Source of the DNA: a virus
Lineage: Duplodnaviria > Caudoviricetes
Reading direction: 5' to 3' (one strand)
IMG/VR virus record: IMGVR_UViG_3300042554_000410
Coordinates: 1 to 64,000 of that record
DNA length: 64,000 bases
Both the position numbers and the translations under genes were made by a program. How positions within the stretch are numbered: the stretch's first letter is position 1; each line of letters starts with the position of its first letter. The notes under the pieces are model-generated. The model had not been told where the DNA came from and made no database searches. It was given only the letters and a program-made list of their open reading frames with translations. Below are positions 1-64,000 of the stretch, in pieces.

Positions 1-145
1 CGCCGTGATGACGCTTGTGTGGTCGATGTGGCTTTACTGGTCTATGATGCTTGAATTGCTTCTGCTTTTCTCCTGAAAAGACAGGAGTAGAAAGTAAAGT
101 TGATGCAGCAAATGCTGCTGCTATAATTGTTATAAATGTTTTCAT
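1..145 (-). CDS. secreted/membrane hypothetical protein, runs off the window edge
   Basis: Manual translation MKTFITIIAAAFAASTLLSTPVFSGEKQKQFKHHRPVKPHRPHKRHHG; signal-peptide-like N-terminus; ATGA overlap with glutaredoxin stop. Confidence 0.55.
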   Translation of the reverse strand, partial: MKTFITIIAAAFAASTLLSTPVFSGEKQKQFKHHRPVKPHRPHKRHHG

Positions 146-396
146 CCTTGTAACCCCATTATTCCTGTGCTTTCGCAGTAATCGGCAAAGTCTTCATATC
201 CACCGATACGCTTACCACGAACAAAGATTTGCGGCAAAGTCAATGGCAGATTTTCAGGAACAAGTTCACGCAATTCTTCGCGGGTAAAATCTGTTCCAAG
301 TTTATACTCTATATATTTCAGATGCAGCTTGTTCATTAGTTCTTTAGATTTGACACACCATGAACAATCATCTTTGGTATAAATTTTAATTTCCAT
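142..396 (-). CDS. nrdC: glutaredoxin
   Basis: CSWC active site, TLPQIF and IGGYEDF motifs. Confidence 0.92.
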   Translation of the reverse strand: MEIKIYTKDDCSWCVKSKELMNKLHLKYIEYKLGTDFTREELRELVPENLPLTLPQIFVRGKRIGGYEDFADYCESTGIMGLQG

Positions 397-569
397 TACT
401 CAGACTCCCAGGAACGATAGTGAAAATATTTTCCACAACTATCTATCTCACTTTGTGGATAGCCATTTTGTACGAGCCAAGAGTTGACATCCTTGATATC
501 ATTAGGAAGAATCTTTGGAAATCCATATCGCCAACCGCCTGGCGGATCAATATAAGTTTTCTTTTTCAT
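396..569 (-). CDS. small hypothetical phage protein (57 aa)
   Basis: Manual translation MKKKTYIDPPGGWRYGFPK...; TAATG coupling on both sides. Confidence 0.65.
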   Translation of the reverse strand: MKKKTYIDPPGGWRYGFPKILPNDIKDVNSWLVQNGYPQSEIDSCGKYFHYRSWESE

Positions 570-712
570 TATACTTCTTCTTCTTTCATTACGATAGCAT
601 TATGTCCACCGATATTTTTGACCCAAAGTATAGCAGCACTTGAACTAGATGTAAAGACCTCAGATTCATACCAATAAGCACCAATGCTATAACGTACAGT
701 AAACTTTTTCAT
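569..712 (-). CDS. small hypothetical protein (47 aa)
   Basis: MKKFTVRYSIGAYWYESEV...; AGGA upstream, coupled to next gene. Confidence 0.55.
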   Translation of the reverse strand: MKKFTVRYSIGAYWYESEVFTSSSSAAILWVKNIGGHNAIVMKEEEV

Positions 713-730
713 TTCTATTCCTCTTTATGT

Positions 731-1090
731 TTACGCATGACCTGCAAATTGGCCATTGCCAGGATAAGCCAATACAGCATCCATTATGTATTCTTGCACA
801 TCGCGGCCGCGATCATCCAAACGCCAGTGGTTACCACGGCGAAGCACCTCGACCAAAGAACGAGCATCATACTCTTCCGGATCCCACTGACCTTCAAGCC
901 CGTAGCAAGAGCAGTGAGAACCATACGCCCAGTAATAGCGATCACCCTGACGATAGATCACGTTGGCGTAACCTTCGTAAGACGGAGTATTATACTCAGC
1001 ATATATTACATCATCAGGCTCAGGCTCATTCATCTCAAACTCACGTTGAACGTCAGCCCAAGATCCAAACTGTTCACGATAAACTTCCAT
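731..1090 (-). CDS. hypothetical phage protein
   Basis: ORF track; YEG...GSHCSCYG motif; tight gene packing. Confidence 0.7.
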   Translation of the reverse strand: MEVYREQFGSWADVQREFEMNEPEPDDVIYAEYNTPSYEGYANVIYRQGDRYYWAYGSHCSCYGLEGQWDPEEYDARSLVEVLRRGNHWRLDDRGRDVQEYIMDAVLAYPGNGQFAGHA

Positions 1091-1273
1091 CTACTTCAAC
1101 TCCATTTCCTGCAAGATATATTCACAAGTTATGACGCCTTCATCACAACCTAGAACTTCATTCATCTCAATAACTTGCAGTTTAGCTTCCTTTTCATCTT
1201 TGAAAGCACCAACAACATCAGACCAAGTTTCAATACCATCACGATAAAGTCGGTATATCAAATAAATATTCAT
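1091..1273 (-). CDS. hypothetical protein
   Basis: ORF track; ATGA overlap with upstream gene. Confidence 0.55.
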   Translation of the reverse strand: MNIYLIYRLYRDGIETWSDVVGAFKDEKEAKLQVIEMNEVLGCDEGVITCEYILQEMELK

Positions 1274-1452
1274 TCTACAACCTCAATTCTATCTTCGGCC
1301 ACCATGTACCAGTCAGGAGCGCGAAGGGCAGTATTCTCAGCATTGACCGCACGAATACGTTCCTTGGCAGCATTGTATGTATCGTAGTCCTCATGCCAAC
1401 GCTCTTGACCCCAGCCGCGTTCAGATTCCAAAAGAAAGATACGATACTTCAT
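1270..1452 (-). CDS. hypothetical protein
   Basis: ORF track; AGGA SD. Confidence 0.6.
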   Translation of the reverse strand: MKYRIFLLESERGWGQERWHEDYDTYNAAKERIRAVNAENTALRAPDWYMVAEDRIEVVE

Positions 1453-1464
1453 TTCCTGTCCTTT

Positions 1465-1827
1465 CTATATCTTACGTCCAATTGTAGCAGGATCAGTACC
1501 TTCTGTCAAGTATTGAACCGCGCCCTTGTTATATGCTGGCGCAACTCGCGTCTTCTTACGCTCAATTTCCTTGATAGTAGCAGCAGATTCCTCACGGTCG
1601 CGCTTCCACTTGTAGTCATCAACAGACCGCTTGAAGCCATTGCCAACACTGTTTGAGAGGGGCGGCAATTTCTTGCGCGGCAACGGCTCAGGCAGATTGA
1701 TCGGCCGTTCTTTGCGTGAACCCTTTAGCACAGACGCGAAATAAGCCTTGCGGTCTTCGCGCAACCGCAGCGTCTTCTTGGACGGTTTCTTACGACCAGA
1801 TGAAGTCTTGGTATATACGAGTGCCAT
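1465..1827 (-). CDS. basic hypothetical protein of T4-like phages
   Basis: C-terminal VAPAYNKGAVQY motif. Confidence 0.7.
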   Translation of the reverse strand: MALVYTKTSSGRKKPSKKTLRLREDRKAYFASVLKGSRKERPINLPEPLPRKKLPPLSNSVGNGFKRSVDDYKWKRDREESAATIKEIERKKTRVAPAYNKGAVQYLTEGTDPATIGRKI

Positions 1828-2147
1828 TAGTCATAGTCCTTCAACATTTCCTGATATGAACCAGGCACAAACATTATACACTCGGACGGTTCATAAAACA
1901 AGATGTAACCGCCAATCCAAGTAGTATTGATGTTCCAGTTTTTTTCGTGCCGATCATAGCGATACATGACCGCCATTACACCCAACCTTCTGAATACTCT
2001 TCCTGCTTAGTCTTGTAATGCTCATGAAGACCCGCCAGAAAGGAATTGATATCTTCAAGCGGTATGTCCATAATACGCTTTTCGGCCGCGACTGTCAAGA
2101 CATATTCTGCCACCAGAACAGGAATCTCGGCATAGGACTCATACGGC

Positions 2148-2438
2148 TTACGCATCGGCTTCCTCTTCCTCATCTTCGTCAACAAAATCGGAATCTTCGT
2201 TATAGTGATCGGCCAGTTCGATCCAGTTAACGCGATGCAAGAACATATTCATAACATCGGCCGCAAAACTGGAATCAGGAATCTTGTCCATTTCCATCTC
2301 GACCACAAATGACTCAAGATCATCGCCGCGAAGTTTCTGTTCCGAAGCCATGTCGGAGAAAACATCGCCGTACCACATAACGACATTCCAGGTTTCGTAG
2401 TTAGACCAACCATTGTAAGACATTATCGCTTTCCCCAT
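2148..2438 (-). CDS. hypothetical phage protein
   Basis: YNGWSNYETW motif common in early phage proteins; acidic tail. Confidence 0.7.
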   Translation of the reverse strand: MGKAIMSYNGWSNYETWNVVMWYGDVFSDMASEQKLRGDDLESFVVEMEMDKIPDSSFAADVMNMFLHRVNWIELADHYNEDSDFVDEDEEEEADA

Positions 2439-2577
2439 GAGATAGACACGACAGAAAAAAGAAGCATTTCGTGCTTCATGGCCTTAGCGATAGCTTCGAC
2501 CATGGACTTGGTTTGATATTCGCGGCGAATAACTCGGCCGTCATCAAACTCGATTTGGTAATAGTAGTTAGGACGCA

Positions 2578-2928
2578 TTAGTGAGTTCCCGTCCAGACAA
2601 CACGACCAGCCCAAGTCTCGGGCTTGTCAATGTAAGCGCGAAGGAAGTTGGTCGCAGGAGCCTTGAAAGTTGCAGCCTTGAGAACAGCGCCCTTAGGGAA
2701 CTTACCGTCCTTGTTACAGATGAAGGAGTGAACAGATTCCGCAACTCCGTTCTTGGTCTTTACAACCTTAATATACTTCGAACCAGGCTGGAAGTCAATA
2801 TCAAACTCAGCAATCATTTGCTGCACATGCGGATCTGAGGCGCGAGAACCCCACCATTTGCGATAGTCGGCCTTGATATGCTCGGCATACTTGTTCAGAA
2901 GGGACACGGGGACGTTGAAACTAGCCAT
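2578..2928 (-). CDS. hypothetical early phage protein
   Basis: Start MASFN after GAGAGG SD; KYIKVV...SVHSFI...G.VLKAA.FKAPA pattern. Confidence 0.7.
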   Translation of the reverse strand: MASFNVPVSLLNKYAEHIKADYRKWWGSRASDPHVQQMIAEFDIDFQPGSKYIKVVKTKNGVAESVHSFICNKDGKFPKGAVLKAATFKAPATNFLRAYIDKPETWAGRVVWTGTH

Positions 2929-2949
2929 TGGAACCTCTCTCTTGTTACT

Positions 2950-3075
2950 CTTATAATATAGTGATGGTACCCGAGAAATACAACACAAAAAAGAGAATAC
3001 CTGCTATGCGGTGGATGCATAGCAGGTTGGCTAAGTTATTGATTTTAATGAGGTTTTGCTAAGTTGTTGATTTTA
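2950..3075 (-). promoter_or_regulatory. sigma70-type promoter with upstream palindrome and two IHF-consensus sites
   Basis: Minus strand TTGTAT-17-TATATT; palindrome cctgctatgc-N7-gcatagcagg at 3000-3026; AATCAAtaacTTA (3032-3044) and AATCAAcaacTTA (3060-3072) match WATCAANNNNTTR. Confidence 0.65.
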
Positions 3076-3333
3076 TTAGGTTTTTATTGTCTTGAGATAC
3101 TGACGAACAAATGCATCGTCCAGTTGCACCCCCAGTTTTTTCAACTGGCGGTATTCTTTTGAATACTCTACGCGAAACATGCGAACCAATCCAGTTTCGC
3201 TTTCATTCCGAAATCCATTCATGGCGTTCAGAAACATTCTTCCCCATGCGGTCATGGTAGGACTCTCCTTGTTATGTTGTGATACACTAATATATAGTAT
3301 CTCGCAGTTGCGAAACAAGATGACAGAATGTCG

Positions 3334-3738
3334 CTACTCTTTGATATGAGAACGATGGACTTTACACATTATCCATTCATTATAAAATTCATTGGGTCTT
3401 TCCAGAACTTCATGCTGCATCTGGAGTTTTGCTTCCCAATAACTGGCCGTTCCTCTTGTCTTGCAGAGTTTTACGATTTCACGACTAAACTTATCTTCGC
3501 CCAATCTATCAACGTCTGCGATGAGTGCCAGATTCGAACCGAAATAAGATTTCCAGTTACTTTCTTTTTGGACTTTCTTTCTTCTCTTTTTGCCTTTGAC
3601 TTTTTGTCTTCTGACAGATGTGAAGATTTTTTTACCAATATATCTCTTGTTATTTTCTAGATTGGTGATGATGTAAACAAATGCTGCATAGCCGACAACT
3701 TCATCATCACCAATCTCTTTACCTTTGTAAGTCCACAT
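3334..3738 (-). CDS. GIY-YIG family endonuclease
   Basis: FVYIITN...RYIGKK and YFGS motifs; C-terminal FYN. Confidence 0.8.
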   Translation of the reverse strand: MWTYKGKEIGDDEVVGYAAFVYIITNLENNKRYIGKKIFTSVRRQKVKGKKRRKKVQKESNWKSYFGSNLALIADVDRLGEDKFSREIVKLCKTRGTASYWEAKLQMQHEVLERPNEFYNEWIMCKVHRSHIKE

Positions 3739-3764
3739 AACACTCTCCTATGAGAGTATGTATG

Positions 3765-4064
3765 CTACTTGTCAGATTGTGCGATGGTAGGATTTCCTGC
3801 CCAATCAGGATATGATGATGACATGTTATCGTATGTTGCACCAACTGCACCATCACTGTATGCTACGGCCGTGTAAGGACATCCTGAAGTGTAACATACT
3901 TGTGCAGACATAAAGACTTTGCCACACTTTGGACAGCCATAATTATTACCAAAAACATAATCATCTAATCTGGTAGTTTTAGGAGCAAGTCTCTTACCTT
4001 CTTCTAGACCAGCAGCGAAACCATCCTTGAATCCCTTTGCATAATCATCACTCATTTTCATCAT
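3765..4064 (-). CDS. hypothetical Cys-containing protein
   Basis: ORF track; CPKC...C...C. Confidence 0.55.
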   Translation of the reverse strand: MMKMSDDYAKGFKDGFAAGLEEGKRLAPKTTRLDDYVFGNNYGCPKCGKVFMSAQVCYTSGCPYTAVAYSDGAVGATYDNMSSSYPDWAGNPTIAQSDK

Positions 4065-4248
4065 CCTCTAAATCAAGTTCGTCTTCATTAAAGCATTCTT
4101 CACCACAGAAGGAACAGAAACGAGGCTGCCCCTGTGTTTCTTCATAGTCGTAAAGCACTTTGTATGATGACTCACAGAAGTTACATTTAATCTTTTCTAC
4201 TTCTTTTGTCATATGTGAATCCTTAGATTTCACAGCCACCAGCGACAC
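4048..4248 (-). CDS. small zinc-ribbon protein (true start probably MTKEV)
   Basis: CNFC...CSFC. Confidence 0.6.
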   Translation of the reverse strand: MSLVAVKSKDSHMTKEVEKIKCNFCESSYKVLYDYEETQGQPRFCSFCGEECFNEDELDLEDDENE

Positions 4249-6157
4249 AAGCCAATTCTTGTGAGCCAGTTGTGCTGTCTCTCTTTTCGTATTTAGCGAG
4301 GTCTGCCCAGTTCACATTCTTAGGCATCTTTGCAAGGAGTGCTTCGTATTCTTCCTTCGTGCAGTCCTGATATGGTGCTTGACGATATACGTGATCGGAG
4401 AAAGGCAAGAATGATACGCCAGACATTTCGTCAAAGTGATCGTAGACCCATGCACCAACTGCTGGCCATTCTTCTTCTTTCACAGAGATAGTAACAGAAG
4501 GCTTATGCTCACACCAATGACGCTGATATGTCAGCCACAGTTCAAGTTGTTCAATAGCAGACATGTCCTTACGGAACACGGCATGTTCAGGCGACTTCTG
4601 CGGGAATGAGAACACATATGTATGTTCAGGCTTCGTCACATCATCTTCAACAGGGAAGCCCATGTCCTTCATCATTACCGCGAGAGGATCTTTTTTATCT
4701 GCTCGTACAGTACGAATATAATAAGGACTATGACGGGCGTGGATACCAGAAGCGGAATCAACGAGTTGAGATACAGTGCCAGAAGGCTTGACACAAGTAA
4801 TAGCAGCACTGACAGGAATATTGAGCTTTGCAGCCCAGAGTTTATTAGTCTTAACAGCTTCTTCACGTAGTCCCTCCAACATATCAGCAACATTAAATAA
4901 TCCAGTAACCTTTGCTGCATGGCCATTTGTGTATTCATTGTCCATGATGCCAGTCAATGACACGCCAAGCAAACGCTCTTCACCACAGTTTTCTTGCCAC
5001 TTCTTACTTAGGTATTTGAAGTTGATGAGTGTTGACTGGAATGTACCAAGTATAGTTGCGAGTTTGACTTTACGCTTGAGACTTTCTGGAGTGTCATCTC
5101 CTCTAACGACAACCTCTGTGAGATTACAGAACTCTCTGGAACGTAGAATGATTTCACTACATGGATTGGTGCCGAAATCGTGATCCGAGTCTCGTCTTCC
5201 AAACTTCTCTGCCTGCTTCTTAGATGCCTGACGGGAGAAGATACCACGCTCACCACTGCGCGACTCATAGAGCGAAAGCCACTCGCGCATGAAGATACCA
5301 ACGTCTGGCTTTTCCTTTGCGACGAATGAGTTATTTGCGAGTGCGCGTTGGACGTTTTCTTTCCACCAGTCACCAGACTTCGCAACGCGCATACGGTCGT
5401 CTGAAAGGTCAGATAGAGAGATAAGAGCGGAACGACGAACACCACCAACAACCACGATCTCGGCAATTTTACATACAATGTCATGGCACTCCAATGTTGA
5501 TAGACGGCGACCAGCAGCCCTCTTAAATGTTGCAACAGTAAACTTAAACAAATCTTCAAGTGGTGCTGGACCAGATGCGCGACCACCAAATGTCTTGAGT
5601 GGTGCACCAGCAGGACGAACCTTTGAAACATCCCAACGCGGCACTTGACCTGCATAAAGAAGATGAATAAGTTCCTTTAATGCTTTTGCCCAACCAAGCT
5701 TTGAGTCGGCCACAAGAATAGTAGTATCTGTATCATGAAAGTCATCTGCAATCACAGGCAGTTGATCTACAAACTTGCTTTCTACAGAAAATCCAACACC
5801 AGTTCCATTCATGAGAATGTAAAGGATTTCATCAAACGAACGAGGAGAATCTACAGCAACATAAGAGCAGTTATAACCAGCCACGTTCTCGCGCTTGAGT
5901 GCTTCACCGGCAGTCATCAAGCAACGCATAGATGGCATGATTTCAAGATTAAGAACAGCATCTTCCAGTTCCTTACGTTCTTCTTTGGTTACAGTATAAC
6001 CTGTAACTTCCTTGACATGCTCATCAAAGAAATTGAAATACCGAGCAACTGTTTCATCCCAGTTCTCTCTACGATTTTCATCCCACAGCCAACGGGCATA
6101 ACGAGACTTGTGAATGAACTCTTGATAGAGTGTCGGTAACATATTACTGCCTGACAT
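4223..6157 (-). CDS. nrdJ: class II (B12-dependent) ribonucleotide reductase
   Basis: GYNC, TNPCSEI, FCNLTE, TCVKPSGTVSQL, C-terminal CVAGGCEI. Confidence 0.95.
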   Translation of the reverse strand: MSGSNMLPTLYQEFIHKSRYARWLWDENRRENWDETVARYFNFFDEHVKEVTGYTVTKEERKELEDAVLNLEIMPSMRCLMTAGEALKRENVAGYNCSYVAVDSPRSFDEILYILMNGTGVGFSVESKFVDQLPVIADDFHDTDTTILVADSKLGWAKALKELIHLLYAGQVPRWDVSKVRPAGAPLKTFGGRASGPAPLEDLFKFTVATFKRAAGRRLSTLECHDIVCKIAEIVVVGGVRRSALISLSDLSDDRMRVAKSGDWWKENVQRALANNSFVAKEKPDVGIFMREWLSLYESRSGERGIFSRQASKKQAEKFGRRDSDHDFGTNPCSEIILRSREFCNLTEVVVRGDDTPESLKRKVKLATILGTFQSTLINFKYLSKKWQENCGEERLLGVSLTGIMDNEYTNGHAAKVTGLFNVADMLEGLREEAVKTNKLWAAKLNIPVSAAITCVKPSGTVSQLVDSASGIHARHSPYYIRTVRADKKDPLAVMMKDMGFPVEDDVTKPEHTYVFSFPQKSPEHAVFRKDMSAIEQLELWLTYQRHWCEHKPSVTISVKEEEWPAVGAWVYDHFDEMSGVSFLPFSDHVYRQAPYQDCTKEEYEALLAKMPKNVNWADLAKYEKRDSTTGSQELACVAGGCEI

Positions 6158-6177
6158 ACGAATAACTCCTAAATTTT

Positions 6178-6888
6178 TTATTGATTATTTTCTAAGACGT
6201 TTTTGAGTGATGGAAATTGTTCAACGATTACATTCCAACATTGTTCTGCGATTAATCTATGTTCCTTCTGCGTTCCGTTCCCCATACGTAGTTCGCAGTA
6301 GTGGATCCATGAACGAAGTGATCCAGACATATACATGCGTGACATAGTGAGACCTTCAGGAAGAACAGACCGAGCAACTTCCTTTGCGATACCATTTTCT
6401 ATGGCCCATTCATATACACGCTGAACGTCTTTCTTGATCTGTTTTTGCATATCATACCAAACATCTGTGATGCCCTGTTCATCATTAGTAATCTCAATGC
6501 TGTTCTGTCGATTCTTCTGATCTTGTAAACGGGCTTCGCGCGGCTCACTCATAACAGTGACGTTAGCATAACGCTGGCTGAACTCTTGAAACGAGAATGA
6601 GCGATGACGAAGGATCTGCCGTGCAATGTCGCGTGTCGTTTCAATTTCCATAACGATATGCACCATCTCAAACGGCGACCAATGCTTATGCTTCACAAGA
6701 TACTTGAGAAGACGTTCGCTGTCTGGATTATCCTGATTAGCAGGATTAGACACACGCGCACAGTATGCAATCAACTCTTCGGCAGTCATAGCCCGTCTCT
6801 CTTCTACAATATCGTTTACCGTACGTATTGTAAACATAGTCGGCTGTGTAACGCCGATCAAAGTCACATCATTCATAATTAAATCCAA
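6178..6888 (-). CDS. thyX: flavin-dependent thymidylate synthase
   Basis: HWSPFE and RHRSFSFQEFSQRY motifs. Confidence 0.96.
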   Translation of the reverse strand: MDLIMNDVTLIGVTQPTMFTIRTVNDIVEERRAMTAEELIAYCARVSNPANQDNPDSERLLKYLVKHKHWSPFEMVHIVMEIETTRDIARQILRHRSFSFQEFSQRYANVTVMSEPREARLQDQKNRQNSIEITNDEQGITDVWYDMQKQIKKDVQRVYEWAIENGIAKEVARSVLPEGLTMSRMYMSGSLRSWIHYCELRMGNGTQKEHRLIAEQCWNVIVEQFPSLKNVLENNQ

Positions 6889-7145
6889 TTCTCATAGGGG
6901 TTAGCAACATAGTTAGAAGGTAACTTAGACACATCAAGTTTGCGGCCGTTCTGCTCAAACATTTCTTCAACAAACTCTAGTGTTACAGGAAAACTGCCGC
7001 CGACTGGAATCTCCGAGTAGATTGAATAATCTTCTGATACCCAAAGAAACACACCGTTCTCTGCAATCTCAATCCATTCAAAAGACTTTTCGTCCATAAA
7101 CTTACGATTAGTAATAAGTCGTGGATTCTTTTTCACTTTTCTCAT
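6879..7145 (-). CDS. hypothetical protein
   Basis: ORF track; coupled overlaps. Confidence 0.55.
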   Translation of the reverse strand: MRKVKKNPRLITNRKFMDEKSFEWIEIAENGVFLWVSEDYSIYSEIPVGGSFPVTLEFVEEMFEQNGRKLDVSKLPSNYVANPYENWI

Positions 7146-8065
7146 AAATTGACTCCACTAAGTTTATTCACATAATCATTCATAACTTTTTCTCCTAAAT
7201 CCACAAAAGAACAGTGAGCACAATTTTTGCCTGTGATTAGATAATTCTTGAGAATATGATTATATAGACGCACATCACCACCATCAATATATAACTCACT
7301 AATATCAACATCATTATCACGCAGAAAACGAACAGAATTAAAAATGTAATCCATGTCCGTATTATGCTCATATTTCAAAACAGATAGTAAATCATCATAC
7401 ATCATTCTATTTGTTTTGGACAAAGAGTATAAGATAGAATACACAGTTCCTATCTTATGATTCAATGAAGATGATCTAAAGATGTCTGCCACATCTGTAA
7501 CTAGTCCATCATATGAAACATCGGTAATGCTTCTTTTGTCCCATATAAAATTCCAGTTGTTTTGAATCATATACGACAAAAGATTTTTCAGTGCGACTGG
7601 ATTGCCGCCGCTCAAATACTTTCTTCTGCCACACAAGTAGTCCACAACAAAATAGTATTGACTATTCGTCTTGTCCCAGTTGACAACCTTTTTGAGTTGC
7701 AAAGAAGATAGTTTGAAGTCTTCAACATTTTCAAGAATACTCAACTCTTTATTGCCACAAGAACCAATAAAGTCTGTAAACTGCGGCTGATACTTCTCTT
7801 CAAATATTCCTTTGAGATTTACAAATTGCTTCTTGACAACTTCAAAACCGAGATAGTTTACATCTGTGTGTCTTATCGTTGTATATTCGTTTGTTGGTTC
7901 CAACATAAAATGAGACACATACGGAATACCTAGACCTTTATAGTATGACTGAGTATTCAGTCCTCTTGAAATTCTTCCGCCAATATATTGTAAAGGTTCT
8001 TCAACTATAAGTTCATTTACTTTGTTGCCGCTAGAGTCCCACACGGATACTAAATTTTCTTCCAT
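7142..8065 (-). CDS. hypothetical protein (AT-rich)
   Basis: 307-aa ORF between primase and thyX. Confidence 0.65.
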   Translation of the reverse strand: MEENLVSVWDSSGNKVNELIVEEPLQYIGGRISRGLNTQSYYKGLGIPYVSHFMLEPTNEYTTIRHTDVNYLGFEVVKKQFVNLKGIFEEKYQPQFTDFIGSCGNKELSILENVEDFKLSSLQLKKVVNWDKTNSQYYFVVDYLCGRRKYLSGGNPVALKNLLSYMIQNNWNFIWDKRSITDVSYDGLVTDVADIFRSSSLNHKIGTVYSILYSLSKTNRMMYDDLLSVLKYEHNTDMDYIFNSVRFLRDNDVDISELYIDGGDVRLYNHILKNYLITGKNCAHCSFVDLGEKVMNDYVNKLSGVNL

Positions 8066-9054
8066 CTTTCGAACTCTAACTTTGCTCTCAAACCTTCAAA
8101 CGTATTTCTATCTATAATACTCTGTATCTCACTGGATGTCGCTCCAGTCAAAATATAGTCGTTTATGTCTTTGGCCTCTATTCCTTGAGGCCAAATAAAA
8201 ATATTTTTACCGTGACTAATTGTCTTCTCCATGTGCTTCACAATAGCAGCATTGCGCGGTTCATTATCATGAATGAACACATAGTCATGATTGCCAAGCA
8301 AAAGAGATACATTATACAATGAAGCATCCATAGTTGCAACTGAATTTTGCAAGAACATACTATCAATCGGACCTTCTACCACATAGATACGCTTATTTGG
8401 ATCAACTTTATTTGCTCCAAATATCTTTGCGTTTTCTTCATCTAGCTTGATTGTAATATACTTGATCTTGCTATCGCCGATTGCACGACCTTGAAATCCT
8501 AGCAATTCATCGTCAACATCATAGAATGGGAAAATGATGCGCTGTTCTTTATAAACAGACTTATCATAATCAGGATGAATTTCTTGCACAAAGTCTGCAA
8601 AGTTTTCAGCATAGTATATATCATTCAACCTATCAGCAGGAATCTTTCTGTTTGTCAGATATACTCTAGCAGGATGATTGTCAGACAAGGAAGATATTGC
8701 TGGCAGATTTATCTTAGTTGAGAATGTTGGCTTCTCACGGGCCATAGAAAAGTCAGGCTTTGCAACGTTACCAGACGATTCGTTCTTGTATCTTTCCAAT
8801 TGATACTCACGATACAAAGATGGATCAATAATCTTGATGAAGTTGCCTAGAGACAGACTTGTTCCGCAATTATGGCAAATATAGAATATGTCCGACTTGC
8901 GGCGATAGAAATAGCCGCGAGCCTTGATTTTGTTCTTGCTGGAATCGCCACAGATTTTGCAGCGACAATTCCACAAGTATTCTGATTTTTGCTTGAAACG
9001 TTCCAGTTTTGGAGAAACTAAGGAAACGAACTTCTTGTCGATGAATAAAGACAT
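8050..9054 (-). CDS. 61: T4 gp61-like DNA primase
   Basis: CKICGDS...CHNC zinc finger; TOPRIM VVEGPIDS and DNEPRN. Confidence 0.95.
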   Translation of the reverse strand: MSLFIDKKFVSLVSPKLERFKQKSEYLWNCRCKICGDSSKNKIKARGYFYRRKSDIFYICHNCGTSLSLGNFIKIIDPSLYREYQLERYKNESSGNVAKPDFSMAREKPTFSTKINLPAISSLSDNHPARVYLTNRKIPADRLNDIYYAENFADFVQEIHPDYDKSVYKEQRIIFPFYDVDDELLGFQGRAIGDSKIKYITIKLDEENAKIFGANKVDPNKRIYVVEGPIDSMFLQNSVATMDASLYNVSLLLGNHDYVFIHDNEPRNAAIVKHMEKTISHGKNIFIWPQGIEAKDINDYILTGATSSEIQSIIDRNTFEGLRAKLEFERWKKI

Positions 9055-9081
9055 AATGCCACCTAATGATACTTAGATGGC

Positions 9082-9109
9082 ATTATAACAGATAGATTTA
9101 GAAAGTCAA
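9082..9109 (-). promoter_or_regulatory. sigma70-type promoter for primase
   Basis: TTGACT-16-TATAAT with TG extension. Confidence 0.6.
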
Positions 9110-9112
9110 CGA

Positions 9113-9322
9113 TTACTTCTTAGTCTTCTTAGATGGTTCTTCCATGCCGGTTACGGCTTTATTTTGAAGTCTCTTAGCCTTCTTATTCCATTTCTTCTGG
9201 CCGAGACGACTGATAATTCCGTCAGCAACTTTTTTAGCATTTCTAGCCATTTTAGCATCATTCGGATCATAATCTTCACGAACTTGCTGTAGTTTGCTGT
9301 AGAAGTTTTCTCTGATATCCAT
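9113..9322 (-). CDS. small basic protein
   Basis: ORF track; GAGG SD. Confidence 0.55.
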   Translation of the reverse strand: MDIRENFYSKLQQVREDYDPNDAKMARNAKKVADGIISRLGQKKWNKKAKRLQNKAVTGMEEPSKKTKK

Positions 9323-9333
9323 TGTAGTTGTCC

Positions 9334-9810
9334 TCAGTCAAACAGTTTGGTAATGTTGATTGCGTTGTTGGCTATCAAGAAAAGAAGGAATGTGATGATA
9401 GCAGCGATTCCGTATTTCCATGTTTCAATTTGACCAAGACGAGTTCCAAATCCTTCGTCTTTCTTAGTCAAGTCTTCTCTAATCTTCTTTAGTTCTTCAA
9501 GGATTTTATTTTCGGTATCTTCAATCTTGTCTGTCAATTCTTTGTTGACTGTATTGATTCTATTGTAAACGTCTTTTATGTTATTCTGCTGTTCCTGTCT
9601 ACGCATTTCCAGTATACCCTGCACTTCATGAGTGATTCGTTCTTGTGTTTCAATCCTCTGCTCTTGCAAAGATACCATACGTGAAAGACTTGATGCAATC
9701 TCCTGCATCTTGTCAATCGTCGTGTCAAATTTATTCAACAATGCTGCCATTGTTGTAACGTCTTTTTTGAGTAGTTCTATCTCAATTCGGTTTTCTTGTT
9801 CTGTATCCAC
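9334..9810 (-). CDS. coiled-coil protein with C-terminal TM helix (lysis-associated?)
   Basis: Heptad-rich body; hydrophobic WKYGIAAIITFLLFLIA. Confidence 0.6.
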   Translation of the reverse strand: MDTEQENRIEIELLKKDVTTMAALLNKFDTTIDKMQEIASSLSRMVSLQEQRIETQERITHEVQGILEMRRQEQQNNIKDVYNRINTVNKELTDKIEDTENKILEELKKIREDLTKKDEGFGTRLGQIETWKYGIAAIITFLLFLIANNAINITKLFD

Positions 9811-9833
9811 GACGATTGACCTTGTTCGTATAT

Positions 9834-10343
9834 TTATTTCTTCTTGTTTGTTGGTGAAACTGTTGTCGCGGTAACCATAACCTGTGGCACTTGACCTTGC
9901 TTTTCCATCACACGACTACCAAACCAGAATGCGATGATTGTTGAAAACAGAGCCATAGTCTCTGCATCCCAAACGGCCTTCAACATTTCTGGTACAGATT
10001 GTCCTGTTGTCAACATGACATATGCTGCTGCCATTTTTACTGCTATGAATACAGTAAAGAATGTGTAAGTTATAACAGGGCGTACAGAAGCGCGGAGTGC
10101 GTTAATAAACTTTCCACCATCAATAGACTTATCATGATCAAGAGCAGATTGTCGAAGCTGACTGTCAGCCCTAACCATCTCAATATTGAAGTCGAGATTG
10201 GCCTGGCGTTCGGCTGCGTCCAGCTTAACCTTAGTGAGTTCAAGTTCATACTTTATCTCCTGCTTACGCTCAAATATTCTCACAATGGAAGGTAACAGAC
10301 TTCCAATGATACCAAAGAGAGGTGATAACAATGCTAAAAACAT
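9834..10343 (-). CDS. putative holin-like membrane protein
   Basis: RASVRPVITY...AFWFGSR pattern of 3TM holin-type proteins; next to endolysin. Confidence 0.6.
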   Translation of the reverse strand: MFLALLSPLFGIIGSLLPSIVRIFERKQEIKYELELTKVKLDAAERQANLDFNIEMVRADSQLRQSALDHDKSIDGGKFINALRASVRPVITYTFFTVFIAVKMAAAYVMLTTGQSVPEMLKAVWDAETMALFSTIIAFWFGSRVMEKQGQVPQVMVTATTVSPTNKKK

Positions 10344-10346
10344 ATT

Positions 10347-10631
10347 TTACTTTCCTTCTTCCTTAGTTGTTGTGTTATTCTCTACAACTAACTTTTCAAT
10401 TTTCTCTTGACCGCGCGTCCATGCGCTCACACCGATAATTGCGGCCATTGCAAGATGATAGAAGCCGCCATCTTTTAGAGTGATAGGATCCCAGTTATTG
10501 TCAAGTTTCAAATAATAACTCAGACCGAAATCAAAGAATGGAAAAATAATGAAATCAAACATACAGACAGCAAAATATTGCCAAGCAATTGCTGGTCGCC
10601 AGTATTGTTTGATCCACGATTCTTCTTTCAT
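10347..10631 (-). CDS. putative 3TM-type holin
   Basis: WRPAIAW...AIIGVSAWTRGQEK; ATGA overlap with endolysin. Confidence 0.65.
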   Translation of the reverse strand: MKEESWIKQYWRPAIAWQYFAVCMFDFIIFPFFDFGLSYYLKLDNNWDPITLKDGGFYHLAMAAIIGVSAWTRGQEKIEKLVVENNTTTKEEGK

Positions 10632-11149
10632 CCAAGTCTCGCAAACTGCCAGTGCATACCGTCGCAACGGCGCTCGTCTAGTGTATTATTGTTTCCGTTC
10701 CAATCACCGCCCCACACTGCACCAGTTCTCTTCCATGCATCTAGCACTTCTGGAAACTGAGCGAAGCGAGGTGTCTGGTCACCGAGTCCGTTGTTTGCTG
10801 GATCCAAGTCGATAGCACAGCCCCATGAGTGCATCGATAGACTTGTGCCGCCTCTCATCAAACGATAGTTATACACACCGCCAAAGATAGAGACGCCCCA
10901 ATGGTCTAGTGTAGCCTGCTTACCGCCGGCGGCTTTGTGTAGATTGTTGAATGCTTCCTGAAAGCCAACAAGACAGTTCTTGTTTACCTTGAAGCGAGAT
11001 ACTGGCTTGCCAGCATATGTGATGCGAAATGGTGGAGTAAAATATACAAGATATTCTGATTCCCACTTCACAGATGGTTGAGTTACATTCTTACCGCGTG
11101 GATTTCCATAGAATGAATCACATTCGCGTTGTAATGGCCAAGTTGTCAT
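10628..11149 (-). CDS. M15-family peptidoglycan peptidase (endolysin)
   Basis: SMHSWGCAIDLD and WGGDW...DGMHWQ zinc motifs. Confidence 0.88.
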   Translation of the reverse strand: MTTWPLQRECDSFYGNPRGKNVTQPSVKWESEYLVYFTPPFRITYAGKPVSRFKVNKNCLVGFQEAFNNLHKAAGGKQATLDHWGVSIFGGVYNYRLMRGGTSLSMHSWGCAIDLDPANNGLGDQTPRFAQFPEVLDAWKRTGAVWGGDWNGNNNTLDERRCDGMHWQFARLG

Positions 11150-11640
11150 ACGTTTTTCCCATATCTTGCGAAACACAGTGCGCCTGTGTTTTCGTCTTCT
11201 ATAATAATAGCACCCTTTTTATTCTTCTTTGCTTCCATACGGATGTGATGATATGTGTCATCTTCATCCAAGTATTTGCGCCAGTGTTTGCCCTTGCGCT
11301 TTGCTTCTCTGATTTGATTGAAAACTCTGGAAGGAACTATGTAAGTTTCAATACCCATGAACTTCTTGCCGCGTCGAGCCATTGGCATGAGTTGTGCTGG
11401 ACGACCTGGTTCGCCTTGTGGACCGACACCGATTCCAGCAATATTGCCACCACCAGCAGCATTCACAGGAGCATCTTCATCTACATAAGAACCCATAGTC
11501 TTGCCTAGAGGAATAGGTTTCTCGTTTCTCTTTGCATCAATCTCTTGACCCATAGCAGAAAAAGGTGCTGACATTCCACCATCGCCAGATGTCCCTGCTC
11601 CGCCTAAATTCTCTTTAATCTTTTTTCTAACTAACTTCAT
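11146..11640 (-). CDS. hypothetical protein, probable head-internal
   Basis: EDAPVNAAGGGNIAG motif; IKE/VDE possible protease sites. Confidence 0.6.
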   Translation of the reverse strand: MKLVRKKIKENLGGAGTSGDGGMSAPFSAMGQEIDAKRNEKPIPLGKTMGSYVDEDAPVNAAGGGNIAGIGVGPQGEPGRPAQLMPMARRGKKFMGIETYIVPSRVFNQIREAKRKGKHWRKYLDEDDTYHHIRMEAKKNKKGAIIIEDENTGALCFARYGKNV

Positions 11641-11702
11641 TATTCTCTTGACAACCTCTTGACAAAGCATTATATTGGCTATGTCCGCTATGATATGAAT
11701 AC

Positions 11703-12089
11703 CTATATATCTCTTAGTCTCTTTCCAACAAACAAGTCAACTGAGATGTTTCTTGACCAAATGTCTTTACCTCTGACGCCTGTAATATAGTCTGGCATAT
11801 AATCAAGAAACATCAAGAATGTTTTTAGTATCTGATAGTCTTGTTCATCTAGTTTAAAGAACAACATTCTAACAGCATTTCTAGTTCCAAAAACATTAGA
11901 GAGGATGATAATGTGATTTAGTATCAACCTCTCTTTTAGTTCTCCAGTTGTTTTATACCTCTTGATAAGTCTCTTTATATACTTAATACGCTTTAAGTCT
12001 TCCTCAAATTCACTCATTATACAGTTAGGAGAATCATAGCACTTCATGGCATATATCATGAAGTTCTCATCATTTAAGTCTTCAATCAT
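11703..12089 (-). CDS. conserved T4-like hypothetical protein
   Basis: EFEEDLKRIKYIKRL...ERLILNHII.L.NVFG. Confidence 0.8.
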   Translation of the reverse strand: MIEDLNDENFMIYAMKCYDSPNCIMSEFEEDLKRIKYIKRLIKRYKTTGELKERLILNHIIILSNVFGTRNAVRMLFFKLDEQDYQILKTFLMFLDYMPDYITGVRGKDIWSRNISVDLFVGKRLRDI

Positions 12090-12883
12090 TATTTCTTTTT
12101 ACGAATCATTTTCTTAGTTTTTTTCTTTGCCTTAGCTGAAATTGTTGAAGCGCGGCGGTCAGGATTAACTTTTTCTTTTCCTTTCTGAACAAAAGGAGGA
12201 ACAAATGGTTCATTTTCTTCCTTCTTCATCATATTAGAAAGTGTGACTTTCTTTGCACCCATCTTCTTCTTGAGATTAGGCATAGGCTCTTCATTCATCT
12301 GTGTAAATGTTTTGCCCCGCTTTTCATGCTCAATATAATCGTCAACATCATTTGATTGCTTTTCAGATTTCATCTTATTGACTAACTTGTAGAGCATCTT
12401 GGATACACCACCCATAGAACGCTCTTCCGTAAGGTCTGTTTCATCATCTTCCACTTCTGCATCAAAATCGGCCATGATTTCGTTCAGTTCGTCTTCATTT
12501 ACTACACTAGCGAAAACGTCAAACATACCTTCGTCATTTAGTGACCATTCGAAATATACGAACAGTGGAGAGTCGCTGGCGGTTACGACTTCTCCCTGGT
12601 CGTTCATTCCCATCTTTTTACCAAACTGAGAGATTTCAAAAACATCATTACCGTGATTTTGATCTAGAAAGATTGCCTTAGGGAGAAAGATTTTGTAGTA
12701 TTCAAGAACCTTTCTAACATCCTCCAATGCGTTGTATGGAGTGCGAAATACATTAGCAGTTGTTACTTCCAAGTTTGAATTGATAGCATCAACTACTGTT
12801 GGATCATCAATGGAAATACCACCATCATGATTGTATATCGCAGGGTCAAAATCTTCTGCTAGATATTCATTAAATCTCTTCAT
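12089..12883 (-). CDS. putative internal head protein
   Basis: N-terminus MKRFNEYLAE resembles the T4 capsid-targeting sequence MKTYQEFIAE. Confidence 0.6.
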   Translation of the reverse strand: MKRFNEYLAEDFDPAIYNHDGGISIDDPTVVDAINSNLEVTTANVFRTPYNALEDVRKVLEYYKIFLPKAIFLDQNHGNDVFEISQFGKKMGMNDQGEVVTASDSPLFVYFEWSLNDEGMFDVFASVVNEDELNEIMADFDAEVEDDETDLTEERSMGGVSKMLYKLVNKMKSEKQSNDVDDYIEHEKRGKTFTQMNEEPMPNLKKKMGAKKVTLSNMMKKEENEPFVPPFVQKGKEKVNPDRRASTISAKAKKKTKKMIRKKK

Positions 12884-12905
12884 TGGTTACCGCCATTTCT
12901 TTCTA

Positions 12906-13499
12906 TTAGGTGCCTGGGAAATACTTATCGTCGCCTGTATCATCACCAGTCATAGAACCCATGGCAACTAGAGTTTCATAATTTACTCTACCTGCACGAC
13001 CACCAAGTGTTACTGAGAATGTAGCAAAGTTGGCGCTGTTTGGTCCGTTTGGTGTGAGTGTTGGAGCAACGTTGAATCCAGCACCTGGGCTGTGAATTAC
13101 TACAGTAGCAATTGTGTTCCAATATGAGTTGGAAGAATATGTCTGTAGAGTATTGCGTGAGTTAGCAATGGTATATGCAAGATTTACTGTGCCATCACCA
13201 CCGCCTGAAACAACGATATAGCCAGCAGAATTGTAGTTCTGACCGCCATTTACGATTGTTACAGAAGCGATTGGACCTGTGCCAATCTTCTGTGATACCC
13301 AACCAGCGTGAGCAACTTTCTTACCGTCTACTAGCGTGTTTGCTGCTTCTGTTGCAGACACACCGTACACAGCACCGTAATACTTTGCAGTATTAGCTTT
13401 GCTTCCGTTGATTGTAGAGTTTGAAACTCTATATGTTGTGTTGGCATACAAAGGCTTTCCATTGCCTGTGATGCCGTCTAGATTTGTCCAAAGTGACAT
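12906..13499 (-). CDS. putative virion structural protein
   Basis: MSLW start; AHAGWV...GRAGRV.YETLVAM motif; Gly/Thr/Asn-rich. Confidence 0.65.
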   Translation of the reverse strand: MSLWTNLDGITGNGKPLYANTTYRVSNSTINGSKANTAKYYGAVYGVSATEAANTLVDGKKVAHAGWVSQKIGTGPIASVTIVNGGQNYNSAGYIVVSGGGDGTVNLAYTIANSRNTLQTYSSNSYWNTIATVVIHSPGAGFNVAPTLTPNGPNSANFATFSVTLGGRAGRVNYETLVAMGSMTGDDTGDDKYFPGT

Positions 13500-13510
13500 T
13501 TACTTTCTCC

Positions 13511-13909
13511 TTATTGAGTGCCTATCATAGCCGAATCTTGTTCTGGTGTAGTATTTATTATTGTAGACTTGGTATTGGAAGATTTCTTATCTTCTCCAAG
13601 TCTGTATCTATCTGGTTTATTTCTTTGTAAACCTAAATCAGATTGCATTTTTTGTCTAGGTCCAGTCAACTTTTTAGCAATTCTTGGATGAGTCCTAATC
13701 GCGCCGCGCTTAAATTCATTCAGTTCGTCTTCTTTTACTACACCATGATGAATTTCTTTTGTTGCAGATCCTGGCTTTCTGTTTGGACTAGCAGGATCCT
13801 GTATGTCAGCTCCAGCGCCCCCGTATGGGCCACCAGAGCCAACTAACTTTTGTTCCATTTTCATTTTGCGAAGTGATTTAATCATCTCCGCTAATTGTTT
13901 GTTGTTCAT
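13511..13909 (-). CDS. hypothetical basic protein
   Basis: ORF track; coupled to upstream gene. Confidence 0.6.
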   Translation of the reverse strand: MNNKQLAEMIKSLRKMKMEQKLVGSGGPYGGAGADIQDPASPNRKPGSATKEIHHGVVKEDELNEFKRGAIRTHPRIAKKLTGPRQKMQSDLGLQRNKPDRYRLGEDKKSSNTKSTIINTTPEQDSAMIGTQ

Positions 13910-16674
13910 TTTCTCACACCTGGTTTACCTGGTTGCGGTCTTGTCATGCTGTGTACGTTTAGACCTTGAGCGTCTTTACGTGGACCAGCAGGTTCATCTC
14001 TACCTGATTTACTTCTTGCCATTTGCTGTTGTAAAGCGTTTGATTTTTTAGTAACTTGTGGCTGTGCTTGTGTTTGTACTGGCTTTGGTTTAGGAACTGG
14101 AACAGATTGAGTTGTTGCCGTTACAGGTTGAATACGCTTAACTCCAACTTTATCTCGTTCTGCTCCTGCTGACATTGCTTGAGGACTCGCAGCATTAGCT
14201 GGTGCTACTGGAGTTGTAGATGCTTGTGCTGCAGGAGGTTGATTTCCACTCAAACTTCTATTTAAAGCATATCCACCAATTGCAGCACCAGCAGCACCAG
14301 CCGCTAGTCCTGCTTTTGCTTTATCACTGAGTCCAACAATTCTTGTTGCTCCACCTGCCGCGAGATTTGGAGAACCAGGTCTTGCAGGAAGATTTGGACC
14401 ACTTGTAGGTCTTACAGCAGGAACACCAGGTCTAACATAGTTAGTTGGTTCTGTTGTTCTGCGTAAAGCTGGAAGTTGTCTAGCCTTTAAATCTGAACCA
14501 GCATTTTGTCTTGCTCTAGCTAATTTGTCTTGAAAAGTACCTCTGATACCAGCATTTCCTGATGGAATATCTGGCTTTTTTGCAGGCATAATAATTTCAT
14601 CTGGTTCTCTTGCCGCTTGAGAGACAGGTTTAGCTGGCTTAGATGCAACTTTTGCTGTCGCAGATGAAACAGGTCTAGGTAGTAGTTTTTGGCCTACAGA
14701 ACCTGCAGTTCTACCACCTTTTATAAAATTATATGCTGCTTTACTCGCTTTAACAGCGCCACCTACTAAAGCACCTCCAGCAAGATTCATGCCAACATCA
14801 GCGGCTGTTTGGCCGAGACCTTGTTGACCTCTAGCATACTTATCGATTGCCCTTGCTGCACCTACTCCAGGAACAAAAGGTGCAACAGTATCAATGCCTT
14901 TTTCCATTCTAGCGTCTAATTCTGCTCTACGTTGAGCAGCATTTTTTTGTGCGGGAATAGAACCAAGACCATAATCTGATCGCGCTCTTTGTACTGTTTT
15001 TTTCAATTCTGAAGGTTTTACACTAGAATTAACTGAGCTTGATTTTATATTTGATGATTTAAATCCTGATGATCTGTCTGTGTTAAATGGCACATGACCA
15101 TGTCCGCCTCGTGCCGTAACAATGTCTGACACTTCCGCCACAACCTGCTTTTCAGCAGAAGCAGTTACGCTCAAGCCGTGGCGGTTATTAAAACCCTCGT
15201 TTTCCTCAGCAACTCTCTTGGCTGTTTCAGTTGCAATTCTCATTTTTTTGGCCATTGGCATGCCTGGATTTTCTCTTTCCATAGCAGTAGCAACTTTTTC
15301 GCGCTTAGACTTTTCTGCTGATGTTAGCTTCTTTTCTTCAAGTCTCTTTGCAACTTTATCCATACGTTGCATTGTATCAACGTCTTTTCTAAAATCTGGA
15401 CCAGGTCCCCAGCCTCGATCATCCCAAGCCCTTTTTTCTGCGGCTCTTGATTTCATAGTAGCCTTTAGTTTTAATAATTTCTTAGCAATTATGCCTTTTG
15501 GCATCATGCCGGCTTCTTCAAGATTTTCTTCCTTCATTGTGCCTGGTGGAAGAGAAGTCTTTGCAGCACGATTGACTGTCTGTTCCTTTGACTTTGCATA
15601 GTCAGGAGTTGTTCCTGCTGGAGCATAGTCTGGCTTCTTGATGCCCATCGAAGAAGGAGATGTCACATCGCTTTCTTTCATGGAACGTAGCTTCTTAAAA
15701 TCTGCTGAAGTTAGATCACCAAAAGGTTCAGCAACATCCAACTTTCTTTTATTTGGATGATCAATATCGTTTTCTTCACTCTGCATTTTTTCAATTTGCG
15801 CTCTTGTTACATTTCCAGCAGCTTTAACATTGCCTTTTTCAAGTTCTTTCATTCTCCAGAAAAGATTATTAGTAACATCTATTGCATTTTTATCTTTACG
15901 TCCTAAACGTCCTCTTTTAGGCTTTACCTTATTTGGTATACCATACATCTTTATCTTTTCTTCATCAAGTGCTTCTTCTTCTAATCTTTTTTTAGGTCTA
16001 TTAGCAGGAACAACATCTTTCTTAGGTCTTTTAGCAGGAACAACACCTTTCTTACCTTCAATCTTATCGCCTGCCAACTTTATCATCTTTGCATGTTTAG
16101 CTGCTTTTTCTGCCGAATTTATAATGAAGTCTGATGCGCCTTGAGGTGTTTTTTTTAGTTGCCAGTCCTTCATATTTCTAATTATTGCGTGAACTTGCGT
16201 TTTACGCTTATTTTTATAGTTTTCTAAAGTTTCTGGAGACAATTCATTAAGTATTTCTACACCTTCTCTCATACCAGGAACAAAACCTTTAATTTCTTTT
16301 ACTTTACCGTCTTTTACTATGAATCCTCTAATTTTTCTTATAGAATCGCTTAGATTATCATGTATATGTACACCATCATTAGGATCGTATTGAACTTTAC
16401 CTGGACCAGCAATTTTTCTAATTTTCATAGACTCTGGTGTATTTAATCCAGGATGAAGTTTTGATTTTTTCTTTGCCTCATCAAGTGCTTCCACACCTTC
16501 TGTCAATACTGTCTTATAAGCAGCATCCCATTCGCCCTGACGTTCATGTGGAAGAGCCTTACGGTCTGTTACACCAAACTTTTCATTTACCAGTCTGACA
16601 GCATCACGCTCAGCCTGATTCTTTTTCATCACTTCTTGGACTGCGCCAATTAATGGATCGTTTTTGTTAAGCAT
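13906..16674 (-). CDS. large low-complexity protein, probable processed internal head protein
   Basis: 922 aa, Lys/Ala/Pro-rich, repeated LDE/LNE/LEE motifs. Confidence 0.7.
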   Translation of the reverse strand: MLNKNDPLIGAVQEVMKKNQAERDAVRLVNEKFGVTDRKALPHERQGEWDAAYKTVLTEGVEALDEAKKKSKLHPGLNTPESMKIRKIAGPGKVQYDPNDGVHIHDNLSDSIRKIRGFIVKDGKVKEIKGFVPGMREGVEILNELSPETLENYKNKRKTQVHAIIRNMKDWQLKKTPQGASDFIINSAEKAAKHAKMIKLAGDKIEGKKGVVPAKRPKKDVVPANRPKKRLEEEALDEEKIKMYGIPNKVKPKRGRLGRKDKNAIDVTNNLFWRMKELEKGNVKAAGNVTRAQIEKMQSEENDIDHPNKRKLDVAEPFGDLTSADFKKLRSMKESDVTSPSSMGIKKPDYAPAGTTPDYAKSKEQTVNRAAKTSLPPGTMKEENLEEAGMMPKGIIAKKLLKLKATMKSRAAEKRAWDDRGWGPGPDFRKDVDTMQRMDKVAKRLEEKKLTSAEKSKREKVATAMERENPGMPMAKKMRIATETAKRVAEENEGFNNRHGLSVTASAEKQVVAEVSDIVTARGGHGHVPFNTDRSSGFKSSNIKSSSVNSSVKPSELKKTVQRARSDYGLGSIPAQKNAAQRRAELDARMEKGIDTVAPFVPGVGAARAIDKYARGQQGLGQTAADVGMNLAGGALVGGAVKASKAAYNFIKGGRTAGSVGQKLLPRPVSSATAKVASKPAKPVSQAAREPDEIIMPAKKPDIPSGNAGIRGTFQDKLARARQNAGSDLKARQLPALRRTTEPTNYVRPGVPAVRPTSGPNLPARPGSPNLAAGGATRIVGLSDKAKAGLAAGAAGAAIGGYALNRSLSGNQPPAAQASTTPVAPANAASPQAMSAGAERDKVGVKRIQPVTATTQSVPVPKPKPVQTQAQPQVTKKSNALQQQMARSKSGRDEPAGPRKDAQGLNVHSMTRPQPGKPGVRK

Positions 16675-16716
16675 TTTAGTTGTCCTCTATGGAGTTTATC
16701 TATATTTATCTAAATC

Positions 16717-19700
16717 TTATTCTTCGCAATTCCAACGTCTAAGCGACATAGCCTTACGAGTTGGTCTGCCCTTTTCGTCTTTCATTGGGCCTTTCATGCC
16801 GCCCATTCTAGCACAGAATGACTTACGGCGTTTCCAAGCTTTACCGCCTTTTTTAAGTTTTGATGGAGGTGTAGTAACCGCTGTCTTGATACCAAAGTGC
16901 TTTGCGCCTTTTCTTGTTAGTCCAGCACCACTCTCGGTTGATCTGTATAGACCTTTTGAGTCTGCGCCGCGCTCATTTAACTGTTCTTCACTCTTACGCT
17001 GTGTTGGAATAGGACTCATATTATTGACTCCGCCTTCCATTCCTTCACGAAGTTTCTTCACTGATTTCTTTTCTTCGCTGTGTTCACATCCGCAACCTGC
17101 ATTCTCTAGTTTTAATGCCGTCTCTACCAACTTTTCTTCCCACAAATCGCCATATTTTTCCATATACTTTTGCTGAGTTGATTCCTTTGACATCCAGTTC
17201 TGAATGCTCTCGGATAGACCCATTGAATATGCTGAACCGTAACCGAATCCGTATGGTGTGCCTGCACGAGGAACACCGATGGTTGGGCCGATACCATCAG
17301 CGCCGAAGGCATATCCACCCTGCACAGATGCTTCCATGGCCTCTTGCTTCAACTTGTCTGCACTACGCATTAGTTCTTCTTTTGCTTTCTTAGCTTCTTC
17401 GGCATTCTTTTCAAGATGTGGTAAAGCCTTTACCATTTTCTGCCAAGGAGTTTTCTTCTTTGATTCGGCCACGAAACTTTCAAATGCTTCGTTGACAGGT
17501 ACACAGTTAGGTACCATGCGATTACCTTTCTTCTTCATGCCCTTTTGCTCATAACCATCCCAGCATGTATCCTTTTCTTCGTTGACAGATGTCCAACCAC
17601 CACCCTTAGACTTATACCACTTTGCTGCCCAACCATTAGCATATGCAGATGGATATACATCAAACTTTTTTCTGGCCATAGACTTAGCTCTTGACCATAG
17701 TTCTGGATTTGTTGGCTTGTTCTTTTCCATCAAAACTTGTTCTGACATTCTGTCACGGTTAATCTTGTCAATTGCTTTTTGAACTGACTCTGTTTTGACC
17801 ATAATAGGTTTATTGCCTTTACCTGATCTATCTGCCACGGGATCCTCTCTTCTTTTTCTTCTTGCTGATGCAGCGCGTTCTTTTTTACTCATCGAATATG
17901 CTCTAGATGCCGGCATACATTTTGGTTTACCTTCACCTGGCTCTCTAGCACAATCGCCTTTAATGTTACCTTTTGTATCAACTCTTTTCCAGTTGCCCTC
18001 TGGATGTGTTTTACTAAACCAATTTCTTAAATCTTCACTCAACTGAACCTTTACTAGTTTACCGCCTTGACTGTGGAATAATACTTTGTTTATACCATTA
18101 ACTTTACGACCAAATCTACCAAAACCATAATATGACAAACCAAGTCTTCTGGCCTGATTCATCAAATCATTATCTGGCTTGTGAATAACACTTGGCATTT
18201 CGACATTCTGTCTAATCTGAGTAAGTGTCTTATATCTCTTTGGCTCTTGATATCCTGTGATACCACGATTTCTTGCTTCGCGTTCAATCCATTTTGCTGC
18301 TGCTGGATTTTGATTTTCAGAGCGAACAAACTGTTGAGCCATACGACGAATACGATTGAAGTTGGCCTGAATCTTTTCTTTTTCTTCTGGTCCAACTTTG
18401 CGAACATCTGCTGTGTTATCGATGACAGCAAATTTTTCATTACCAAAAATCTTTTGCAGTTCGCCAATATTCTTTTGTGCTAAGTCCCATTTCTGCTGAC
18501 GAATGTTTGGAGAATTATCTGGCACGCCTTGCTTATCTGTACCATCTGGAACTTTACGCTTGCCCATCTTACCGCGTTCAACGTTACGCTCACGCGATAC
18601 TTCATTAGAAGTGTTTACGAATACCATCATGGTTTCGTAGCCGTCTGCTTCCAAGTTTTGTTTGATTGTCTTGATTTTTTCTAAGTCATCTGCTGTGCCG
18701 TTGATGATGAGTCCAAGACGACCTGCAAGGGCTAGACGCTCTTGTTCTTTTGTAATGTTCTTCGCGCGGCCGCGCACGATGTCGCGCTCAACTCTTTCTT
18801 CATCCGGCATCTCAAGGTCTAGACCGTTCTTCTGCATTAGATACTCAAATGCAACGTCAGAATTGATTTCTTTCAATCCTTCACCAGCAAGAGTGGAATT
18901 CATTACGTAGTCTTTACCAGAACCTGGACCACCAGCCAGAAAGATAGCCTTGAGTTTGCCTGGATCGTTTATACCCTCGCTAAGTTGACCACGAACAGCC
19001 TTGAATCCCTTGACTGCTTTCTTTTGATATTCACTTGATCCTTTTTTGTCTAGCCAATATCTGTCAATACCATCGTCATACCAAAGACCAGATGTTTGAT
19101 TTGTTATAACGTATTGTGACACACCAGTCGGTGATACTTCACCTGTCACATTACCTAGTCCGCGAATACCACCGCCAATTGCTGCTGTGTTTGTTTCGAC
19201 AACATAAGACTTGCCGAACATATCTGGATTGGCCTTAGCAAACCAACGCATAATCTTACCTGCTTCTGAGTTTGCTTCGTTCTCAATATCAGAACCAGTT
19301 GCGCCTTCTTTCTCTATATCTTTACCTAACCGACCATCTTCGTTCTGTTTGTGATGCACAAGTTCATGAGCAACAGAACGGAATATGTCCATCGGATGTC
19401 TGTTCATAGTAGATATAGACAGTTCATTAGACGATGGATTATATGCTGCGAATGAATTGTATGAATCATCATCTGTCTTGTATCTAACAGTCGGCATAGA
19501 TTTTAGACCAAGCTTATCGGATGCAAATGACACAAATGAATCCAGCATAGGTGCTAGTTCTTTGCGTGTAATTTCTTCTTTTAATTGCTTTAATGTTTTT
19601 GGTTTTGGAAGTTTAGCGGATAATAGTTTATGCACAGATGCATCATATTTGCCAAACAAATCTTTGACAAACTCTTTCTGCTTTGCGTTGTCTAATGATA

Positions 19701-20196
19701 CAAACTGCTTACGAAGTTCAGAAGCAGATGTGGCTGGCTTACCTAGAACATCGAATGTAAATGTAGGAGTGACGATAACATAACCCTTAGGCATAGATGC
19801 ATCACCAAAAGGCTGCAACTTCTTTTCATTGCCTGCATATGGTTGGAGATAACTTGGATTACCAGATTTGGTTGGTTTGAATGAAAAACGAGGATCTTCT
19901 TCCATGTCTTTTTGCGACACAGCAAAGACTAAAACCGTCGTCTTAGGATCGTAGTCTTTTAGTATTTCTCTGGCGATGTAGGGATTGGTAACTTGCTTGA
20001 TACTGTTAGATGGGACACCAGCCAGTGTCATCATCTTGACTTTTTCTTTGAAATTGAATGGACTCTTAGGTAGTTCTACTTTATCAGATGTGGCAATGAC
20101 TGCATCGCCGAACTTTGACTTGAGCCATTTATAGACCTGTGCATGGCCTTTATGGAAGGGTTGAAAACGCCCTGGATATACTACTAAAACTTTCAT
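16717..20196 (-). CDS. multidomain protein: HIGH-type nucleotidyltransferase + HExxH domain + P-loop kinase + small basic domains
   Basis: GRFQPFHKGH; VAHELVHHKQ; LAGGPGSGKD; CWDGY and RRKSFCARM modules. Confidence 0.8.
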   Translation of the reverse strand: MKVLVVYPGRFQPFHKGHAQVYKWLKSKFGDAVIATSDKVELPKSPFNFKEKVKMMTLAGVPSNSIKQVTNPYIAREILKDYDPKTTVLVFAVSQKDMEEDPRFSFKPTKSGNPSYLQPYAGNEKKLQPFGDASMPKGYVIVTPTFTFDVLGKPATSASELRKQFVSLDNAKQKEFVKDLFGKYDASVHKLLSAKLPKPKTLKQLKEEITRKELAPMLDSFVSFASDKLGLKSMPTVRYKTDDDSYNSFAAYNPSSNELSISTMNRHPMDIFRSVAHELVHHKQNEDGRLGKDIEKEGATGSDIENEANSEAGKIMRWFAKANPDMFGKSYVVETNTAAIGGGIRGLGNVTGEVSPTGVSQYVITNQTSGLWYDDGIDRYWLDKKGSSEYQKKAVKGFKAVRGQLSEGINDPGKLKAIFLAGGPGSGKDYVMNSTLAGEGLKEINSDVAFEYLMQKNGLDLEMPDEERVERDIVRGRAKNITKEQERLALAGRLGLIINGTADDLEKIKTIKQNLEADGYETMMVFVNTSNEVSRERNVERGKMGKRKVPDGTDKQGVPDNSPNIRQQKWDLAQKNIGELQKIFGNEKFAVIDNTADVRKVGPEEKEKIQANFNRIRRMAQQFVRSENQNPAAAKWIEREARNRGITGYQEPKRYKTLTQIRQNVEMPSVIHKPDNDLMNQARRLGLSYYGFGRFGRKVNGINKVLFHSQGGKLVKVQLSEDLRNWFSKTHPEGNWKRVDTKGNIKGDCAREPGEGKPKCMPASRAYSMSKKERAASARRKRREDPVADRSGKGNKPIMVKTESVQKAIDKINRDRMSEQVLMEKNKPTNPELWSRAKSMARKKFDVYPSAYANGWAAKWYKSKGGGWTSVNEEKDTCWDGYEQKGMKKKGNRMVPNCVPVNEAFESFVAESKKKTPWQKMVKALPHLEKNAEEAKKAKEELMRSADKLKQEAMEASVQGGYAFGADGIGPTIGVPRAGTPYGFGYGSAYSMGLSESIQNWMSKESTQQKYMEKYGDLWEEKLVETALKLENAGCGCEHSEEKKSVKKLREGMEGGVNNMSPIPTQRKSEEQLNERGADSKGLYRSTESGAGLTRKGAKHFGIKTAVTTPPSKLKKGGKAWKRRKSFCARMGGMKGPMKDEKGRPTRKAMSLRRWNCEE

Positions 20197-20374
20197 TATT
20201 CCCTCTATAGGAACATTAACTTACAGAGGTATTTAGTGTTTTATTGTTCTGACTCCATGGCCTTGTGCCAATACTTTTTCAGTATGTCCTGACATTCCTT
20301 TTCAGAATATGATTCAGGAACAGGTTTGCCTTTCAATTTTTGCCATATAGCGTTGGCTATCTCTCTTTCCCATG

Positions 20375-21034
20375 TCATATCTCATATTTCTTTCTTTTGA
20401 GTGTTTCACGCACAACTGAAGTGATTTCTTCAGCGATGGTCTTGACTTTAGCATTTGGAGTATATTTGGACACTCTACCATCTTTTACCAGATAACCCAC
20501 TGCTTCCACGTTCGGATAAAGAGTTGCAACTTTGAATAGTATATCTAAGTTCTTTTCGTGGTCATCCCACATGCGAACACGGTCAAACTTACCAGTCTTT
20601 AGATATCTCTTGAGAATGACACCTTTGTTGATGTGGGCGGGTCCAGACTTTGAGACATTACCTGCACGTTCTACATAGACTTTATCAATCGGAAATCCAT
20701 GGTCACGAAACGTCTGTAGAAACTCCTTATGGTCATCAAAGTCTGACCGAGCAGTAAGAATAATCGAATGTGAGTTTTCGGTCTGTCTTGCGACGATGTT
20801 TTTTGCATTATTCAGAACCGAACGGATAGGCTTGAATGTATCACGAAAGATTTTGCCTGATCTGAACTGAGCAAAGTCAAACTTTTCATCTGGTGCTAGT
20901 TTGTAAGAATTAAACTCACCGGGTTCCAATATCTTTACTGTTTTGCCGTCCTTGACAACACCAACTCTGGCCGATGTTCGACCAAGAGTGTCATCGATAT
21001 CCCACACATTCAATGTACGGATTTCTTTATTCAT
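20375..21034 (-). CDS. HAD-superfamily phosphatase (PNKP-phosphatase-like)
   Basis: WDIDDTL, ILTAR, K, MWDDHEKN = HAD motifs I-IV. Confidence 0.75.
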   Translation of the reverse strand: MNKEIRTLNVWDIDDTLGRTSARVGVVKDGKTVKILEPGEFNSYKLAPDEKFDFAQFRSGKIFRDTFKPIRSVLNNAKNIVARQTENSHSIILTARSDFDDHKEFLQTFRDHGFPIDKVYVERAGNVSKSGPAHINKGVILKRYLKTGKFDRVRMWDDHEKNLDILFKVATLYPNVEAVGYLVKDGRVSKYTPNAKVKTIAEEITSVVRETLKRKKYEI

Positions 21035-22266
21035 TTTGACCAGTTCTTAGTAGCATTGAAGTTAGCTTGTGAAAATTCTAATCTATCGATTAACTTGACG
21101 GCTTTACCTATTCGGTCAATAGCAACAAAACCTTCTGGCGATGTAACTTTTAATCCAGTCGAATCAATTCGAAGATAAGTGCCTAGAGAATCGCGGACTG
21201 TCTGGAGTTTCTTGACAATCATGTTCTTTGCTTTTGTTAGCAAGTTTTGCAAATCAAATATCTTCTTCAATTCATTCTTGTTGCTTGTATAGAAACGCAT
21301 CACGATATTTTTTTCTTGCTGTCTCTTGGTCTTTGTATCAGCCTTTTTTGCATCGGTAATGTTCTTGTTTAACTTTCTTTCGACCTCAAGAATGAGTCCT
21401 TGAACGTGAGCAGCAGTATTAGTAATCTCTTGACCTTCACGAACTTTGGAATTATTCCATGCTTTGATTTGAGTTTTATATCCTTCGTTCGTAGCAATCT
21501 CATTTAGTGTCCTTGCTGAGATTGTTCTGAACAGTGTGCCTGCTTGTGATAGAAGGCCATTTAGTTCAGCCGTTTCTGATGCAGTAAACGTGGCTGTACC
21601 AGATGCATCAACAAAAGATGCATCGCGGAACCAGACATTCTTTGACTGTCTAAGATTTCCAATGTCAGCACCAAACGATGCCTTCATATTTTCCATACTA
21701 TCTCCAGAATAAGTCGTATGCCATACTATGCCTATTTTAGCAGATTTTATCTGTTTTGCAAGTGAAGAATCTGCTGGTACAGTATATACGATTGTGTTCG
21801 GCTGAAAAGTGATATAATCTTTTCCATCAATCTTTTCTGACTTCAAGTCTTCTTTGGTAAACATCATATCGCCTTGCAATATACCATCAATGCCGAGTTC
21901 AGGAAGATATTGTAAAGCGATCTTTAGTTTCCTGTTTAGGCCTTCGCCAGGATGATTATTGTCAATGTCATTGTTCGTATAGTTCAACTTTGCATTCTTT
22001 GCGAACACGCCTTTGGTGCCCACAAAGAATTTTCCATTCTCTGGATTAATACCAGCAAATATGGCTGGTGCACCATCCCACTTAGTTGTGAGATTTAGAG
22101 TTTTACCAGTAGCATGACCAGAAAGCATATCACGAAGAGACTGTAAAAAGGATATTGCACCTCTTGTGCCAGAAACTCCTCCATTGAGTACCTCGTCCTC
22201 TAGGTGTTCTAAGTGAAGGTTCTTACCTTCTTTTGCTTCTGTTAAGTAATTTTGATAGTTTAACAT
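21031..22266 (-). CDS. ligase-superfamily nucleotidyltransferase-like protein (DUF6267-like)
   Basis: TTKWDG (KxDG), QGDMMF, PEGFVA, AVKL in ligase motif order; CTS-like start MLNYQNYLTE. Confidence 0.65.
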   Translation of the reverse strand: MLNYQNYLTEAKEGKNLHLEHLEDEVLNGGVSGTRGAISFLQSLRDMLSGHATGKTLNLTTKWDGAPAIFAGINPENGKFFVGTKGVFAKNAKLNYTNNDIDNNHPGEGLNRKLKIALQYLPELGIDGILQGDMMFTKEDLKSEKIDGKDYITFQPNTIVYTVPADSSLAKQIKSAKIGIVWHTTYSGDSMENMKASFGADIGNLRQSKNVWFRDASFVDASGTATFTASETAELNGLLSQAGTLFRTISARTLNEIATNEGYKTQIKAWNNSKVREGQEITNTAAHVQGLILEVERKLNKNITDAKKADTKTKRQQEKNIVMRFYTSNKNELKKIFDLQNLLTKAKNMIVKKLQTVRDSLGTYLRIDSTGLKVTSPEGFVAIDRIGKAVKLIDRLEFSQANFNATKNWSK

Positions 22267-22275
22267 TTTTAATCC

Positions 22276-23583
22276 TTAAGGCAATCTAAGTTCGTAGTTA
22301 ACCATGCCTTGCTTGGCATCAATATCATCTATGGCAGATTTTGATCCTATGATCTGAATGGTCGCTGAAGCTGAAGGTACCATTCTATATTTTACTTTAC
22401 CTTTTTTCCATTCTGCAATATCTAAGTTTGCCTGCCAAAAGTTTTTACCTGCTAATATTTCAACCATAGCAGCAACAGATTTGGGATCTGAGTTTAATCT
22501 ATCTGCCATCGATCTTGAGAAGAATGCTGTCATTGAATATGGAAGTTTATCAACAATCTTTTTATCTGCTGATTTTTTAATTATATCTAAAACTTGTTTT
22601 GCTTCAGGTGTTAACTTTTTAGGATTCTTACCATAAGTTTTTACATTTGTATATATTGCATATGGATCTTTAACCGTTGCTCTTGAAAGTCTCAATACTT
22701 TTCTGATACCATATTCATATACGACTTCTTTTGATCCTTGTTTCGATGTAAGAGCGGCAGAAGAGACGCCTGCTTTTCTGGCCGAATCAATAACATCATT
22801 TATGACGCTTCCAGAAGGCACGTTAGAATCCATTGCCTTGTTCAGAAGATTCGAAAAGAATGAAGCTTTAGCACCAACACCATACTTTGAGCTAATTGGA
22901 ACAACAGTGCCGTTGCTCATAACAAGAAAACTATCTACACCAGAGAACGAAGGATCAGTAGGAACACAGAACATATCAACTGTACCTTTGTAGAACTTTG
23001 TAGAAAAAGGTTGTGTGTTATTCTTAAGTGCAAGTAGTCCTATGATTACTTCACCAACATATTTACCCAACTCATTAATATCTGAGTCTGGTATTTGTTT
23101 TTGCCAAATGAGTGTTTCATAGTTGCTCTTTGCAAAGCTCTCAAAAACTTCTATAATACTTTCAGATACTTTAGAATTTGATTTAAGACCTTTAAGTATA
23201 GAGTTCATCAAAGATGTATGATTACTGAACGTCATACAATCAACTTTTTTACCACCAAACGCAACTTGCTTCTTTGTTCCATATTTTGTCAAAGTCTCGG
23301 CTCTTACACCTAGATTTTCTGTAGCACCTTTCTTAAGAATTGGTTTGCCGATATATTTCTCTGAAACGAAACCTTCTACTTCTTTTCCTTTTTTCACATA
23401 TTTAATTTGATACTTGGGAGAGAAGGCTGGCATCTTGACAACTGTGATAGGTGAACCATCTTCTAAAGTGTCAATGAATGCGTTTTCACCGTCAGTAACT
23501 TTAGCTGGTCCTTTAACTATTGCAGTTTGAACATCTTCTTTAGAGAAGTATTTTTGCCATTTTTGTGCGCCAGTGCTAGCCAT
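22276..23583 (-). CDS. hypothetical protein, possible PD-(D/E)xK nuclease fold
   Basis: GE...P...GVDSFL...ISSK pattern. Confidence 0.6.
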   Translation of the reverse strand: MASTGAQKWQKYFSKEDVQTAIVKGPAKVTDGENAFIDTLEDGSPITVVKMPAFSPKYQIKYVKKGKEVEGFVSEKYIGKPILKKGATENLGVRAETLTKYGTKKQVAFGGKKVDCMTFSNHTSLMNSILKGLKSNSKVSESIIEVFESFAKSNYETLIWQKQIPDSDINELGKYVGEVIIGLLALKNNTQPFSTKFYKGTVDMFCVPTDPSFSGVDSFLVMSNGTVVPISSKYGVGAKASFFSNLLNKAMDSNVPSGSVINDVIDSARKAGVSSAALTSKQGSKEVVYEYGIRKVLRLSRATVKDPYAIYTNVKTYGKNPKKLTPEAKQVLDIIKKSADKKIVDKLPYSMTAFFSRSMADRLNSDPKSVAAMVEILAGKNFWQANLDIAEWKKGKVKYRMVPSASATIQIIGSKSAIDDIDAKQGMVNYELRLP

Positions 23584-23612
23584 TTTTTAGTTCCAAAATT
23601 TGGTTTTATTCT

Positions 23613-23807
23613 TTATTTATCTTCTTTTTCCTCAAACTCTTTCCACTTGTCCAATGGGCAGGAAACGAAGGGTAGCAAAGTCTTGTAGTCCATAAAGCAT
23701 CCACATTCAGCACATTGAGAATTTCTAGGATTGAATCTATCACATCCTCTACAAACAGACAGTCTTTCTTCTGAGATTTTAAATCTGTTCTTAAAAAAGT
23801 TCTTCAT
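23613..23807 (-). CDS. small Cys-rich protein (DUF6171-like)
   Basis: RL.VC..C...C.ECGCF...K.....CPL.KW. Confidence 0.7.
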   Translation of the reverse strand: MKNFFKNRFKISEERLSVCRGCDRFNPRNSQCAECGCFMDYKTLLPFVSCPLDKWKEFEEKEDK

Positions 23808-23839
23808 AACAAGTCTCCAAAAATTGATTATATATAACT

Positions 23840-25138
23840 ATGTATATCATCATGGAGTACATAATGTCTGATAAAATCTTTGTGCAAATTGCTGCCTATC
23901 GTGATCCAGAACTTCTTCCAACAATCCGAGATTGTATTAAACGGGCTGATAATCCAGAAGACCTTGTGTTTGCCATTGCTTGGCAACGGGCTAAGGAAGA
24001 TACCTGGGACACTTTGGAAGAATATAAAAACGATTCACGATTTAAGATCATCGAAATTGATTATAAAGAAGCACAAGGTACCTGTTGGGCTAGACATCTT
24101 TTAAATGAAGCGTATGACGGCGAAAAATATACGTTGCAGTTAGACAGTCATCATAGATTTGTTCGTGGATGGGATACCAAGTGTAAGAAGATGATGTTAG
24201 ATTTGATAGAAGAAGGATACTCAAAGCCTCTTCTCACAGCATATGTTCCTTCGTATGATCCAGACAATGATCCTGCCTCGAGAGCAAAGGAAGTTTGGAA
24301 ACTTACTTTTGATAGATTTACACCAGAAGGTGTGGTGTTTATGCTTCCTACTGGAGTAGATGACATTGACATTTACAAGTTACCTATTCCTACTAGATTC
24401 TTTTCTGCTCATTTTATGTTCACTTTTGGACAATTTATCAAAGATGTGCCTTACGATCCAAATTTATACTTTCACGGTGAAGAGATTACGATGGCAGTTC
24501 GTGCTTATACGCACGGATACGATCTGTTTATTCCCAATGAGATTATTTGTTGGCACGAATATACTAGAAAAAAGCGTGTTCGCCACTGGGATGAAAAAGA
24601 TAATGGATGGGAAAAAAGAAATGATGCTTCTCTAAAGAGATCAAAACAACTTCTACAAGTTGATGGCGATAAAGCAAACTATGATTTTGGTATATATGGT
24701 TTTGGCACAGAAAGAACGAAACAAGATTATGAAGAATATGCTGGAATAAGATTTGAAGATAGAGCAGTGCAGCAATATACTCTAGAACATTATGATCCAC
24801 CAAATCCTATCTACAGAAACGAGATTGCTCGTCAAAAGTCTTATAAAAACATTTTCAAACATTGTCTAGATGTATGGAAAGAATCAATTACAGAAACAGA
24901 CTGTGATTTTTGGGTTGTTGCATTTAAAGACGAAAAAGATAACGACATGTATAGAGAAGACGCTAACAAATACGAAATTGAAAATATTGTTAATAATCCA
25001 GAAACTCTTGATGGCGACTTCTACAATATTTGGAGACAGTTTGACACAAAAAAGAGACCGCACAAATGGATTGTATGGCCTCATAGTGCGAGTAAAGGAT
25101 GGTTAGATCCTATAGAAAATACTATTCCTGATATTTAA
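23840..25138 (+). CDS. GT60-like (Skp1 hydroxyproline GlcNAc-transferase-like) glycosyltransferase
   Basis: IFVQIAAYRDPE, GTCWAR, QLDSHHRF..GWD, VPYDP..YFHGEEI...RAYTHGYD. Confidence 0.85.
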   Translation: MYIIMEYIMSDKIFVQIAAYRDPELLPTIRDCIKRADNPEDLVFAIAWQRAKEDTWDTLEEYKNDSRFKIIEIDYKEAQGTCWARHLLNEAYDGEKYTLQLDSHHRFVRGWDTKCKKMMLDLIEEGYSKPLLTAYVPSYDPDNDPASRAKEVWKLTFDRFTPEGVVFMLPTGVDDIDIYKLPIPTRFFSAHFMFTFGQFIKDVPYDPNLYFHGEEITMAVRAYTHGYDLFIPNEIICWHEYTRKKRVRHWDEKDNGWEKRNDASLKRSKQLLQVDGDKANYDFGIYGFGTERTKQDYEEYAGIRFEDRAVQQYTLEHYDPPNPIYRNEIARQKSYKNIFKHCLDVWKESITETDCDFWVVAFKDEKDNDMYREDANKYEIENIVNNPETLDGDFYNIWRQFDTKKRPHKWIVWPHSASKGWLDPIENTIPDI

Positions 25139-25578
25139 GACTTCATACCAGCAGTAGCACGAAGCATCCAACCGTGCTTCTTGTGAATGTCCATACGGTC
25201 TTGCAGAAAGTTGGCCAAACCTAGTTCGCCTTCTTTATCTGCAAGATCGTATGCTTGTTTGAGTGCATCAAGGATGATATTATTATCATTGATTAGAATC
25301 TGAAACATTCTTTCTGCTGTCGGAATGGTATCAGATTCCTCAATTCTTGTAAGTTCCTTGATTCTGTCTAATGAACTGGGAGCGAAAGAGTTCACAGCGC
25401 GGATCTGTTCTGCAATCGTGTCCACTGCACCATGCAATTCTTCGTATAGATTGCCAAAGAAAGCATGATACTCAGAAAAATTTGGACCAATTACGTTCCA
25501 GTGAAAAGAGTGCGTCTTTAGATACATAGTGAATGTATCGGCCAAAACAATCTTTAATACGTTATGAAGTTCTTCCAT
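25135..25578 (-). CDS. dps: Dps ferritin-like protein
   Basis: KTHSFHWNVIG..F...H, DTIAEQIR, HKKHGWML. Confidence 0.93.
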   Translation of the reverse strand: MEELHNVLKIVLADTFTMYLKTHSFHWNVIGPNFSEYHAFFGNLYEELHGAVDTIAEQIRAVNSFAPSSLDRIKELTRIEESDTIPTAERMFQILINDNNIILDALKQAYDLADKEGELGLANFLQDRMDIHKKHGWMLRATAGMKS

Positions 25579-25609
25579 TTTATTCTCCCATAAGTGATAC
25601 GATTATTTA

Positions 25610-25951
25610 TTAACCTACCACCTTAATCTCCACTTTACAAACGCCATGACAACCTATTGCGCGGGCTGCGGCTCTTGATAGATCAATCGTACGGCCCTTA
25701 ATAAACGGACCGCGGTCATTGATTCTAACGATAACAGATTTACCTTTATATGTGACACGAACTTTTGTGCCGAACGGTAATGTTCTATGTGCTGCTGTCA
25801 GTGCATTAGGATTAAACTTCTCGCCATTGGCGGTTCTTTTACTCTTACTGCACTGTCCAGGTGTTGCACAGTCATACCATGAAGCAATATTTGCTTCGAC
25901 TGGACTGATGAATAACATCAATCCAGCCAATAAAGTTACTAATGATTTCAT
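25610..25951 (-). CDS. rlpA: RlpA-like double-psi beta-barrel protein (lytic transglycosylase family)
   Basis: Signal peptide; [28 protein letters not shown]...IDLS. Confidence 0.9.
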
Positions 25952-25961
25952 ATATGGTTCC

Positions 25962-26630
25962 TTATCCTATTTTGAACGTGATCTTGGAATTATCCTTAAT
26001 CACGAAAGGCTTGAGTGCCTCCTTTTCTAAGACAACCATACTGTTATAGAACGAAACGGAGTACAGATTGTGAAATGTCTTTAGCACAGTTTCATCAATC
26101 TTGTTTTGAAAATGCTGTTGATTCACAACGTCAGTTATAGTCTGTGAGTAAGAAAGAAAAGACGAATCTTTTCTAAACTCTCCACCCCATTTTGGCCAGT
26201 AACTCGTATGTGTGTCTTCGCAAATATAAACTCCGCCCTCCCGTAAATGCGGAAATGTTTGTTGAAGTGTAATGATTTGATGGTGCATGACATGGCTACC
26301 ATCATCAATGATGATATCAAAGTCGTTGTGTTCTGACATTAAACTTTCCCAGAACTCAATCGAACCTTGATCTCCCATAACAACTGTCGCATCACCATCA
26401 TATTTGTATTGTAGACATCTTGGATCAATGTCTACGCCTATGACTTTAGTTCCTTCTCCGAAGTATTTAAGCCATAATTCTATTGAACCGCCGCCAAGAA
26501 CACCAATCTCCAAAATCTTTGGTGCTTTGCCTACAAACTTGCCAAGATGCTTTTCATATACATCAAAGTATCCAGACCATTTTGTAGATGGCTTTTCGGT
26601 TTCATCAAAAAGTTTTTCAATCGTATTCAT
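25962..26630 (-). CDS. class I SAM-dependent methyltransferase
   Basis: [28 protein letters not shown]. Confidence 0.85.
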
Positions 26631-27825
26631 TATTTAGTCCCTCGCAATATACAAATGGGAAATATCTTAGAAACATGTCCTTGTTATCAGGTCTGAGTGT
26701 TTTAATCTTCTTGTGTATTTCATCATAAAAATTCCATGCAAGAGGAACAAATGCAACGTCTTGCTTTTCATTCTGTAAGACTTCTGAACCATATACAGGA
26801 ACATGCATACCTGGTGTGTAGAGTCCCTGCTTCATAGGATTATCATCAACGATATAGTCAAGTTCAATCTTGGAAGCATTTAGCAGAGTATTACCTTTTG
26901 CTGGTGCACCATAGCCGATAACCTTCATTGTCTTACGAAGGGCCTCGACATGAGAAGCAAACTCATTAATGACTTCCTTGCTGTTCTCGACATACTCTTT
27001 GTAGACATGTTCATCATACAGACCTTTAAGTTTTTCTTCTTCCATAAGAAGTTGAATGTAAGAAGGTCTTGCTTTAGTTTTTGAGATGATAAAGATATAA
27101 CTTGTGCCATGAATTGGATGTCTTACAACATCAATCAAGTTCAACTTTGCCCTCTTACACAGTTCATTCATTGAGCGAATGTTATAGAAAGAAAGATGTT
27201 CGTGATATATTGTGTCAAACTCCATATTCACAATCATATCGGCCTGAGAAACTGTGATGTAGATATAACCATCGTCAGACACAACATTACTCATATTCTC
27301 TAGGAACTCTAGTTGATTATAGTTATGAGCAAAAGCATTCTGACAGATTACAGCACCAAAACCAGTTTTTGAATAATTCTTATCGAAATAACCACAATGA
27401 ACATGATGATTGCGCGAACTAATTACATGAAGATTGGTTGCAGGATCAACGCCGAAAGTCAGTGCACCATATCTTTTGAATGCATCAAGTTGTGAACCAT
27501 CATTACAGCCAATATCTAATACTCGTTCAGCTTTATGATTTTCCATAACAAACTTTGCAAACCAATCAAAGTAATCCAACTGTGTCTTTGCGGTACCAGA
27601 CACATACAGATAGTTCTTGAACAGCAAGTCAGGATTGACCTTGTGTGTCAACTGTACATGATAACAATCCTTACAATAGTTTGTTGCAAGAGGAAACTTG
27701 TCTTCTGAATCTTTCGGACTCTTTAGAAAAGAATTAGCAAGTGGTTGAACACCTAAGTCGAGTAAAGGTTTTAGATGTGTGCCACCACAAGCAATACACT
27801 CTTTGATTTCTACACAGTTTTCCAT
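26617..27825 (-). CDS. NDP-sugar C-methyltransferase
   Basis: CIACG...LG.QPLAN zinc domain, LDIGCNDG, FDTIYHEH, GYGAPAKGNT. Confidence 0.9.
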   Translation of the reverse strand: MENCVEIKECIACGGTHLKPLLDLGVQPLANSFLKSPKDSEDKFPLATNYCKDCYHVQLTHKVNPDLLFKNYLYVSGTAKTQLDYFDWFAKFVMENHKAERVLDIGCNDGSQLDAFKRYGALTFGVDPATNLHVISSRNHHVHCGYFDKNYSKTGFGAVICQNAFAHNYNQLEFLENMSNVVSDDGYIYITVSQADMIVNMEFDTIYHEHLSFYNIRSMNELCKRAKLNLIDVVRHPIHGTSYIFIISKTKARPSYIQLLMEEEKLKGLYDEHVYKEYVENSKEVINEFASHVEALRKTMKVIGYGAPAKGNTLLNASKIELDYIVDDNPMKQGLYTPGMHVPVYGSEVLQNEKQDVAFVPLAWNFYDEIHKKIKTLRPDNKDMFLRYFPFVYCEGLNNEYD

Positions 27826-27826
27826 C

Positions 27827-28852
27827 TTACATTCCTAACCATTTGGTGTTATTTACATACCAATCAGATACCTCTTTAATTCTATCACTAAGAGCCACGC
27901 GAGGTTCCCAGCCGAGAGAACGCATAAGATCACCGGATAAAGCATAACGTAAGTCATGCCCTGGTCTGGATGTATGGAAGTCAACCATTTCATATTTTAG
28001 TTCCTTACCTTGAGCAGACGCAATCATCTTAGCTAGAGACAGATTGTCCACTTCTTCTTTGCCAACGATATTAAACTTGCGACACTTTGCCATGCCATAA
28101 TCAGGTTCAAGTTGTGGATTGTTCTGCAAAAGGAACAGCAGAGCATCAGCCACATCACGCGCATGTACGTAGAAGCGCGAACCAGCCTTTGTCTTTGTTG
28201 CATCAGCATGGATTGTTACAGTCTCATCATGCAAGACCTTCTTGATGCAAAGTGGAATAAACTTTTCGGGTGTTTGACGTTCACCAAACACATTCATTGT
28301 GTGAGTGATCATCATGGGCATCTTGTATGTGTTTTCATACGCAACACACAGTTCTTCTGCTCCAGCCTTCGATGCGGAGTATGGATTGGTCGAGTTATAT
28401 CGATCACGTTCCTTGTAAGCGACACCAGGAGGTGCAACACCAAAGATTTCATCGGTGCTGAAATACAGAAACATTTCTAGATGATCCAACTTGCGGGCAT
28501 ACTCTAGCAGATTGGCCGTGCCCATGATGTTGTCTGTGATAAACTCAAGAGGATGTGTGATAGACCTATCTACGTGTGATGCTGCGGCTAAGTGAAGAAT
28601 GATATCTACCTTGCCAATAAAGTTTTGCACAAGAGGATTCAGTTCAGCCTTCAAATCATGAAAGACTGTTCTAACTCGCTTTTGTGTTTCGTAGGGATAT
28701 GGATCAATAACTTCGTGTAGACGATTAAGATTTCCAGAATAGTCAAGACGATCCAGTGTAATGATATTCCAATCTGTCTTTTGCAGAAACAAGTCCACAA
28801 CATGATGTGCAATAAAGCCTGCACCGCCTGTAATTAATACCGTTTTACTCAT
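27827..28852 (-). CDS. dTDP-glucose 4,6-dehydratase-like SDR
   Basis: TGGAGFIA, HLAAASHVDRS, STDE, YSASK, RPGHDLRY. Confidence 0.9.
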   Translation of the reverse strand: MSKTVLITGGAGFIAHHVVDLFLQKTDWNIITLDRLDYSGNLNRLHEVIDPYPYETQKRVRTVFHDLKAELNPLVQNFIGKVDIILHLAAASHVDRSITHPLEFITDNIMGTANLLEYARKLDHLEMFLYFSTDEIFGVAPPGVAYKERDRYNSTNPYSASKAGAEELCVAYENTYKMPMMITHTMNVFGERQTPEKFIPLCIKKVLHDETVTIHADATKTKAGSRFYVHARDVADALLFLLQNNPQLEPDYGMAKCRKFNIVGKEEVDNLSLAKMIASAQGKELKYEMVDFHTSRPGHDLRYALSGDLMRSLGWEPRVALSDRIKEVSDWYVNNTKWLGM

Positions 28853-29534
28853 CAATGTAATCTCCACTTGGTGCTATATTACCACATACACCAATTTTGT
28901 CAAGTTCAATCGTCTTATATGTATGCAAGTTTTTATAGTAAGAATGCTCAACATCTATTCCATATGTTGCACAATCTTGAAGTATCTTTGAAAGATTTAA
29001 TTGAAATGTATCTAGAAGATTGTAGTCCATGTGCCAACAGCGAAGACGGAATAGTTTATGCGCTCCAATACTATCTTGTCTATGCTTTGGCATCCATGAA
29101 TCAAGAGCGGTCGCAAATACAAACGCATCCTTGAAGTCTTCTCTATCAACAATGAAGTTGTCGTTCAGTCTGTAACGACCAGAGAGTTTATAGATGCGTT
29201 TTGATTTGAAGTCTTGCTTTTGAAACCAATTGAGGAAATACAGAAACGTGATGCATTCTGCGATGCTTCGCTGGCCCAACTGAGAAAATCTCTTAACGTC
29301 TGGCTCGTCACCAGTATAAAAGATAATTACGCCTCTATTGCTAAGTTCCTGGAAGTATTCTACATTGGGACGTTCTGGAGAAGAATCGAAGATGAATACT
29401 TGATTATTTGGGCAATACTTGTTGATGGAATCAAGAGTTTCAACAGTCTGCTTGAAACGTTCTTCTTCATTATAGATAGAAAGTTGATTGACTTTCAGTG
29501 CATGATTAACAAAAAATATTCCATCATATATCAT
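28845..29534 (-). CDS. hypothetical glycan-related protein
   Basis: R..QT..T..SI...KLSGRY motif seen beside glycosylation genes. Confidence 0.65.
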   Translation of the reverse strand: MIYDGIFFVNHALKVNQLSIYNEEERFKQTVETLDSINKYCPNNQVFIFDSSPERPNVEYFQELSNRGVIIFYTGDEPDVKRFSQLGQRSIAECITFLYFLNWFQKQDFKSKRIYKLSGRYRLNDNFIVDREDFKDAFVFATALDSWMPKHRQDSIGAHKLFRLRCWHMDYNLLDTFQLNLSKILQDCATYGIDVEHSYYKNLHTYKTIELDKIGVCGNIAPSGDYIDE

Positions 29535-29551
29535 AGTTTGCTCACATAAAA

Positions 29552-29625
29552 TGGTGCCCCCACAGGGAATCGAACCCCAAACCGCGGATTACAAAGCCGC
29601 TGTTATACCATTTAACTATAAGGGC
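29552..29625 (-). tRNA. tRNA-Thr(TGT)
   Basis: Cloverleaf, loop TT-TGT-AA, TTCGATT, CCA. Confidence 0.92.
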
Positions 29626-29664
29626 TAATATCATATATATAGTCGTGTGTGAAAAGGATTTAAA

Positions 29665-30228
29665 ATGCCCACATTAGAACAATTTGAAACAAATTGCGTG
29701 TCAATAGAAAAATTACAAAAGATTTACTCCTTTACAGTTATGGTTGAAACAGGATGCTACATTGGAGAATCTTTAGAACATGCTTCATCTTATGATTTTA
29801 TACTGGAAATATATTCTTGTGATATAAATGAAGATTTCGTTGATGCGTGTAAGAAAAAATTTCAAAGCAAATCACATATAAAAATATTCAACGAAGATTC
29901 ACATTCTTTTCTTCATAGACTATTGCCTTCACTAGATCATCATGATAGCATTTTTTTCTGGCTAGACGCACACTATTGGAAATCTTATATTCCTGAGTAT
30001 AATAATATAGACTATCCTCTTGTGAAAGAACTAAACATCATTGATCAGTATAGAAAAGATAAAAATGATGTTATTGTCATTGACGATGTTTATACTTATA
30101 TTAAAAAATCAGAAAATTTTAAACATACACACAATATTCCAAAAACAGGCACTGAGTTTTTAAAGAAGTTTAACTATAGCATTACAAACTTTGATTCTGA
30201 TTCTGGCTATCTTTTACTTACAAGATAA
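29665..30228 (+). CDS. SAM-methyltransferase-like protein (AT-rich, opposite strand)
   Basis: VETG, FWLDAH, VIVIDD. Confidence 0.75.
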   Translation: MPTLEQFETNCVSIEKLQKIYSFTVMVETGCYIGESLEHASSYDFILEIYSCDINEDFVDACKKKFQSKSHIKIFNEDSHSFLHRLLPSLDHHDSIFFWLDAHYWKSYIPEYNNIDYPLVKELNIIDQYRKDKNDVIVIDDVYTYIKKSENFKHTHNIPKTGTEFLKKFNYSITNFDSDSGYLLLTR

Positions 30229-30235
30229 TTTATAT

Positions 30236-30817
30236 CTAAACTTTTTTAGACCTCTTTACATTATAAAGCTTTTCGTGTATCGATGAATAATCTCTCGGCA
30301 TATATAAAACATTCAACAAGCATCTTGTTGTTCCTATCGAACTACCCACAACGTGCCAGTGATTTGGTTTATTAGCAAATAGAAAAGCTGTATTTTTCTT
30401 CCACTCAACTTTTTTGACAAAATTTTTATTATCGTCGTATAATTCAGTGCCTGATCCTGTGTCAGATATAGGAATTAAACATGATAGTTGTTTATCGAAA
30501 CTATCAGTGTGTAAGTACATGCCATGTTTCTCGTAGTCGGTGCAATTGTTATAAGAGACATATTGTAATACGACACGACTTTCAATCATAGTTAGTTTTG
30601 GAATTTCTAGTTTATCACAAAATATAGAGTACAGATCAAAAAGATAACTATGAAAGTTTTTGTTGTTGCCTTCATAATTAATCAGCGATCTATGATTTTG
30701 TGTTTTTAAGTCTAGAATTTTATTTGCGGTATCTTCCGCTTCTTTAAACATATCATCGGGCAAAAAATTAGGAATACTATAATGTAACCAGGGATCAGTA
30801 TATCTTTGAAATTCCAT
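30236..30817 (-). CDS. 2OG-Fe(II) oxygenase
   Basis: HTD...HWH...R facial triad; start MEFQRY just after tRNA-Leu. Confidence 0.75.
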   Translation of the reverse strand: MEFQRYTDPWLHYSIPNFLPDDMFKEAEDTANKILDLKTQNHRSLINYEGNNKNFHSYLFDLYSIFCDKLEIPKLTMIESRVVLQYVSYNNCTDYEKHGMYLHTDSFDKQLSCLIPISDTGSGTELYDDNKNFVKKVEWKKNTAFLFANKPNHWHVVGSSIGTTRCLLNVLYMPRDYSSIHEKLYNVKRSKKV

Positions 30818-30834
30818 TATACTACCTATAAAAT

Positions 30835-30916
30835 TGGTGCGGATAGAGGGACTTGAACCCCCACGCCGAAGCACTAGTTCCTAAGACTAGCGTGTCTGCC
30901 ATTTCACCATATCCGC
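30835..30916 (-). tRNA. tRNA-Leu(TAG)
   Basis: CTAGT-CT-TAG-GA-ACTAG, variable arm, CCA. Confidence 0.95.
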
Positions 30917-30917
30917 G

Positions 30918-30989
30918 TAGCCGATGAGAGGGTCGAACTCCCGACATTCTGCGTGTAAAGCAGCTACTCTACCACTGAGTTAATCGGCT
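30918..30989 (-). tRNA. tRNA-Val(TAC), CCA not encoded
   Basis: CTGC-TT-TAC-AC-GCAG; abuts tRNA-Leu. Confidence 0.9.
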
Positions 30990-31036
30990 ATGAAGACTAG
31001 CCCGTACACCTTAGTGCAGAGGAGCTAGCCATATTT

Positions 31037-31210
31037 TTACATTCCTGATGTAAGAGCAGTAATGGAGTCGTGAACCCACAACCACCAAGCTGCTGCGGCT
31101 GCAACGATAGCAGCAGCACCCTTCTTTACATCCCAGCCGTTCTGCCATAGATTCCAAAGAACCCAAAGAACTGCCGCAACTAAAACTAAAACTACGATTG
31201 TGTTTAGCAT
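31037..31210 (-). CDS. small two-helix membrane protein (57 aa)
   Basis: MLNTIVVLVLVAAVLWVLW...AAAIVAAAAAWWLWV; GAGG SD; CTAAATA late-promoter-like site upstream. Confidence 0.65.
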   Translation of the reverse strand: MLNTIVVLVLVAAVLWVLWNLWQNGWDVKKGAAAIVAAAAAWWLWVHDSITALTSGM

Positions 31211-31256
31211 GTTATTACCTCATTAGGCCGTGATTGGCCTATCATTATTTAGAAAA

Positions 31257-31331
31257 TGGAGCGGGCAATGGGGATCGAACCCATGACCTTCTGCTTGGCA
31301 AGCAGACGCACTACCCCTGTGCTATACCCGC
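31257..31331 (-). tRNA. tRNA-Gly(GCC)
   Basis: TCTGC-TT-GCC-AA-GCAGA, U73, CCA. Confidence 0.95.
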
Positions 31332-31334
31332 GAT

Positions 31335-31410
31335 TGGTGCGTCTTCCAAGTTTCGAACTGGGTTGTTCGGCTTATGAGACCGATGAGATTGCCAACACCT
31401 CCCAAGACGC
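31335..31410 (-). tRNA. tRNA-Met(CAT), atypical D arm
   Basis: TCGGT-CT-CAT-AA-GCCGA, CCA. Confidence 0.85.
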
Positions 31411-31541
31411 TTATAATGATTTACTGAGCAACCTAATCTCATCAATAGCCTTAGACTTCTCTTCTTTGTCTCTAGAGCCTACAAGAAGATATAGTATGAG
31501 ACATGCTATGTGTTTTTCGGTTGTCATTATCACTCTCTAAA

Positions 31542-31617
31542 TGGTGCTGCCTCTCTGAATCGAACAGAGTCCCCACGCTCTTCAGGCGTATGTACGCACC
31601 AGCTATACCAAGGCAGC
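31542..31617 (-). tRNA. tRNA-Phe(GAA)
   Basis: TACGC-CT-GAA-GA-GCGTG, CCA. Confidence 0.93.
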
Positions 31618-32292
31618 CAGAATTTTTCTTGTTTCTTCCCAATTTTTTACATTATACACTACATCGGCCACTTTTGCAAGAGGATAATCGTTTCCACCTT
31701 TCTCGCACTTGTCGCCAAAGAATACCAGTTTATTCTCTATCCAATCTTTAACTTGCGACTTATCTTTTCCTTTTGGATAGATATCAAGTCCAGTCTCGCC
31801 AGCAATAGTGCAATCCAGTTCAGGAAATAGTTTTCTGATACGTTCTGCAATTTGCACTCGTTCATTTGTTGCATTGTCCCATTCGACATACAATGCTCTT
31901 TGTGCTTTGTCTGCATTACGACCAACGACTGAGAAATTGACCATTCCTGTTCTCATCTCAGAATGTTTGCCAGTACGAATGTTAAAGCCACTCTTGCGCT
32001 TTTCATATTCCAAAGTCATGAACAAGATACCGCCCGCTTTCCAAGTGGACTGATATCTAACTTTGTCTTTTGAACGAACTTCGTTGCCACAGCAATTGAA
32101 TATAAACGAACACGAATCAATAACTTCTTGACCTACTTGTTCTAATGTTTTTGGATAATCTGAGCCTGTAACAAGACACACATCATGCTTGTTCGCAAAC
32201 TCAACAAACTCTTTGCGAAATTGTTCTTCCATTACTGAACGACTAGGAGTCAGTGTACCATCAACATCAAAACAGTAAGTAGTCTTTTCCAT
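31603..32292 (-). CDS. HAD-IIB (eukaryote-type) phosphomannomutase
   Basis: FDVDGTLT, VTGSD, RTGMVNFS..GR, FFGD....GGNDY. Confidence 0.88.
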   Translation of the reverse strand: MEKTTYCFDVDGTLTPSRSVMEEQFRKEFVEFANKHDVCLVTGSDYPKTLEQVGQEVIDSCSFIFNCCGNEVRSKDKVRYQSTWKAGGILFMTLEYEKRKSGFNIRTGKHSEMRTGMVNFSVVGRNADKAQRALYVEWDNATNERVQIAERIRKLFPELDCTIAGETGLDIYPKGKDKSQVKDWIENKLVFFGDKCEKGGNDYPLAKVADVVYNVKNWEETRKILAALV

Positions 32293-32293
32293 T

Positions 32294-32440
32294 TCAACCT
32301 TTCAACAATTGAGGCGCCGATTCGTTCAATTGCTTATTTTCGTATTCTTTCTTCTTAGCATCATATTGTTCATTTGTCAAGTTATGCCAACCGCAACACT
32401 TGCCATCTGGACTACGTCCACAACCACAGTCTTTACTCAT
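32294..32440 (-). CDS. small CDGSH-like Cys/His protein (48 aa)
   Basis: MSKDCGCGRSPDGKCCGWH...; GGAG SD. Confidence 0.6.
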   Translation of the reverse strand: MSKDCGCGRSPDGKCCGWHNLTNEQYDAKKKEYENKQLNESAPQLLKG

Positions 32441-32455
32441 TTGTTTCTCCTATAT

Positions 32456-32546
32456 TGGCGGACAGAGTGGGATTTGAACCCACGATACCTTATTAGGGTA
32501 TGCCTCGTTAGCAGTGAGGTGCCTTCGACCGCTCGGCCATCTGTCC
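32456..32546 (-). tRNA. tRNA-Ser(GCT)
   Basis: Loop CT-GCT-AA, long variable arm, G73, CCA. Confidence 0.95.
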
Positions 32547-32962
32547 TAATTCTGTATAATAATCGTCGTGTTTTCCTTACCGTACTCGCTGACAATTCTA
32601 TATAGCCACTTTGCATTCTGCGGGTGCAGACGGATGCAGCCGTGAGATGCTGGTCTACCAAGACGCTTTAAATCTTCCGTCGCATGTATTGCATATCCGT
32701 CAAGAAAGAAGATAGAATTTGGCATCGGCGCATTATCATACTTACGAGAATAGTGCATCTTGACCATATGATACGGCTGAAACACACCGCGAGGAGTATT
32801 GTATCCCTTTCGCCCAGTAGAAACATTCCACTCATAATAGTCCGTTGGTGTTTCTACTAACATGATTTGATCCGAGACATCAACCGTGATGATTACATCT
32901 TCGGCCTTAGCAACTCCAGTCATTGCAACCAGAGCCGCCATCATAACGAAAAACTTCTTCAT
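32546..32962 (-). CDS. L,D-transpeptidase (YkuD family)
   Basis: Signal peptide; VSTG...TP.G, AIH...ASHGCIRL. Confidence 0.92.
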   Translation of the reverse strand: MKKFFVMMAALVAMTGVAKAEDVIITVDVSDQIMLVETPTDYYEWNVSTGRKGYNTPRGVFQPYHMVKMHYSRKYDNAPMPNSIFFLDGYAIHATEDLKRLGRPASHGCIRLHPQNAKWLYRIVSEYGKENTTIIIQN

Positions 32963-33459
32963 GCTACCTTATCTTCCTTAGGCAAATGTTGAATTGCGTC
33001 CTTGTAACGGTCAGCGCAGTAAGATGCTGCCCATGCGTTTGGCTTTACAAGCGGAATCACATTACACATTCCACGAATATAACCTACAGCTTCATTTATA
33101 ACACAAGATGAGCCGTGTTTCAAGTCAGGATTTATGTCTAAGTGAATTTCAACTCCACGTTCACCAATTGCTTCCTCTAAGTCAAGATACAACTGTGCCG
33201 TCTTCATTACCTCATTCATGAGACGCATACGTGGCTTGTCCTTCTGCTGGTCATAGTCACGTTCACGAACAACAGAACCAAATACGCGACAACCATTCTT
33301 TCCATTCTTATGCACAACTACCACGTTGATGTAGTCGGCATACCAAATTCCATCTATCTGGAAACGTTCTGAGTCGCCACCAAGATATATCTTTGTTTCT
33401 GGAGTTTGTGCTTGAATGAATGCGCGGACTTCTTCCATGTTCATGTTTTTGCGTATCAT
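32959..33459 (-). CDS. RNase H-like YkuK-family protein
   Basis: IYLGGDS, RLMNEV, EIHLDIN, KP.AWAASYCAD. Confidence 0.85.
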   Translation of the reverse strand: MIRKNMNMEEVRAFIQAQTPETKIYLGGDSERFQIDGIWYADYINVVVVHKNGKNGCRVFGSVVRERDYDQQKDKPRMRLMNEVMKTAQLYLDLEEAIGERGVEIHLDINPDLKHGSSCVINEAVGYIRGMCNVIPLVKPNAWAASYCADRYKDAIQHLPKEDKVA

Positions 33460-34349
33460 TTTTGTTTTCCTAATTCTACCAAATCTTCTAGTACATTATA
33501 GAATGATTTGAGATGTTTTACAAGTTCTATTTTTTCTAGACTATCTGCATATATGGAATGCAAATTATCTTCATGCCACCACATTTCAAATTTTTCTATC
33601 GCAAAAAAATCTAGATTTTTTTGCCAAATTATATGATATATGCATTCCTCATCATGAACTTCTTTTAACAGTTCAATGACAACTTTTGCGATATTGTCAA
33701 ATATAAAATGAAATTTTTGAACTGTAGTTTTCTTTCCACCTAATATTCCAGCAATTGCGTGATAATTAATGGTATCAAGTCTTTGATCTATAATATTTCT
33801 TCTGTAAAACACAGGATAAGTATTATTAATAGCAAACATTAAAAATCTGTCTTCCGTTTTCTTTTTCATACCTTCAATTAGTTCATTACAGAATAAATCT
33901 GAATTATAATATTCAGATGTGCTATTGTCTGCAAATATCAGATGTTTATCTGGTATCAGTCCTGAGTATGAAATTCCAACATCAATCCAAAATACGTAAT
34001 TGTAGTCTACAATTTCATTCATCCAGTAAGATTTTAGATATTGTATTTCTTGACATCTATCAGATGTTAACGCTTCCTCAAAGTTTTTATATTCATCAAA
34101 CAAGTCTTTCATGTAGAAATTTTCTAAGTTGTAAGGAACAATAATAACTTTTGTTTTTGCTATAGGTTCAATAAATTCTCTTACATCAGATTCTTGTAAA
34201 GGATCACAGTAGATGTAGAAATCTGCATTTGTAATTTTAAGAAGTGACGCAAGAGAGTGTAAATATTGATGATATCTGTGTTGTCTTCCGCCATAATTTG
34301 TGCCGTGAAGATTAGTATAGAAACATGTCACAATAGCTGTATCGTTCAT
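33456..34349 (-). CDS. HtrL/WlaTC-like glycosyltransferase
   Basis: T.IVT, FWIDVG, AGILGG; start MNDTA downstream of tRNA-Ser. Confidence 0.65.
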   Translation of the reverse strand: MNDTAIVTCFYTNLHGTNYGGRQHRYHQYLHSLASLLKITNADFYIYCDPLQESDVREFIEPIAKTKVIIVPYNLENFYMKDLFDEYKNFEEALTSDRCQEIQYLKSYWMNEIVDYNYVFWIDVGISYSGLIPDKHLIFADNSTSEYYNSDLFCNELIEGMKKKTEDRFLMFAINNTYPVFYRRNIIDQRLDTINYHAIAGILGGKKTTVQKFHFIFDNIAKVVIELLKEVHDEECIYHIIWQKNLDFFAIEKFEMWWHEDNLHSIYADSLEKIELVKHLKSFYNVLEDLVELGKQK

Positions 34350-34363
34350 TATTACTCTCAATA

Positions 34364-34451
34364 TGGCGGATAGAGTAGGATTCGAACCCACGAAACATTG
34401 CTGTTCTCCAGTTTTCAAGACTGGCGCCTTCAACCACTCGGCCATCTATCC
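34364..34451 (-). tRNA. tRNA-Ser(TGA)
   Basis: CCAGT-CT-TGA-AA-ACTGG, long variable arm, CCA. Confidence 0.95.
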
Positions 34452-34505
34452 AAAATTCGATGCGATTTCTTATAGTGGTTACGCCCTCCACTTTTAGTAT
34501 ATAGT

Positions 34506-34582
34506 TGGCGCACTCGGATGGACTCAAACCACCAACCTCCGGTTTCGTAGACCGGCATTCTATTCAGTTGAACTACGAGTGC
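34506..34582 (-). tRNA. tRNA-Arg(ACG)
   Basis: CCGGT-CT-ACG-AA-ACCGG, CCA. Confidence 0.93.
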
Positions 34583-35095
34583 TTATCTGAGCCAATTAAT
34601 TATTTTGAAATGGAATGCAATGGTCACTCTTAACTTAAAGCATTCTCTTGAAGGAGCTTTTCCATAATGTAGCACGTTTGAAGGGAAAAAAATACCTTTA
34701 TTGTGTTTTGGAATTATAGTTATAATTTTTTTGTTTATATTAAATAGAGTTTCTCCGCCCCAATCAGATTTCCAATCTTCATTAACATAATATACAAAAG
34801 TATATTGATCCGAATCGAGACTGTCAGTGTGCCAACATCCATCTAAACCATATGTTTGTCCGTTAGCAAAAACTCTTCTAAGATCACACTGCACTCCTAT
34901 TTTAAATTGAATTTTTTCAAACAGATTCGTTGTGAAAAAAGAATCGTCTCTAAGTTGAATAAACCAAAATCTACTTTTACTTTCTGGAGTAGCCGAATGT
35001 CCAAATTTCCACGAAGATTTGTCTATTTTCTTGACAATTTTTAATCTGTCATCATCATCAAACACATTATCAAATTCTTCGACTGTGTTTCTCAT
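34583..35095 (-). CDS. 2OG-Fe(II) oxygenase (prolyl-hydroxylase-like)
   Basis: HTD, YYVN..W...WGGET, H, R.T.AF. Confidence 0.85.
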   Translation of the reverse strand: MRNTVEEFDNVFDDDDRLKIVKKIDKSSWKFGHSATPESKSRFWFIQLRDDSFFTTNLFEKIQFKIGVQCDLRRVFANGQTYGLDGCWHTDSLDSDQYTFVYYVNEDWKSDWGGETLFNINKKIITIIPKHNKGIFFPSNVLHYGKAPSRECFKLRVTIAFHFKIINWLR

Positions 35096-35110
35096 CTTAC
35101 GCCTTTTGTT

Positions 35111-35186
35111 TGGAGGAGACGGCCAGATTCGAACTGGCACCTCAAGGATTTGCAGTCCCGTACATTAACCGTTTTGCTACGTCTCC
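35111..35186 (-). tRNA. tRNA-Cys(GCA)
   Basis: Loop CT-GCA-AA, U73, CCA. Confidence 0.92.
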
Positions 35187-35605
35187 GGATTTATTTTAAA
35201 ATGTTCAACAGCAATTCTTCTTCTTAACTCTGATGAACTGAAACTGTGTTCGCGCTTATTAAAATGATATTTCATCTTTGATATTTTATAACCTGTGAAT
35301 GCTTTACCTCTATACTCTTCACCAAGTATACGTATATTTATAGGAAGCATGTTTAGGATATCAAGCAATTCTGCTTCTGTAGAATACACAATAATCTCAT
35401 CAACAAACTTGCAGGCTCTTACTTGTAATTGCCTTTCAATCAAACTTTGAACTGGTTTGTTTTTCTCTGGTCTATCAATTGTAGGATCCACTTGTAGTCC
35501 AACAATTAACCAATCACATTGCTGCTTTGCTTCTTCTAACATTGCAACATGACCAGCATGAAACAAATCAAACGTAGAACATGTAAATCCAATAATCTTG
35601 TTCAT
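35177..35605 (-). CDS. glycerol-3-phosphate cytidylyltransferase-like
   Basis: STFDLFHAGH, KNKP, R.HSFSSS. Confidence 0.88.
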   Translation of the reverse strand: MNKIIGFTCSTFDLFHAGHVAMLEEAKQQCDWLIVGLQVDPTIDRPEKNKPVQSLIERQLQVRACKFVDEIIVYSTEAELLDILNMLPINIRILGEEYRGKAFTGYKISKMKYHFNKREHSFSSSELRRRIAVEHFKINPET

Positions 35606-35621
35606 AATGTTTTCTCCTAAT

Positions 35622-35695
35622 TGGCTGCCCTTCGTGGATTCGAACCACAATTGCTGGAGTCAGAGGCCAGAGTCCTGCCGTTAGACGAAAGGGCA
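35622..35695 (-). tRNA. tRNA-Gln(CTG)
   Basis: Loop CT-CTG-AC, U1-A72, CCA. Confidence 0.93.
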
Positions 35696-35696
35696 A

Positions 35697-35770
35697 TGGT
35701 ACTGCATAGTGGAATCGAACCACTGTAATCGGCTCCACAAACCGATGTTCTACCATTGAACTAATGCAGC
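35697..35770 (-). tRNA. tRNA-His(GTG), alphaproteobacterial type
   Basis: Loop TT-GTG-GA; G1:U72, A73, no G-1. Confidence 0.92.
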
Positions 35771-35779
35771 ACTTGTAAT

Positions 35780-36526
35780 CTACATATGACAGAAAAATAA
35801 TTTTTCATCTTCTGTGAGTAAAGACCAAAATATATTGTTTAAGTGTTTACGAAAAAACATTATGTTTTGGTATAGGTCTTCCGAAAAATGAAAGTCTGCG
35901 TATCTTGCTGCTATACCTATTTCTAGACCTTCGGCGATTTGTGGAACTTTATTGTTTTGTAGTTTCCAATAAAGTTCTTCCCATTTATCAATGAAATATT
36001 TAAGTTTAAATGTATTGCGAAATACTATAAAACCTTCTTGAAATGTAAATATGGAATCGTTCTTATCAAATTCCAACACATCATATTTCTCATCGTAAGC
36101 TTCTCTGTGTCCAGAAGAAAATAGCGGCGTTACTATATCAAATCTTTCTCTTTTACACTCTTCTAAGAAATTCTGAATTTTCAGTTCTTCATATGAATCA
36201 TTAAATACGAAGTCACTATCAATGTATATTATGTATTCCGATGTAGATTTTTGAAACGCATTTTTTAGTGCTAAAAATTTTAGATTATAGTTGAAGTGAG
36301 AAGTCGATTGAATTTCTTCATTCTCGTAAAATATAGGATATTTTTCAGGTATCTTATATGTGTATAAATTTTTTATGTTTGGCACAATATCATTTGTTGT
36401 TAAATAAACTTTTGCGTTGTTGTGTTTATTTTTATCTTCAACAAAACTTGCCGCTAACTCGGAATAAGGAGATTTAAATCGCCAATTGTATCCAGCAGAT
36501 AGCATTGTATAATCATATGTAATCAT
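35780..36526 (-). CDS. glycosyltransferase-like protein (AT-rich)
   Basis: FNYNLK...IYIDSD (DxD). Confidence 0.6.
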   Translation of the reverse strand: MITYDYTMLSAGYNWRFKSPYSELAASFVEDKNKHNNAKVYLTTNDIVPNIKNLYTYKIPEKYPIFYENEEIQSTSHFNYNLKFLALKNAFQKSTSEYIIYIDSDFVFNDSYEELKIQNFLEECKRERFDIVTPLFSSGHREAYDEKYDVLEFDKNDSIFTFQEGFIVFRNTFKLKYFIDKWEELYWKLQNNKVPQIAEGLEIGIAARYADFHFSEDLYQNIMFFRKHLNNIFWSLLTEDEKLFFCHM

Positions 36527-36548
36527 AATATGTCCTATACTTTAGAAA

Positions 36549-36625
36549 TGGTTGCGGGAGTGGGATTCGAACCGCACGATCTTCGACTTATGAGGCCGAT
36601 GAGATGACCGCTTCTCTATCCCGCA
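36549..36625 (-). tRNA. tRNA-Met(CAT), initiator-like
   Basis: TGCGGGA acceptor, A11-U24-type D stem, CT-CAT-AA, ACCA. Confidence 0.88.
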
Positions 36626-36628
36626 ATG

Positions 36629-37147
36629 TCAATGTTGTATTGTTTTAAAATTAACGGCGATAACCGTTTTTCTACCTTTCGATTTGTTGAAACTTGATCT
36701 ATGTTCTAGTAGAGATGGAAATAAAATGAAATCGCCTTCTTTTACGTTTGCTGTGTAAGTTTCTTCACTATTAAGAGGATTTCTAAATTCAGTAGCCGGA
36801 GAATCCTCTGGCAATTCAAGATAATACACTAAATTCCAATCTGATCCTGAATGTCTATGCCATTCATGATGATCATTGGTTTCATATTGTTGAAACCAAT
36901 AACGACCCATTTCAAATCGATCATAATGCATATTTTTAAAATATCTTTTCAAGATTGGATTGAAATACATCATTAGCGTTTCGATGTATTCGCTATTATG
37001 ATTAGGATATTGCCAATCGCTCTTTGTAACTTTTTCACCATCAAGTAGAGTGTTACATCCAACAGACTCTTCTATCATCTGTAGAAAATCTTTTTTAAGA
37101 TGATTGTGTTTATGAAACGACTCAATTATTAATGGTATTTGGAACAC
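36629..37147 (-). CDS. putative 2OG-Fe(II) oxygenase
   Basis: WFQQY...H.WH.H, VYYL, EGD.ILFPS.L.H, R; GTG start after GGAG. Confidence 0.8.
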   Translation of the reverse strand: MFQIPLIIESFHKHNHLKKDFLQMIEESVGCNTLLDGEKVTKSDWQYPNHNSEYIETLMMYFNPILKRYFKNMHYDRFEMGRYWFQQYETNDHHEWHRHSGSDWNLVYYLELPEDSPATEFRNPLNSEETYTANVKEGDFILFPSLLEHRSSFNKSKGRKTVIAVNFKTIQH

Positions 37148-37190
37148 TATAAACTCTCCGCTGTCGATTGTAAGTATATATGTCGCAAAT

Positions 37191-37265
37191 TGGTAGAGCA
37201 TACGGGAGTCGAACCCGTCTCTCATCCTTGAAAGGGATGTGACCTAACCGATAGTCGAATGCTCC
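37191..37265 (-). tRNA. tRNA-Glu(TTC)
   Basis: CATCC-CT-TTC-AA-GGATG, CCA. Confidence 0.93.
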
Positions 37266-37276
37266 ATTAATAGTTT

Positions 37277-37352
37277 GTCAATCGTATAGGATTTGCACCT
37301 ATGTTTCATCCGACTCCGCAGATGTTTCCTAACTTCTAGAAGAACGATTAAC
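37277..37352 (-). ncRNA. tRNA-like RNA, copy 1
   Basis: Four-arm fold without canonical anticodon loop or CCA; near-identical copy at 38607-38680. Confidence 0.7.
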
Positions 37353-37356
37353 AATA

Positions 37357-37431
37357 TGGAGAACCCTCTGGGATTCGAACCCAGGACAGACGGATTAAAA
37401 GCCCGCTACTCTACCACTGAGTTAAGGGTTC
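37357..37431 (-). tRNA. tRNA-Lys(TTT)
   Basis: GCGGG-CT-TTT-AA-TCCGT, CCA. Confidence 0.95.
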
Positions 37432-37434
37432 AAT

Positions 37435-37508
37435 TGGCTGGGAGACTAGGATTCGAACCTAGATAGTTGGAATCAAAATCCAACGTCCTGCCGTTAGACG
37501 ATCTCCCA
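37435..37508 (-). tRNA. tRNA-Gln(TTG)
   Basis: TTGGA-TT-TTG-AT-TCCAA, CCA. Confidence 0.95.
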
Positions 37509-37542
37509 ATAATTGGTGCCTAGTCCGGAACTAGGACTTAAA

Positions 37543-37616
37543 TGGTTGGCCAGTAGAGAATCGAACTCTCATCGGACGCCTATCAAGCGCCTGCTTTACC
37601 ATTAAGCTACAAGCCA
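37543..37616 (-). tRNA. tRNA-Ile(GAT)
   Basis: GGCGC-TT-GAT-AG-GCGTC, CCA. Confidence 0.9.
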
Positions 37617-37622
37617 TTGAAT

Positions 37623-37783
37623 TGCACCGCATCATGATATCCTCATGTCTCCTGGTCAAGCGGGTGACCTCCCCTCAGACTTGCGACTAACACCGCTCAA
37701 AGTGTTAGTTAGAGGGCGTGGTGGAAAACAAAAACTCCATGTTGAGTACATTTCAGCGTTTTTGTTAACGGTACCACGGCGCA
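37623..37783 (-). ncRNA. candidate structured ncRNA (~160 nt)
   Basis: Closed by TGCGCCGT/GCGGTGCA; five or more internal helices. Confidence 0.55.
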
Positions 37784-37786
37784 CTT

Positions 37787-37872
37787 TGGTGGGTGAGGTA
37801 GGATTCGAACCTACTAAGTACTAGACAGGGGATTTACAGTCCGCCGCAACTCGCCATCGTTGCCGCTCACCC
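37787..37872 (-). tRNA. tRNA-Tyr(GTA)
   Basis: Loop CT-GTA-AA, long variable arm, CCA. Confidence 0.92.
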
Positions 37873-37992
37873 GAAACTTGTTGAGCCTCACGCTGCTTGG
37901 CTCAACTCATCTGTAACTTCTCGACTCATTCGCAGTAGCGTAGCTCCGCACTCAAACGTACGGCACCCTGCGCGATGGTGACAGATTGAATA

Positions 37993-38067
37993 TGGTGGAC
38001 CCTAAGAGAATCGAACTCTTACCCTCGCCGTGCAAAGGCGATGTGCTCCCATTATCACTAAGGGCCC
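37993..38067 (-). tRNA. tRNA-Ala(TGC)
   Basis: TCGCC-TT-TGC-AC-GGCGA; G3:U70; CCA. Confidence 0.95.
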
Positions 38068-38203
38068 TATTAATAGCTCCTGTCACTATCGCAGTCAGGC
38101 AAACGGTTACTTATTTAACGGTCTCTCTTTAATCGGCCGAAGAGAGAAAATCATTCAGTAACACCCTAGTTTATTTCAACCGTAAAGGGCATGTTTCTTG
38201 AAT

Positions 38204-38277
38204 TGGCACCAGTGCAAGGATTCGAACCCTGACAAACGGTTTTGGAGACCGCTGTGCTACCGTTACACCACACTGAT
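38204..38277 (-). tRNA. tRNA-Trp(CCA)
   Basis: GCGGT-CT-CCA-AA-ACCGT, CCA. Confidence 0.93.
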
Positions 38278-38511
38278 ATTGGCGACCCATTCCCCGACTT
38301 TTCGTATGCTGGACTTTCACTCTATTACTTGCCATAGAGATTAACCAGTTCTGTGCCACATTTCATTGGCTGCTACTACTAGCGGATCAAGACAGGTCAT
38401 AATTACGAATGAGGAAAGAAGCAGCATCAAAACTACGCCTACTGTTTCTTTTACACCAAATACTGGGCACTTTTGGGTGTGCTACATCGCAGTATTCGAT
38501 AACCTCAATAT

Positions 38512-38588
38512 TGGTCGGAGTACTAGGATTCGAACCCAGGACCCTCTGCTCCCAAAGCAGATGCGCTACCAGACTGCGCTACACTCCG
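38512..38588 (-). tRNA. tRNA-Pro(TGG)
   Basis: TCTGC-TT-TGG-GA-GCAGA, CCA. Confidence 0.96.
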
Positions 38589-38606
38589 TTATAATTTATA
38601 TAGTAT

Positions 38607-38680
38607 GTTATCGTATAGGATTTGCACCTATGTTTCATCCGACTCCGCAGATGTTTCCTAACTTCTAGAAGAACGATAAC
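38607..38680 (-). ncRNA. tRNA-like RNA, copy 2
   Basis: Core identical to 37277-37352 with compensated closing stem. Confidence 0.7.
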
Positions 38681-38685
38681 AATCT

Positions 38686-38759
38686 TGGCGACCTATGCGA
38701 GACTCAAACTCGCTACACCTCTTAGACAGAGAGGTATGATATCCATTCACTAATAGGCC
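38686..38759 (-). tRNA. tRNA-Asp(GTC)
   Basis: CCTCT-CT-GTC-TA-AGAGG, G73, CCA. Confidence 0.9.
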
Positions 38760-38849
38760 ATGTTAGGATAGTGAGTGCTAACGGCGTATCTAAATCACAC
38801 ATGACGCATCAACGCCGTATTGCCTGTATGATTGAAGTCACTCACTAAT

Positions 38850-38924
38850 TGGTGTGCCAGGTGAGAATTGAACTCACGACATTCGGTTTAAGAGACCGCT
38901 ACTCTACCACTGAGTTACTGGCGC
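38850..38924 (-). tRNA. tRNA-Lys(CTT)
   Basis: Loop CT-CTT-AA, CCA. Confidence 0.92.
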
Positions 38925-39133
38925 AAATTTGGAGTGGGCTAACGACAACATTCTGGATGTTCCCGCTTGTCTTATCGGCGTATCCCCACTCAATACGCTG
39001 GAGTCAGTCTTTACTAACACGTAGCTACACGACTGACAGCGTTCTACGAATAGGCTTCACGGCGAAGATCGGTCACAGTATGCATCCTGCCGACTCGTTA
39101 CTTTAATCGCGCAAACTCTAACGAACCGTGAAT

Positions 39134-39209
39134 TGGCTGGATAGCTTGGATTCGAACCAAGGACATCCTCGTTAACAGCGAGGCGCTCTACCGCTGGAGC
39201 TACTATCCA
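39134..39209 (-). tRNA. tRNA-Asn(GTT)
   Basis: CCTCG-CT-GTT-AA-CGAGG, CCA. Confidence 0.95.
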
Positions 39210-39212
39210 ATA

Positions 39213-39340
39213 TTCTATACTTTCAGATATGCACCGACGGTTTCGAAGCCGTCCACCTTGAACGCCCCATACGGAGCGCGGCTGTGACCTACACATGAGC
39301 GGTAGCTACAACGCCCTGGTGCATATCTGAAAATATAGAA
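39213..39340 (-). ncRNA. long-stem ncRNA with T-arm-like hairpin
   Basis: 23-bp terminal stem; GACGGC-TTCGAAA-CCGTC adjacent to it. Confidence 0.65.
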
Positions 39341-39341
39341 C

Positions 39342-39501
39342 TCTCTTTTCGTCAGCGGTTGAAGTAGATGATGAGATTTTGCAACTCATACTGGATCTCC
39401 GATTCGTTCGTCAGAGGAACTACTAAGAATCACCGTTCTACTATTAAACTACATCTACTGATTCATCTTGGCCGAGACTATCAACCACTGACGAAAAGAG
39501 A
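39342..39501 (-). ncRNA. tRNA-like domain inside a ~21-bp carrier stem
   Basis: Acceptor-, D- and T-like arms at 39364-39458 within TCTCTTTTCGTCAGTGGTTGA/TCAACCGCTGACGAAAAGAGA. Confidence 0.7.
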
Positions 39502-39658
39502 ATTATGTGAGGCTACGCCGAATCGTAGTAATCTCACCGGTGTTTCGTCATTCGGTACGCTCAGTTTTAAAAAACTAAGAAAAAGGAACTTAACAATGTA
39601 AATCAGCGGTGCTGCTTATCCTGCAGCTAGGAAACTCTTTCAATCAACTTACAAACAC

Positions 39659-39727
39659 AATATAGCAGTTCAGAACCAGGAAGTCAACTTTTATTTTTGC
39701 ATAACTGCTATGTTCTGGACGCATAAC
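39659..39727 (-). promoter_or_regulatory. sigma70 promoter of tRNA operon with upstream ATGC-N7-GCAT-like box
   Basis: TTGACT-17-TATATT (39687-39659); box at 39699-39727. Confidence 0.7.
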
Positions 39728-39729
39728 TC

Positions 39730-39767
39730 AAAAAGAAGAACCCCGAAACTTTTGGCTTCGGGGTTCT
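39730..39767 (-). terminator. intrinsic terminator (putative attenuator)
   Basis: AGAACCCCGAAGC-CAAAA-GTTTCGGGGTTCT followed by TCTTTTT. Confidence 0.85.
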
Positions 39768-39792
39768 AAGAAACTAAGTCTATCCGTAAGAC

Positions 39793-39876
39793 TTAAAGCA
39801 TAGAACCCCTCGCGTCTGCCCATGCTGGGCGACCTTCAAATTGATTATTCGTAATTGGGCAATAATGCGATTTCAT
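39793..39876 (-). CDS. putative attenuator leader peptide MKSHYCPITNNQFEGRPAWADARGSML
   Basis: Lies between promoter and terminator; contains 19 different amino acids; 3' end carries the antiterminator strand. Confidence 0.7.
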   Translation of the reverse strand: MKSHYCPITNNQFEGRPAWADARGSML

Positions 39877-39901
39877 TTCCGTTCTTTCTAACTTTGTATT
39901 C

Positions 39902-39932
39902 TATTTATATCACAAGGAAGTCAATTTGTCAA
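39902..39932 (-). promoter_or_regulatory. overlapping sigma70 and T4-late promoter
   Basis: TTGACA-17-TATAAA, with the -10 extended to TATAAATA. Confidence 0.75.
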
Positions 39933-39933
39933 G

Positions 39934-40560
39934 TTATTCTCTAACTTTTCTAATTCTTTTTTCGTCGCCTAGATTTGCTCTTCCATCGTATGCCAAATCT
40001 GCGTTTGGACCATTTGCATCAACGTAGTGCAAAAATACTTGTGCTTGCCATCTGCCTGTATATTTTTCTCTCCAGTGCCAGAGATCCATTCCTCTGTAAA
40101 GAACAGCACCGCCCACTTCGATTATCTGTCTATGAACATCTGTGTGTTTATCAGTTTTAGAAAAAAAGAAAGGCCAGATAGATGACTTTTTATCGTGACC
40201 TAAAGTTATTGTGGCTGATATTTCGCAACTAGGGCGATCTTTGTGTATATTTAAAACTTCATTTTTATTGTAGAGTCTGGCATACGTATACGTTGGAAGT
40301 AGCGATATATTGATAAGAGATGATATCTTTGATCGATTTAGATCAAGAAACTTATCTAAAAGGGATTCTCCATATATACTACCTGAAAGAGTACACTGTT
40401 TATCTGGTTTTAATCTTCCTTCATTTTTCAAGGAAAGAAGATGATTCGTGAGCATTTCACACTCATACTTGTCCACAAGATTAGGAACATATGCCCAGCC
40501 ATGTTTTGCAAAATGCTGCTCTACATTTAGACAGGATTCTCTTTTATCTAAATTTTCCAT
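39934..40560 (-). CDS. 2OG-Fe(II) oxygenase-like protein
   Basis: PTYTYARLY, HKDRPSCEIS.T, HWRE, QVFLHYV. Confidence 0.82.
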   Translation of the reverse strand: MENLDKRESCLNVEQHFAKHGWAYVPNLVDKYECEMLTNHLLSLKNEGRLKPDKQCTLSGSIYGESLLDKFLDLNRSKISSLINISLLPTYTYARLYNKNEVLNIHKDRPSCEISATITLGHDKKSSIWPFFFSKTDKHTDVHRQIIEVGGAVLYRGMDLWHWREKYTGRWQAQVFLHYVDANGPNADLAYDGRANLGDEKRIRKVRE

Positions 40561-40617
40561 TTTACACTCTTTTATTTTTATTTATAATGGAGTGTATAAC
40601 TCTAACCTTAATTAAGA

Positions 40618-41265
40618 TCATTCTTTTGATAAGATTCTATCTGTTGCTTTTTTCCAGGCTTCTTCATTGTCTAAAATGTAAGCTATCGAAATTCTTTTCG
40701 ATTTTGTCTCTGCGGCATGCCAAAAAAGTTTGTTTTCGTCTTCTATGGAAGGAAAATAACCTACTTTTATATTCCAACCAGGATTATCTTGAATCGTTGT
40801 TATGGATTTTGTTTCTCTGTCCCAATATTTGAAATTGCCACTTCCGTCAACACTATACGTAAATAGTGCATTGTAACCGGGAGCATTTCCATTATGGTGC
40901 CATCCAATGTATCCATTTTCAGGATATATGATAGATAGAGAATTTTTTGTTGAACTTATAATCTTTCCAAGACTTAGTAATTTGGTTTCAATCATTACTA
41001 ATTCTCGTAGATTGAAATAGGCCATATCTTTTATTGAAATGCCCAAAACTGCGCGGGGATGACAAAATTGTAATACGTCAAGTTTATGTGCTTCAAATAG
41101 ATATTTGTCTGAACATGGATGATATGAAGTGATAAGACTATCTTCTAATCTTTTCATTTCCCAATCATCAACAAGTTTTGAAACATTATCACTCAAATAG
41201 TATCTTTCTATTTGAGACAATATACTTTTTATTTTTTCATTCTCTACATTGATGACTTTCATCAT
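40618..41265 (-). CDS. cupin/2OG-Fe(II)-like protein
   Basis: YP..GYIGWHHN...FWH...R. Confidence 0.7.
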   Translation of the reverse strand: MMKVINVENEKIKSILSQIERYYLSDNVSKLVDDWEMKRLEDSLITSYHPCSDKYLFEAHKLDVLQFCHPRAVLGISIKDMAYFNLRELVMIETKLLSLGKIISSTKNSLSIIYPENGYIGWHHNGNAPGYNALFTYSVDGSGNFKYWDRETKSITTIQDNPGWNIKVGYFPSIEDENKLFWHAAETKSKRISIAYILDNEEAWKKATDRILSKE

Positions 41266-41290
41266 GATAATTGTTATCCATATTATTTTT

Positions 41291-41372
41291 TGGTGCGAGT
41301 GGAGGGACTTGAACCCCCATGCTTTCGCGGTTGATTTTGAGTCAACTGTGTCTACCGTTTCACCACACTCGC
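41291..41372 (-). tRNA. tRNA-Leu(CAA)
   Basis: GTTGA-CT-CAA-AA-TCAAC, variable arm, CCA. Confidence 0.95.
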
Positions 41373-41464
41373 TGGTCGGCGTGCTTGGATTCGAACCAAG
41401 TCAAGAACACTCATCTAGTGCTAAAGGGATTATAAGGCCCTCCCGTGTACCAACACCCACGCCG
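41373..41464 (-). tRNA. tRNA with TAT anticodon (Ile-type) and long variable arm
   Basis: CGGCGTG/CACGCCG, loop CT-TAT-AA, V-arm AGCACT-AGATG-AGTGTT, CCA. Confidence 0.85.
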
Positions 41465-41665
41465 TTAAATCTTCTTGATACCGTTTACATAATTCTCTGC
41501 GGCATCTTCATGATACAGAAGATTATGTTCTTCATACGATTCAGTAGCAACGATTAAACCATTTTTACCAAACTCAACTTCAAACTTATCTTGAGACGCA
41601 TTATAATATACAATGGCCTTCAAGTCAAAGTCTTCTGAATGAAATACTGATACTTGGCTTCTCAT
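41465..41665 (-). CDS. hypothetical protein
   Basis: Y.EDAAENYV.G motif; GAGG SD. Confidence 0.65.
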   Translation of the reverse strand: MRSQVSVFHSEDFDLKAIVYYNASQDKFEVEFGKNGLIVATESYEEHNLLYHEDAAENYVNGIKKI

Positions 41666-41681
41666 GCTATCCTCTTTGTTT

Positions 41682-41757
41682 TGGTGCGCCCGCTCAGATT
41701 CGAACTGAGGATCGGACGGTTATGAGCCGTCAGCATTAACCGCTATGCTACAGGCGC
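41682..41757 (-). tRNA. tRNA-CAT (Ile2 or elongator Met)
   Basis: GACGG-CT-CAT-AA-CCGTC, CCA. Confidence 0.92.
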
Positions 41758-41761
41758 GAGT

Positions 41762-41837
41762 TGGTGCCCCTTGTCAGATTCGAACTGACCCTTGAAGGAT
41801 TTTAAGTCCTCTGCCTCTACCGCTGGGCTAAAGGGGC
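41762..41837 (-). tRNA. tRNA-Leu(TAA), short variable loop
   Basis: GAGGA-CT-TAA-AA-TCCTT, 5-nt variable region, CCA. Confidence 0.9.
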
Positions 41838-41843
41838 TTTATC

Positions 41844-42110
41844 TTAGTCCTTGCTTGACCCGTGAATGAAACCCTTGCGAGGATCACCCCAATATGTATC
41901 TGCGCGGACACGAACGAACCGTGCGCGAGTATCGGCCGTGTTCTCATTTGGAACAGACAACCAAGGATTCTTGCCAGCCAACCACGCCTTCTGCTTCATT
42001 GTCCACTTTACAATAGCAGACCGATCACGCTTGATGGCCTTAGAAATCTGTCGATTTGCTTCACGCTCACCCTTTGAGGTGTAAGTAGATTTAGTCTTTG
42101 GTGCGGACAT
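41844..42110 (-). CDS. basic hypothetical protein of T4-like phages
   Basis: YTSKGER...AW..GKNP.L..PN..T...F. Confidence 0.7.
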   Translation of the reverse strand: MSAPKTKSTYTSKGEREANRQISKAIKRDRSAIVKWTMKQKAWLAGKNPWLSVPNENTADTRARFVRVRADTYWGDPRKGFIHGSSKD

Positions 42111-42134
42111 TCACTTTCTCCATTATACTTTAAT

Positions 42135-42211
42135 TGGCGACTCCGGAGGGACTTGAACCCCCAGCATTCAGATTAGAAGTCTGACACTCTATCCAGTTGA
42201 GTTACGGAGCC
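42135..42211 (-). tRNA. tRNA-Arg(TCT)
   Basis: TCAGA-CT-TCT-AA-TCTGA, CCA. Confidence 0.95.
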
Positions 42212-42223
42212 ATTGAACTTTAT

Positions 42224-42412
42224 TTATGCTACCTGATCAACAGGAAAGCCTCTGATGTAACAGCCATCAAGAAAACGATGACCAGTCTTGTGTGCATCAT
42301 CGCTGTCCAGGAAAAACTGTTCCCAGATGCAATCATCTTCTTCAAAGCAATATAGCATGAAGCCGACGCGGTTGTCAACTACAGAAAAATCTACTTCATA
42401 TGACCTAACCAT
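42224..42412 (-). CDS. hypothetical protein
   Basis: ORF track; packed operon. Confidence 0.55.
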   Translation of the reverse strand: MVRSYEVDFSVVDNRVGFMLYCFEEDDCIWEQFFLDSDDAHKTGHRFLDGCYIRGFPVDQVA

Positions 42413-42635
42413 TGTCTATATCCTTCTTAATTTTGGGCATAACCATAGTTAGTGCTTGTGCAAGAGTGTAAGCCATTTCACGAGGAATGGATACAGATTC
42501 TCTGTTATCAGCAAAGTTATAAACAATGGTGATAGGATCATTCATAAAGTTATTACGAGTGTAAACTTCGATCCATTGTTTGGATCTACGATCACCGTAA
42601 AACTTATGTTTCGTTTCAATAGTATCATCAAACAT
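42405..42635 (-). CDS. hypothetical protein
   Basis: ORF track; packed operon. Confidence 0.55.
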   Translation of the reverse strand: MFDDTIETKHKFYGDRRSKQWIEVYTRNNFMNDPITIVYNFADNRESVSIPREMAYTLAQALTMVMPKIKKDIDNG

Positions 42636-42871
42636 TATGCTGCACCTTTGCGAAGCTTAACACCAGTAACTCGTTCCAATGCGATGATAGAAACGGGATA
42701 CTGAGGATTGCCAGTGTATAAACGAAAAGTATTTTTTGGATCGTATCGCTCACTTTTCACTACCCTTCCACTCTTGATGAGAATGTCATGCCGACAACCG
42801 TACTTATATTCAGTACGGACATGCAGCAGATCGCCAACGTTCGGTTTCCAATCATTTGTCATCATGGTCAA
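42635..42871 (-). CDS. hypothetical protein
   Basis: ORF track; packed operon. Confidence 0.55.
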   Translation of the reverse strand: MTMMTNDWKPNVGDLLHVRTEYKYGCRHDILIKSGRVVKSERYDPKNTFRLYTGNPQYPVSIIALERVTGVKLRKGAA

Positions 42872-43404
42872 ATCTTAGCAGTTGTCTTGAAGGATGTCAA
42901 CATCTTTTTTGTCAGACGTTTCCCACGAATATAAGGATATCCGTGCTTGAACTTAATCTTTTCCTGTTTCAGGACACAAGAATAGAGAAGATATAGCGAA
43001 CGGTCGCGACCATACGCTTCAATTTCCCAAGGCCAGTTCAGATAGTCCTCGAAAGAATTGGTAATCTTGTAGGTCTTGCCCTGCCACTTGGCTGTGATTA
43101 GTTCGTGCCGCAACTCGCCCTTTGCATATTGCTTCATATGGACAATCTCATGCGCGAGGCATTGCAGCATCTTGTATCGGGACAGCTTTGAATTGATACC
43201 GATTTCAAACATTCGCGGGCGCGGACTATCATCATAAGAAAAACAATGGCCCTGTGCATACTTGCCCTGCTTCTCAAAGCAGATGTCAACCTGAATATTT
43301 TCTAGCAGTCTCTTGCTCATGATATACTGAGCAAAGAAGATTGTGGCAAACTTGATTTCGGCCTTACACATGGCCGAAGTCTTACCGCGAATGTTGATTT
43401 TCAT
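42868..43404 (-). CDS. HExxH zinc metallopeptidase-like protein
   Basis: LAHEIVHMKQY...PWEIEAY. Confidence 0.8.
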   Translation of the reverse strand: MKINIRGKTSAMCKAEIKFATIFFAQYIMSKRLLENIQVDICFEKQGKYAQGHCFSYDDSPRPRMFEIGINSKLSRYKMLQCLAHEIVHMKQYAKGELRHELITAKWQGKTYKITNSFEDYLNWPWEIEAYGRDRSLYLLYSCVLKQEKIKFKHGYPYIRGKRLTKKMLTSFKTTAKI

Positions 43405-43405
43405 T

Positions 43406-43612
43406 CTATTCCTTTATATCGCTATATGACTTGTTCCGTGGCGCCTGTGTATGGTCGCCATTTGCAAACACAACCGTATCGCCTGGTGCAATCTCACGAA
43501 AAGCACGGAGATCCCAACCAGGATGAATGAAATCTGGCTGCCCGAACAAACGCACGGCAGTCAGATACCTCTCATCCTTGAAACCGACGAAATGCAGGCA
43601 GGTGTTAGTCAC
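43406..43612 (-). CDS. hypothetical protein
   Basis: HFVGF...A.R.FG.PDF.H..WD.RA. Confidence 0.65.
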   Translation of the reverse strand: MTNTCLHFVGFKDERYLTAVRLFGQPDFIHPGWDLRAFREIAPGDTVVFANGDHTQAPRNKSYSDIKE

Positions 43613-43917
43613 TCATTAACTCTCCGTTCATATACATCACATAGAAGCCCCAAGCCATCAGACCGAGACCGATTGCGCCCATTACCATCTGGAGTCCAAG
43701 TCCAGTCGTGGCCGAAGCGCCGAGAACCATACCGAGCAGAAATCTAAGCATTAGCGAATCTCCCTAAGACGCAACTTGACCCAAGTATTGATTTCTTCAA
43801 CTTGCAGGTCATATTCCCAGTCCGACATATCAGAGTGGAGGTATTCACTATCAAGCCGATACATCATACGCTCGGCCGCACGTTCAATCTGGTCTTCGGA
43901 CGAATATTGATTATACA

Positions 43918-44361
43918 TTAGAGCCAACCTTCCTGATAATGACAAGCCACATAGTCAATCTTTTCGGGCTGTTCAGCCAGCCAAGCGGCCCGTTCCGCTT
44001 CCTGCTCAAGGCGATATTCTTCTTCCTGGCGCTGCCACTCTTCCTCGCGCTTGATCTCATCTTCCATCATGCGACCGAGAAGATCAATCTCACGTTCCAG
44101 TTCCTCGTCGGACATGTCCTTGAGATTGATGTGGCGCGGACGACAACCCGTAACGTCCTTATACATTTCCCAGAACAAGGTCTCGTTTTCGTAACGCCTA
44201 AACTCAGCCACAGTTGTGACACCCATCTCGGCCCAGAAATCAAGTTCCTCGACATAGAGACCAGTCCAACGATTGTCCGGATCTTCGGCAATCCAAGCCA
44301 GCTTTTCAGCGTTAAGCTTTGCAAGATGTTCAACGAGGGTCATAGTGTTCTCCGTCATCAT
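43918..44361 (-). CDS. acidic hypothetical early protein
   Basis: YKDVTG.RPR motif; first gene after regulatory region. Confidence 0.7.
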   Translation of the reverse strand: MMTENTMTLVEHLAKLNAEKLAWIAEDPDNRWTGLYVEELDFWAEMGVTTVAEFRRYENETLFWEMYKDVTGCRPRHINLKDMSDEELEREIDLLGRMMEDEIKREEEWQRQEEEYRLEQEAERAAWLAEQPEKIDYVACHYQEGWL

Positions 44362-44399
44362 ACACTATAGATGGGGATGGCAAGTCGGTTTTTCAAGTG

Positions 44400-44480
44400 G
44401 TCAAAATGCATACCAGCTATGCATCCAGAGCATGGGCTAAGTGCTTGATTTGTCGTTCGGCTAAGTGATTGATTTTATTG
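44400..44480 (-). promoter_or_regulatory. ATGC-N7-GCAT box plus two IHF-consensus sites
   Basis: Box at 44408-44436; AATCAAgcacTTA at 44438-44450; AATCAAtcacTTA at 44462-44474. Confidence 0.6.
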
Positions 44481-44586
44481 AGGTCGGTCCAGACGCAGGA
44501 GGAGAGGGCTGGAGCGGGTAGATCCAGCCAGATATATCCATACTACCCGCTGGCCAGTCGCTTTTCCAGCCCATTCCTACCGAGTT

Positions 44587-44868
44587 TTAAGCAGAAATGA
44601 AGTCGGAGAAGTCGGCGTTGACATTCCGTGCGAATACAACTTCCCGTAGTACAAAAGTCGGAGTGAATCCGTCAAAGCCGCCGCCTGATTCCAGAAAATT
44701 AGCATAGTCTAATGCATCTTCCTCGAACTCAAAAGCCTTAATCAGTTGCTCGGTCTTGTTTTCCATAACGCACCAGATGTAATCAGAGTTGACTTCAAGT
44801 GGTAGAACGTAGTAGTTATCCATTCTTTTTCTCCAGATAGCAGGTGCAGGCTTCAAATTCAAATTCAC
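44587..44868 (-). CDS. hypothetical protein
   Basis: L..GGGFDGFTP.F motif seen downstream of gp41 in T4-like phages. Confidence 0.65.
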   Translation of the reverse strand: MNLNLKPAPAIWRKRMDNYYVLPLEVNSDYIWCVMENKTEQLIKAFEFEEDALDYANFLESGGGFDGFTPTFVLREVVFARNVNADFSDFISA

Positions 44869-45059
44869 AAGTTTCGTCTATCGGCATAAAGTCCCACTCA
44901 GGACAATAGTGTCGTTTTTCTCCAGTCAATATCTGACCATAAAATAACATACACTCTTTTGCCCATATAATCTCAAAGTCTTCGTCGGTCATCTCTTTGG
45001 GATCATCCGTGCTTACTTCTTTGAACTTCTGCCTTAGTTCTATCTTGTCGCTTGTCATG

Positions 45060-46430
45060 TCACACCTTTAGACTTTTAAACTTATCTTTTGAACTACTTG
45101 TCTGTGGAACTTGACCACTATCAACAATATCTATCTGAGCGGATTGTTCTACATCATACAACTTCATCTTTGCTTTGTCGATGCCGATAACAAATCTCTT
45201 GTTCTGAGTCGGATCAGAATATCGATTCTTCAACTGCTTTACCATTATCTGATTTAGTTCTTGTAGTTGCTCGGTAGAAATCAAGGCTGCCATAAAGTCA
45301 GCAGTAGCAGGAAGACCAAACGATTCGGAAGTATCTTCAAGACCAACGTCTGAACTTGTAAAGCCAGTTCTGTTTGTCTGAGTGGCCGAAACAACTGGCA
45401 CTTCAAACTCTACAGCAAGACCGCGCAACTCTTCTGCGATAGACTTGATGTATGTATAACTGTTCACATTACCGCCAGGCTTGATGCGAGAAGATGCACA
45501 GATGTTTAGATAGTCAACAAAGATGATATCTGGCTTGAATGATTTCTTCAAGTGCAACTCATTCAGCAAGGCTTTGAAATGCAAAGTGGATGCTGCTGCG
45601 GTTGGATATTCCTTGACGATAAGTTTTCCTTGTGCCTTGTTCTTGAGAACAGAAGCTTTCTTCAAATACAAATCACGAGGAAGTTGGAGCAAGTCATCAA
45701 TCGTAATGTTCATGAGATTTGCGTCAATACGCTTTGCAACTTCTTCTTCGGCCAACTCAAGTGTGATATACAACACATTCTTGCCTTGAGCCAAACAAGC
45801 GGCAGCAATGTGACACATAGTCAGAGACTTACCGACACCAGTACCAGCCAAAAAGATGTTGAGTGTCTTACGGCTGAAACCATTCTTGGTAATCTTGTTG
45901 AAGAAATCTAGATCGAAAGGAATCTTGTGTTCGACACGATGATAGTATTCGAATCGTTCTTCAAAGTCTTCAAGATAATCGTGACCAACATTTGGATCAA
46001 AAGTGACAGCAAGTGCTTGTGTCAATAGATCAGGGATGGCACCCTTTGTGAGAGTGCCACCCTTGTTGTTCATGATTTCGATAGACTGCATTATTGCATT
46101 ATAGATTGCTTTCTCTTGACAGAACTTTTCGGTGCTATCAAGAAGCCAGTCTGCATTTGTATCCACTTCATCAGCGTTGAGGTCTTTGATGAGAGTAGAT
46201 GCGTCTCTGGCCTGGTCTGCTGTCAACCCGCGAAGTGAATCAACTTCAATCAGCAATGCGTCTGTGGTAGGTAGATTGTTATACTTGATAGTGAAATCAC
46301 GAATTTCGTTGAAGATGTTGCGTTCAACTTCATTCGTGAAGTATTCACTCTTGAGAAACGGCAGAACCCTTCGCGTGAACGATTCGTTCTTCACCAGATT
46401 CTTCAATATAACTTTCTCTATCTGCACCAT
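45060..46430 (-). CDS. 41: T4 gp41-like replicative helicase
   Basis: AGTGVGKS, VDYLNIC, SATQTNR, SESFGLPATAD, QLKNRY. Confidence 0.97.
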   Translation of the reverse strand: MVQIEKVILKNLVKNESFTRRVLPFLKSEYFTNEVERNIFNEIRDFTIKYNNLPTTDALLIEVDSLRGLTADQARDASTLIKDLNADEVDTNADWLLDSTEKFCQEKAIYNAIMQSIEIMNNKGGTLTKGAIPDLLTQALAVTFDPNVGHDYLEDFEERFEYYHRVEHKIPFDLDFFNKITKNGFSRKTLNIFLAGTGVGKSLTMCHIAAACLAQGKNVLYITLELAEEEVAKRIDANLMNITIDDLLQLPRDLYLKKASVLKNKAQGKLIVKEYPTAAASTLHFKALLNELHLKKSFKPDIIFVDYLNICASSRIKPGGNVNSYTYIKSIAEELRGLAVEFEVPVVSATQTNRTGFTSSDVGLEDTSESFGLPATADFMAALISTEQLQELNQIMVKQLKNRYSDPTQNKRFVIGIDKAKMKLYDVEQSAQIDIVDSGQVPQTSSSKDKFKSLKV

Positions 46431-46704
46431 CCAACTCCGCAATATCTATGATTAAAGTATTCAATATCAAACCAAGATGCTGTTCAAAATACTTATCCTT
46501 ACGCAGCAACTCTTCTTTGAACTTACCTGATGAAAGTATTTCGTAAGAGAACCGAAGAGTGGCATTTCCATCTTCTGGATTTTCACGAATGCCTACGTTC
46601 GTAAAACGAAATATAACATCTTTGTATGCTTCTGTCAATAACTGAATAGCAGTTGTGTCCGTATTATAGACATTACTGAATCGGAAATCTGTACCTAAAA
46701 TCAT
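46345..46704 (-). CDS. gp40-like protein
   Basis: Position between uvsX and 41 as in T4; LRFSYEI motif. Confidence 0.55.
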   Translation of the reverse strand: MILGTDFRFSNVYNTDTTAIQLLTEAYKDVIFRFTNVGIRENPEDGNATLRFSYEILSSGKFKEELLRKDKYFEQHLGLILNTLIIDIAELDGADRESYIEESGEERIVHAKGSAVSQE

Positions 46705-47753
46705 TCAGATTCCTCCGTATCTGTGACATTGGACTTACCATAAAGAAACTCATTCTTACATGCTTCGTCAATTTTGTCCATGATGTCCTTTGTAAAATAC
46801 TTTTCTGGATTTATTTGAATGACAGACTCGAAAGCCTTAGTTCCATCTGGCATTTCATACTTGTTTGCTACCTTCTTCATGATACCAAACTTTTCAGCCA
46901 AATCAATCAGACCATAGTATGGATCAAGGCCGTAAGAATAGTCGAGTAGAGTTTCGACCTTCTTGTTCTCAATCGTCAGACGAGCCTTCTTGAGATTGGC
47001 CGTGATGATTGCGCCAGATACACTACCGTCTTTGTCCTTGTCTTTCTTCTTTGACAGGAACAGAATGGTCGATGCAGCATATTCAAGACCAGAACCGCCA
47101 CCCATCTTCTTGGTCGGAACATACGAACCTACTACATCATAAACGTGATTGGTCACGATGAGAGGCACCTTAGCCTTACCAAGCTTGAGTGTAAGAACAC
47201 GGAACGCACCACGAACAAGTTGTGCGCGTGTCATGTCGCGTGTGTCCTTGCCGTCTGCGATATCGGCCATTTCTTTGTCTGTAGAAAGATTGCCGAGTGA
47301 ATCAAGAACAAAGAGCATCGGCGGGCGATCCTTCTTCTCCTTGTCTTCAATATACTTGTCGAGGATTTTTACGGCTTGAGTTCTAAATTCTTGGATAGTT
47401 GCGACTGGCACAACTGCAACTCGCTTTGTGTCAACGTTTCTGTCTGAAAGCATTTGCTTAGATATAGCGGATTCTGATTCAAAGTAGAAGACGAATCCAT
47501 CTTTATTGTCTCTGAGGAACTGTCTGACAATGTTGATTGCGTAAAAGGTCTTGCCGGTTGAGGGTTCACCTGCGAGTGCTGTGACCTTGTTTGCAGGTAA
47601 GCCACCGTAAATGCTACCGCTAAGTAGAGCATTGAGACTATAAGAGCCAGTACCAATGAACCCAGTGACATCACCAGCTTCGATACCTTCGTCTGCAATT
47701 CCCGCATATTCATTATCAATCTCCTTGAGTAAGGAAGTAAACATGTTTGACAT
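46701..47753 (-). CDS. uvsX: UvsX recombinase
   Basis: TGSYSLNALLSG, AGEPSTGKT, DSLGNL, MGGGSG. Confidence 0.95.
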   Translation of the reverse strand: MSNMFTSLLKEIDNEYAGIADEGIEAGDVTGFIGTGSYSLNALLSGSIYGGLPANKVTALAGEPSTGKTFYAINIVRQFLRDNKDGFVFYFESESAISKQMLSDRNVDTKRVAVVPVATIQEFRTQAVKILDKYIEDKEKKDRPPMLFVLDSLGNLSTDKEMADIADGKDTRDMTRAQLVRGAFRVLTLKLGKAKVPLIVTNHVYDVVGSYVPTKKMGGGSGLEYAASTILFLSKKKDKDKDGSVSGAIITANLKKARLTIENKKVETLLDYSYGLDPYYGLIDLAEKFGIMKKVANKYEMPDGTKAFESVIQINPEKYFTKDIMDKIDEACKNEFLYGKSNVTDTEESE

Positions 47754-47804
47754 ATAGATTCTCCTATATTATGTTGAACGTCACGATTCTCCGTGACGCT
47801 GTAT

Positions 47805-48194
47805 TTAGCAGCGAACGATATCGTCCTCTCTGCAAATTTCGCCGATTTGCACCTCAATTGCAATTAAAATTTCCTTGAGATGTGTGTTTGTGATTTTGTG
47901 AATGCCCTGTCTTGGCACAAAGAATGTATCACCCTTCTTGACAGAAAACACATTACCATCAACAATCACTTTGCCTTCGCCTTGAACAATCGTCCAAGTT
48001 TCTGTACGATGGATGTGATACTGTAGTGAGATGGCCTGGTCTGGTAGAATTTCCAGCTTCTTTACCTTGAATCCCTGATCCACATCTAGGACATACCAGC
48101 GACCCCAAGGTCTAGATGCACCATCAAGATACTTTCTTGATGCTACAATGTCTTCCAACACTTTATGAAAATCGTCATAATCATCTTTTGTCAT
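47805..48194 (-). CDS. mannose-6-phosphate isomerase type II cupin domain
   Basis: RPWG, SLQYH.HR.E.W, IEVQ.G...EDDIVR. Confidence 0.85.
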   Translation of the reverse strand: MTKDDYDDFHKVLEDIVASRKYLDGASRPWGRWYVLDVDQGFKVKKLEILPDQAISLQYHIHRTETWTIVQGEGKVIVDGNVFSVKKGDTFFVPRQGIHKITNTHLKEILIAIEVQIGEICREDDIVRC

Positions 48195-48981
48195 TCTCTA
48201 ATTCTTCCATATCTAAAAATTCAATTCGTCTATTCTGTGCTGCGGATATGTTAAATGCTAACAGTAGTAATATTGCCAGCGGATCAAACACGAATATGAG
48301 CAGCATTATAACAAATCTGATGGCTTTGTCAACTATTTCTTGATCGGATGAGCCATAAATTAGTTCAGCAACATATTTGATTGGTCCGACTTCTGCTTCT
48401 ATTTTTTTGAACTCAGATTCCAACTTTATGCGCTGAGATTTCATTTGTGATAGTTTATCCGTTTCTGTTTTCTTTTCATCGACCAAAGCTTGGCGTGTTT
48501 CTTTCTGTTGCTTTGCTGCGGCTAGAGAAGATTTTGTTTGTCCCTTTTCAATCATCTTATTGATTGAATCGTCTATCACTTTTATCTGTTTGTCTAAGTC
48601 TGCGATGCGTTCCTGTTGCAGAGTGATTTCGCTATTCAGTATTTCAACTTGTTCTGTCACACCAGTATTGAGTTGCAACTGTTGTTCAATATGTGCCTTG
48701 GAAAGAAAGCCAAAGATGCCCATGCTTGTGATGAGCATCAATACACCGATAGCAGCAAACAGATAAGTCTTGATTAGAAACGGCGCTTGTTTCCAGTTAT
48801 TGTATAGCCAAGATGTTGCTACAAGTTTGCCGACTTCCAATACTGAACCCATGATGATAATAGGCCAGAATGCTCCAGCAAAAATGGATGTAAGACCGAT
48901 TATACTATAATAAGCGGCTACAGCAGATATTGCGATTCCTGTGAAAAACACAAGAATTGTGAGGATACGTGATTGCATCAA
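48181..48981 (-). CDS. membrane protein with coiled coil
   Basis: AAYYSI.GL...LE.GK...ITSMGIFGFLSKAH...EVGPIKY...FDPLA. Confidence 0.75.
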   Translation of the reverse strand: MMQSRILTILVFFTGIAISAVAAYYSIIGLTSIFAGAFWPIIIMGSVLEVGKLVATSWLYNNWKQAPFLIKTYLFAAIGVLMLITSMGIFGFLSKAHIEQQLQLNTGVTEQVEILNSEITLQQERIADLDKQIKVIDDSINKMIEKGQTKSSLAAAKQQKETRQALVDEKKTETDKLSQMKSQRIKLESEFKKIEAEVGPIKYVAELIYGSSDQEIVDKAIRFVIMLLIFVFDPLAILLLLAFNISAAQNRRIEFLDMEELENDKR

Positions 48982-48986
48982 TATAT

Positions 48987-51548
48987 TTAGTTGAAGAAAT
49001 CTTCAAGCGAAGATACATGTTCAGTCTTCCAGTCAATACTATCAAGAATAATCTTTAATGGCTCTAGAAAAGATTTGTCAAACTGCAAATCATAGTCGAT
49101 ATACTTTTCGATGTCCAACTCTTTCGGCACAATTGTAGGAAACGAGATGACATTAGACTGAATGGTGTTTGGCTCTTTGAGATAGATGAACTTAATCTTC
49201 TCACCCTCTTTGATTGCCTGATATGTCTTGTTCAACTTCTTGCGCTTGATTAAATCGTTATACAGCAAAGAACCGCGCACATGAATTGGGCAACCCTTAC
49301 CAAAGATAGCCTTGGCGTCAGCAAACTTATCAAGTCCATTTACACCACGAGGAAACGCGATGTCTGAAATATTCTGATGCCTAAACTCTTGACGCCAAGT
49401 TTCAATCATGCCAATCAAATCATTCTCGGTCTTGTTGAGAACAATATCGATTGCTTCCCACATAATCTTGCGGCAATATGTAGGAGTAGATGACTTAATC
49501 ATCTCAAGACCCATGACTTTCGGCTTAGGCTTTGCGTATTCAACACCTTCGTTATTGTATACATTCAGAATGTAACGCTTCTTGGCTGTCCAGATACCCT
49601 TGTCGGCCAGAGCCTCACGCTTCATTTGCATCTTTTGTTCGTAGGCATTAATATATTCAGCAAGTTCAGCATAAGCAGAGTCAATAAACGGTTGAATTTT
49701 ATTTTCGCAGACCTTATCCATGAATGCGATAATTTGTTTTGTTGTAGCATTTGGACTCTGCTCAATAATAGTCTTGCTGACCAGTTTATCAAGACAGAGG
49801 TAAATGCTATCCGTATCCGAGGCGATAACATAATCTTCTTTGTCCGTCTTTAGAATTTTGTTCATGTATTCATTTAGTTTCTTTTCGATCCAACGAATGG
49901 ACAACTGACCAGCAGTTGTGATGCCTGAGGCCTGTCGAACGTCGAAGTATCGGAAGTATTGATTGCCGAGAGCGCCGTAAGCAGAGTTCAGAGAAACCTT
50001 CTTAGCCAACTGGAGATTATTGAAACGTGCTACACGCTTTTCAATTTCAATTCTCTTTTCTGGATCAGTTTCTTTCTCTAGTTCTTTCTTGGCCGCAATA
50101 GCCTTCTTCTTGTATGCGCTGCGGTCATTATACATTGTTTCCATAATCTCAGGCAAGAAACCCTGCTTTGTACGACGATAGAAATGTCCGTTCGGTGTCA
50201 CAGTCACGTTTTCATATTTGAGTTGATTGTTGTTGTTTATTTGGTCAAGAAACTCATCAACCTCAAAGTGATTGTCTTTCACATACATTCTCAGACCAGG
50301 AGTGTAATCTTCTGGCTCAATGATTGTATCAGGCGAAATGTTGTATTGCATAATCAAATGTGGATACAGACTGTTCAAGTCGAATGATGCGACCCACTTA
50401 TACAGACCAGGCACAGGTTCTTTCACATGTGCGCCCTCATACGCGGAATCTTTACTGTGCTTGACAATAGGATCCACAACCATATTCTTCTTGCGAAGAT
50501 GATTATAAACGATAGCGTCCCACATACGAACCTGTGAGAAGGAATCGTCTGGATTAGTTTTGCTGTCGTATGCAAGAGTAAGAGCAAGTTCAATGAGTTT
50601 CAGCTTGTCATCAATCTTGTCAACAAGTTCAACGTCTTTGATGTTGTACTCAATAAACTTTTGATAGTTCTCTTTGTAGAGATTGTGCAGATTGCCATAT
50701 TCTTCATACGACAACTTCTTTTCGCCAAGTTCTACATTGGCAATGTTGTTGAGTGAATAAGATTCCTGAGACTGACCACCAGGAGCAAACTTGCGATACA
50801 TGGCAATATAATCAAGAGTGGCGATGCCAAGAATGCGGTAGATTGTTTCTACTTGACCCAGCTTGTTTGTAGTCTTGCCTTCATTGATAACATTCCAAGG
50901 TGATAGTCTGTTAGCAAACTCTTCACCCATCAACTTGCGAAAGCGATTGACGAGATAGACGATATCGAACCGTTCTACGTTCCAGCCAGTGATGATATCA
51001 GGATAGTCACCAGACCACTCATCAATAAATCTCTTGATAAGGTCAATCTCATCACGACAATGAATATACTGGACATCATCACGGGTGTTGTTAAACACAC
51101 CACAGCCAAATACGATAAACTTGCCTTGATTGTTCTTGAATGTGATGGCTGTTATTGGTTCATTGGCCAGAGACGGCTCAGGAAAACCATTCTCTGAACC
51201 AACCTCAATATCGATGTTTGTCACATTGATTTTAGAGATATCCCAATCAACATCATTTGGAAAAGTTTCTGCGATGAAGGCATATTCATATTTGTTATTG
51301 CCATAGACAATAAAGCCTTCAACTTCCTCATACATCTTGAGAAAGTCTCTAGCTTCACGAATGTTTCCAGGCTTCAACTCAGAAACATACTTGCCATGAA
51401 TTGTTGTCCAGTCCGTTGGTTCTTTTGAGGGAACAAAAAAAGTAGGAAAGTAATCTATCTTGCGTCTTACTTTCCTACCGTTTTCTATGCCTCTATAAAG
51501 TATTCTGGAACCATACACTTGAACGTTAGTGTAAAAGTTGTCGGACAT
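48987..51548 (-). CDS. 43: family B DNA polymerase (T4 gp43)
   Basis: DIEV exo I, SFDLNSLYPH, K...NSAYG, DTDS, KKRY. Confidence 0.98.
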   Translation of the reverse strand: MSDNFYTNVQVYGSRILYRGIENGRKVRRKIDYFPTFFVPSKEPTDWTTIHGKYVSELKPGNIREARDFLKMYEEVEGFIVYGNNKYEYAFIAETFPNDVDWDISKINVTNIDIEVGSENGFPEPSLANEPITAITFKNNQGKFIVFGCGVFNNTRDDVQYIHCRDEIDLIKRFIDEWSGDYPDIITGWNVERFDIVYLVNRFRKLMGEEFANRLSPWNVINEGKTTNKLGQVETIYRILGIATLDYIAMYRKFAPGGQSQESYSLNNIANVELGEKKLSYEEYGNLHNLYKENYQKFIEYNIKDVELVDKIDDKLKLIELALTLAYDSKTNPDDSFSQVRMWDAIVYNHLRKKNMVVDPIVKHSKDSAYEGAHVKEPVPGLYKWVASFDLNSLYPHLIMQYNISPDTIIEPEDYTPGLRMYVKDNHFEVDEFLDQINNNNQLKYENVTVTPNGHFYRRTKQGFLPEIMETMYNDRSAYKKKAIAAKKELEKETDPEKRIEIEKRVARFNNLQLAKKVSLNSAYGALGNQYFRYFDVRQASGITTAGQLSIRWIEKKLNEYMNKILKTDKEDYVIASDTDSIYLCLDKLVSKTIIEQSPNATTKQIIAFMDKVCENKIQPFIDSAYAELAEYINAYEQKMQMKREALADKGIWTAKKRYILNVYNNEGVEYAKPKPKVMGLEMIKSSTPTYCRKIMWEAIDIVLNKTENDLIGMIETWRQEFRHQNISDIAFPRGVNGLDKFADAKAIFGKGCPIHVRGSLLYNDLIKRKKLNKTYQAIKEGEKIKFIYLKEPNTIQSNVISFPTIVPKELDIEKYIDYDLQFDKSFLEPLKIILDSIDWKTEHVSSLEDFFN

Positions 51549-51877
51549 TATGCTCCTGGCTTGATCAAATTGGAAGTTGGAAGAACAAGTCCGCCAAACA
51601 TGGAATTGTATTGATTGACGAACTCTTTAATTGGCTCTATTATACACAATACATGAGACTTGTCAATAATAAAAGTTTTTTGATCACTAAATTCTGCCCA
51701 AGGAGCAAAGCCAATATTAGCAGGAGATTTAGGATTATATTGCATTGCTGGATTCGAAGGAATCACAACGATACGAACAGGGTTTTTGATTTCACAAACT
51801 GAGGGTCCACCTGGTAGAATTTCACCAAGCAGTTCCTCACCAGTAATTAACTTGAGTATCTTCACATTCGCAGCCAT
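51548..51877 (-). CDS. conserved hypothetical protein upstream of gp43
   Basis: KLITGEEL...PW...Y..MFG. Confidence 0.75.
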   Translation of the reverse strand: MAANVKILKLITGEELLGEILPGGPSVCEIKNPVRIVVIPSNPAMQYNPKSPANIGFAPWAEFSDQKTFIIDKSHVLCIIEPIKEFVNQYNSMFGGLVLPTSNLIKPGA

Positions 51878-52661
51878 TATTCTAGTTCTCCCACATAATC
51901 AAACACGCCGACTGTCATCCACTTGGTAGGAATATAAGTCAGATTAGAACCAGACTCACTCTTATAGACATACTTGTTCTCATAGTCCATAACCTTAGCA
52001 AGTTTTTCCCACTTGCTATCGTGTGTTCGCTGCTTCCATTGCGTCTCAAGAATATTCATTATAAAACTCCAATCTTAATTAAACTTAGTGCCGTTCATCT
52101 TTTCTTCTGTAGTAACAAATACCATCTTTTCAGAATCGTCTGTGTAGTATACAGGGTTCATGCCTGCTTGTCTATACTCTTCACCCCATTTTAATGCAAC
52201 ATGAAAGTTGCTATCTGGGCCCATAATTTCTGCTGCTTGTCGGATAATCTCTTCGGAAATAGTTTGATATGCCATTTTGCTATTCCTTCTTGGGTTTGTT
52301 TAGTTCCTCTAGAAATCCTCGCATAAAGTTCTCATAAAAACTAGGCGTATTCTTATATATCTCGGCCCAAAATCTACCCATGTCTTCTGCATGTTCAGTC
52401 ATATAGGTTCTGAGAATACTTTCGTTATACTTCCATCCTAACATCACCAAACACCGTCCTCTATTTTTTGTGCAACGCCTTCATTGATTAGTTGTCTCAC
52501 ACAGTCATCACAAATATCACCTACAGAATATGTGGCTCTTTTGAGAGCATAAAGTTCCATGTCATATCGTGAGCCGTATTGTCCAAGAATATAGAAAGAT
52601 CCCTCTTTCAGGAAGAGAGAGTTCGAACTATCATTATTGCTACACGAATTACATGCCATTT

Positions 52662-53279
52662 TTATGTCCACAAACTCTGATAATATTTAGCAAAGAGACG
52701 AAGCCCGTTGTTAATGCGCTTTTGAATTTCATCACGCTCTTCAAGGGCTTCGGTAGTCCAACCATTATGTCTCTCGTAGATTTCTAAGTCCCATTCTCCG
52801 TCTTTGATTTTCTCAAAGGCAAAAATCATCTCATCAAGAATATAATGCCAGCGCATTGCGTTAAAGGGTCGATCCCAATCATTATCTTCGGTGCGATCAT
52901 CATAGATAACATCATCGGGCGCATCTTCACGATAGGTGTATGGAGTGCCAAACTTACCTTTTTTAATCTTTAGAAGAATAGGATGAATGATGTGGGCTAG
53001 AGTAACATCAGCACTCCAAGTGTCCCAATCATCAATACGAACACTAATCTTTCGCTTACGATGCTTGATAATAGAATTAATCGTTACGTCATAGAACGAT
53101 TGAATGATACCCTCAAGCAACTCTAAGAAGTCTTCAATCTTAGTTGGTGTTGAAGGATGAGGCCAAACATGACCGTACTTCTTGTTCATGTAACGGTCAT
53201 GAATCCTACATATCAATCTGTCTGTAGGATATCTACTAATCTTGACTTTCATCTTCTTTTGCCTCGTTAGCCGCTTCAA
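52662..53279 (-). CDS. hypothetical phage protein
   Basis: DTWSAD.TLA.II.P...W..ILDEMIFAF...GL.LF.KYY..LW. Confidence 0.75.
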   Translation of the reverse strand: MKRLTRQKKMKVKISRYPTDRLICRIHDRYMNKKYGHVWPHPSTPTKIEDFLELLEGIIQSFYDVTINSIIKHRKRKISVRIDDWDTWSADVTLAHIIHPILLKIKKGKFGTPYTYREDAPDDVIYDDRTEDNDWDRPFNAMRWHYILDEMIFAFEKIKDGEWDLEIYERHNGWTTEALEERDEIQKRINNGLRLFAKYYQSLWT

Positions 53280-53400
53280 TTAAAGTTGCAAGAAGTCCCT
53301 TCTTCGCAAAGAAGAGAATAATTTCGTAATCCATTGTGATAGTAATGGTAGCAGAACCATCTTCGTTCTCTACAAAATCATTCACTTCGATGTGTTTCAT

Positions 53401-53640
53401 TTACGTGCCGCTTCCACCCTTACCGATGGCTGCCGTAATGTCTTCAAATGGAATTGCCTTGCAGATGTAGTATGTGCGACCGGCGTTTGTGCCGACTTCA
53501 AGTTGCAACTGATCAACAAGAATTTGTCCTGCTTCCTTGCAGGACTGTTCATTGTTAAATTCTGGTTTGTTTGGAGTGCGAATGTCGGTGTAGAGAGTGC
53601 CGTCATTCATCATGGTATTCAAAACGATAAGCCAAAGCAT
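53401..53640 (-). CDS. hypothetical protein
   Basis: ORF after tRNA-Gly; GAGG SD. Confidence 0.55.
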   Translation of the reverse strand: MLWLIVLNTMMNDGTLYTDIRTPNKPEFNNEQSCKEAGQILVDQLQLEVGTNAGRTYYICKAIPFEDITAAIGKGGSGT

Positions 53641-53660
53641 GTATCACCTCATTATAAAAT

Positions 53661-53734
53661 TGGAGCGGAGTACGAGATTCGAACTCGTTTCACTAGCTTG
53701 GAAGGCTAGGGCACAACCCATATACCAACCCCGC
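53661..53734 (-). tRNA. tRNA-Gly(TCC)
   Basis: CTAGC-CT-TCC-AA-GCTAG, U73, CCA. Confidence 0.93.
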
Positions 53735-53745
53735 ATTGTTTGTAT

Positions 53746-53976
53746 TTAGTTCAGTCTAGAGATGCCCTTTAGTTCAGGCAATTCACGTTCAAGAAGGATC
53801 AATGCTTCCTTTAAATTTCCACGTTCAATATGCCAAGCAACATCAACGAAACAAGCATCTGCGGCAGGATCTTTAGTAACAGTATAACCGCGTCTTTCTA
53901 GTTCGTCAATCAGATCGTCATCATCAAAATCATCGGCATCAACATCAACATAAACCGTTTGTTCAAAAGTAGGCAT
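53746..53976 (-). CDS. hypothetical acidic protein
   Basis: FDDDDLIDELERRG. Confidence 0.65.
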   Translation of the reverse strand: MPTFEQTVYVDVDADDFDDDDLIDELERRGYTVTKDPAADACFVDVAWHIERGNLKEALILLERELPELKGISRLN

Positions 53977-54032
53977 TTGTGTTCCTCTGTGTGTTTGTCA
54001 GTATGGACATATTAGCATATCCATTCAATTTG

Positions 54033-56384
54033 TCAAGACTCTTTTCTGTCCTCAGCCGCATAAAAATCAAAACGATGATGGAAAATAGGACTTAATGCTA
54101 ACACTGCCGCTCTTATTTTTCCTTGCTTCTGTAATTGAAATATGTGGCTCATCCATGTATGTTCATTAGGATAAGCCCATTTAGTATCAAGAAAAACTTT
54201 CTTATTACCTTGTCTAGAGAACCAGAGTGGCCAGTTGCAATAATAAAATTCTCCTTCAAAGTATTTCAAGTCTTTATATCTTTTCTCACAAAATATTTCC
54301 GTTTTTGGTGGATCAGAATCTAGACCCTCTTCTGGAAGTTTTGTTTTTTCAGGAAAATATTTTTCTCTTACATCTCGAGGAATATTATACCATGCCCATT
54401 GAGTTTCATTTGTTCCATAAAATTCTGAGTAGGACAATTTTAGATAATCATATCTGTTCCTATGCATTATTTCCAAAGATTTTAGATAGAGATTATCAAC
54501 GTGTCTTTTAAATCCTGAATCACACAGTTCTTCTGTTGAACCATGAATTGTCATATCATCTTCTAAAAAGATATAGTATTCAGAATCACTCTCATTAAAA
54601 TGTTCCGCAACAAACTGTCTGGCACCACTAATACCAAGATTTATTTCTTTTTTTATGTGTTCAAACTTATGAGTTTTACACAAACTATTGTACTTCTCAT
54701 AAGTTGACGAATCTGTAGAATTATCGATTAGTATCTTTCGTGTTCTGTCTAGAAAATCTGATTCACCGTGCCTATACGATTCTATAAGAGTTTCGAATTG
54801 CTCTGGACTATTATATGTTAGAACATATAAAGATGTCTTTAATTCTTCGGCAGTCTTCTTTTTGTTCCAAAGTATTAGTTCTGAATTTGGAACAGAATAT
54901 TCTTCAACTTCACTTAACATTTCAAAGAAAGGATAAACAAGACCATTATCAGACAATTCAAATCTATGAGTATCATTTGGATTATGATATGTTAACATAG
55001 TGTGAAAGTTTTCTTCTGTTCCCATATATCCTGATTTGAGCGTGTCTGATGCTAAGTTATAATATTCACCATTAAGTTTTTTTACTCTATCTTTGTGTCC
55101 ACCGAAGAATCCTCCGCGACAAACATATTCCGTTTTGTCTACACCACAAAACTCAGCGAATTTTGAACTTTCAAATCCATGAACTTCATTATCGTTTTCG
55201 TATGGAAAAGAGAGAAACAGAAATTTATTCTTTATCTTCTTCATATAGTTTTCTATAGAAGAAAGATTTTTTAGCATATTTAAGTCTACTGTATTTGTTA
55301 AACCGGCGTCTATCCAAAAAAAGTAGTCTGTTTTAAATTCATTTCTAACCGAACAGTCGTGTAAGAAAAAGAATTTAGACATAACAATAGGATTGTAATA
55401 TTCTAGTTTAGCTTGTGGAGAATTTTCTAACCAAGACGCCCTTTTATACCAATTTTCATCTTTTCTTATGTCTTGCACAATATCAAAGAAGTCAAAATTA
55501 TTTTTAATATCTTCAAGATCATAAACAATTATTGTTGTGTTTTTGTTAGAGCGATGAGTGTCTACAAATGTTGTCAATTCTTTTGGCACATAAACACACA
55601 TATTAAAGTCGAGACTTAACAATTTGCTAAAGTTATCTAGATAGTGATCGAATGAACGGTTAAAATCTTTCAGTTCACCTCTTCTAATATCCCATAGTCC
55701 AGTTACCAGAGTAAAGTTTGATTTATCTGTTGAAATATTATTTCGCTTTGGAGTTAAATTTTTTTTAGGTTTTACTGAGTAGTTGTTTCCTTTTTTTGTT
55801 TTACAAACCCAAACAATAGACTGAAACTCTTCATCCATAAATCCTTCAAGTTGATTTTTTTTGGATGCCTCAGCAATATCATCTTCTACTATTTCACACC
55901 AGTTCCAAATTTTTCCGTTGATATTTTCTTCAAAAAACTCGCGTGATTTCGAATAGTCGTGGGCCATAATGAAGTCGCCAGGTTTAAGATAGTCTGATAT
56001 TACATTAAACTCTGCAACTTTATAGCCGCCGTCACACAAAACTAATGTTGTTCCGGAACTCTGAATGAAAGATATTACATCTGTGACATCTCTTAACTTA
56101 TAATCGTCTGTAAATATATTCTCGATTCTCAGATCGATTCCTGTTTCAATAATTTTAGAGTAAACACTTCTTCCAGAAATGTCATATGTTCTGATCTCGC
56201 ACGGTTTATTCAAACTCAGCATAATATCGTTCAACGCGAGAATAGTACCGCCACCAGCAGTTCCTATTTCTAATATTCTATCTGGTTTAATTTCTCTTAG
56301 AAATTTTTCAAATACAGAATAAAAATTATCGTGTTGCATAGCGACAAGGTCTTTGTACACTATGTATCCAGTCATTTCAGTCAT
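54033..56384 (-). CDS. fusion: methyltransferase-like + HtrL-like + GT-A-like domains
   Basis: ILEIGTAGGG; TLVTGLWDI...FWIDAG...GGFFGG...MGTEE; IFLEDD. Confidence 0.75.
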   Translation of the reverse strand: MTEMTGYIVYKDLVAMQHDNFYSVFEKFLREIKPDRILEIGTAGGGTILALNDIMLSLNKPCEIRTYDISGRSVYSKIIETGIDLRIENIFTDDYKLRDVTDVISFIQSSGTTLVLCDGGYKVAEFNVISDYLKPGDFIMAHDYSKSREFFEENINGKIWNWCEIVEDDIAEASKKNQLEGFMDEEFQSIVWVCKTKKGNNYSVKPKKNLTPKRNNISTDKSNFTLVTGLWDIRRGELKDFNRSFDHYLDNFSKLLSLDFNMCVYVPKELTTFVDTHRSNKNTTIIVYDLEDIKNNFDFFDIVQDIRKDENWYKRASWLENSPQAKLEYYNPIVMSKFFFLHDCSVRNEFKTDYFFWIDAGLTNTVDLNMLKNLSSIENYMKKIKNKFLFLSFPYENDNEVHGFESSKFAEFCGVDKTEYVCRGGFFGGHKDRVKKLNGEYYNLASDTLKSGYMGTEENFHTMLTYHNPNDTHRFELSDNGLVYPFFEMLSEVEEYSVPNSELILWNKKKTAEELKTSLYVLTYNSPEQFETLIESYRHGESDFLDRTRKILIDNSTDSSTYEKYNSLCKTHKFEHIKKEINLGISGARQFVAEHFNESDSEYYIFLEDDMTIHGSTEELCDSGFKRHVDNLYLKSLEIMHRNRYDYLKLSYSEFYGTNETQWAWYNIPRDVREKYFPEKTKLPEEGLDSDPPKTEIFCEKRYKDLKYFEGEFYYCNWPLWFSRQGNKKVFLDTKWAYPNEHTWMSHIFQLQKQGKIRAAVLALSPIFHHRFDFYAAEDRKES

Positions 56385-56395
56385 ATTTAAACTAT

Positions 56396-56602
56396 CTACC
56401 CCTGCCCGACGGCCTCACGTTTGGCCTTTGTGCGCGCCCTTGCGGCTTTGGCGATTTCGACTTTGCGTTCTCTGGTCGCATAAAGCCATTCTGTGATTTC
56501 TGACGCCGTACGGCCGCAGCCTCTGCAAGTCTTTTCTTCGTCTTCTCTATATGTTCTTTCACTGTCATATTCACACACCTTTGTACAGATTGAGTTTGTC
56601 AT
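56396..56602 (-). CDS. DUF1289-like Cys protein
   Basis: SIC..VC...CRGCGRT..EI..W. Confidence 0.75.
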   Translation of the reverse strand: MTNSICTKVCEYDSERTYREDEEKTCRGCGRTASEITEWLYATRERKVEIAKAARARTKAKREAVGQG

Positions 56603-57468
56603 GTCTTCTCTACTAGATTTTTGATAGAAGTATAAAGTTGTCCTGGATCTACATACTTCTCAAATATATAGTTTGATTTCTTAGAAATACCCATCGTAAA
56701 ACAGTCTGATTCCTGATGACCGAATGCGTAAAATGTCTTGTGAGGATCATTCAAGTTTTCACCAGTAGAAGCATAACAGAATGGACCAGAGTTGCGTCCA
56801 ATTATAAGACTGCAAAACTTAGAAAGATATGCAATCTCGTTTAGATCACATCTGTCAGACTGAATGATATCTCCAGTGTACATAACATTTGGCCAGATAT
56901 TGTCTAGCTTATGAGTTGTAAGAAATACCTTATTCTCATGCTGTGCTGCTAGAGGTCCGATAATCTCTCTCATATCACCATTATACTGACACTGACCCGA
57001 CATAGCTGGTCCATTGCAGAATAATATTTTTGGTCTTGGTTCGCTGTCAATAAAAGAACGAGCATGAGCCAAATCATACTTGCTATAGTCAATATAAGGC
57101 AAATAGTTTTCTACTGGACCAAGTTTCATCTTCTTCTTAAATGTAGTATTGATATCTTCATAGATATCTGCCCACATCTTCATATTGAAGTTGAGTGTGC
57201 ATTCTCCAGTATACTTGTCAAAATAAGAACCAATCCAAGTATTGACAAACAGTATGTCAGGATTTTTTGGTCTTAGTATCTTTACCTTATCTGATATTCC
57301 TTCAAGATGCACATGCTGCAATCCTAAATCTTCGATTGCGCGAGGGTCTTTGTTGTGTGCATACATGACTTTCTCTTTGCCAAGATGCTTGATGACTTCA
57401 CGAACAAATGGCTTGCTGTGGAACAAATCACCATTATGATAGAAGTTGAAGAAGCAAAGTTTTGTCAC
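56599..57468 (-). CDS. hypothetical GT-B-like protein
   Basis: HNGD...IIGRNSGP. Confidence 0.6.
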   Translation of the reverse strand: MTKLCFFNFYHNGDLFHSKPFVREVIKHLGKEKVMYAHNKDPRAIEDLGLQHVHLEGISDKVKILRPKNPDILFVNTWIGSYFDKYTGECTLNFNMKMWADIYEDINTTFKKKMKLGPVENYLPYIDYSKYDLAHARSFIDSEPRPKILFCNGPAMSGQCQYNGDMREIIGPLAAQHENKVFLTTHKLDNIWPNVMYTGDIIQSDRCDLNEIAYLSKFCSLIIGRNSGPFCYASTGENLNDPHKTFYAFGHQESDCFTMGISKKSNYIFEKYVDPGQLYTSIKNLVEKT

Positions 57469-57836
57469 TTTTCTTTTACACCCTTGTATAATTTAACTGA
57501 TTCTTCACGCAAAGACTTGTTGTGTACAATAGCATCATCAATCATAGCATTCAATGCTGCAACTAACTTAGGGCGCTTGACCTTGAAGCAGATGTCGACC
57601 TTGCGCTTTAGGTCGGCCAGTTCTTCATCTGACTTTGCAGCCTGCATAGCATCTTCAAGGTGCCAAGTGCGAATGTGAAGAATAGCCAACTTCTCTAGAA
57701 CTTCACCGATGCTATCAGATGCGGCATATTCTGGAGGTGGATTAAAGTTTAATATCTGACGACCGAGAATGTCATACACATGCTCCTTCAAAATCATATC
57801 CAACATTTCAGAAACAATCTTATTGTTATTCATCAC
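57465..57836 (-). CDS. hypothetical protein (DUF4254-like)
   Basis: SIGE..EKL.IL.IR.W..ED. Confidence 0.6.
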   Translation of the reverse strand: MMNNNKIVSEMLDMILKEHVYDILGRQILNFNPPPEYAASDSIGEVLEKLAILHIRTWHLEDAMQAAKSDEELADLKRKVDICFKVKRPKLVAALNAMIDDAIVHNKSLREESVKLYKGVKEK

Positions 57837-59011
57837 AAACTCCTAATGATGTCTTCAAGAATATTCATTTCTCTATCACCAACAAACTGGTTATTACCTA
57901 TATAGATACCATTATTATGCACGATGTCAACTTTGTATTCTGGCTCTTTGTCCGAGATGCCATAACCTGCCATGTAGGGTTGACGAAGCAAGTTGCCGCC
58001 AACGACAGGACGATATTCAATTGAGTTTGCCTTGAGAAGTTCAATAAGTTTATACTTCACATATTGCGCCCTAGCGATGAATGGAAAGCAGAATGAACTA
58101 TTGCCTTCTTCAACATATCCATCAGCAGGAACATAGAACTTATCTTTTCCATCAATTAACATAATTCGCATGTATCTTGCATAGTTCTTTCTACGTTGCT
58201 CAATAAAGCCATCAAGTTTCTTCAACTGTGATAAACCAAGAACAGCGCCGAGTTCTGTATTGCGGAAGTTATATCCAGCAGTTACAAATAGAAACTGTGG
58301 ATCAATATCAGGATGATTTTCTGCATACGACTCAGGAGTCATCGATACGCGAGACATGCCATGTGAACGCTTCATACGCATTAAATTATATAGAGCAAGG
58401 TTGTTGGTACAAACCATGCCACCTTCAACTGTAGACATATGATGACCAAAGTAGAAACTGAATGTAGAACCGTTTGACCTTGAACCAACTTTATGACCAA
58501 ATATATCTTTTACACCATGACTTTCGCAAACATCTTCTAACATGATTGCTTTTGGAAATATGGATCTAAGAGAAAAAATAGGAGCGGGAAGTCCAAGCAA
58601 ATGTGTCGTGAACACAATATCAATCTTGTGCTTCTTTGCAATCTCCGCAGCATTGTCTAAATCAAAACTATAATTATCTAGATTGATATCGCAGAAGATT
58701 GGTTCCATGCCAAGTTGCATAACAGGATTGATATTCGTTACCCACGTACACGCGGGTACGAGAACCTTAATCTTCTTCTTATTCTTAAAGTATAGTTCCT
58801 TAACAGCATCAAGCAATAAGAAGTTTGCTGTACTGCCAGACGTTACAAACAAAGAATACTTAACACCAAGCCATTCTGACCAAGCTTTCTCAAACTCTTC
58901 GACCTTTTTGCCTTGAGTGAACTTGTCTGTAGTCATCACGAACTTGGCCAAGTTCCATCTGTCGCACCAAGTCAGTGTGTCCTTCATCAATGGCCATTTA
59001 TACGCGGTCAT
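57833..59011 (-). CDS. PLP-dependent sugar 3-dehydratase (ColD-like, DegT family)
   Basis: SGSTAN, EDVCESHG, SFYFGHHMSTVEGG (His at the usual PLP-Lys position), GYNFR. Confidence 0.85.
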   Translation of the reverse strand: MTAYKWPLMKDTLTWCDRWNLAKFVMTTDKFTQGKKVEEFEKAWSEWLGVKYSLFVTSGSTANFLLLDAVKELYFKNKKKIKVLVPACTWVTNINPVMQLGMEPIFCDINLDNYSFDLDNAAEIAKKHKIDIVFTTHLLGLPAPIFSLRSIFPKAIMLEDVCESHGVKDIFGHKVGSRSNGSTFSFYFGHHMSTVEGGMVCTNNLALYNLMRMKRSHGMSRVSMTPESYAENHPDIDPQFLFVTAGYNFRNTELGAVLGLSQLKKLDGFIEQRRKNYARYMRIMLIDGKDKFYVPADGYVEEGNSSFCFPFIARAQYVKYKLIELLKANSIEYRPVVGGNLLRQPYMAGYGISDKEPEYKVDIVHNNGIYIGNNQFVGDREMNILEDIIRSL

Positions 59012-59933
59012 ATGTTTTCCTATTCTCTAAGAACCAATCAATTGTCATTTTCAATCCATCTTCAAGTGAAGTCTTGGCTTTCCAACCAAGTGCATCCATC
59101 TTGCTAGTATCTAGTGCGCGGCGCGGTGTGCCGTTTGGCTGTGCAGTGTCCCAAATCATCGTACCCTCATATCCGACAAGAGATGCAATCAACTCTGACA
59201 GGCAACGAATCGATATCTCACGATTTGGTCCAATGTTGATTGGCTTTGGATCATTATAGTTCTTCATTAGGAAAATTAGTCCGTCAGCCAAATCATCGGC
59301 AAAAAGAAATTCTCGCGTAGGACTGCCGTCACCAAAGCATACTACACTAGACAAACCTCTTTCTTTCGCGTCGATAAATCCATTGATGAATGCAGGAATA
59401 ACATGACACTCATTTCGTCTAAAGTTATCGAAAATGCCATAGAGATTATTTGGCATGACGGAAACAGTTTGCATACCATACTGCTCAGTATATTTCTGGC
59501 ACATGGTAAGACCAGCAATCTTCGCTAGAGCATAACCAATGTTAGTTTCCTCTAGCGGACCAGTCATTAAGTATTCTTCTTTGATCGGCACAGGTGCATG
59601 TTTTGGATAGATACATGCTGTGCCTAAAAACATTAGCTTTCTGCAACCATACTGCTCTGCGCTACTGATAACATTGGTCTGAATCATCAAGTTGTCATAC
59701 ATAAAGTCAGCAGGGAAAGACTTATTGAAGCCAATACCACCAACCTTTGCCGCCGCAAGAAACACATATTCAGGCTCGTAATCATTGAAGAAATGTTGTA
59801 CAAGCTTCTGATCACGCAAATCTATATCACTTGTGATGATATTCTTGTAACCTTGTGCCTGCAACTGACGAATGAGTGCTGTACCGACAAGACCTCTATG
59901 ACCTGCCACATAAATTCTGCTATTACTGTCCAT
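58998..59933 (-). CDS. fcl: GDP-L-fucose/colitose synthase
   Basis: [36 protein letters not shown]. Confidence 0.93.
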
Positions 59934-60930
59934 TGATACACATATCCTCTACAAGTTTTTCAAATGTGAACTTTGGTTTCCAACCAAGAACTCTACGAGC
60001 CTTGCTGGAATCACCAAGTAATGTTTCTACTTCCGCTGGTCTGAAATACTTTTCACTCACACGAATAATTGGAGTTGACTTGTATCTTTCATCATAACCA
60101 ACTTCATCAACACCTTCACCATGCCACTTGATATTCATTCCGAAGTACGGCGCTGCTGTCTCTACAAACTGACGAACTGAATACTGCTCACCAGTAGCAA
60201 TCACATAGTCATCTGGCTTGTCTTGCTGGAGCATGAGCCACATGGCCTCAACGAAGTCCTTAGCATGACCCCAATCTCTCTTTGCGTTTAGATTGCCAAG
60301 TGTTAGTGATGACTGATAGCCAGTGCTGATACGAGAAAGGCCCTGCACAATCTTCCTTGTCACGAATGTTTCACCGCGTCGAGGGCTTTCGTGATTGAAT
60401 AGAATACCAGATGAACAGTGCATACCATATGCTTCACGATAATTCTTTACAATCCAGAAGCCGTAGAGTTTAGCAACGCCGTATGGTGAGCGAGGATAGA
60501 ACGGTGTCTTTTCTGTCTGCGGAGTTTCTTGCACAAGACCATAAAGTTCAGATGTCGATGCTTGATAGATACGAACATCTTTTTCCATGCCAAGCAGACG
60601 CACAGCCTCAAGAATGCGAAGTGTGCCAAGAGCATCAACCTGACCAGTGTATTCAGGAATCTCAAAGGATACCTTCACATGAGATTGTGCAGCCAGATTG
60701 TAAATCTCTGTCGGCTTGATTTGCTGAATAAGACGAATGAGTGAAGAACTATCCGTCAAATCTCCGTAGTGAAGAGCAATGCGAGGATAAATATGGTCGA
60801 TACGGTCAGTATTAATAGAAGAAGAACGTCTGATGATTCCATGTACTTCATATCCTTTTTCTAATAAAAGTTCGGCCAGATAAGAACCATCTTGCCCTGT
60901 AATACCTGTAATTAATGCCACCTTACTCAT
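59923..60930 (-). CDS. gmd: GDP-mannose 4,6-dehydratase
   Basis: [40 protein letters not shown]. Confidence 0.97.
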
Positions 60931-61976
60931 AGAAAATCCTTCAAGTTATCACTATCACGTTGGATGTTTATCGCTGTTGCCCGAGGATATGGATTAGACT
61001 TATTGTAGTCGTTAATCAAAATTCTTGCGCTGTTATTTAGTCCTGTAATCAACTCAAAGTTTTTGAATCCTAGAAGACTAAGCATCTTGTTTGTTTGCTC
61101 ACGATAAGTATGCGGTCGTGCAGTCGTAAAGATAATCTGACAACCCTTGTCATGATACTCTTTCACTCTGTTACGATTTTCTTCTAGAACAACAGGCGGA
61201 TCGTTATATGTATAAAAACCATAACGAGACTGAGCCTTGATTAGAGTGCCATCAATATCACAGAAGATAACAGGCATGTCATTATACTTGTGCCAATCTT
61301 CTGCTGTACCCACATCGACATAGTTTGAAACTTCATTCTTCACGAAGATTTGGTCACTGCCAAGCATGTCTTGAATGATGTGTGAAACAAATAATTCGCC
61401 TTCTCTATTCTGTATTCTATCATAGATGTCCAGATAATAGTTAGCCGAGTTGAACTTGTACGCGCCGACACAAAACGTATCAGATACGACTTTCTTCTCA
61501 ATGATATCGGTAACAATATTCTGATTGTTGTACTTCACGAAACTCTTTGAAGAAATCTTCTGGAGAGTTTCATGGTCTGCTATGTTTGACACGCAGACAT
61601 AGTTCTGCGGAAGAATTTCATGAGAAAAAAACGAGTCGCAATCTTTCACCAGAAAGGAAAAATCTTTAGGTGGATAACTAAGACCTTTTGAGTATTGAAT
61701 GTTTTTCAAAGCAATACGAACAGTCTCGGCTGGTCCGCGCGTGGGTTTATATACAGTAACGATATTGGCCTCAGGAAGTTCGTTTCTCACAAATTCAAAA
61801 GCATTATACTTATCAATATGATCTTGTAGAATGACAACGGTGATGTCGTGTTTACCGATGAAAGGCTCTACGGCTTTCACAAGCATCATCTTGTTATCAT
61901 ATCCGAAATGTAGATACTTTGGCTTTACATTTGGAAATCTGGTAGAAAGACCAGCGGCTGGTACAATCACTTCCAT
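60927..61976 (-). CDS. nucleotidyltransferase + HAD fusion (capsule-biosynthesis type)
   Basis: PAAGLSTRF...KP, T.GPAET, DCD; C-terminal CDIDGTL, TTAR, RILIND. Confidence 0.8.
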
Positions 61977-62707
61977 AATCTGTTTATCTCCTTCACGATG
62001 AAGTTATATTCTAGAGTATTTTTATCACAATGTAAATAGACGCGAAGCAGCATGAGTATCAGTAGATAATCGTTGTTCGCAATCGGGAATCGTTTTAGTA
62101 TATTATCTTGAATGTTTAGCAGTTTCACATCTAGCATGATAGGATCACGCCGTAAAAACCACTTGCATTCCAAATCTTGTCTTAACTTTGCTATGTCAAA
62201 CACCCAGGAATCATATTGCAAAGTGACAGCATCAATAAAGTAAAATCTTCCTTCTGTAGAGCAGATGACGTTTTCCAAAGTCATGTCACCATGATACTGA
62301 GAACACGGCAGAACTTTCGGCAGTCTTTCTATCAATTCGTTCTTTGTGAAAGGAAACATTCCGTCTTCTATCCACGATAGCATATGATTATATACTAGAG
62401 TGTAGTCTTTGTCAATACTTTTCGATGCGAATAATTCTATGGTACGAATAAGAAAGTCACTCAAATCTCTTATTGGATTATTGACCAGATAATTTTGCAT
62501 ATCTAGTCCATAAATGTATTCCATGTCGAGAGTTGTGCCATCATAACTGTAGATTCTAGGAACATCGATGTAGCCAACAAGCGCAGATAATCTTTCGTGA
62601 TTGCGTTCTACATTACCAACCTTACGAACGAATATCTTTTGGTTGTCTTGCAGTAAAGATACAACTGAGCCAGAATGTCCCTTGAGTGTCTTTATGAGTT
62701 TTTCCAT
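61967..62707 (-). CDS. APH/choline-kinase-like sugar kinase
   Basis: GHSG, HGDMTLEN, FID, DIAKLRQD. Confidence 0.75.
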   Translation of the reverse strand: MEKLIKTLKGHSGSVVSLLQDNQKIFVRKVGNVERNHERLSALVGYIDVPRIYSYDGTTLDMEYIYGLDMQNYLVNNPIRDLSDFLIRTIELFASKSIDKDYTLVYNHMLSWIEDGMFPFTKNELIERLPKVLPCSQYHGDMTLENVICSTEGRFYFIDAVTLQYDSWVFDIAKLRQDLECKWFLRRDPIMLDVKLLNIQDNILKRFPIANNDYLLILMLLRVYLHCDKNTLEYNFIVKEINRLWK

Positions 62708-63396
62708 AGTTCCATGTCATCACGAATGAGTGAGTGAGGCGTTGCGTTATATTTGCCTGGTGGAAATGGATTGTTCATGTTCACATATGTCAGTCTTTGT
62801 CCAACAAGTCCCGCTCTCTTGAGATTAGCACTTAACATATTTTCACCAATCATGGGTTCACCGTTATTGTAATATTGATCCATGTGCAAATATGTAGACA
62901 TGTATTCTGTCATGACTTTGTTGCTGCCAAAAGCAAACTGGTCATTACCAAAGTCATGAGTTGGCACCATTCTACAGTTTGGAATATAAAGATTGTTCTT
63001 GTCTAACTGACTGAATGGAATAACACCATTGATAGCATAGTCAAATCTTGTTTTCACAACCCAATCATACTTGTCAAATATCAATTCATACTTTGTTTTA
63101 AGAAGCAAAGATTGAAAAACAGAATAGAACATGGATACAGTTGCGTGTGGTGGCCATCCAGCAGCATTTGGAGTGTTAGTATACTTGTTGTCATAGAATG
63201 ATCTTGATAAAGGATTTTCTACCAAAGATTCCACTGGCTTATACAAGTTAATCACATCTTTAGACTTGTAGACTTTGTTGTGCCAAGTGTGAATGAATAT
63301 ATCGCAATTGTAGTGATTTAACAAATTGTGTTTCATGTACTCATAGCCTTTCTCATAAGAGCGAGGCTGACCTGAGATGCAGACTGCAATCTTCAT
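62692..63396 (-). CDS. putative glycosyltransferase-like protein
   Basis: KIAVCISGQPR, DIFIHTW, YD.V...RFD, NDQFAFG. Confidence 0.7.
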   Translation of the reverse strand: MKIAVCISGQPRSYEKGYEYMKHNLLNHYNCDIFIHTWHNKVYKSKDVINLYKPVESLVENPLSRSFYDNKYTNTPNAAGWPPHATVSMFYSVFQSLLLKTKYELIFDKYDWVVKTRFDYAINGVIPFSQLDKNNLYIPNCRMVPTHDFGNDQFAFGSNKVMTEYMSTYLHMDQYYNNGEPMIGENMLSANLKRAGLVGQRLTYVNMNNPFPPGKYNATPHSLIRDDMELWKNS

Positions 63397-64000
63397 GAGC
63401 GAACTCCTTTATACACGTTCTCTAAGAACCAAAGATTAAAGCGTTTGAGATTCCAAAACTTATCGTGAACATAAGGCAAAGGAAGAGTGTTTGCCATAAC
63501 TTCCCATGTATGTTTATCTTGATCCACTTTTATGATTGTATCGATAAATTCGTTATCACTAACGAAATCATGACGAGATATAAAAGATCCTTCTTGAAAG
63601 TCCATTGTAACAGTTGGTGAACCCCAATAGATTGGCACTGTTCTTGCAATAAAGCCGTGCATAATCTTTTCTGTGCAATAACCAGGATAAGAACTATTCT
63701 CAAAACATAGTGAGAAACGACACTTGCGAAAGAAGTTAATCTTAGACATCACATCACGCGGAAGAACACCTCCAATGTTGTTGAACAATGGACCACCAGA
63801 CATGACTGGCTTGTATTCATTCAACATATGAAACATCTTGTTACGGTACTCAGATGCGCCATTGCCCGCAACAAATCCACAAAACCATTCTTTTTCTTCA
63901 TACTTCACAGGCTTCAAGTTTAAAGAGTCATAACTGAGCATATCAGGTACGCCATTCTTTGTCTGTACCCAATTGTCTAGAACATAGAGTGGCAGACGAT
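63393..64000 (-). CDS. GT10 alpha-1,3-fucosyltransferase-like (5' end outside window)
   Basis: Frame open to window edge (RLPLY); FSLCFENS...GY.TEKI...VPIYWG. Confidence 0.88.
   Translation of the reverse strand, partial: RLPLYVLDNWVQTKNGVPDMLSYDSLNLKPVKYEEKEWFCGFVAGNGASEYRNKMFHMLNEYKPVMSGGPLFNNIGGVLPRDVMSKINFFRKCRFSLCFENSSYPGYCTEKIMHGFIARTVPIYWGSPTVTMDFQEGSFISRHDFVSDNEFIDTIIKVDQDKHTWEVMANTLPLPYVHDKFWNLKRFNLWFLENVYKGVRS

What the first reader, a model, noticed from the sequence alone, without database searches (positions are those of the whole stretch)
39342..39501. tRNA-like domain mounted on a 21-bp carrier stem
Seen (minus strand): an outer stem with a U-G wobble that pairs only on this strand. 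It encloses GTAGATG-TA-GTTTAATAGTAGAAC (acceptor, U8A9, D arm), an enlarged anticodon region GATTC...GAATC, and ATGAG-TTGCAAAAT-CTCAT-CATCTAC (T arm, acceptor). There is no CCA. Unlike bacterial YrlA Y RNAs, the extension is on the acceptor side. Inference: an elbow-mimicking ncRNA, or a precursor released by RNase III.
Basis: partly seen in the sequence, partly recalled or inferred. Interest (0 to 1): 0.7.

Follow-up and report, generated by a model that had tools for sequence, protein, structure and literature searches.

The report
Stem-capped tRNA look-alike in phage tRNA operon
An uncultured freshwater T4-like phage carries, at the head of a tRNA operon, a conserved folded RNA whose core is shaped like a tRNA but cannot decode, held shut by a stem of 20 to 24 base pairs; it is one of several such swappable stem-capped modules, matches no described RNA family, and its job is unknown.

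Summary
On the minus strand, 39504-39339 folds into a 20-24 bp closing stem (P1) around five inner helices. Folding z is -5.7.

One diverged relative, L104, keeps every helix. By my count it shows 9 compensatory pair changes. A structure model built without L104 scores it 63 bits, against 33 bits for a sequence-only model.

The core is tRNA-shaped. 36 of 38 partial hits of its model fall on real tRNA genes, in register. It is not a tRNA: there is no anticodon loop, no canonical T loop and no CCA. Rfam and ARAGORN both reject it.

It sits in a promoter-driven unit: leader, this module, a second and clearer stem-capped tRNA look-alike (39340-39213), then tRNA-Asn. Related phages swap such modules at this spot.

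Most likely it is a stable tRNA-derived RNA whose closing stem serves host RNase III cutting, end protection, or both. What the core does in trans is unknown; a decoy or binding platform is possible.

Weak points:
- Only two independent lineages are known.
- The inner fold is not the energy minimum in L104.
- An unbiased alignment gives no signal for the inner helices.
- Transcription is not shown.

Verdict: a new variant of known kinds, of moderate interest.

The parts
39659..39687 (-). Sigma-70-type promoter (10 of 12 consensus matches, 17-nt spacer, TG before the -10 hexamer) that would drive leader, S1, Type A, tRNA-Asn and beyond. It follows a terminator-like hairpin at 39767-39737.
   Evidence: The same promoter-plus-leader arrangement is seen in L094 and L096.
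39505..39650 (-). Transcribed leader. It holds a 23-nt motif (39607-39585) shared by 14 IMG/VR stretches, a hairpin (39579-39560) and a possible H-type pseudoknot (39555-39550 with 39523-39518; 39537-39533 with 39511-39507).
   Evidence: In L107 two pairs of the first pseudoknot stem change on both sides. The second stem never varies.
39481..39504 (-). P1, 5' strand of the closing stem (core 39500-39481, 4-nt extension 39504-39501).
   Evidence: (pair probability 0.86-1.0).
39465..39478 (-). P2, a small hairpin inside the 22-nt 5' bulge. Its loop keeps a self-complementary GGCC.
   Evidence: The stem letters differ in L104 while the loop core GGCCA is kept. In L107 a G-U pair becomes A-U.
39452..39459 (-). 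P3 5' strand (acceptor-like, 8 bp with 39370-39363), followed by UA at 39451-39450.
   Evidence: (probability 0.9). L104 keeps 4+2 pairs with an internal loop.
39435..39449 (-). P4, D-arm-like hairpin (4 bp, 7-nt loop without GG).
   Evidence: One U-G pair becomes U-A in L104.
39417..39434 (-). J4-5, an 18-nt mostly conserved single strand where a tRNA has one nucleotide.
   Evidence: Natural variants at 39425 and 39428 fall here.
39397..39416 (-). P5, a conserved 6-bp hairpin (loop 8 nt here, 15 nt in L104). It carries a GACGAA(C)G word that fits the Y-RNA GNCGAAN0-1G pattern.
   Evidence: the motif definition comes from PMC4201824.
39371..39389 (-). P6, T-arm-like hairpin (5 bp) directly abutting the P3 3' strand. 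The loop core UGCAA is shared with L104.
   Evidence: 3 of 5 pairs change on both sides in L104.
39339..39370 (-). P3 3' strand (39370-39363) and P1 3' strand (39362-39343, extension to 39339).
39213..39340 (-). Neighbouring 'Type A' module. It has a 23-bp closing stem around a cloverleaf: D arm, a 4-5 bp mini-hairpin with a 5-nt loop, a variable hairpin and a near-canonical T arm. It overlaps S1's extended stem by 2 nt (39339-39340).
39134..39209 (-). tRNA-Asn (GUU), starting 3 nt after the Type A stem.

Best explanation
S1 (39504-39339, minus strand) is a non-decoding RNA module derived from a tRNA. It belongs to a wider, undescribed set of 'long stem plus swappable cargo' cassettes in the tRNA operons of uncultured freshwater T4-like phages.

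Shown:
- It lies between a sigma-70-type promoter with leader and a second such module that runs into tRNA-Asn.
- It folds into a 20-24 bp closing helix plus five inner helices, with a four-way junction of tRNA proportions.
- A diverged relative keeps the helices through compensatory changes.
- It cannot be a working tRNA.

Inferred:
- It is co-transcribed with the tRNAs.
- The two-turn perfect duplex is cut by host RNase III and/or shields the ends from exonucleases. The module would then be released from leader and neighbours as a stable RNA of about 150-165 nt.
- The conserved single-stranded segments and loops of the tRNA-like body then bind some factor. Candidates are a tRNA-recognising protein or another RNA, for example through the GGCC loop.

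Which factor it binds, and whether it acts as decoy, scaffold or only as punctuation, is open.
For: Structure and strand:
- Folding z is -5.73.
- P1 pair probabilities are about 1.0.
- The model scores 191 bits on the minus strand and 34 on the plus strand.
- G-U pairs exist only on this strand.

Conservation:
- Near-identical copies lie in two other contigs (L094, also fetched as L006, and L107).
- One diverged copy lies in L104.
- In the window-versus-L104 comparison I count both-sided pair changes in P1 (2), P2 (1), P3 (3) and P6 (3), plus 5 one-sided compatible changes. All pairs are canonical in both.
- The structure model R2, built without L104, scores L104 at 63.0 bits (E 6e-17). The sequence-only model R3 scores it at 32.9 bits.

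tRNA likeness:
- 36 of 38 partial hits of R2's core (model positions about 37-141) overlap ARAGORN tRNAs by 50 nt or more on the same strand. tRNAs cover 14.4% of the bases searched.

Context:
- A terminator, a promoter and a shared leader motif lie upstream.
- The abutting Type A module has 33 pairs that are 95.8% paired over 8 sequences. Seven pairs change on both sides. The covariation score is 0.238 against 0.127 for shuffles (0 of 500 reach it).
- At this same spot related phages carry other stem-capped cargos.
- In my scan, 26 of 88 listed stems are 21 bp or longer. All 26 lie in sources with tRNA arrays, apart from the 1.2-kb S1 fragment L107. The 40 stems listed in tRNA-free loci are 16-20 bp (duplicate contigs were not removed).

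Natural variants, from a 242-nt contig of an RNA library covering 39268-39509:
- Two changes in Type A stems (39333, 39315) turn G-U pairs into Watson-Crick pairs.
- Two changes in S1 (39425, 39428) fall in the unpaired J4-5.

Precedents:
- T4 transcribes two small RNAs of unknown role from its tRNA region (PMC3014915, passage; annotation).
- T4 rnaC folds with a canonical T arm.
Against: - There are only two independent lineages. The inner-helix alignment was made by me with the structure in mind.
- On the unbiased MAFFT alignment the inner part shows no consensus-fold signal (z +0.38; 184 of 300 column shuffles do as well). The z of -6.3 on my alignment is therefore biased.
- The six-helix fold is 1.9 kcal/mol above the minimum in the window, but 9.4 kcal/mol above it in L104, where another inner fold is preferred.
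- In the window, pair probabilities of the D- and T-like hairpins are only about 0.2.
- Much of R2's gain over R3 must come from the 20-bp P1. Infernal's own alignment of L104 leaves several P3 and P5 pairs unmatched.
- There is no canonical T loop and no GG in the D loop.
- Rfam gives no tRNA or Y-RNA hit even at E<=10. ARAGORN finds nothing with relaxed settings.
- Transcription, ends and RNase III cleavage are not shown. All sequencing runs were contigs, and an RNA library can contain DNA.
- No RNase III gene is present in the 98.5 kb held, so a host enzyme has to be assumed. The host is unknown.
Confidence: 0.55

Rival explanations
1. Pure punctuation. The module is only a cis-acting cutting or insulating site for maturation of the tRNA operon, like the stems flanking rRNAs. 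The cargo is a decaying tRNA gene with no function of its own.
For: Cargos are swapped freely at the same position while the long stems and a short 'foot' persist. S1 is absent from most relatives: no further copy among 100 sources (690,039 bases) or in 5 whole records. The core looks like a degenerate tRNA.
Against: Unpaired segments are the best conserved parts between the two lineages: J4-5, the P5 5' side, and the GGCCA and UGCAA loop cores. Stems change with compensation. That is not what a decaying remnant should show. With two lineages this argument is weak.
Confidence: 0.25
2. Y-RNA-like tether. The long stem plus tRNA-like domain binds a host Ro60/Rsr protein and links it to an exonuclease, as bacterial Y RNAs do.
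For: The architecture of long terminal stem plus tRNA-like domain matches. The Yrn1-type orientation is described in PMC4201824 (passages). A word fitting GNCGAAN0-1G is conserved in P5 of both lineages.
Against: There is no TROVE/Ro60 gene in the 98.5 kb held, while controls ring. Rfam gives no Y-RNA-type hit at E<=10. The motif is not near the 5' end, where the paper places it. The T-like loop is non-canonical.
Confidence: 0.05
3. A new self-cleaving or self-assembling RNA. The conserved unpaired nucleotides around a multi-helix junction form a catalytic core for operon processing, or the GGCC loop mediates multimers, as kissing loops do in ROOL and GOLLD.
For: Conserved single strands lie at a junction closed by a long helix. 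A palindromic GGCC sits in a conserved loop. ROOL and GOLLD are phage RNAs often found near tRNA islands that multimerise by kissing loops (bioRxiv 10.1101/2024.12.08.627333, passages).
Against: There is no Rfam ribozyme, ROOL or GOLLD hit at E<=10. My by-eye check for a hammerhead arrangement around the CUGACGA word found no stem II. The RNA is small, about 160 nt.
Confidence: 0.04
4. A DNA-level element: a miniature inverted-repeat mobile element or a protein-binding palindrome.
For: It has terminal inverted repeats of 24 nt. Its presence or absence is modular between related phages.
Against: There is a single copy in the 98.5-kb record. I saw no target-site duplication. Arms co-vary by compensation and use G-U pairs that are mismatches in DNA or on the other strand. 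Different modules have unrelated arms.
Confidence: 0.03
5. A functional but unusual tRNA, or a small protein gene. A 77-codon ORF lies on the plus strand at 39368-39601.
For: The stems have cloverleaf proportions and a UA follows the acceptor-like stem. An ORF exists.
Against: There is no 7-nt anticodon loop, no conserved anticodon stem and no CCA, whereas the neighbouring tRNA-Asn encodes CCA. Rfam and ARAGORN are negative. The ORF has no Pfam match, and no ORF spans the homologous stretch in L104.
Confidence: 0.02

Closest known systems
Phage T4 small stable RNAs rnaC (species 1) and rnaD (species 2)
   Same: They are non-tRNA small RNAs encoded inside a T4-like phage's tRNA cluster and transcribed with it, with unknown role (annotation; PMC3014915, passage). 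T4 rnaC folds with a canonical T arm next to its 3' end, so it too is partly tRNA-like.
   Different: T4 rnaC and rnaD have no 20-bp closing stem. Model R1 found no match in the T4 locus L100, which was among the 100 sources searched at E<=10. That T4 species 1 RNA is cut by RNase III in vitro is my recollection only and comes from no call.
Bacterial Y RNAs (YrlA; D. radiodurans Yrn1)
   Same: A long stem formed by the 5' and 3' ends carries a tRNA-like domain. They are non-decoding, and phage-encoded examples exist (PMC4201824, abstract and passages).
   Different: In YrlA the acceptor-like stem is closed by a loop and the extension leaves from the anticodon side. Y RNAs lie within 4 kb of Ro60, and none was found here. 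YrlA T and D arms are near-canonical; S1's are not. Rfam gives no hit.
RNase III processing stems of stable-RNA precursors (rRNA operon leader-trailer stems; B. subtilis scRNA precursor)
   Same: A duplex of about two turns formed by the sequences flanking a stable RNA inside a longer transcript. The scRNA case was seen only as an abstract in a search listing (PMC1935012). The rRNA case is textbook knowledge.
   Different: Here the enclosed RNA is a tRNA look-alike of about 120 nt, and several such units stand head to tail before tRNAs. Cleavage is untested.
mascRNA/MALAT1-type tRNA-like structures with leader-trailer extended acceptor stems
   Same: A tRNA-like fold whose acceptor stem is prolonged by pairing of the 5' and 3' flanks, used as a processing signal (PMC8457004, abstract and passages).
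   Different: That system is eukaryotic and cut by RNase P. Its extension is short and needs a bulge; long continuous extensions hamper RNase P there. S1's extension is 20-24 bp.
ROOL and GOLLD RNAs
   Same: Structured phage RNAs of unknown function, often near tRNA islands (bioRxiv 10.1101/2024.12.08.627333, passages).
   Different: They are much larger (GOLLD often over 800 nt). Rfam models for them do not match here.

Membership tests
tRNA (Rfam RF00005 / ARAGORN) | Reaches the family covariance-model threshold (29 bits) or is called by ARAGORN | tested here: not met
   No tRNA match on 39339-39504 even at E<=10. ARAGORN gave no call with the intron option or lowered thresholds.
tRNA (Rfam RF00005 / ARAGORN) | Cloverleaf with acceptor 7 bp, D 3-4 bp and T 5 bp, two nucleotides between acceptor and D, and the T stem abutting the acceptor | tested here: met
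   P3 is 8 bp, followed by UA. P4 is 4 bp and P6 is 5 bp, abutting the P3 3' strand. 36 of 38 core hits of R2 are tRNAs in register.
tRNA (Rfam RF00005 / ARAGORN) | 5-bp anticodon stem with a 7-nt loop, canonical T loop, GG in the D loop, and a CCA or free 3' end | tested here: not met
   An 18-nt linker and a 6-bp hairpin with an 8- or 15-nt loop stand in its place. The T-like loop core is UGCAA. The D-like loop has no GG. The 3' side runs straight into P1.
Bacterial Y RNA (YrlA type) | Encoded within about 4 kb of a Ro60/TROVE gene on the same strand | tested here: not met
   No TROVE match in the 98.5-kb record; controls ring in 2 genomes. The record is about 59% complete, so absence from the whole phage is not shown.
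Bacterial Y RNA (YrlA type) | GNCGAAN0-1G motif near the 5' end | tested here: inconclusive
   A fitting word is conserved in both lineages, but it lies in P5 in the middle of the RNA.
Bacterial Y RNA (YrlA type) | Near-invariant T and D stem-loops; acceptor-like stem closed by a loop | tested here: not met
   The loops are non-canonical. The acceptor-like stem continues into the closing stem. Rfam gives no hit.
T4 rnaC / rnaD | Sequence or structure homology to the T4 RNAs | tested here: not met
   R1 gave no match in L100, the T4 tRNA region, at E<=10.
RNase III processing stem | Continuous duplex of about 20 bp or more formed by the flanks of a stable RNA within a longer transcript | tested here: met
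   20 bp, or 24 bp with the extension. In L104 it is 20 bp plus an internal loop plus 8 bp.
RNase III processing stem | Staggered cleavage by RNase III in vivo or in vitro | not testable with these tools
   Only contigs of runs were available, so no read ends.
Long-stem cassettes of freshwater phage tRNA arrays (earlier AI notes of this scan; not a published family) | Closing stem of about 20 bp, cargo swapped between relatives, beside tRNA genes, absent from Rfam | tested here: met
   The shared 7-8 bp 'foot' flanks S1 in L104 and the Type A and B modules, but not S1 in the window.
MITE-like mobile element | Multiple copies and target-site duplication | tested here: not met
   Single copy in the record. 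No duplication at the ends by inspection.
ROOL / GOLLD / known small ribozymes | Match to the Rfam model | tested here: not met

The most novel reading that the evidence does not exclude
S1 and its Type A neighbour are a new class of phage-made tRNA-body mimics, released by RNase III and capped by a hairpin. They would be a phage counterpart of Y RNAs that needs no Ro gene of its own. They would soak up or redirect a host factor that recognises tRNA shape, such as a tRNA-targeting defence nuclease, Rsr/PNPase, RNase P or a modification enzyme. That would protect the phage's large tRNA set. The swappable cargos would then reflect an arms race.
Probability: 0.12. Interest if true: 0.85.

Novelty: new variant of a known kind. 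Interest (0 to 1): 0.55.

Why it matters
Phage tRNA arrays are now seen as tools against host tRNA-cutting defences. The non-tRNA RNAs inside such arrays are barely studied: T4 rnaC and rnaD have had no assigned role for decades (PMC3014915).

This locus shows a modular system in uncultured freshwater phages. Long stems of two helical turns enclose interchangeable cargos, at least two of which are remodelled tRNAs. That gives concrete, short constructs of about 130-170 nt. They can be expressed in E. coli to ask how polycistronic tRNA precursors are cut and whether tRNA mimics act in trans.

If the cargo proves inert, the result is still a clean example of rRNA-style processing stems used in a tRNA operon.

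Tried and rejected
Known RNA families:
- Rfam at gathering thresholds over the window gave only 27 tRNA matches.
- Rfam at E<=10 over 39100-39950 gave only tRNA-Asn plus noise.

GenBank phages:
- megablast matched only tRNA-Asn of one phage.
- blastn 'distant' found no match.

More S1 relatives:
- An exact 24-mer scan of IMG/VR found only the L094 contig.
- A gapped pattern found only L104.
- The single metagenome scan found 2 stretches. One is a contig of the same length as L104's; the other is the 1.2-kb L107.
- A further gapped pattern scan was not run, so the homologue set stays at two lineages.
- R1 over 100 sources and over 5 whole virus records found no further S1.

Sequencing runs:
- 24 rows were listed. 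14 DNA rows hold half or more of the sampled words, all freshwater or lake.
- The 6 RNA rows hold 0.20 or less.
- Four runs were laid, all as contigs, so there were no starts, ends or strand.
- In run X15 the stretch 39510-39569 has no cover. I draw nothing from that.
- RNA run X16 covered only the leader and tRNA-Asn.

Other checks:
- No TROVE, RNase III or CCA-adding enzyme domain in the 98.5 kb held.
- The plus-strand ORF was rejected.
- I considered alternative pairing of the P1 5' strand with the P5 word. L104's compensated P1 change creates a mismatch in that alternative, so it is not selected (by inspection).
- A hammerhead reading of the CUGACGA word was rejected by eye and by Rfam.
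- The scan's earlier findings showed nothing by place or by sequence.

Literature:
- Five full-text searches turned up no description of stem-capped tRNA look-alikes in phage tRNA operons.
- The supplementary tables of PMC10690425 list 10,006 candidate viral RNAs from IMG/VR. They could not be opened and may contain this motif.

Full report
**Setting.** The window is part of an IMG/VR virus record of 98,496 bases, estimated 59% complete. It encodes a T4-type DNA polymerase, ribonucleotide reductase and a DnaB-like helicase. The polymerase is at best 51.9% identical to those of Synechococcus myoviruses. ARAGORN finds 30 tRNA genes, all on the minus strand, between 29552 and 53734. Near-identical DNA occurs in 14 freshwater or lake DNA runs.

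- The repeat finder reports arms 39339-39362 and 39481-39504 (24 nt, 92% complementary). Directly abutting them is a second pair, 39213-39235 and 39318-39340 (23 nt, 96%), which ends 3 nt before tRNA-Asn at 39209-39134.
- The minus strand of 39342-39501 folds at -54.0 kcal/mol, with z -5.73 and 0 of 200 shuffles as good.
- The plus strand also folds well (z -5.06), because most of the energy is the symmetric long stem.
- The strand is fixed by other evidence. Four G-U pairs in the model exist only on the minus strand. The covariance model scores 191 bits on the minus strand against 34 on the plus strand. All tRNAs and the promoter are on this strand.
With the stems enforced and the rest free it reaches -54.6 kcal/mol, against a minimum of -56.9 kcal/mol. 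The outer stem and the acceptor-like stem have pair probabilities of 0.9-1.0.

**Relatives.**
- The GenBank phage collection holds nothing similar.
- In IMG/VR one contig (fetched as L006 and L094) carries a 98.3% identical 602-nt copy, although the protein gene just upstream is only 67% identical.
- A 1.2-kb metagenome contig (L107) carries S1 with one change and a different leader.
- The decisive relative is L104:7421-7581. It was found because a pattern for the neighbouring module hit it. There a diverged S1 sits between two Type A modules.
- No further S1 was found in 100 sources (690,039 bases) or in five whole virus records.
- Further pattern scans could not be run. The comparative evidence therefore rests on two lineages.

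**Structure.** A six-helix model fits both lineages with every pair canonical:
- P1 is 20 bp.
- P2 is a hairpin inside a 5' bulge.
- P3 is acceptor-like: 8 bp in the window, 4+2 bp in L104.
- A UA dinucleotide follows P3.
- P4 is D-like, 4 bp.
- An 18-nt conserved single strand follows P4.
- P5 is a 6-bp hairpin.
- P6 is T-like, 5 bp, and abuts the P3 3' strand.

Between the lineages I count:
- both-sided changes in P1 (2), P2 (1), P3 (3) and P6 (3);
- one-sided compatible changes in P1 (2), P2, P4 and P5 (1 each).

The loop cores GGCCA (P2) and UGCAA (P6) and the single strand before P5 are conserved.

An independent check used models built only from the three window-type sequences. The model with structure (R2) scores L104 at 63.0 bits, E 6e-17. 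The model without structure (R3) scores it at 32.9 bits.

**Caveats, stated plainly.**
- The inner alignment is mine.
- On the MAFFT alignment the inner part gives no signal (z +0.38; 184 of 300 shuffles do as well). On my alignment z is -6.3 (0 of 300), which is biased.
- Much of R2's gain is P1.
- In L104 the model fold is 9.4 kcal/mol above the minimum, which pairs the P2 5' strand with the linker instead.

**Is the core tRNA-like?**
- Formal tests for being a tRNA fail: Rfam at E<=10 and ARAGORN with introns and relaxed thresholds.
- There is no 7-nt anticodon loop, no canonical T loop, no GG in the D-like loop and no CCA. The adjacent tRNA-Asn encodes its CCA.
- Yet the geometry is that of a tRNA. 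Of 38 partial hits of R2 that use only model positions about 37-141, 36 overlap ARAGORN tRNAs by 50 nt or more on the same strand, in register. Gln-UUG, Lys-CUU and Trp are the most frequent. tRNAs make up 14.4% of the bases searched.
- I conclude that S1 derives from, or converged on, a tRNA body and has lost decoding.

**Context: a modular system.**
- Upstream on the minus strand lie a terminator-like hairpin (39767-39737) and a strong sigma-70-type promoter (39687-39659).
- The leader holds a 23-nt motif found in 14 IMG/VR stretches.
- After that motif, different phages carry different stem-capped modules before the first tRNA:
  - Type A (in the window at 39340-39213);
  - a 'Type B' with a T-loop-like word;
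  - a 'Type C';
  - in L104, three modules in a row.
- Type A is a convincing cloverleaf on a 13-14 bp stem. A 7-bp foot, or the window's own 9 extra pairs, prolongs the stem to 21-23 bp.
- Over 8 Type A sequences, 33 pairs are 95.8% paired, and 7 pairs change on both sides. The covariation score is 0.238 against 0.127 for shuffles (0 of 500). Slid controls drop to 32-46% paired.
- ARAGORN even calls the L101 copy a 95-nt 'tRNA-His'. Its 5-nt loop varies without a consistent anticodon.
- In my stem scan, 26 of 88 listed stems are 21 bp or longer. All 26 lie in sources with tRNA arrays, apart from the short S1 fragment L107. The 40 stems listed in tRNA-free loci are 16-20 bp. Near-duplicate contigs were not removed from these counts.
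- Further modules sit between tRNAs in L088 and L095, one of them with a T arm.

**Expression.**
- Only contigs were available.
- A 242-nt contig of a metatranscriptome library lies exactly on 39268-39509 with four differences.
- Two of them (39333, 39315) turn G-U pairs of Type A stems into Watson-Crick pairs.
- The other two (39425, 39428) fall in S1's unpaired linker.
- This fits RNA-level selection. It does not prove transcription, because DNA can be present in RNA libraries.

**Mechanism.**
- Shown: the anatomy, its conservation, its strand and its operon context.
- Inferred, step 1: the unit is transcribed from the promoter through the tRNAs.
- Inferred, step 2: the two-turn duplexes are substrates of a host RNase III and/or protect the ends. 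RNase P at tRNA-Asn would define the 3' side of Type A, 3 nt after its stem.
- Inferred, step 3: the released S1, with conserved single strands on a tRNA-shaped scaffold, binds a partner.
- The phage record has no RNase III, Ro60 or CCA-adding enzyme gene.

**Comparison with known systems.**
- Functionally nearest are T4 rnaC and rnaD. They are small RNAs from the T4 tRNA region with unknown roles, and rnaC has a canonical T arm. They lack the long stem and are not detectably homologous.
- Y RNAs share the 'terminal stem plus tRNA-like domain' plan. YrlA has the other topology, while Yrn1 is described as oriented differently. The Ro60 linkage and the Rfam tests fail here.
- Leader-trailer stems cut by RNase III (rRNA, scRNA) and the extended acceptor stem of mascRNA are the nearest processing analogues.
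- ROOL and GOLLD share only the neighbourhood of tRNA islands.
- Earlier AI notes of this scan, from other genomes, describe similar long-stem cassettes with swappable cargo beside tRNAs in freshwater phages. I confirmed that general pattern on my own loci. I treat the notes as leads, not as evidence.

**Verdict.** This is a real, conserved, strand-specific RNA module with a tRNA-derived core and a long closing stem, and it is undescribed in Rfam 15. The five literature searches turned up no description of it. I class it as a new variant of known kinds (tRNA-like phage small RNAs; RNase III-type processing stems). Its function is open. Interest is moderate at 0.55. The bold reading, an RNA decoy class, has a probability of about 0.12.

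Noticed in passing
window 39213-39340 (minus strand): A second stem-capped module ('Type A'): a cloverleaf with a near-canonical T arm, a D arm, a 4-5 bp mini-hairpin with a 5-nt loop and a variable hairpin, on a 23-bp stem. It is found in 8 aligned sequences from 8 loci with clear covariation. ARAGORN calls the L101 copy a 95-nt 'tRNA-His'.
   Followed up: yes
window 39505-39610 (minus strand): The leader holds a 23-nt motif shared by 14 IMG/VR stretches, a co-varying hairpin, and a possible H-type pseudoknot. Two pairs of its first stem change on both sides in L107. Rfam gives no match.
   Followed up: partly
L104:7249-7711: Three stem-capped modules stand head to tail: a Type A with a large insertion, S1, then Type A. 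An 8-bp 'foot' brackets S1 outside its 20-bp stem. The same 7-8 nt foot flanks the Type A and B modules in other phages, where its 5' half can alternatively close a small GAAA-loop hairpin.
   Followed up: partly
L088:4213-4309: A tRNA-shaped sequence with an acceptor stem, D arm, canonical T arm and CCA, but a greatly enlarged anticodon region. ARAGORN does not call it, and it has no long stem. Its core plan parallels S1.
   Followed up: no
L094:7296-7382; similar sequence in L087 and L104: A further conserved stem of about 15-17 bp with a 53-nt cargo lies just after tRNA-Asp or tRNA-Lys in several related phages. BLAST at E<=1e-3 found no counterpart in the window.
   Followed up: partly
L088:5698-5813 and L095:11766-11896: More long-stem modules (stems of 21 bp or more and of 17 bp or more) lie between tRNA genes. 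The L095 one ends in a T-arm-like hairpin.
   Followed up: no
window 39934-40560 versus L006: The gene just upstream (PHROG 'ferrochelatase', no Pfam match) is only 67% identical between the window and L006, while the RNA region next to it is 98% identical. This indicates a mosaic junction.
   Followed up: no
window 41373-41464: ARAGORN calls a 92-nt tRNA-Ile (UAU) with the anticodon at position 31. Rfam's gathering list has no tRNA match there, so it is an unusual or doubtful tRNA.
   Followed up: no

What the first reader, a model, noticed from the sequence alone, without database searches (positions are those of the whole stretch)
39730..39932. Putative all-amino-acid attenuator controlling the phage tRNA operon
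Seen in sequence (minus strand): a TTGACA-17-TATAAA(TA) promoter, a 27-codon ORF MKSHYCPITNNQFEGRPAWADARGSML, then a 13-bp terminator with a U tract. The peptide uses 19 of 20 amino acids (no Val), 18 of them in the first 21 codons, including the rare H, Y, C and W. Its last codons contain GGGGTTCTA (39801-39809), a perfect complement of the terminator 5' arm TAGAACCCC (39760-39768). A small hairpin over the stop codon sits between these two strands, and a GC hairpin lies at 39814-39833. Downstream are 24 tRNA genes covering all 20 amino acids. Established: trp/his-type attenuators use runs of one amino acid. Inference: a ribosome reaching the stop masks the antiterminator and transcription ends, while a stall on almost any codon (starvation or host anticodon nuclease) allows readthrough into replacement tRNAs. 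This would be a general tRNA-depletion sensor. Caveat: a second promoter (39659-39687) lies after the terminator, so the attenuator may only boost expression.
Basis: partly seen in the sequence, partly recalled or inferred. Interest (0 to 1): 0.93.

Follow-up and report, generated by a model that had tools for sequence, protein, structure and literature searches.

The report
All-amino-acid leader gating phage tRNAs
A short upstream reading frame that spells out nearly every amino acid sits in front of a transcription stop signal inside a lake phage's tRNA gene cluster; relatives keep the same design, so it looks like a switch that lets the phage make more tRNAs whenever translation stalls.

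Summary
Homologous leaders occur in 20 distinct sequences from uncultured T4-like aquatic phages (down to ~71% nt identity). All 20 keep a 25-29 codon frame that ends 8-12 nt after a GGGG element. This element pairs with the 5' arm of the only strong intrinsic terminator in the tRNA array. Antiterminator, stop-codon hairpin and terminator all covary (93.8% of cells paired, 9/17 pairs with double changes, 0/500 shuffles). In 18/18 nascent-RNA folds the antiterminator forms before the terminator's 3' arm exists. Peptide constraint is weak (pN/pS 0.73), but the frame is always kept, which is the signature of a leader. Residue diversity is high: mean 17.3 distinct residues against 14.2 expected. 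A second, wider family was found with a terminator-only pattern and lies directly upstream of phage tRNA arrays. There, 11 of 22 distinct leader peptides contain all 20 amino acids and 6 contain 19. The closest known system is the mycobacterial whiB7 uORF attenuator. Function is inferred, not shown. No prior description was found in seven literature searches. Verdict: a real, ribosome-mediated attenuator and a new variant of a known kind, of high interest.

The parts
39904..39932 (-). Promoter P1: -35 TTGACA (39932-39927), 17-nt spacer, extended -10 TG-n-TATAAA (39912-39904). The predicted start of transcription is about 39897.
   Evidence: Read. The block of homology with relatives begins exactly at the -35, while the upstream genes differ. 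The -10 and the TG are conserved in distant relatives.
39793..39876 (-). Leader ORF (uORF): 27 codons plus a TAA stop, with 19 of the 20 amino acids.
   Evidence: An ORF of 25-29 codons is kept at this place in 20 of 20 unique homologous leaders. pN/pS is 0.73.
39814..39833 (-). ORF-internal hairpin H1 around the Pro-x-Trp codons. It is a candidate RNA polymerase pause hairpin (inferred).
   Evidence: It forms in the MFE fold. RNAalifold finds it, with CG to UA covariation in 5 sequences. The Pro codon here is always CCA, which pairs with the Trp UGG, whereas the Pro codon near position 7 uses all four codons.
39801..39809 (-). Region 2: the antiterminator 5' strand (GGGG plus 5 nt), inside the last five codons of the uORF.
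   Evidence: The GGGG:CCCC core is invariant. Four of the next five pairs show changes on both sides. The element lies in another reading frame in L011 and L119.
39774..39796 (-). Stop-codon hairpin (8 bp, 7-nt loop) enclosed by the antiterminator. The TAA stop lies in its 5' arm.
   Evidence: Five of its eight pairs show changes on both sides. L011/L134 and L119 have entirely different stems.
39760..39768 (-). Region 3: shared by the antiterminator (with region 2) and the terminator (5' arm).
39730..39767 (-). Intrinsic terminator: a 13-bp stem-loop at 39767-39737 and a T tract at 39740-39730.
   Evidence: The hairpin is -21 kcal/mol. 89.2% of cells are paired across 17 distinct sequences, and 4 of 13 pairs show double changes.
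39693..39728 (-). Conserved spacer element with two copies of a 7-nt word, between the terminator and P2. Function unknown.
   Evidence: It is conserved in the window, L016, L023, L072, L121, L118, L011 and L134 types.
39659..39687 (-). Promoter P2 (TTGACT, 17-nt spacer, TATATT, with TG before the -10), downstream of the terminator.
   Evidence: It is conserved in L011. Other relatives carry a different promoter-like site at this place.
29552..39209 (-). Downstream part of the tRNA array: 24 tRNA genes for all 20 amino acids, interspersed with ORFs.
41291..42211 (-). Upstream part of the tRNA array: Arg(tct), Leu(taa), Met, Ile(tat) and Leu(caa).
   Evidence: The same five genes precede the leader in relatives.

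Best explanation
This is a ribosome-mediated transcription attenuator built into a phage tRNA gene array.

Proposed mechanism:
1. Host RNA polymerase starts at P1 and transcribes a 25-29 codon leader ORF.
2. The last codons of the ORF are the 5' strand of an antiterminator (region 2). Region 2 pairs with the 5' arm of an intrinsic terminator (region 3) around a small hairpin that holds the stop codon.
3. On naked or poorly translated RNA the antiterminator forms first, and polymerase reads on towards the tRNA genes.
4. A ribosome that translates the whole leader and reaches the stop codon covers or unwinds region 2. The terminator then forms and transcription ends.
5. The leader encodes nearly every amino acid once. 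A shortage of almost any charged tRNA (starvation, tRNA cleavage or host shut-off) should therefore delay the ribosome upstream of region 2 and raise readthrough. This would give the phage feedback control of its tRNA supply.

Shown: the anatomy, its conservation and covariation, the preserved open frame, the high residue diversity and the fixed position in tRNA arrays.

Inferred: that the ORF is translated, that stalls at single codons are long enough, that hairpin H1 pauses the polymerase, and the direction and size of the effect.
For: (1) Conservation of the ORF. All 20 unique leaders (18 distinct peptides) keep a start, an open frame of 25-29 codons and a stop 8-12 nt after the last G of region 2. 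This holds although pN/pS is 0.73 and the entropy by codon position is 0.76/0.72/0.88. In L011 and L119 the frame over region 2 is shifted.

(2) Alternative structures.
- On the model-fitted alignment of 18 sequences (17 distinct rows), the antiterminator plus stop hairpin has 93.8% of cells paired, against 86.0% in shuffles (0/500). Nine of 17 pairs show double changes, against 3.7 in shuffles (0/500). Slid controls give 29-57%.
- The terminator has 89.2% of cells paired.
- An alignment-free pair table shows compensatory changes at four antiterminator positions.
- Cognate region 2/3 duplexes beat non-cognate ones (permutation p = 0.0034, 11 representatives).

(3) Folding. In 18/18 sequences the RNA truncated before the terminator's 3' arm forms the GGGG:CCCC core in its MFE. 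The antiterminator domain is -14 to -26 kcal/mol and the terminator -17 to -24 kcal/mol.

(4) Context.
- The nearest upstream tRNA is Leu(caa) in 18 of 20 loci, counting the window.
- The first downstream tRNA is Asn(gtt) in 16 of 20.
- The genes just upstream of P1 and just downstream of the terminator vary.

(5) Residue diversity.
- The window has 19 of 27 distinct residues (P = 1.1e-3).
- The family mean is 17.3, against 14.2-14.4 expected.
- Divergent lineages keep 18-19. Under a drift model, P is 0.0007 for L119, 0.02 for L125, and 0.03-0.04 for L011 and L134.

(6) Independent family.
- Covariance model R1 found unrelated leader peptides in more distant phages (L219, 39 aa; L220, 33 aa). 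Both have all 20 residues and lie directly before tRNA arrays.
- A terminator-only pattern scan gave 117 sites, 51 of them with a same-strand tRNA within 900 nt.
- Among the 22 distinct uORF peptides with a tRNA within 200 nt and a region 2:3 duplex of -12 kcal/mol or better, 11 have 20 distinct residues, 6 have 19, 1 has 18, 2 have 17, and one each has 13 and 11. They fall into 13 clusters at 60% identity.
- The 11 control peptides at pattern sites without a tRNA have mean z of -0.25.
- P(all 20 in 31 residues) is 4.6e-4 with phage composition and 2.2e-3 even with uniform composition.

(7) Generic screen of held loci. Units of terminator plus uORF plus duplex that have a tRNA downstream: 17 peptides, mean z +2.06. 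The same without a tRNA: 60 peptides, mean z -1.03.

(8) Precedent. In whiB7, efficient uORF translation gives termination and stalling gives antitermination. A single Trp codon suffices to sense Trp starvation, and the M. smegmatis uORF has every residue but Cys (passages read).

(9) Weak hints.
- RNA-library contigs from two studies cover the leader and bridge the terminator (X18: 39541-39879; X19: 39701-39852). Neither covers the upstream gene, apart from one 36-nt piece of X19 (40022-40057) that has loose ends on both sides.
- uORF codons are readable by the phage tRNAs held in the same locus more often than codons of long ORFs: 72% against 63% in family 1, and 73% against 64% in family 2. 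Only 17 of 38 leaders could be used, and the sequences are not independent.
Against: - There is no functional data of any kind.
- The window's Shine-Dalgarno-like GGA lies only 2 nt before the ATG. The L016 group has none. Some family-2 leaders would have to be leaderless, because their -10 ends 6-9 nt before the ATG.
- Diversity is not universal. In the window's family 4 of 18 peptides have 14-15 distinct residues, which is the chance level. In the stall-competent part (codons 2 to about 18) only 7 of 18 peptides reach P < 0.05. In family 2, two of the 22 peptides have 11 and 13.
- Homologs are related, so shuffle and permutation statistics are lenient.
- In the full-length RNA the terminator state is 0-9.5 kcal/mol more stable than the antiterminator state in 16 of 18 sequences. 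Persistence of the antiterminator therefore rests on kinetics that were not modelled.
- L026 has a mismatch in the antiterminator and only -10.5 kcal/mol.
- In the window a promoter (P2) follows the terminator, and ORFs interrupt the array. The attenuator can therefore govern only part of tRNA transcription there.
- The conserved N-terminal half of the window-family peptide could reflect a peptide function.
- Contigs cannot measure termination or strand.
Confidence: 0.66

Rival explanations
1. It is a translation-coupled attenuator, but it reports overall ribosome availability or transcription-translation coupling (for example host shut-off, or the early versus late phase of infection). It does not report each amino acid or tRNA. 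On this reading the residue diversity is a by-product or serves another end.
For: The architecture, covariation and default antiterminator folding fit this reading equally well. Four of the 18 window-family peptides have only chance-level diversity. Enrichment within the stall-competent codons is modest.
Against: Eleven of 22 family-2 leaders contain all 20 residues and 6 contain 19, across 13 clusters. This is hard to explain without selection on composition. Lineages with almost no peptide identity to the window keep 18-19 distinct residues. In whiB7 the uORF composition decides which starvations are sensed.
Confidence: 0.15
2. It is a self-contained gene for a 25-29 residue micro-protein with its own promoter and terminator. 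The pairing between the ORF's end and the terminator only shapes mRNA stability or translation.
For: The unit has its own promoter and terminator, and another promoter follows. The ORF is kept in all homologs. The N-terminal half is well conserved, with synonymous variation at one Pro codon.
Against: - pN/pS is 0.73, with almost no excess of third-position change.
- The C-terminal frame shifts in L011 and L119 while the nucleotide element stays.
- Family-2 leaders at the same kind of site have unrelated peptides that share only their composition and RNA design.
- The two mutually exclusive helices both covary.
- No similar peptide was found in GenBank phages by tblastn at E up to 10.
Confidence: 0.1
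3. It is a small non-coding RNA of about 165 nt. The open frame is incidental, or the terminator merely insulates the upstream transcription unit from P2.
For: It is a short promoter-to-terminator unit with a strongly structured RNA (z = -3.7). It matches no known RNA family.
Against: An incidental frame would not stay open, with a start and a stop at fixed places, in 20 of 20 diverged sequences that carry indels. Nor would it recur with all 20 residues in a second family.
Confidence: 0.04

Closest known systems
whiB7 uORF transcription attenuator of mycobacteria (general translation-stress sensor)
   Same: A uORF is followed by an antiterminator/terminator switch. Efficient uORF translation gives termination, and stalled or absent translation gives readthrough. 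The uORF is compositionally diverse (every residue but Cys in M. smegmatis), and a single codon suffices to sense one amino acid (passages of bioRxiv 10.1101/2023.06.02.543512 read). The design found here has the same logic: default antiterminator folding, with the stop codon just after the antiterminator strand.
   Different: The whiB7 uORF is longer and Ala-rich (25-40% Ala per the same passages), sits in a bacterial chromosome and controls a transcription factor. The element here is phage-borne and 23-42 codons long, with near-maximal diversity and no enrichment of one residue. It controls tRNA genes, which supply the very molecules it would sense. No sequence relation was tested or is expected.
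Classical amino-acid operon attenuators (trp, his, leu, thr, pheA, ilv leaders of enterobacteria; recalled knowledge)
   Same: Both have a promoter, a short leader ORF, alternative 2:3 and 3:4 helices with an intrinsic terminator, a ribosome at the stop codon that masks region 2, and an ORF-internal hairpin that could pause the polymerase.
   Different: Those leaders carry runs of one or a few regulatory codons and control biosynthesis of that amino acid. Their untranslated RNA forms 1:2 and terminates. Here there are no runs, nearly all residues occur once, the default fold is the antiterminator, and the target is a tRNA array.
Antibiotic-sensing leader-peptide attenuators (for example the vmlR leader; search listing and abstract of PMC9226507 seen; erm/cat-type leaders recalled)
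   Same: Ribosome stalling in a short uORF switches an RNA structure and turns on downstream genes. They act as general sensors of impaired translation.
   Different: Those respond to drug-bound ribosomes at specific peptide motifs and control resistance genes. Nothing here suggests a drug-dependent arrest motif.
T-box riboswitches (recalled knowledge)
   Same: They also couple tRNA charging status to an antiterminator/terminator decision.
   Different: T-boxes bind one uncharged tRNA directly, without a ribosome or an ORF, and precede aminoacyl-tRNA synthetase or amino-acid genes. No T-box or any other Rfam family matches here.

Membership tests
Classical ribosome-mediated amino-acid operon attenuators (trp/his type) | A short leader ORF between the promoter and an intrinsic terminator | tested here: met
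   An ORF of 25-29 codons is kept in 20 of 20 unique homologs. The promoter and terminator are confirmed. Translation itself was not testable.
Classical ribosome-mediated amino-acid operon attenuators (trp/his type) | Runs or strong enrichment of codons for the regulating amino acid | tested here: not met
   No residue occurs more than three times in the window's 27 codons, which hold 19 distinct residues. The family mean is 17.3 distinct.
Classical ribosome-mediated amino-acid operon attenuators (trp/his type) | Mutually exclusive antiterminator (2:3) and terminator (3:4) helices | tested here: met
   Both helices covary.
Classical ribosome-mediated amino-acid operon attenuators (trp/his type) | A 1:2 helix that sequesters region 2 when the leader is not translated | tested here: not met
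   The conserved hairpin H1 does not include region 2. Nascent RNA forms 2:3 in 18 of 18 MFE folds.
Classical ribosome-mediated amino-acid operon attenuators (trp/his type) | Controls an amino-acid biosynthetic operon | tested here: not met
   tRNA genes lie downstream.
General translation-stress uORF attenuators (whiB7 type) | A ribosome that completes the uORF disrupts the antiterminator; stalled or absent translation leaves it in place | tested here: met
   Architecture only. The stop codon lies 8-12 nt after region 2 in all 20 leaders, and the default fold is the antiterminator. The response to stalling is not testable with these tools.
General translation-stress uORF attenuators (whiB7 type) | A diverse uORF composition that sets which amino-acid shortages are sensed | tested here: met
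   For composition only. The sensing itself is not testable here.
General translation-stress uORF attenuators (whiB7 type) | Readthrough induced by amino-acid starvation, tRNA loss or ribosome inhibitors | not testable with these tools
   This needs reporter or in vitro assays.
Any described RNA family (Rfam 15, including T-box, leaders and riboswitches) | A match at or above the family's gathering score | tested here: not met
   Only tRNAs passed across the whole window. In 38900-40100 the best non-tRNA E-values were 0.2-0.7, far below the gathering scores.
Stand-alone micro-protein gene | Purifying selection on the amino-acid sequence | tested here: inconclusive
   pN/pS is 0.73 over 152 pairs. 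The N-terminal half is conserved, the C-terminal frame is not. RNA-structure constraints confound the measure.

The most novel reading that the evidence does not exclude
Aquatic T4-like phages carry a dedicated 'pan-aminoacyl-tRNA sensor'. This is a leader peptide selected to contain each of the 20 amino acids about once, coupled to an antiterminator/terminator switch at the head of, or inside, their tRNA arrays. A shortage of any single charged tRNA would raise transcription of the whole phage tRNA set. Such a shortage could come from starvation, from codon-usage mismatch, or from host anticodon nucleases and other tRNA-targeting defences. This would be the first attenuation control of tRNA genes, a closed feedback loop between tRNA supply and tRNA synthesis, and possibly a counter-defence device.
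Probability: 0.55. Interest if true: 0.93.

Novelty: new variant of a known kind. Interest (0 to 1): 0.88.

Why it matters
It is an open question how phages control their often large tRNA sets. It is also unclear why they carry tRNAs for all amino acids. Current ideas are codon-usage matching, compensation for host tRNA decay, and escape from anticodon nucleases.

A leader that samples every amino acid and gates tRNA transcription would show that the phage measures translational capacity and responds with tRNA supply. It would make these hypotheses directly testable with a roughly 170-nt element driven by a sigma-70 promoter.

It would also extend ribosome-mediated attenuation in two ways. The controlled genes would be RNA genes. 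And the design principle would be maximal codon diversity instead of codon runs. Until now that principle has been seen only in part, in the whiB7 uORF.

The element also offers a compact, natural 'any-amino-acid starvation' reporter.

Tried and rejected
- DNA searches of GenBank phages with the leader found nothing. With a family-2 leader they hit only the adjacent tRNA.
- tblastn with two leader peptides at E up to 10 gave no credible hit. No cultured phage or host can therefore be named.
- One search used reverse-strand script coordinates by mistake. It hit a regA/DNA-polymerase region instead of the leader. It is used only as a hint that these contigs are T4-like.
- Rfam gave no family.
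- A trp-like 1:2 anti-antiterminator was looked for and not found.
- The idea that the peptide is a conserved micro-protein was weighed and ranked low.
- The small ORFs between the terminator and the first tRNA in relatives are variable and carry no Pfam family, except a GIY-YIG endonuclease in L134. They are not the conserved target.
- Sequencing runs. DNA holders are lake and freshwater metagenomes. The three RNA-labelled runs hold only small shares. The parts of the stretch that their contigs do not cover prove nothing.
- Seven literature searches found no description of a leader peptide or attenuator before phage tRNA genes. Subscription journals are not covered.
- The protein searches, structure prediction and complex prediction were not used. 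The peptide is below their length limits, and no binding claim is made.
Full report
**What is there.** On the minus strand the window holds the following features.
- A sigma-70 promoter: TTGACA at 39932-39927, a 17-nt spacer, and TATAAA at 39909-39904 preceded by TG-n.
- A 27-codon ORF at 39876-39793.
- A GC hairpin inside the ORF at 39833-39814.
- The 9-nt word at 39809-39801, which is the exact complement of 39768-39760.
- An 8-bp hairpin holding the stop codon at 39796-39774.
- A 13-bp terminator with a T tract at 39767-39730. It is the only strong terminator-like site on this strand in 29-43 kb.
- A second promoter at 39687-39659.
- Downstream, 24 tRNA genes for all 20 amino acids; upstream, five more.

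The peptide has 19 distinct residues. A random 27-mer of this phage's composition has 14.4 +/- 1.4, so P(>=19) = 1.1e-3. It is the only one of the 89 ORFs of 25-29 codons in the window with 19. No Rfam family other than tRNA matches.

**Origin.** The window is part of a 98.5-kb viral record estimated 59% complete. It encodes a family B DNA polymerase, a DnaB-like helicase and a class II ribonucleotide reductase. Its 2OG-oxygenase-like neighbour gene resembles genes of cyanophages and pelagiphages. Near-identical DNA occurs in lake and freshwater metagenomes. No GenBank phage matches the leader.

**Relatives.**
- Four viral contigs carry a near-identical leader. Homology starts exactly at the -35, while the upstream gene differs in three ways. 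The 203 nt from the -35 to the T tract have one variable column, against at least ten plus indels in the next 225 nt.
- Through relatives of the polymerase (594 of 599 candidate stretches confirmed, 80 loci kept) I searched 28 whole records with the leader DNA. Seven held it at 71-78% identity.
- Two pattern scans plus nhmmer raised the set to 20 unique leader sequences with 18 distinct peptides.

**The ORF is kept, the peptide is not.**
- All 20 unique leaders have a start codon at the aligned place (19 ATG, one GTG). All have an open frame of 25-29 codons and a stop (TAA, TAG or TGA) 8-12 nt after the last G of the GGGG element.
- Amino-acid constraint is weak. Aggregate pN/pS is 0.73 over 152 pairs, and column entropy by codon position is 0.76/0.72/0.88.
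- In L011 and L119 the frame over the GGGG element is shifted by one base, yet the frame stays open and stops at the equivalent place.
- The start of L119 is uncertain, because a shorter ATG frame also exists.
- The Pro codon next to the invariant Trp codon is always CCA, the complement of UGG. The Pro codon near position 7 uses all four codons. Some of the apparent peptide conservation is therefore RNA-level constraint.
- This pattern, translation selected but not the product, is what a regulatory leader predicts.

**Two exclusive helices, both conserved.**
- An anchor-based table made without alignment gaps shows an invariant GGGG:CCCC core followed by five pairs. Compensatory double changes occur at four of these positions: L125 at +1; L011 and L134 at +3; L134 at +4; L121, L119 and L134 at +5. 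Single mismatches occur in L026, L121, L118/L072 and the L016 group.
- On an alignment fitted to covariance model R1 (18 sequences, 17 distinct rows), the antiterminator plus stop hairpin has 93.8% of cells paired, against 86.0% in shuffles (0/500). Nine of 17 pairs have double changes, against 3.7 in shuffles (0/500). Slid controls give 29-57%. The fit to the model favours the structure, and the sequences are related.
- On the same alignment the terminator has 89.2% of cells paired (9/500 shuffles as high) and 4 of 13 pairs with double changes (60/500).
- Cognate region 2/3 duplexes (-10.5 to -24.4 kcal/mol) are stronger than non-cognate ones. The permutation p is 0.0034 with 11 representatives, driven mainly by L011/L134 and L125.
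- RNAalifold independently finds the ORF-internal hairpin, with CG to UA covariation in five sequences.

**Logic of the switch.**
- In 18/18 sequences the transcript truncated before the terminator's 3' arm forms the antiterminator core in its MFE.
- The antiterminator domain is worth -14 to -26 kcal/mol and the terminator hairpin -17 to -24 kcal/mol.
- In the full-length RNA the two states differ by +0.8 to -9.5 kcal/mol, mostly in favour of the terminator.
- Naked RNA should therefore read through. A ribosome reaching the stop covers region 2, so termination follows complete translation.
- With a footprint reaching about 13 nt past the A-site codon, stalls at codons 2 to about 18 leave region 2 free.
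- This is the logic described for the whiB7 uORF (passages read), not the trp 1:2 default.
- Hairpin H1, 10-12 nt before region 2, is well placed to pause the polymerase until a ribosome arrives. This is an inference.

**Place in the genome.** Counting the window, the nearest upstream tRNA is Leu(caa) in 18 of 20 loci. The exceptions are L164, where the locus ends, and L119. The first downstream tRNA is Asn(gtt) in 16 of 20. The exceptions are L011 (locus ends), L134 (Arg, then Asn), L125 (an Ile(tat) call, then Asn) and L119 (Pro). The genes between these landmarks vary. They include 2OG-oxygenase-like genes upstream in the window and L004, and small unknown ORFs or a GIY-YIG endonuclease downstream in others. 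The constant partner of the leader is the tRNA array.

**Residue diversity in the window's family.** The 18 distinct peptides have 14-20 distinct residues, mean 17.3. One 26-residue peptide (L121) has all 20 (P = 2.5e-5). Four peptides (L016, L124, L023, L203) have 14-15, which is the chance level. Under a drift model that keeps the observed identity to the window peptide, the divergent lineages are still too diverse: L119 P = 0.0007, L125 P = 0.02, L011 P = 0.03, L134 P = 0.04. L016 is not (P = 0.99). Within the stall-competent codons the enrichment is modest: 11-15 distinct of 15-19, with about 11 expected, and 7 of 18 at P < 0.05.

**A second family makes the case.**
- Model R1, run on 18 more distant polymerase relatives, hit two records. 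In both, a sigma-70 promoter, a uORF with an unrelated peptide (39 and 33 residues, each with all 20 amino acids), a region 2:3 pairing and a terminator lie directly before a tRNA array. A third was found in L063 (30 residues, 17 distinct).
It gave 117 sites, of which 51 have a same-strand tRNA within 900 nt.
- Among distinct uORF peptides with a tRNA within 200 nt and a duplex of -12 kcal/mol or better (n = 22, in 13 clusters at 60% identity), 11 have 20 distinct residues, 6 have 19, 1 has 18, 2 have 17, and one each has 13 and 11. Mean z is +2.35.
- The 15 other peptides near tRNAs have mean z of +0.41. The 11 at sites without a tRNA have mean z of -0.25.
- P(all 20 in 31 residues) is 4.6e-4 with phage composition and 2.2e-3 even with uniform composition.
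- Of the 20 diverse leaders, 15 have a sigma-70-type promoter within 90 nt. Fourteen have no tRNA in the 3 kb upstream, and where sequence was available 13-22 tRNAs lie downstream. In 12 the first tRNA begins within 50 nt of the T tract, which leaves no room for a second promoter.
- L283 is a clear example: a 31-codon uORF with all 20 residues, a terminator ending at 6376, tRNA-Pro at 6378, and 21 tRNAs in 3.5 kb.
- A generic screen of all held loci gave the same contrast. Terminator plus uORF plus duplex with a tRNA downstream: 17 peptides, mean z +2.06. Without a tRNA: 60 peptides, mean z -1.03. The only two high controls are read through antisense tRNA genes.

**Weak hints.**
- Contigs of two RNA libraries from two studies cover the leader and bridge the terminator (X18: 39541-39879, starting about 18 nt after the predicted start; X19: 39701-39852). 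Neither covers the upstream gene, apart from one 36-nt piece of X19 (40022-40057) with loose ends on both sides. A DNA run covers everything. Contigs show neither strand nor level.
- uORF codons are readable by the phage tRNAs held in the same locus somewhat more often than codons of long ORFs: 72% against 63%, and 73% against 64%. Only 17 of 38 leaders could be used, and the sequences are not independent.

**Comparison and novelty.** The mechanism class, ribosome-mediated attenuation, is textbook. The nearest relative in logic is the whiB7 uORF, which senses many amino acids through a diverse uORF.

New here are:
- the carrier (phages);
- the target (tRNA genes, which gives a closed loop between tRNA supply and tRNA synthesis);
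- the extreme, recurrent selection for a complete amino-acid set in 23-42 codons.

Seven full-text searches found no prior description. Subscription journals and supplements were not visible. I rate it a new variant of a known kind.

**Verdict.**
- Confidence is 0.66 in the full model. It is about 0.8 that this is a translation-coupled attenuator of some kind.
- Interest is 0.88.

Noticed in passing
window 39585-39607 (minus strand): A 23-nt word is 100% identical in relatives whose leader is only about 71% identical (16 viral contigs). A small hairpin that covaries between the window and L002 follows it. It always lies between the attenuator and the first downstream tRNA. It could be a processing site, a protein-binding site or a phage-specific promoter.
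   Followed up: partly
window 39210-39650 (minus strand): About 440 nt between P2 and tRNA-Asn carry no ORF above 27 codons on this strand. The stretch is conserved with indels and is covered by RNA-library contigs (X19: 39268-39509; X18: down to 39541). It may be a non-coding RNA or a long tRNA precursor leader. No Rfam match was found.
   Followed up: partly
window 39693-39728 (minus strand): Two copies of a 7-nt word lie 22 nt apart between the terminator and P2. They are conserved across distant relatives. This may be an operator or an UP-like element for P2.
   Followed up: no
window 39934-40560 and 40618-41265 (minus strand): Two paralogous-looking ORFs (208 and 215 aa) sit inside the tRNA array, just upstream of P1. 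They are present in the window and L004 and absent in L002-type relatives. The first resembles cyanophage and pelagiphage genes annotated as 2OG-Fe(II) oxygenase or 'ferrochelatase'. Neither has a Pfam hit.
   Followed up: partly
window 41373-41464 (minus strand) and relatives: A 92-nt tRNA-Ile(tat) with the anticodon at position 31 is unusually long and is conserved in many relatives. In L157 and L026, ARAGORN also calls a tRNA with a two-base anticodon.
   Followed up: no
window 16717-20196 (minus strand): A 1159-aa protein combines a cytidylyltransferase-like domain, a Zeta-toxin/AAA-type kinase domain and DUF6321.
   Followed up: no
L134:606-1232 and L002 around 10600-11100: Homing-endonuclease genes are inserted between tRNA genes of relatives: a GIY-YIG gene in L134 and an HNH-like Cys/His-rich ORF in L002. 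This shows that the arrays are hot spots for mobile genes, while the attenuator stays in place.
   Followed up: partly
L240, L258, L282, L289, L330 (family-2 leaders): The -10 hexamer ends only 6-9 nt before the uORF's ATG. These leaders would therefore be translated from leaderless or nearly leaderless mRNA, or else start at a later ATG.
   Followed up: no
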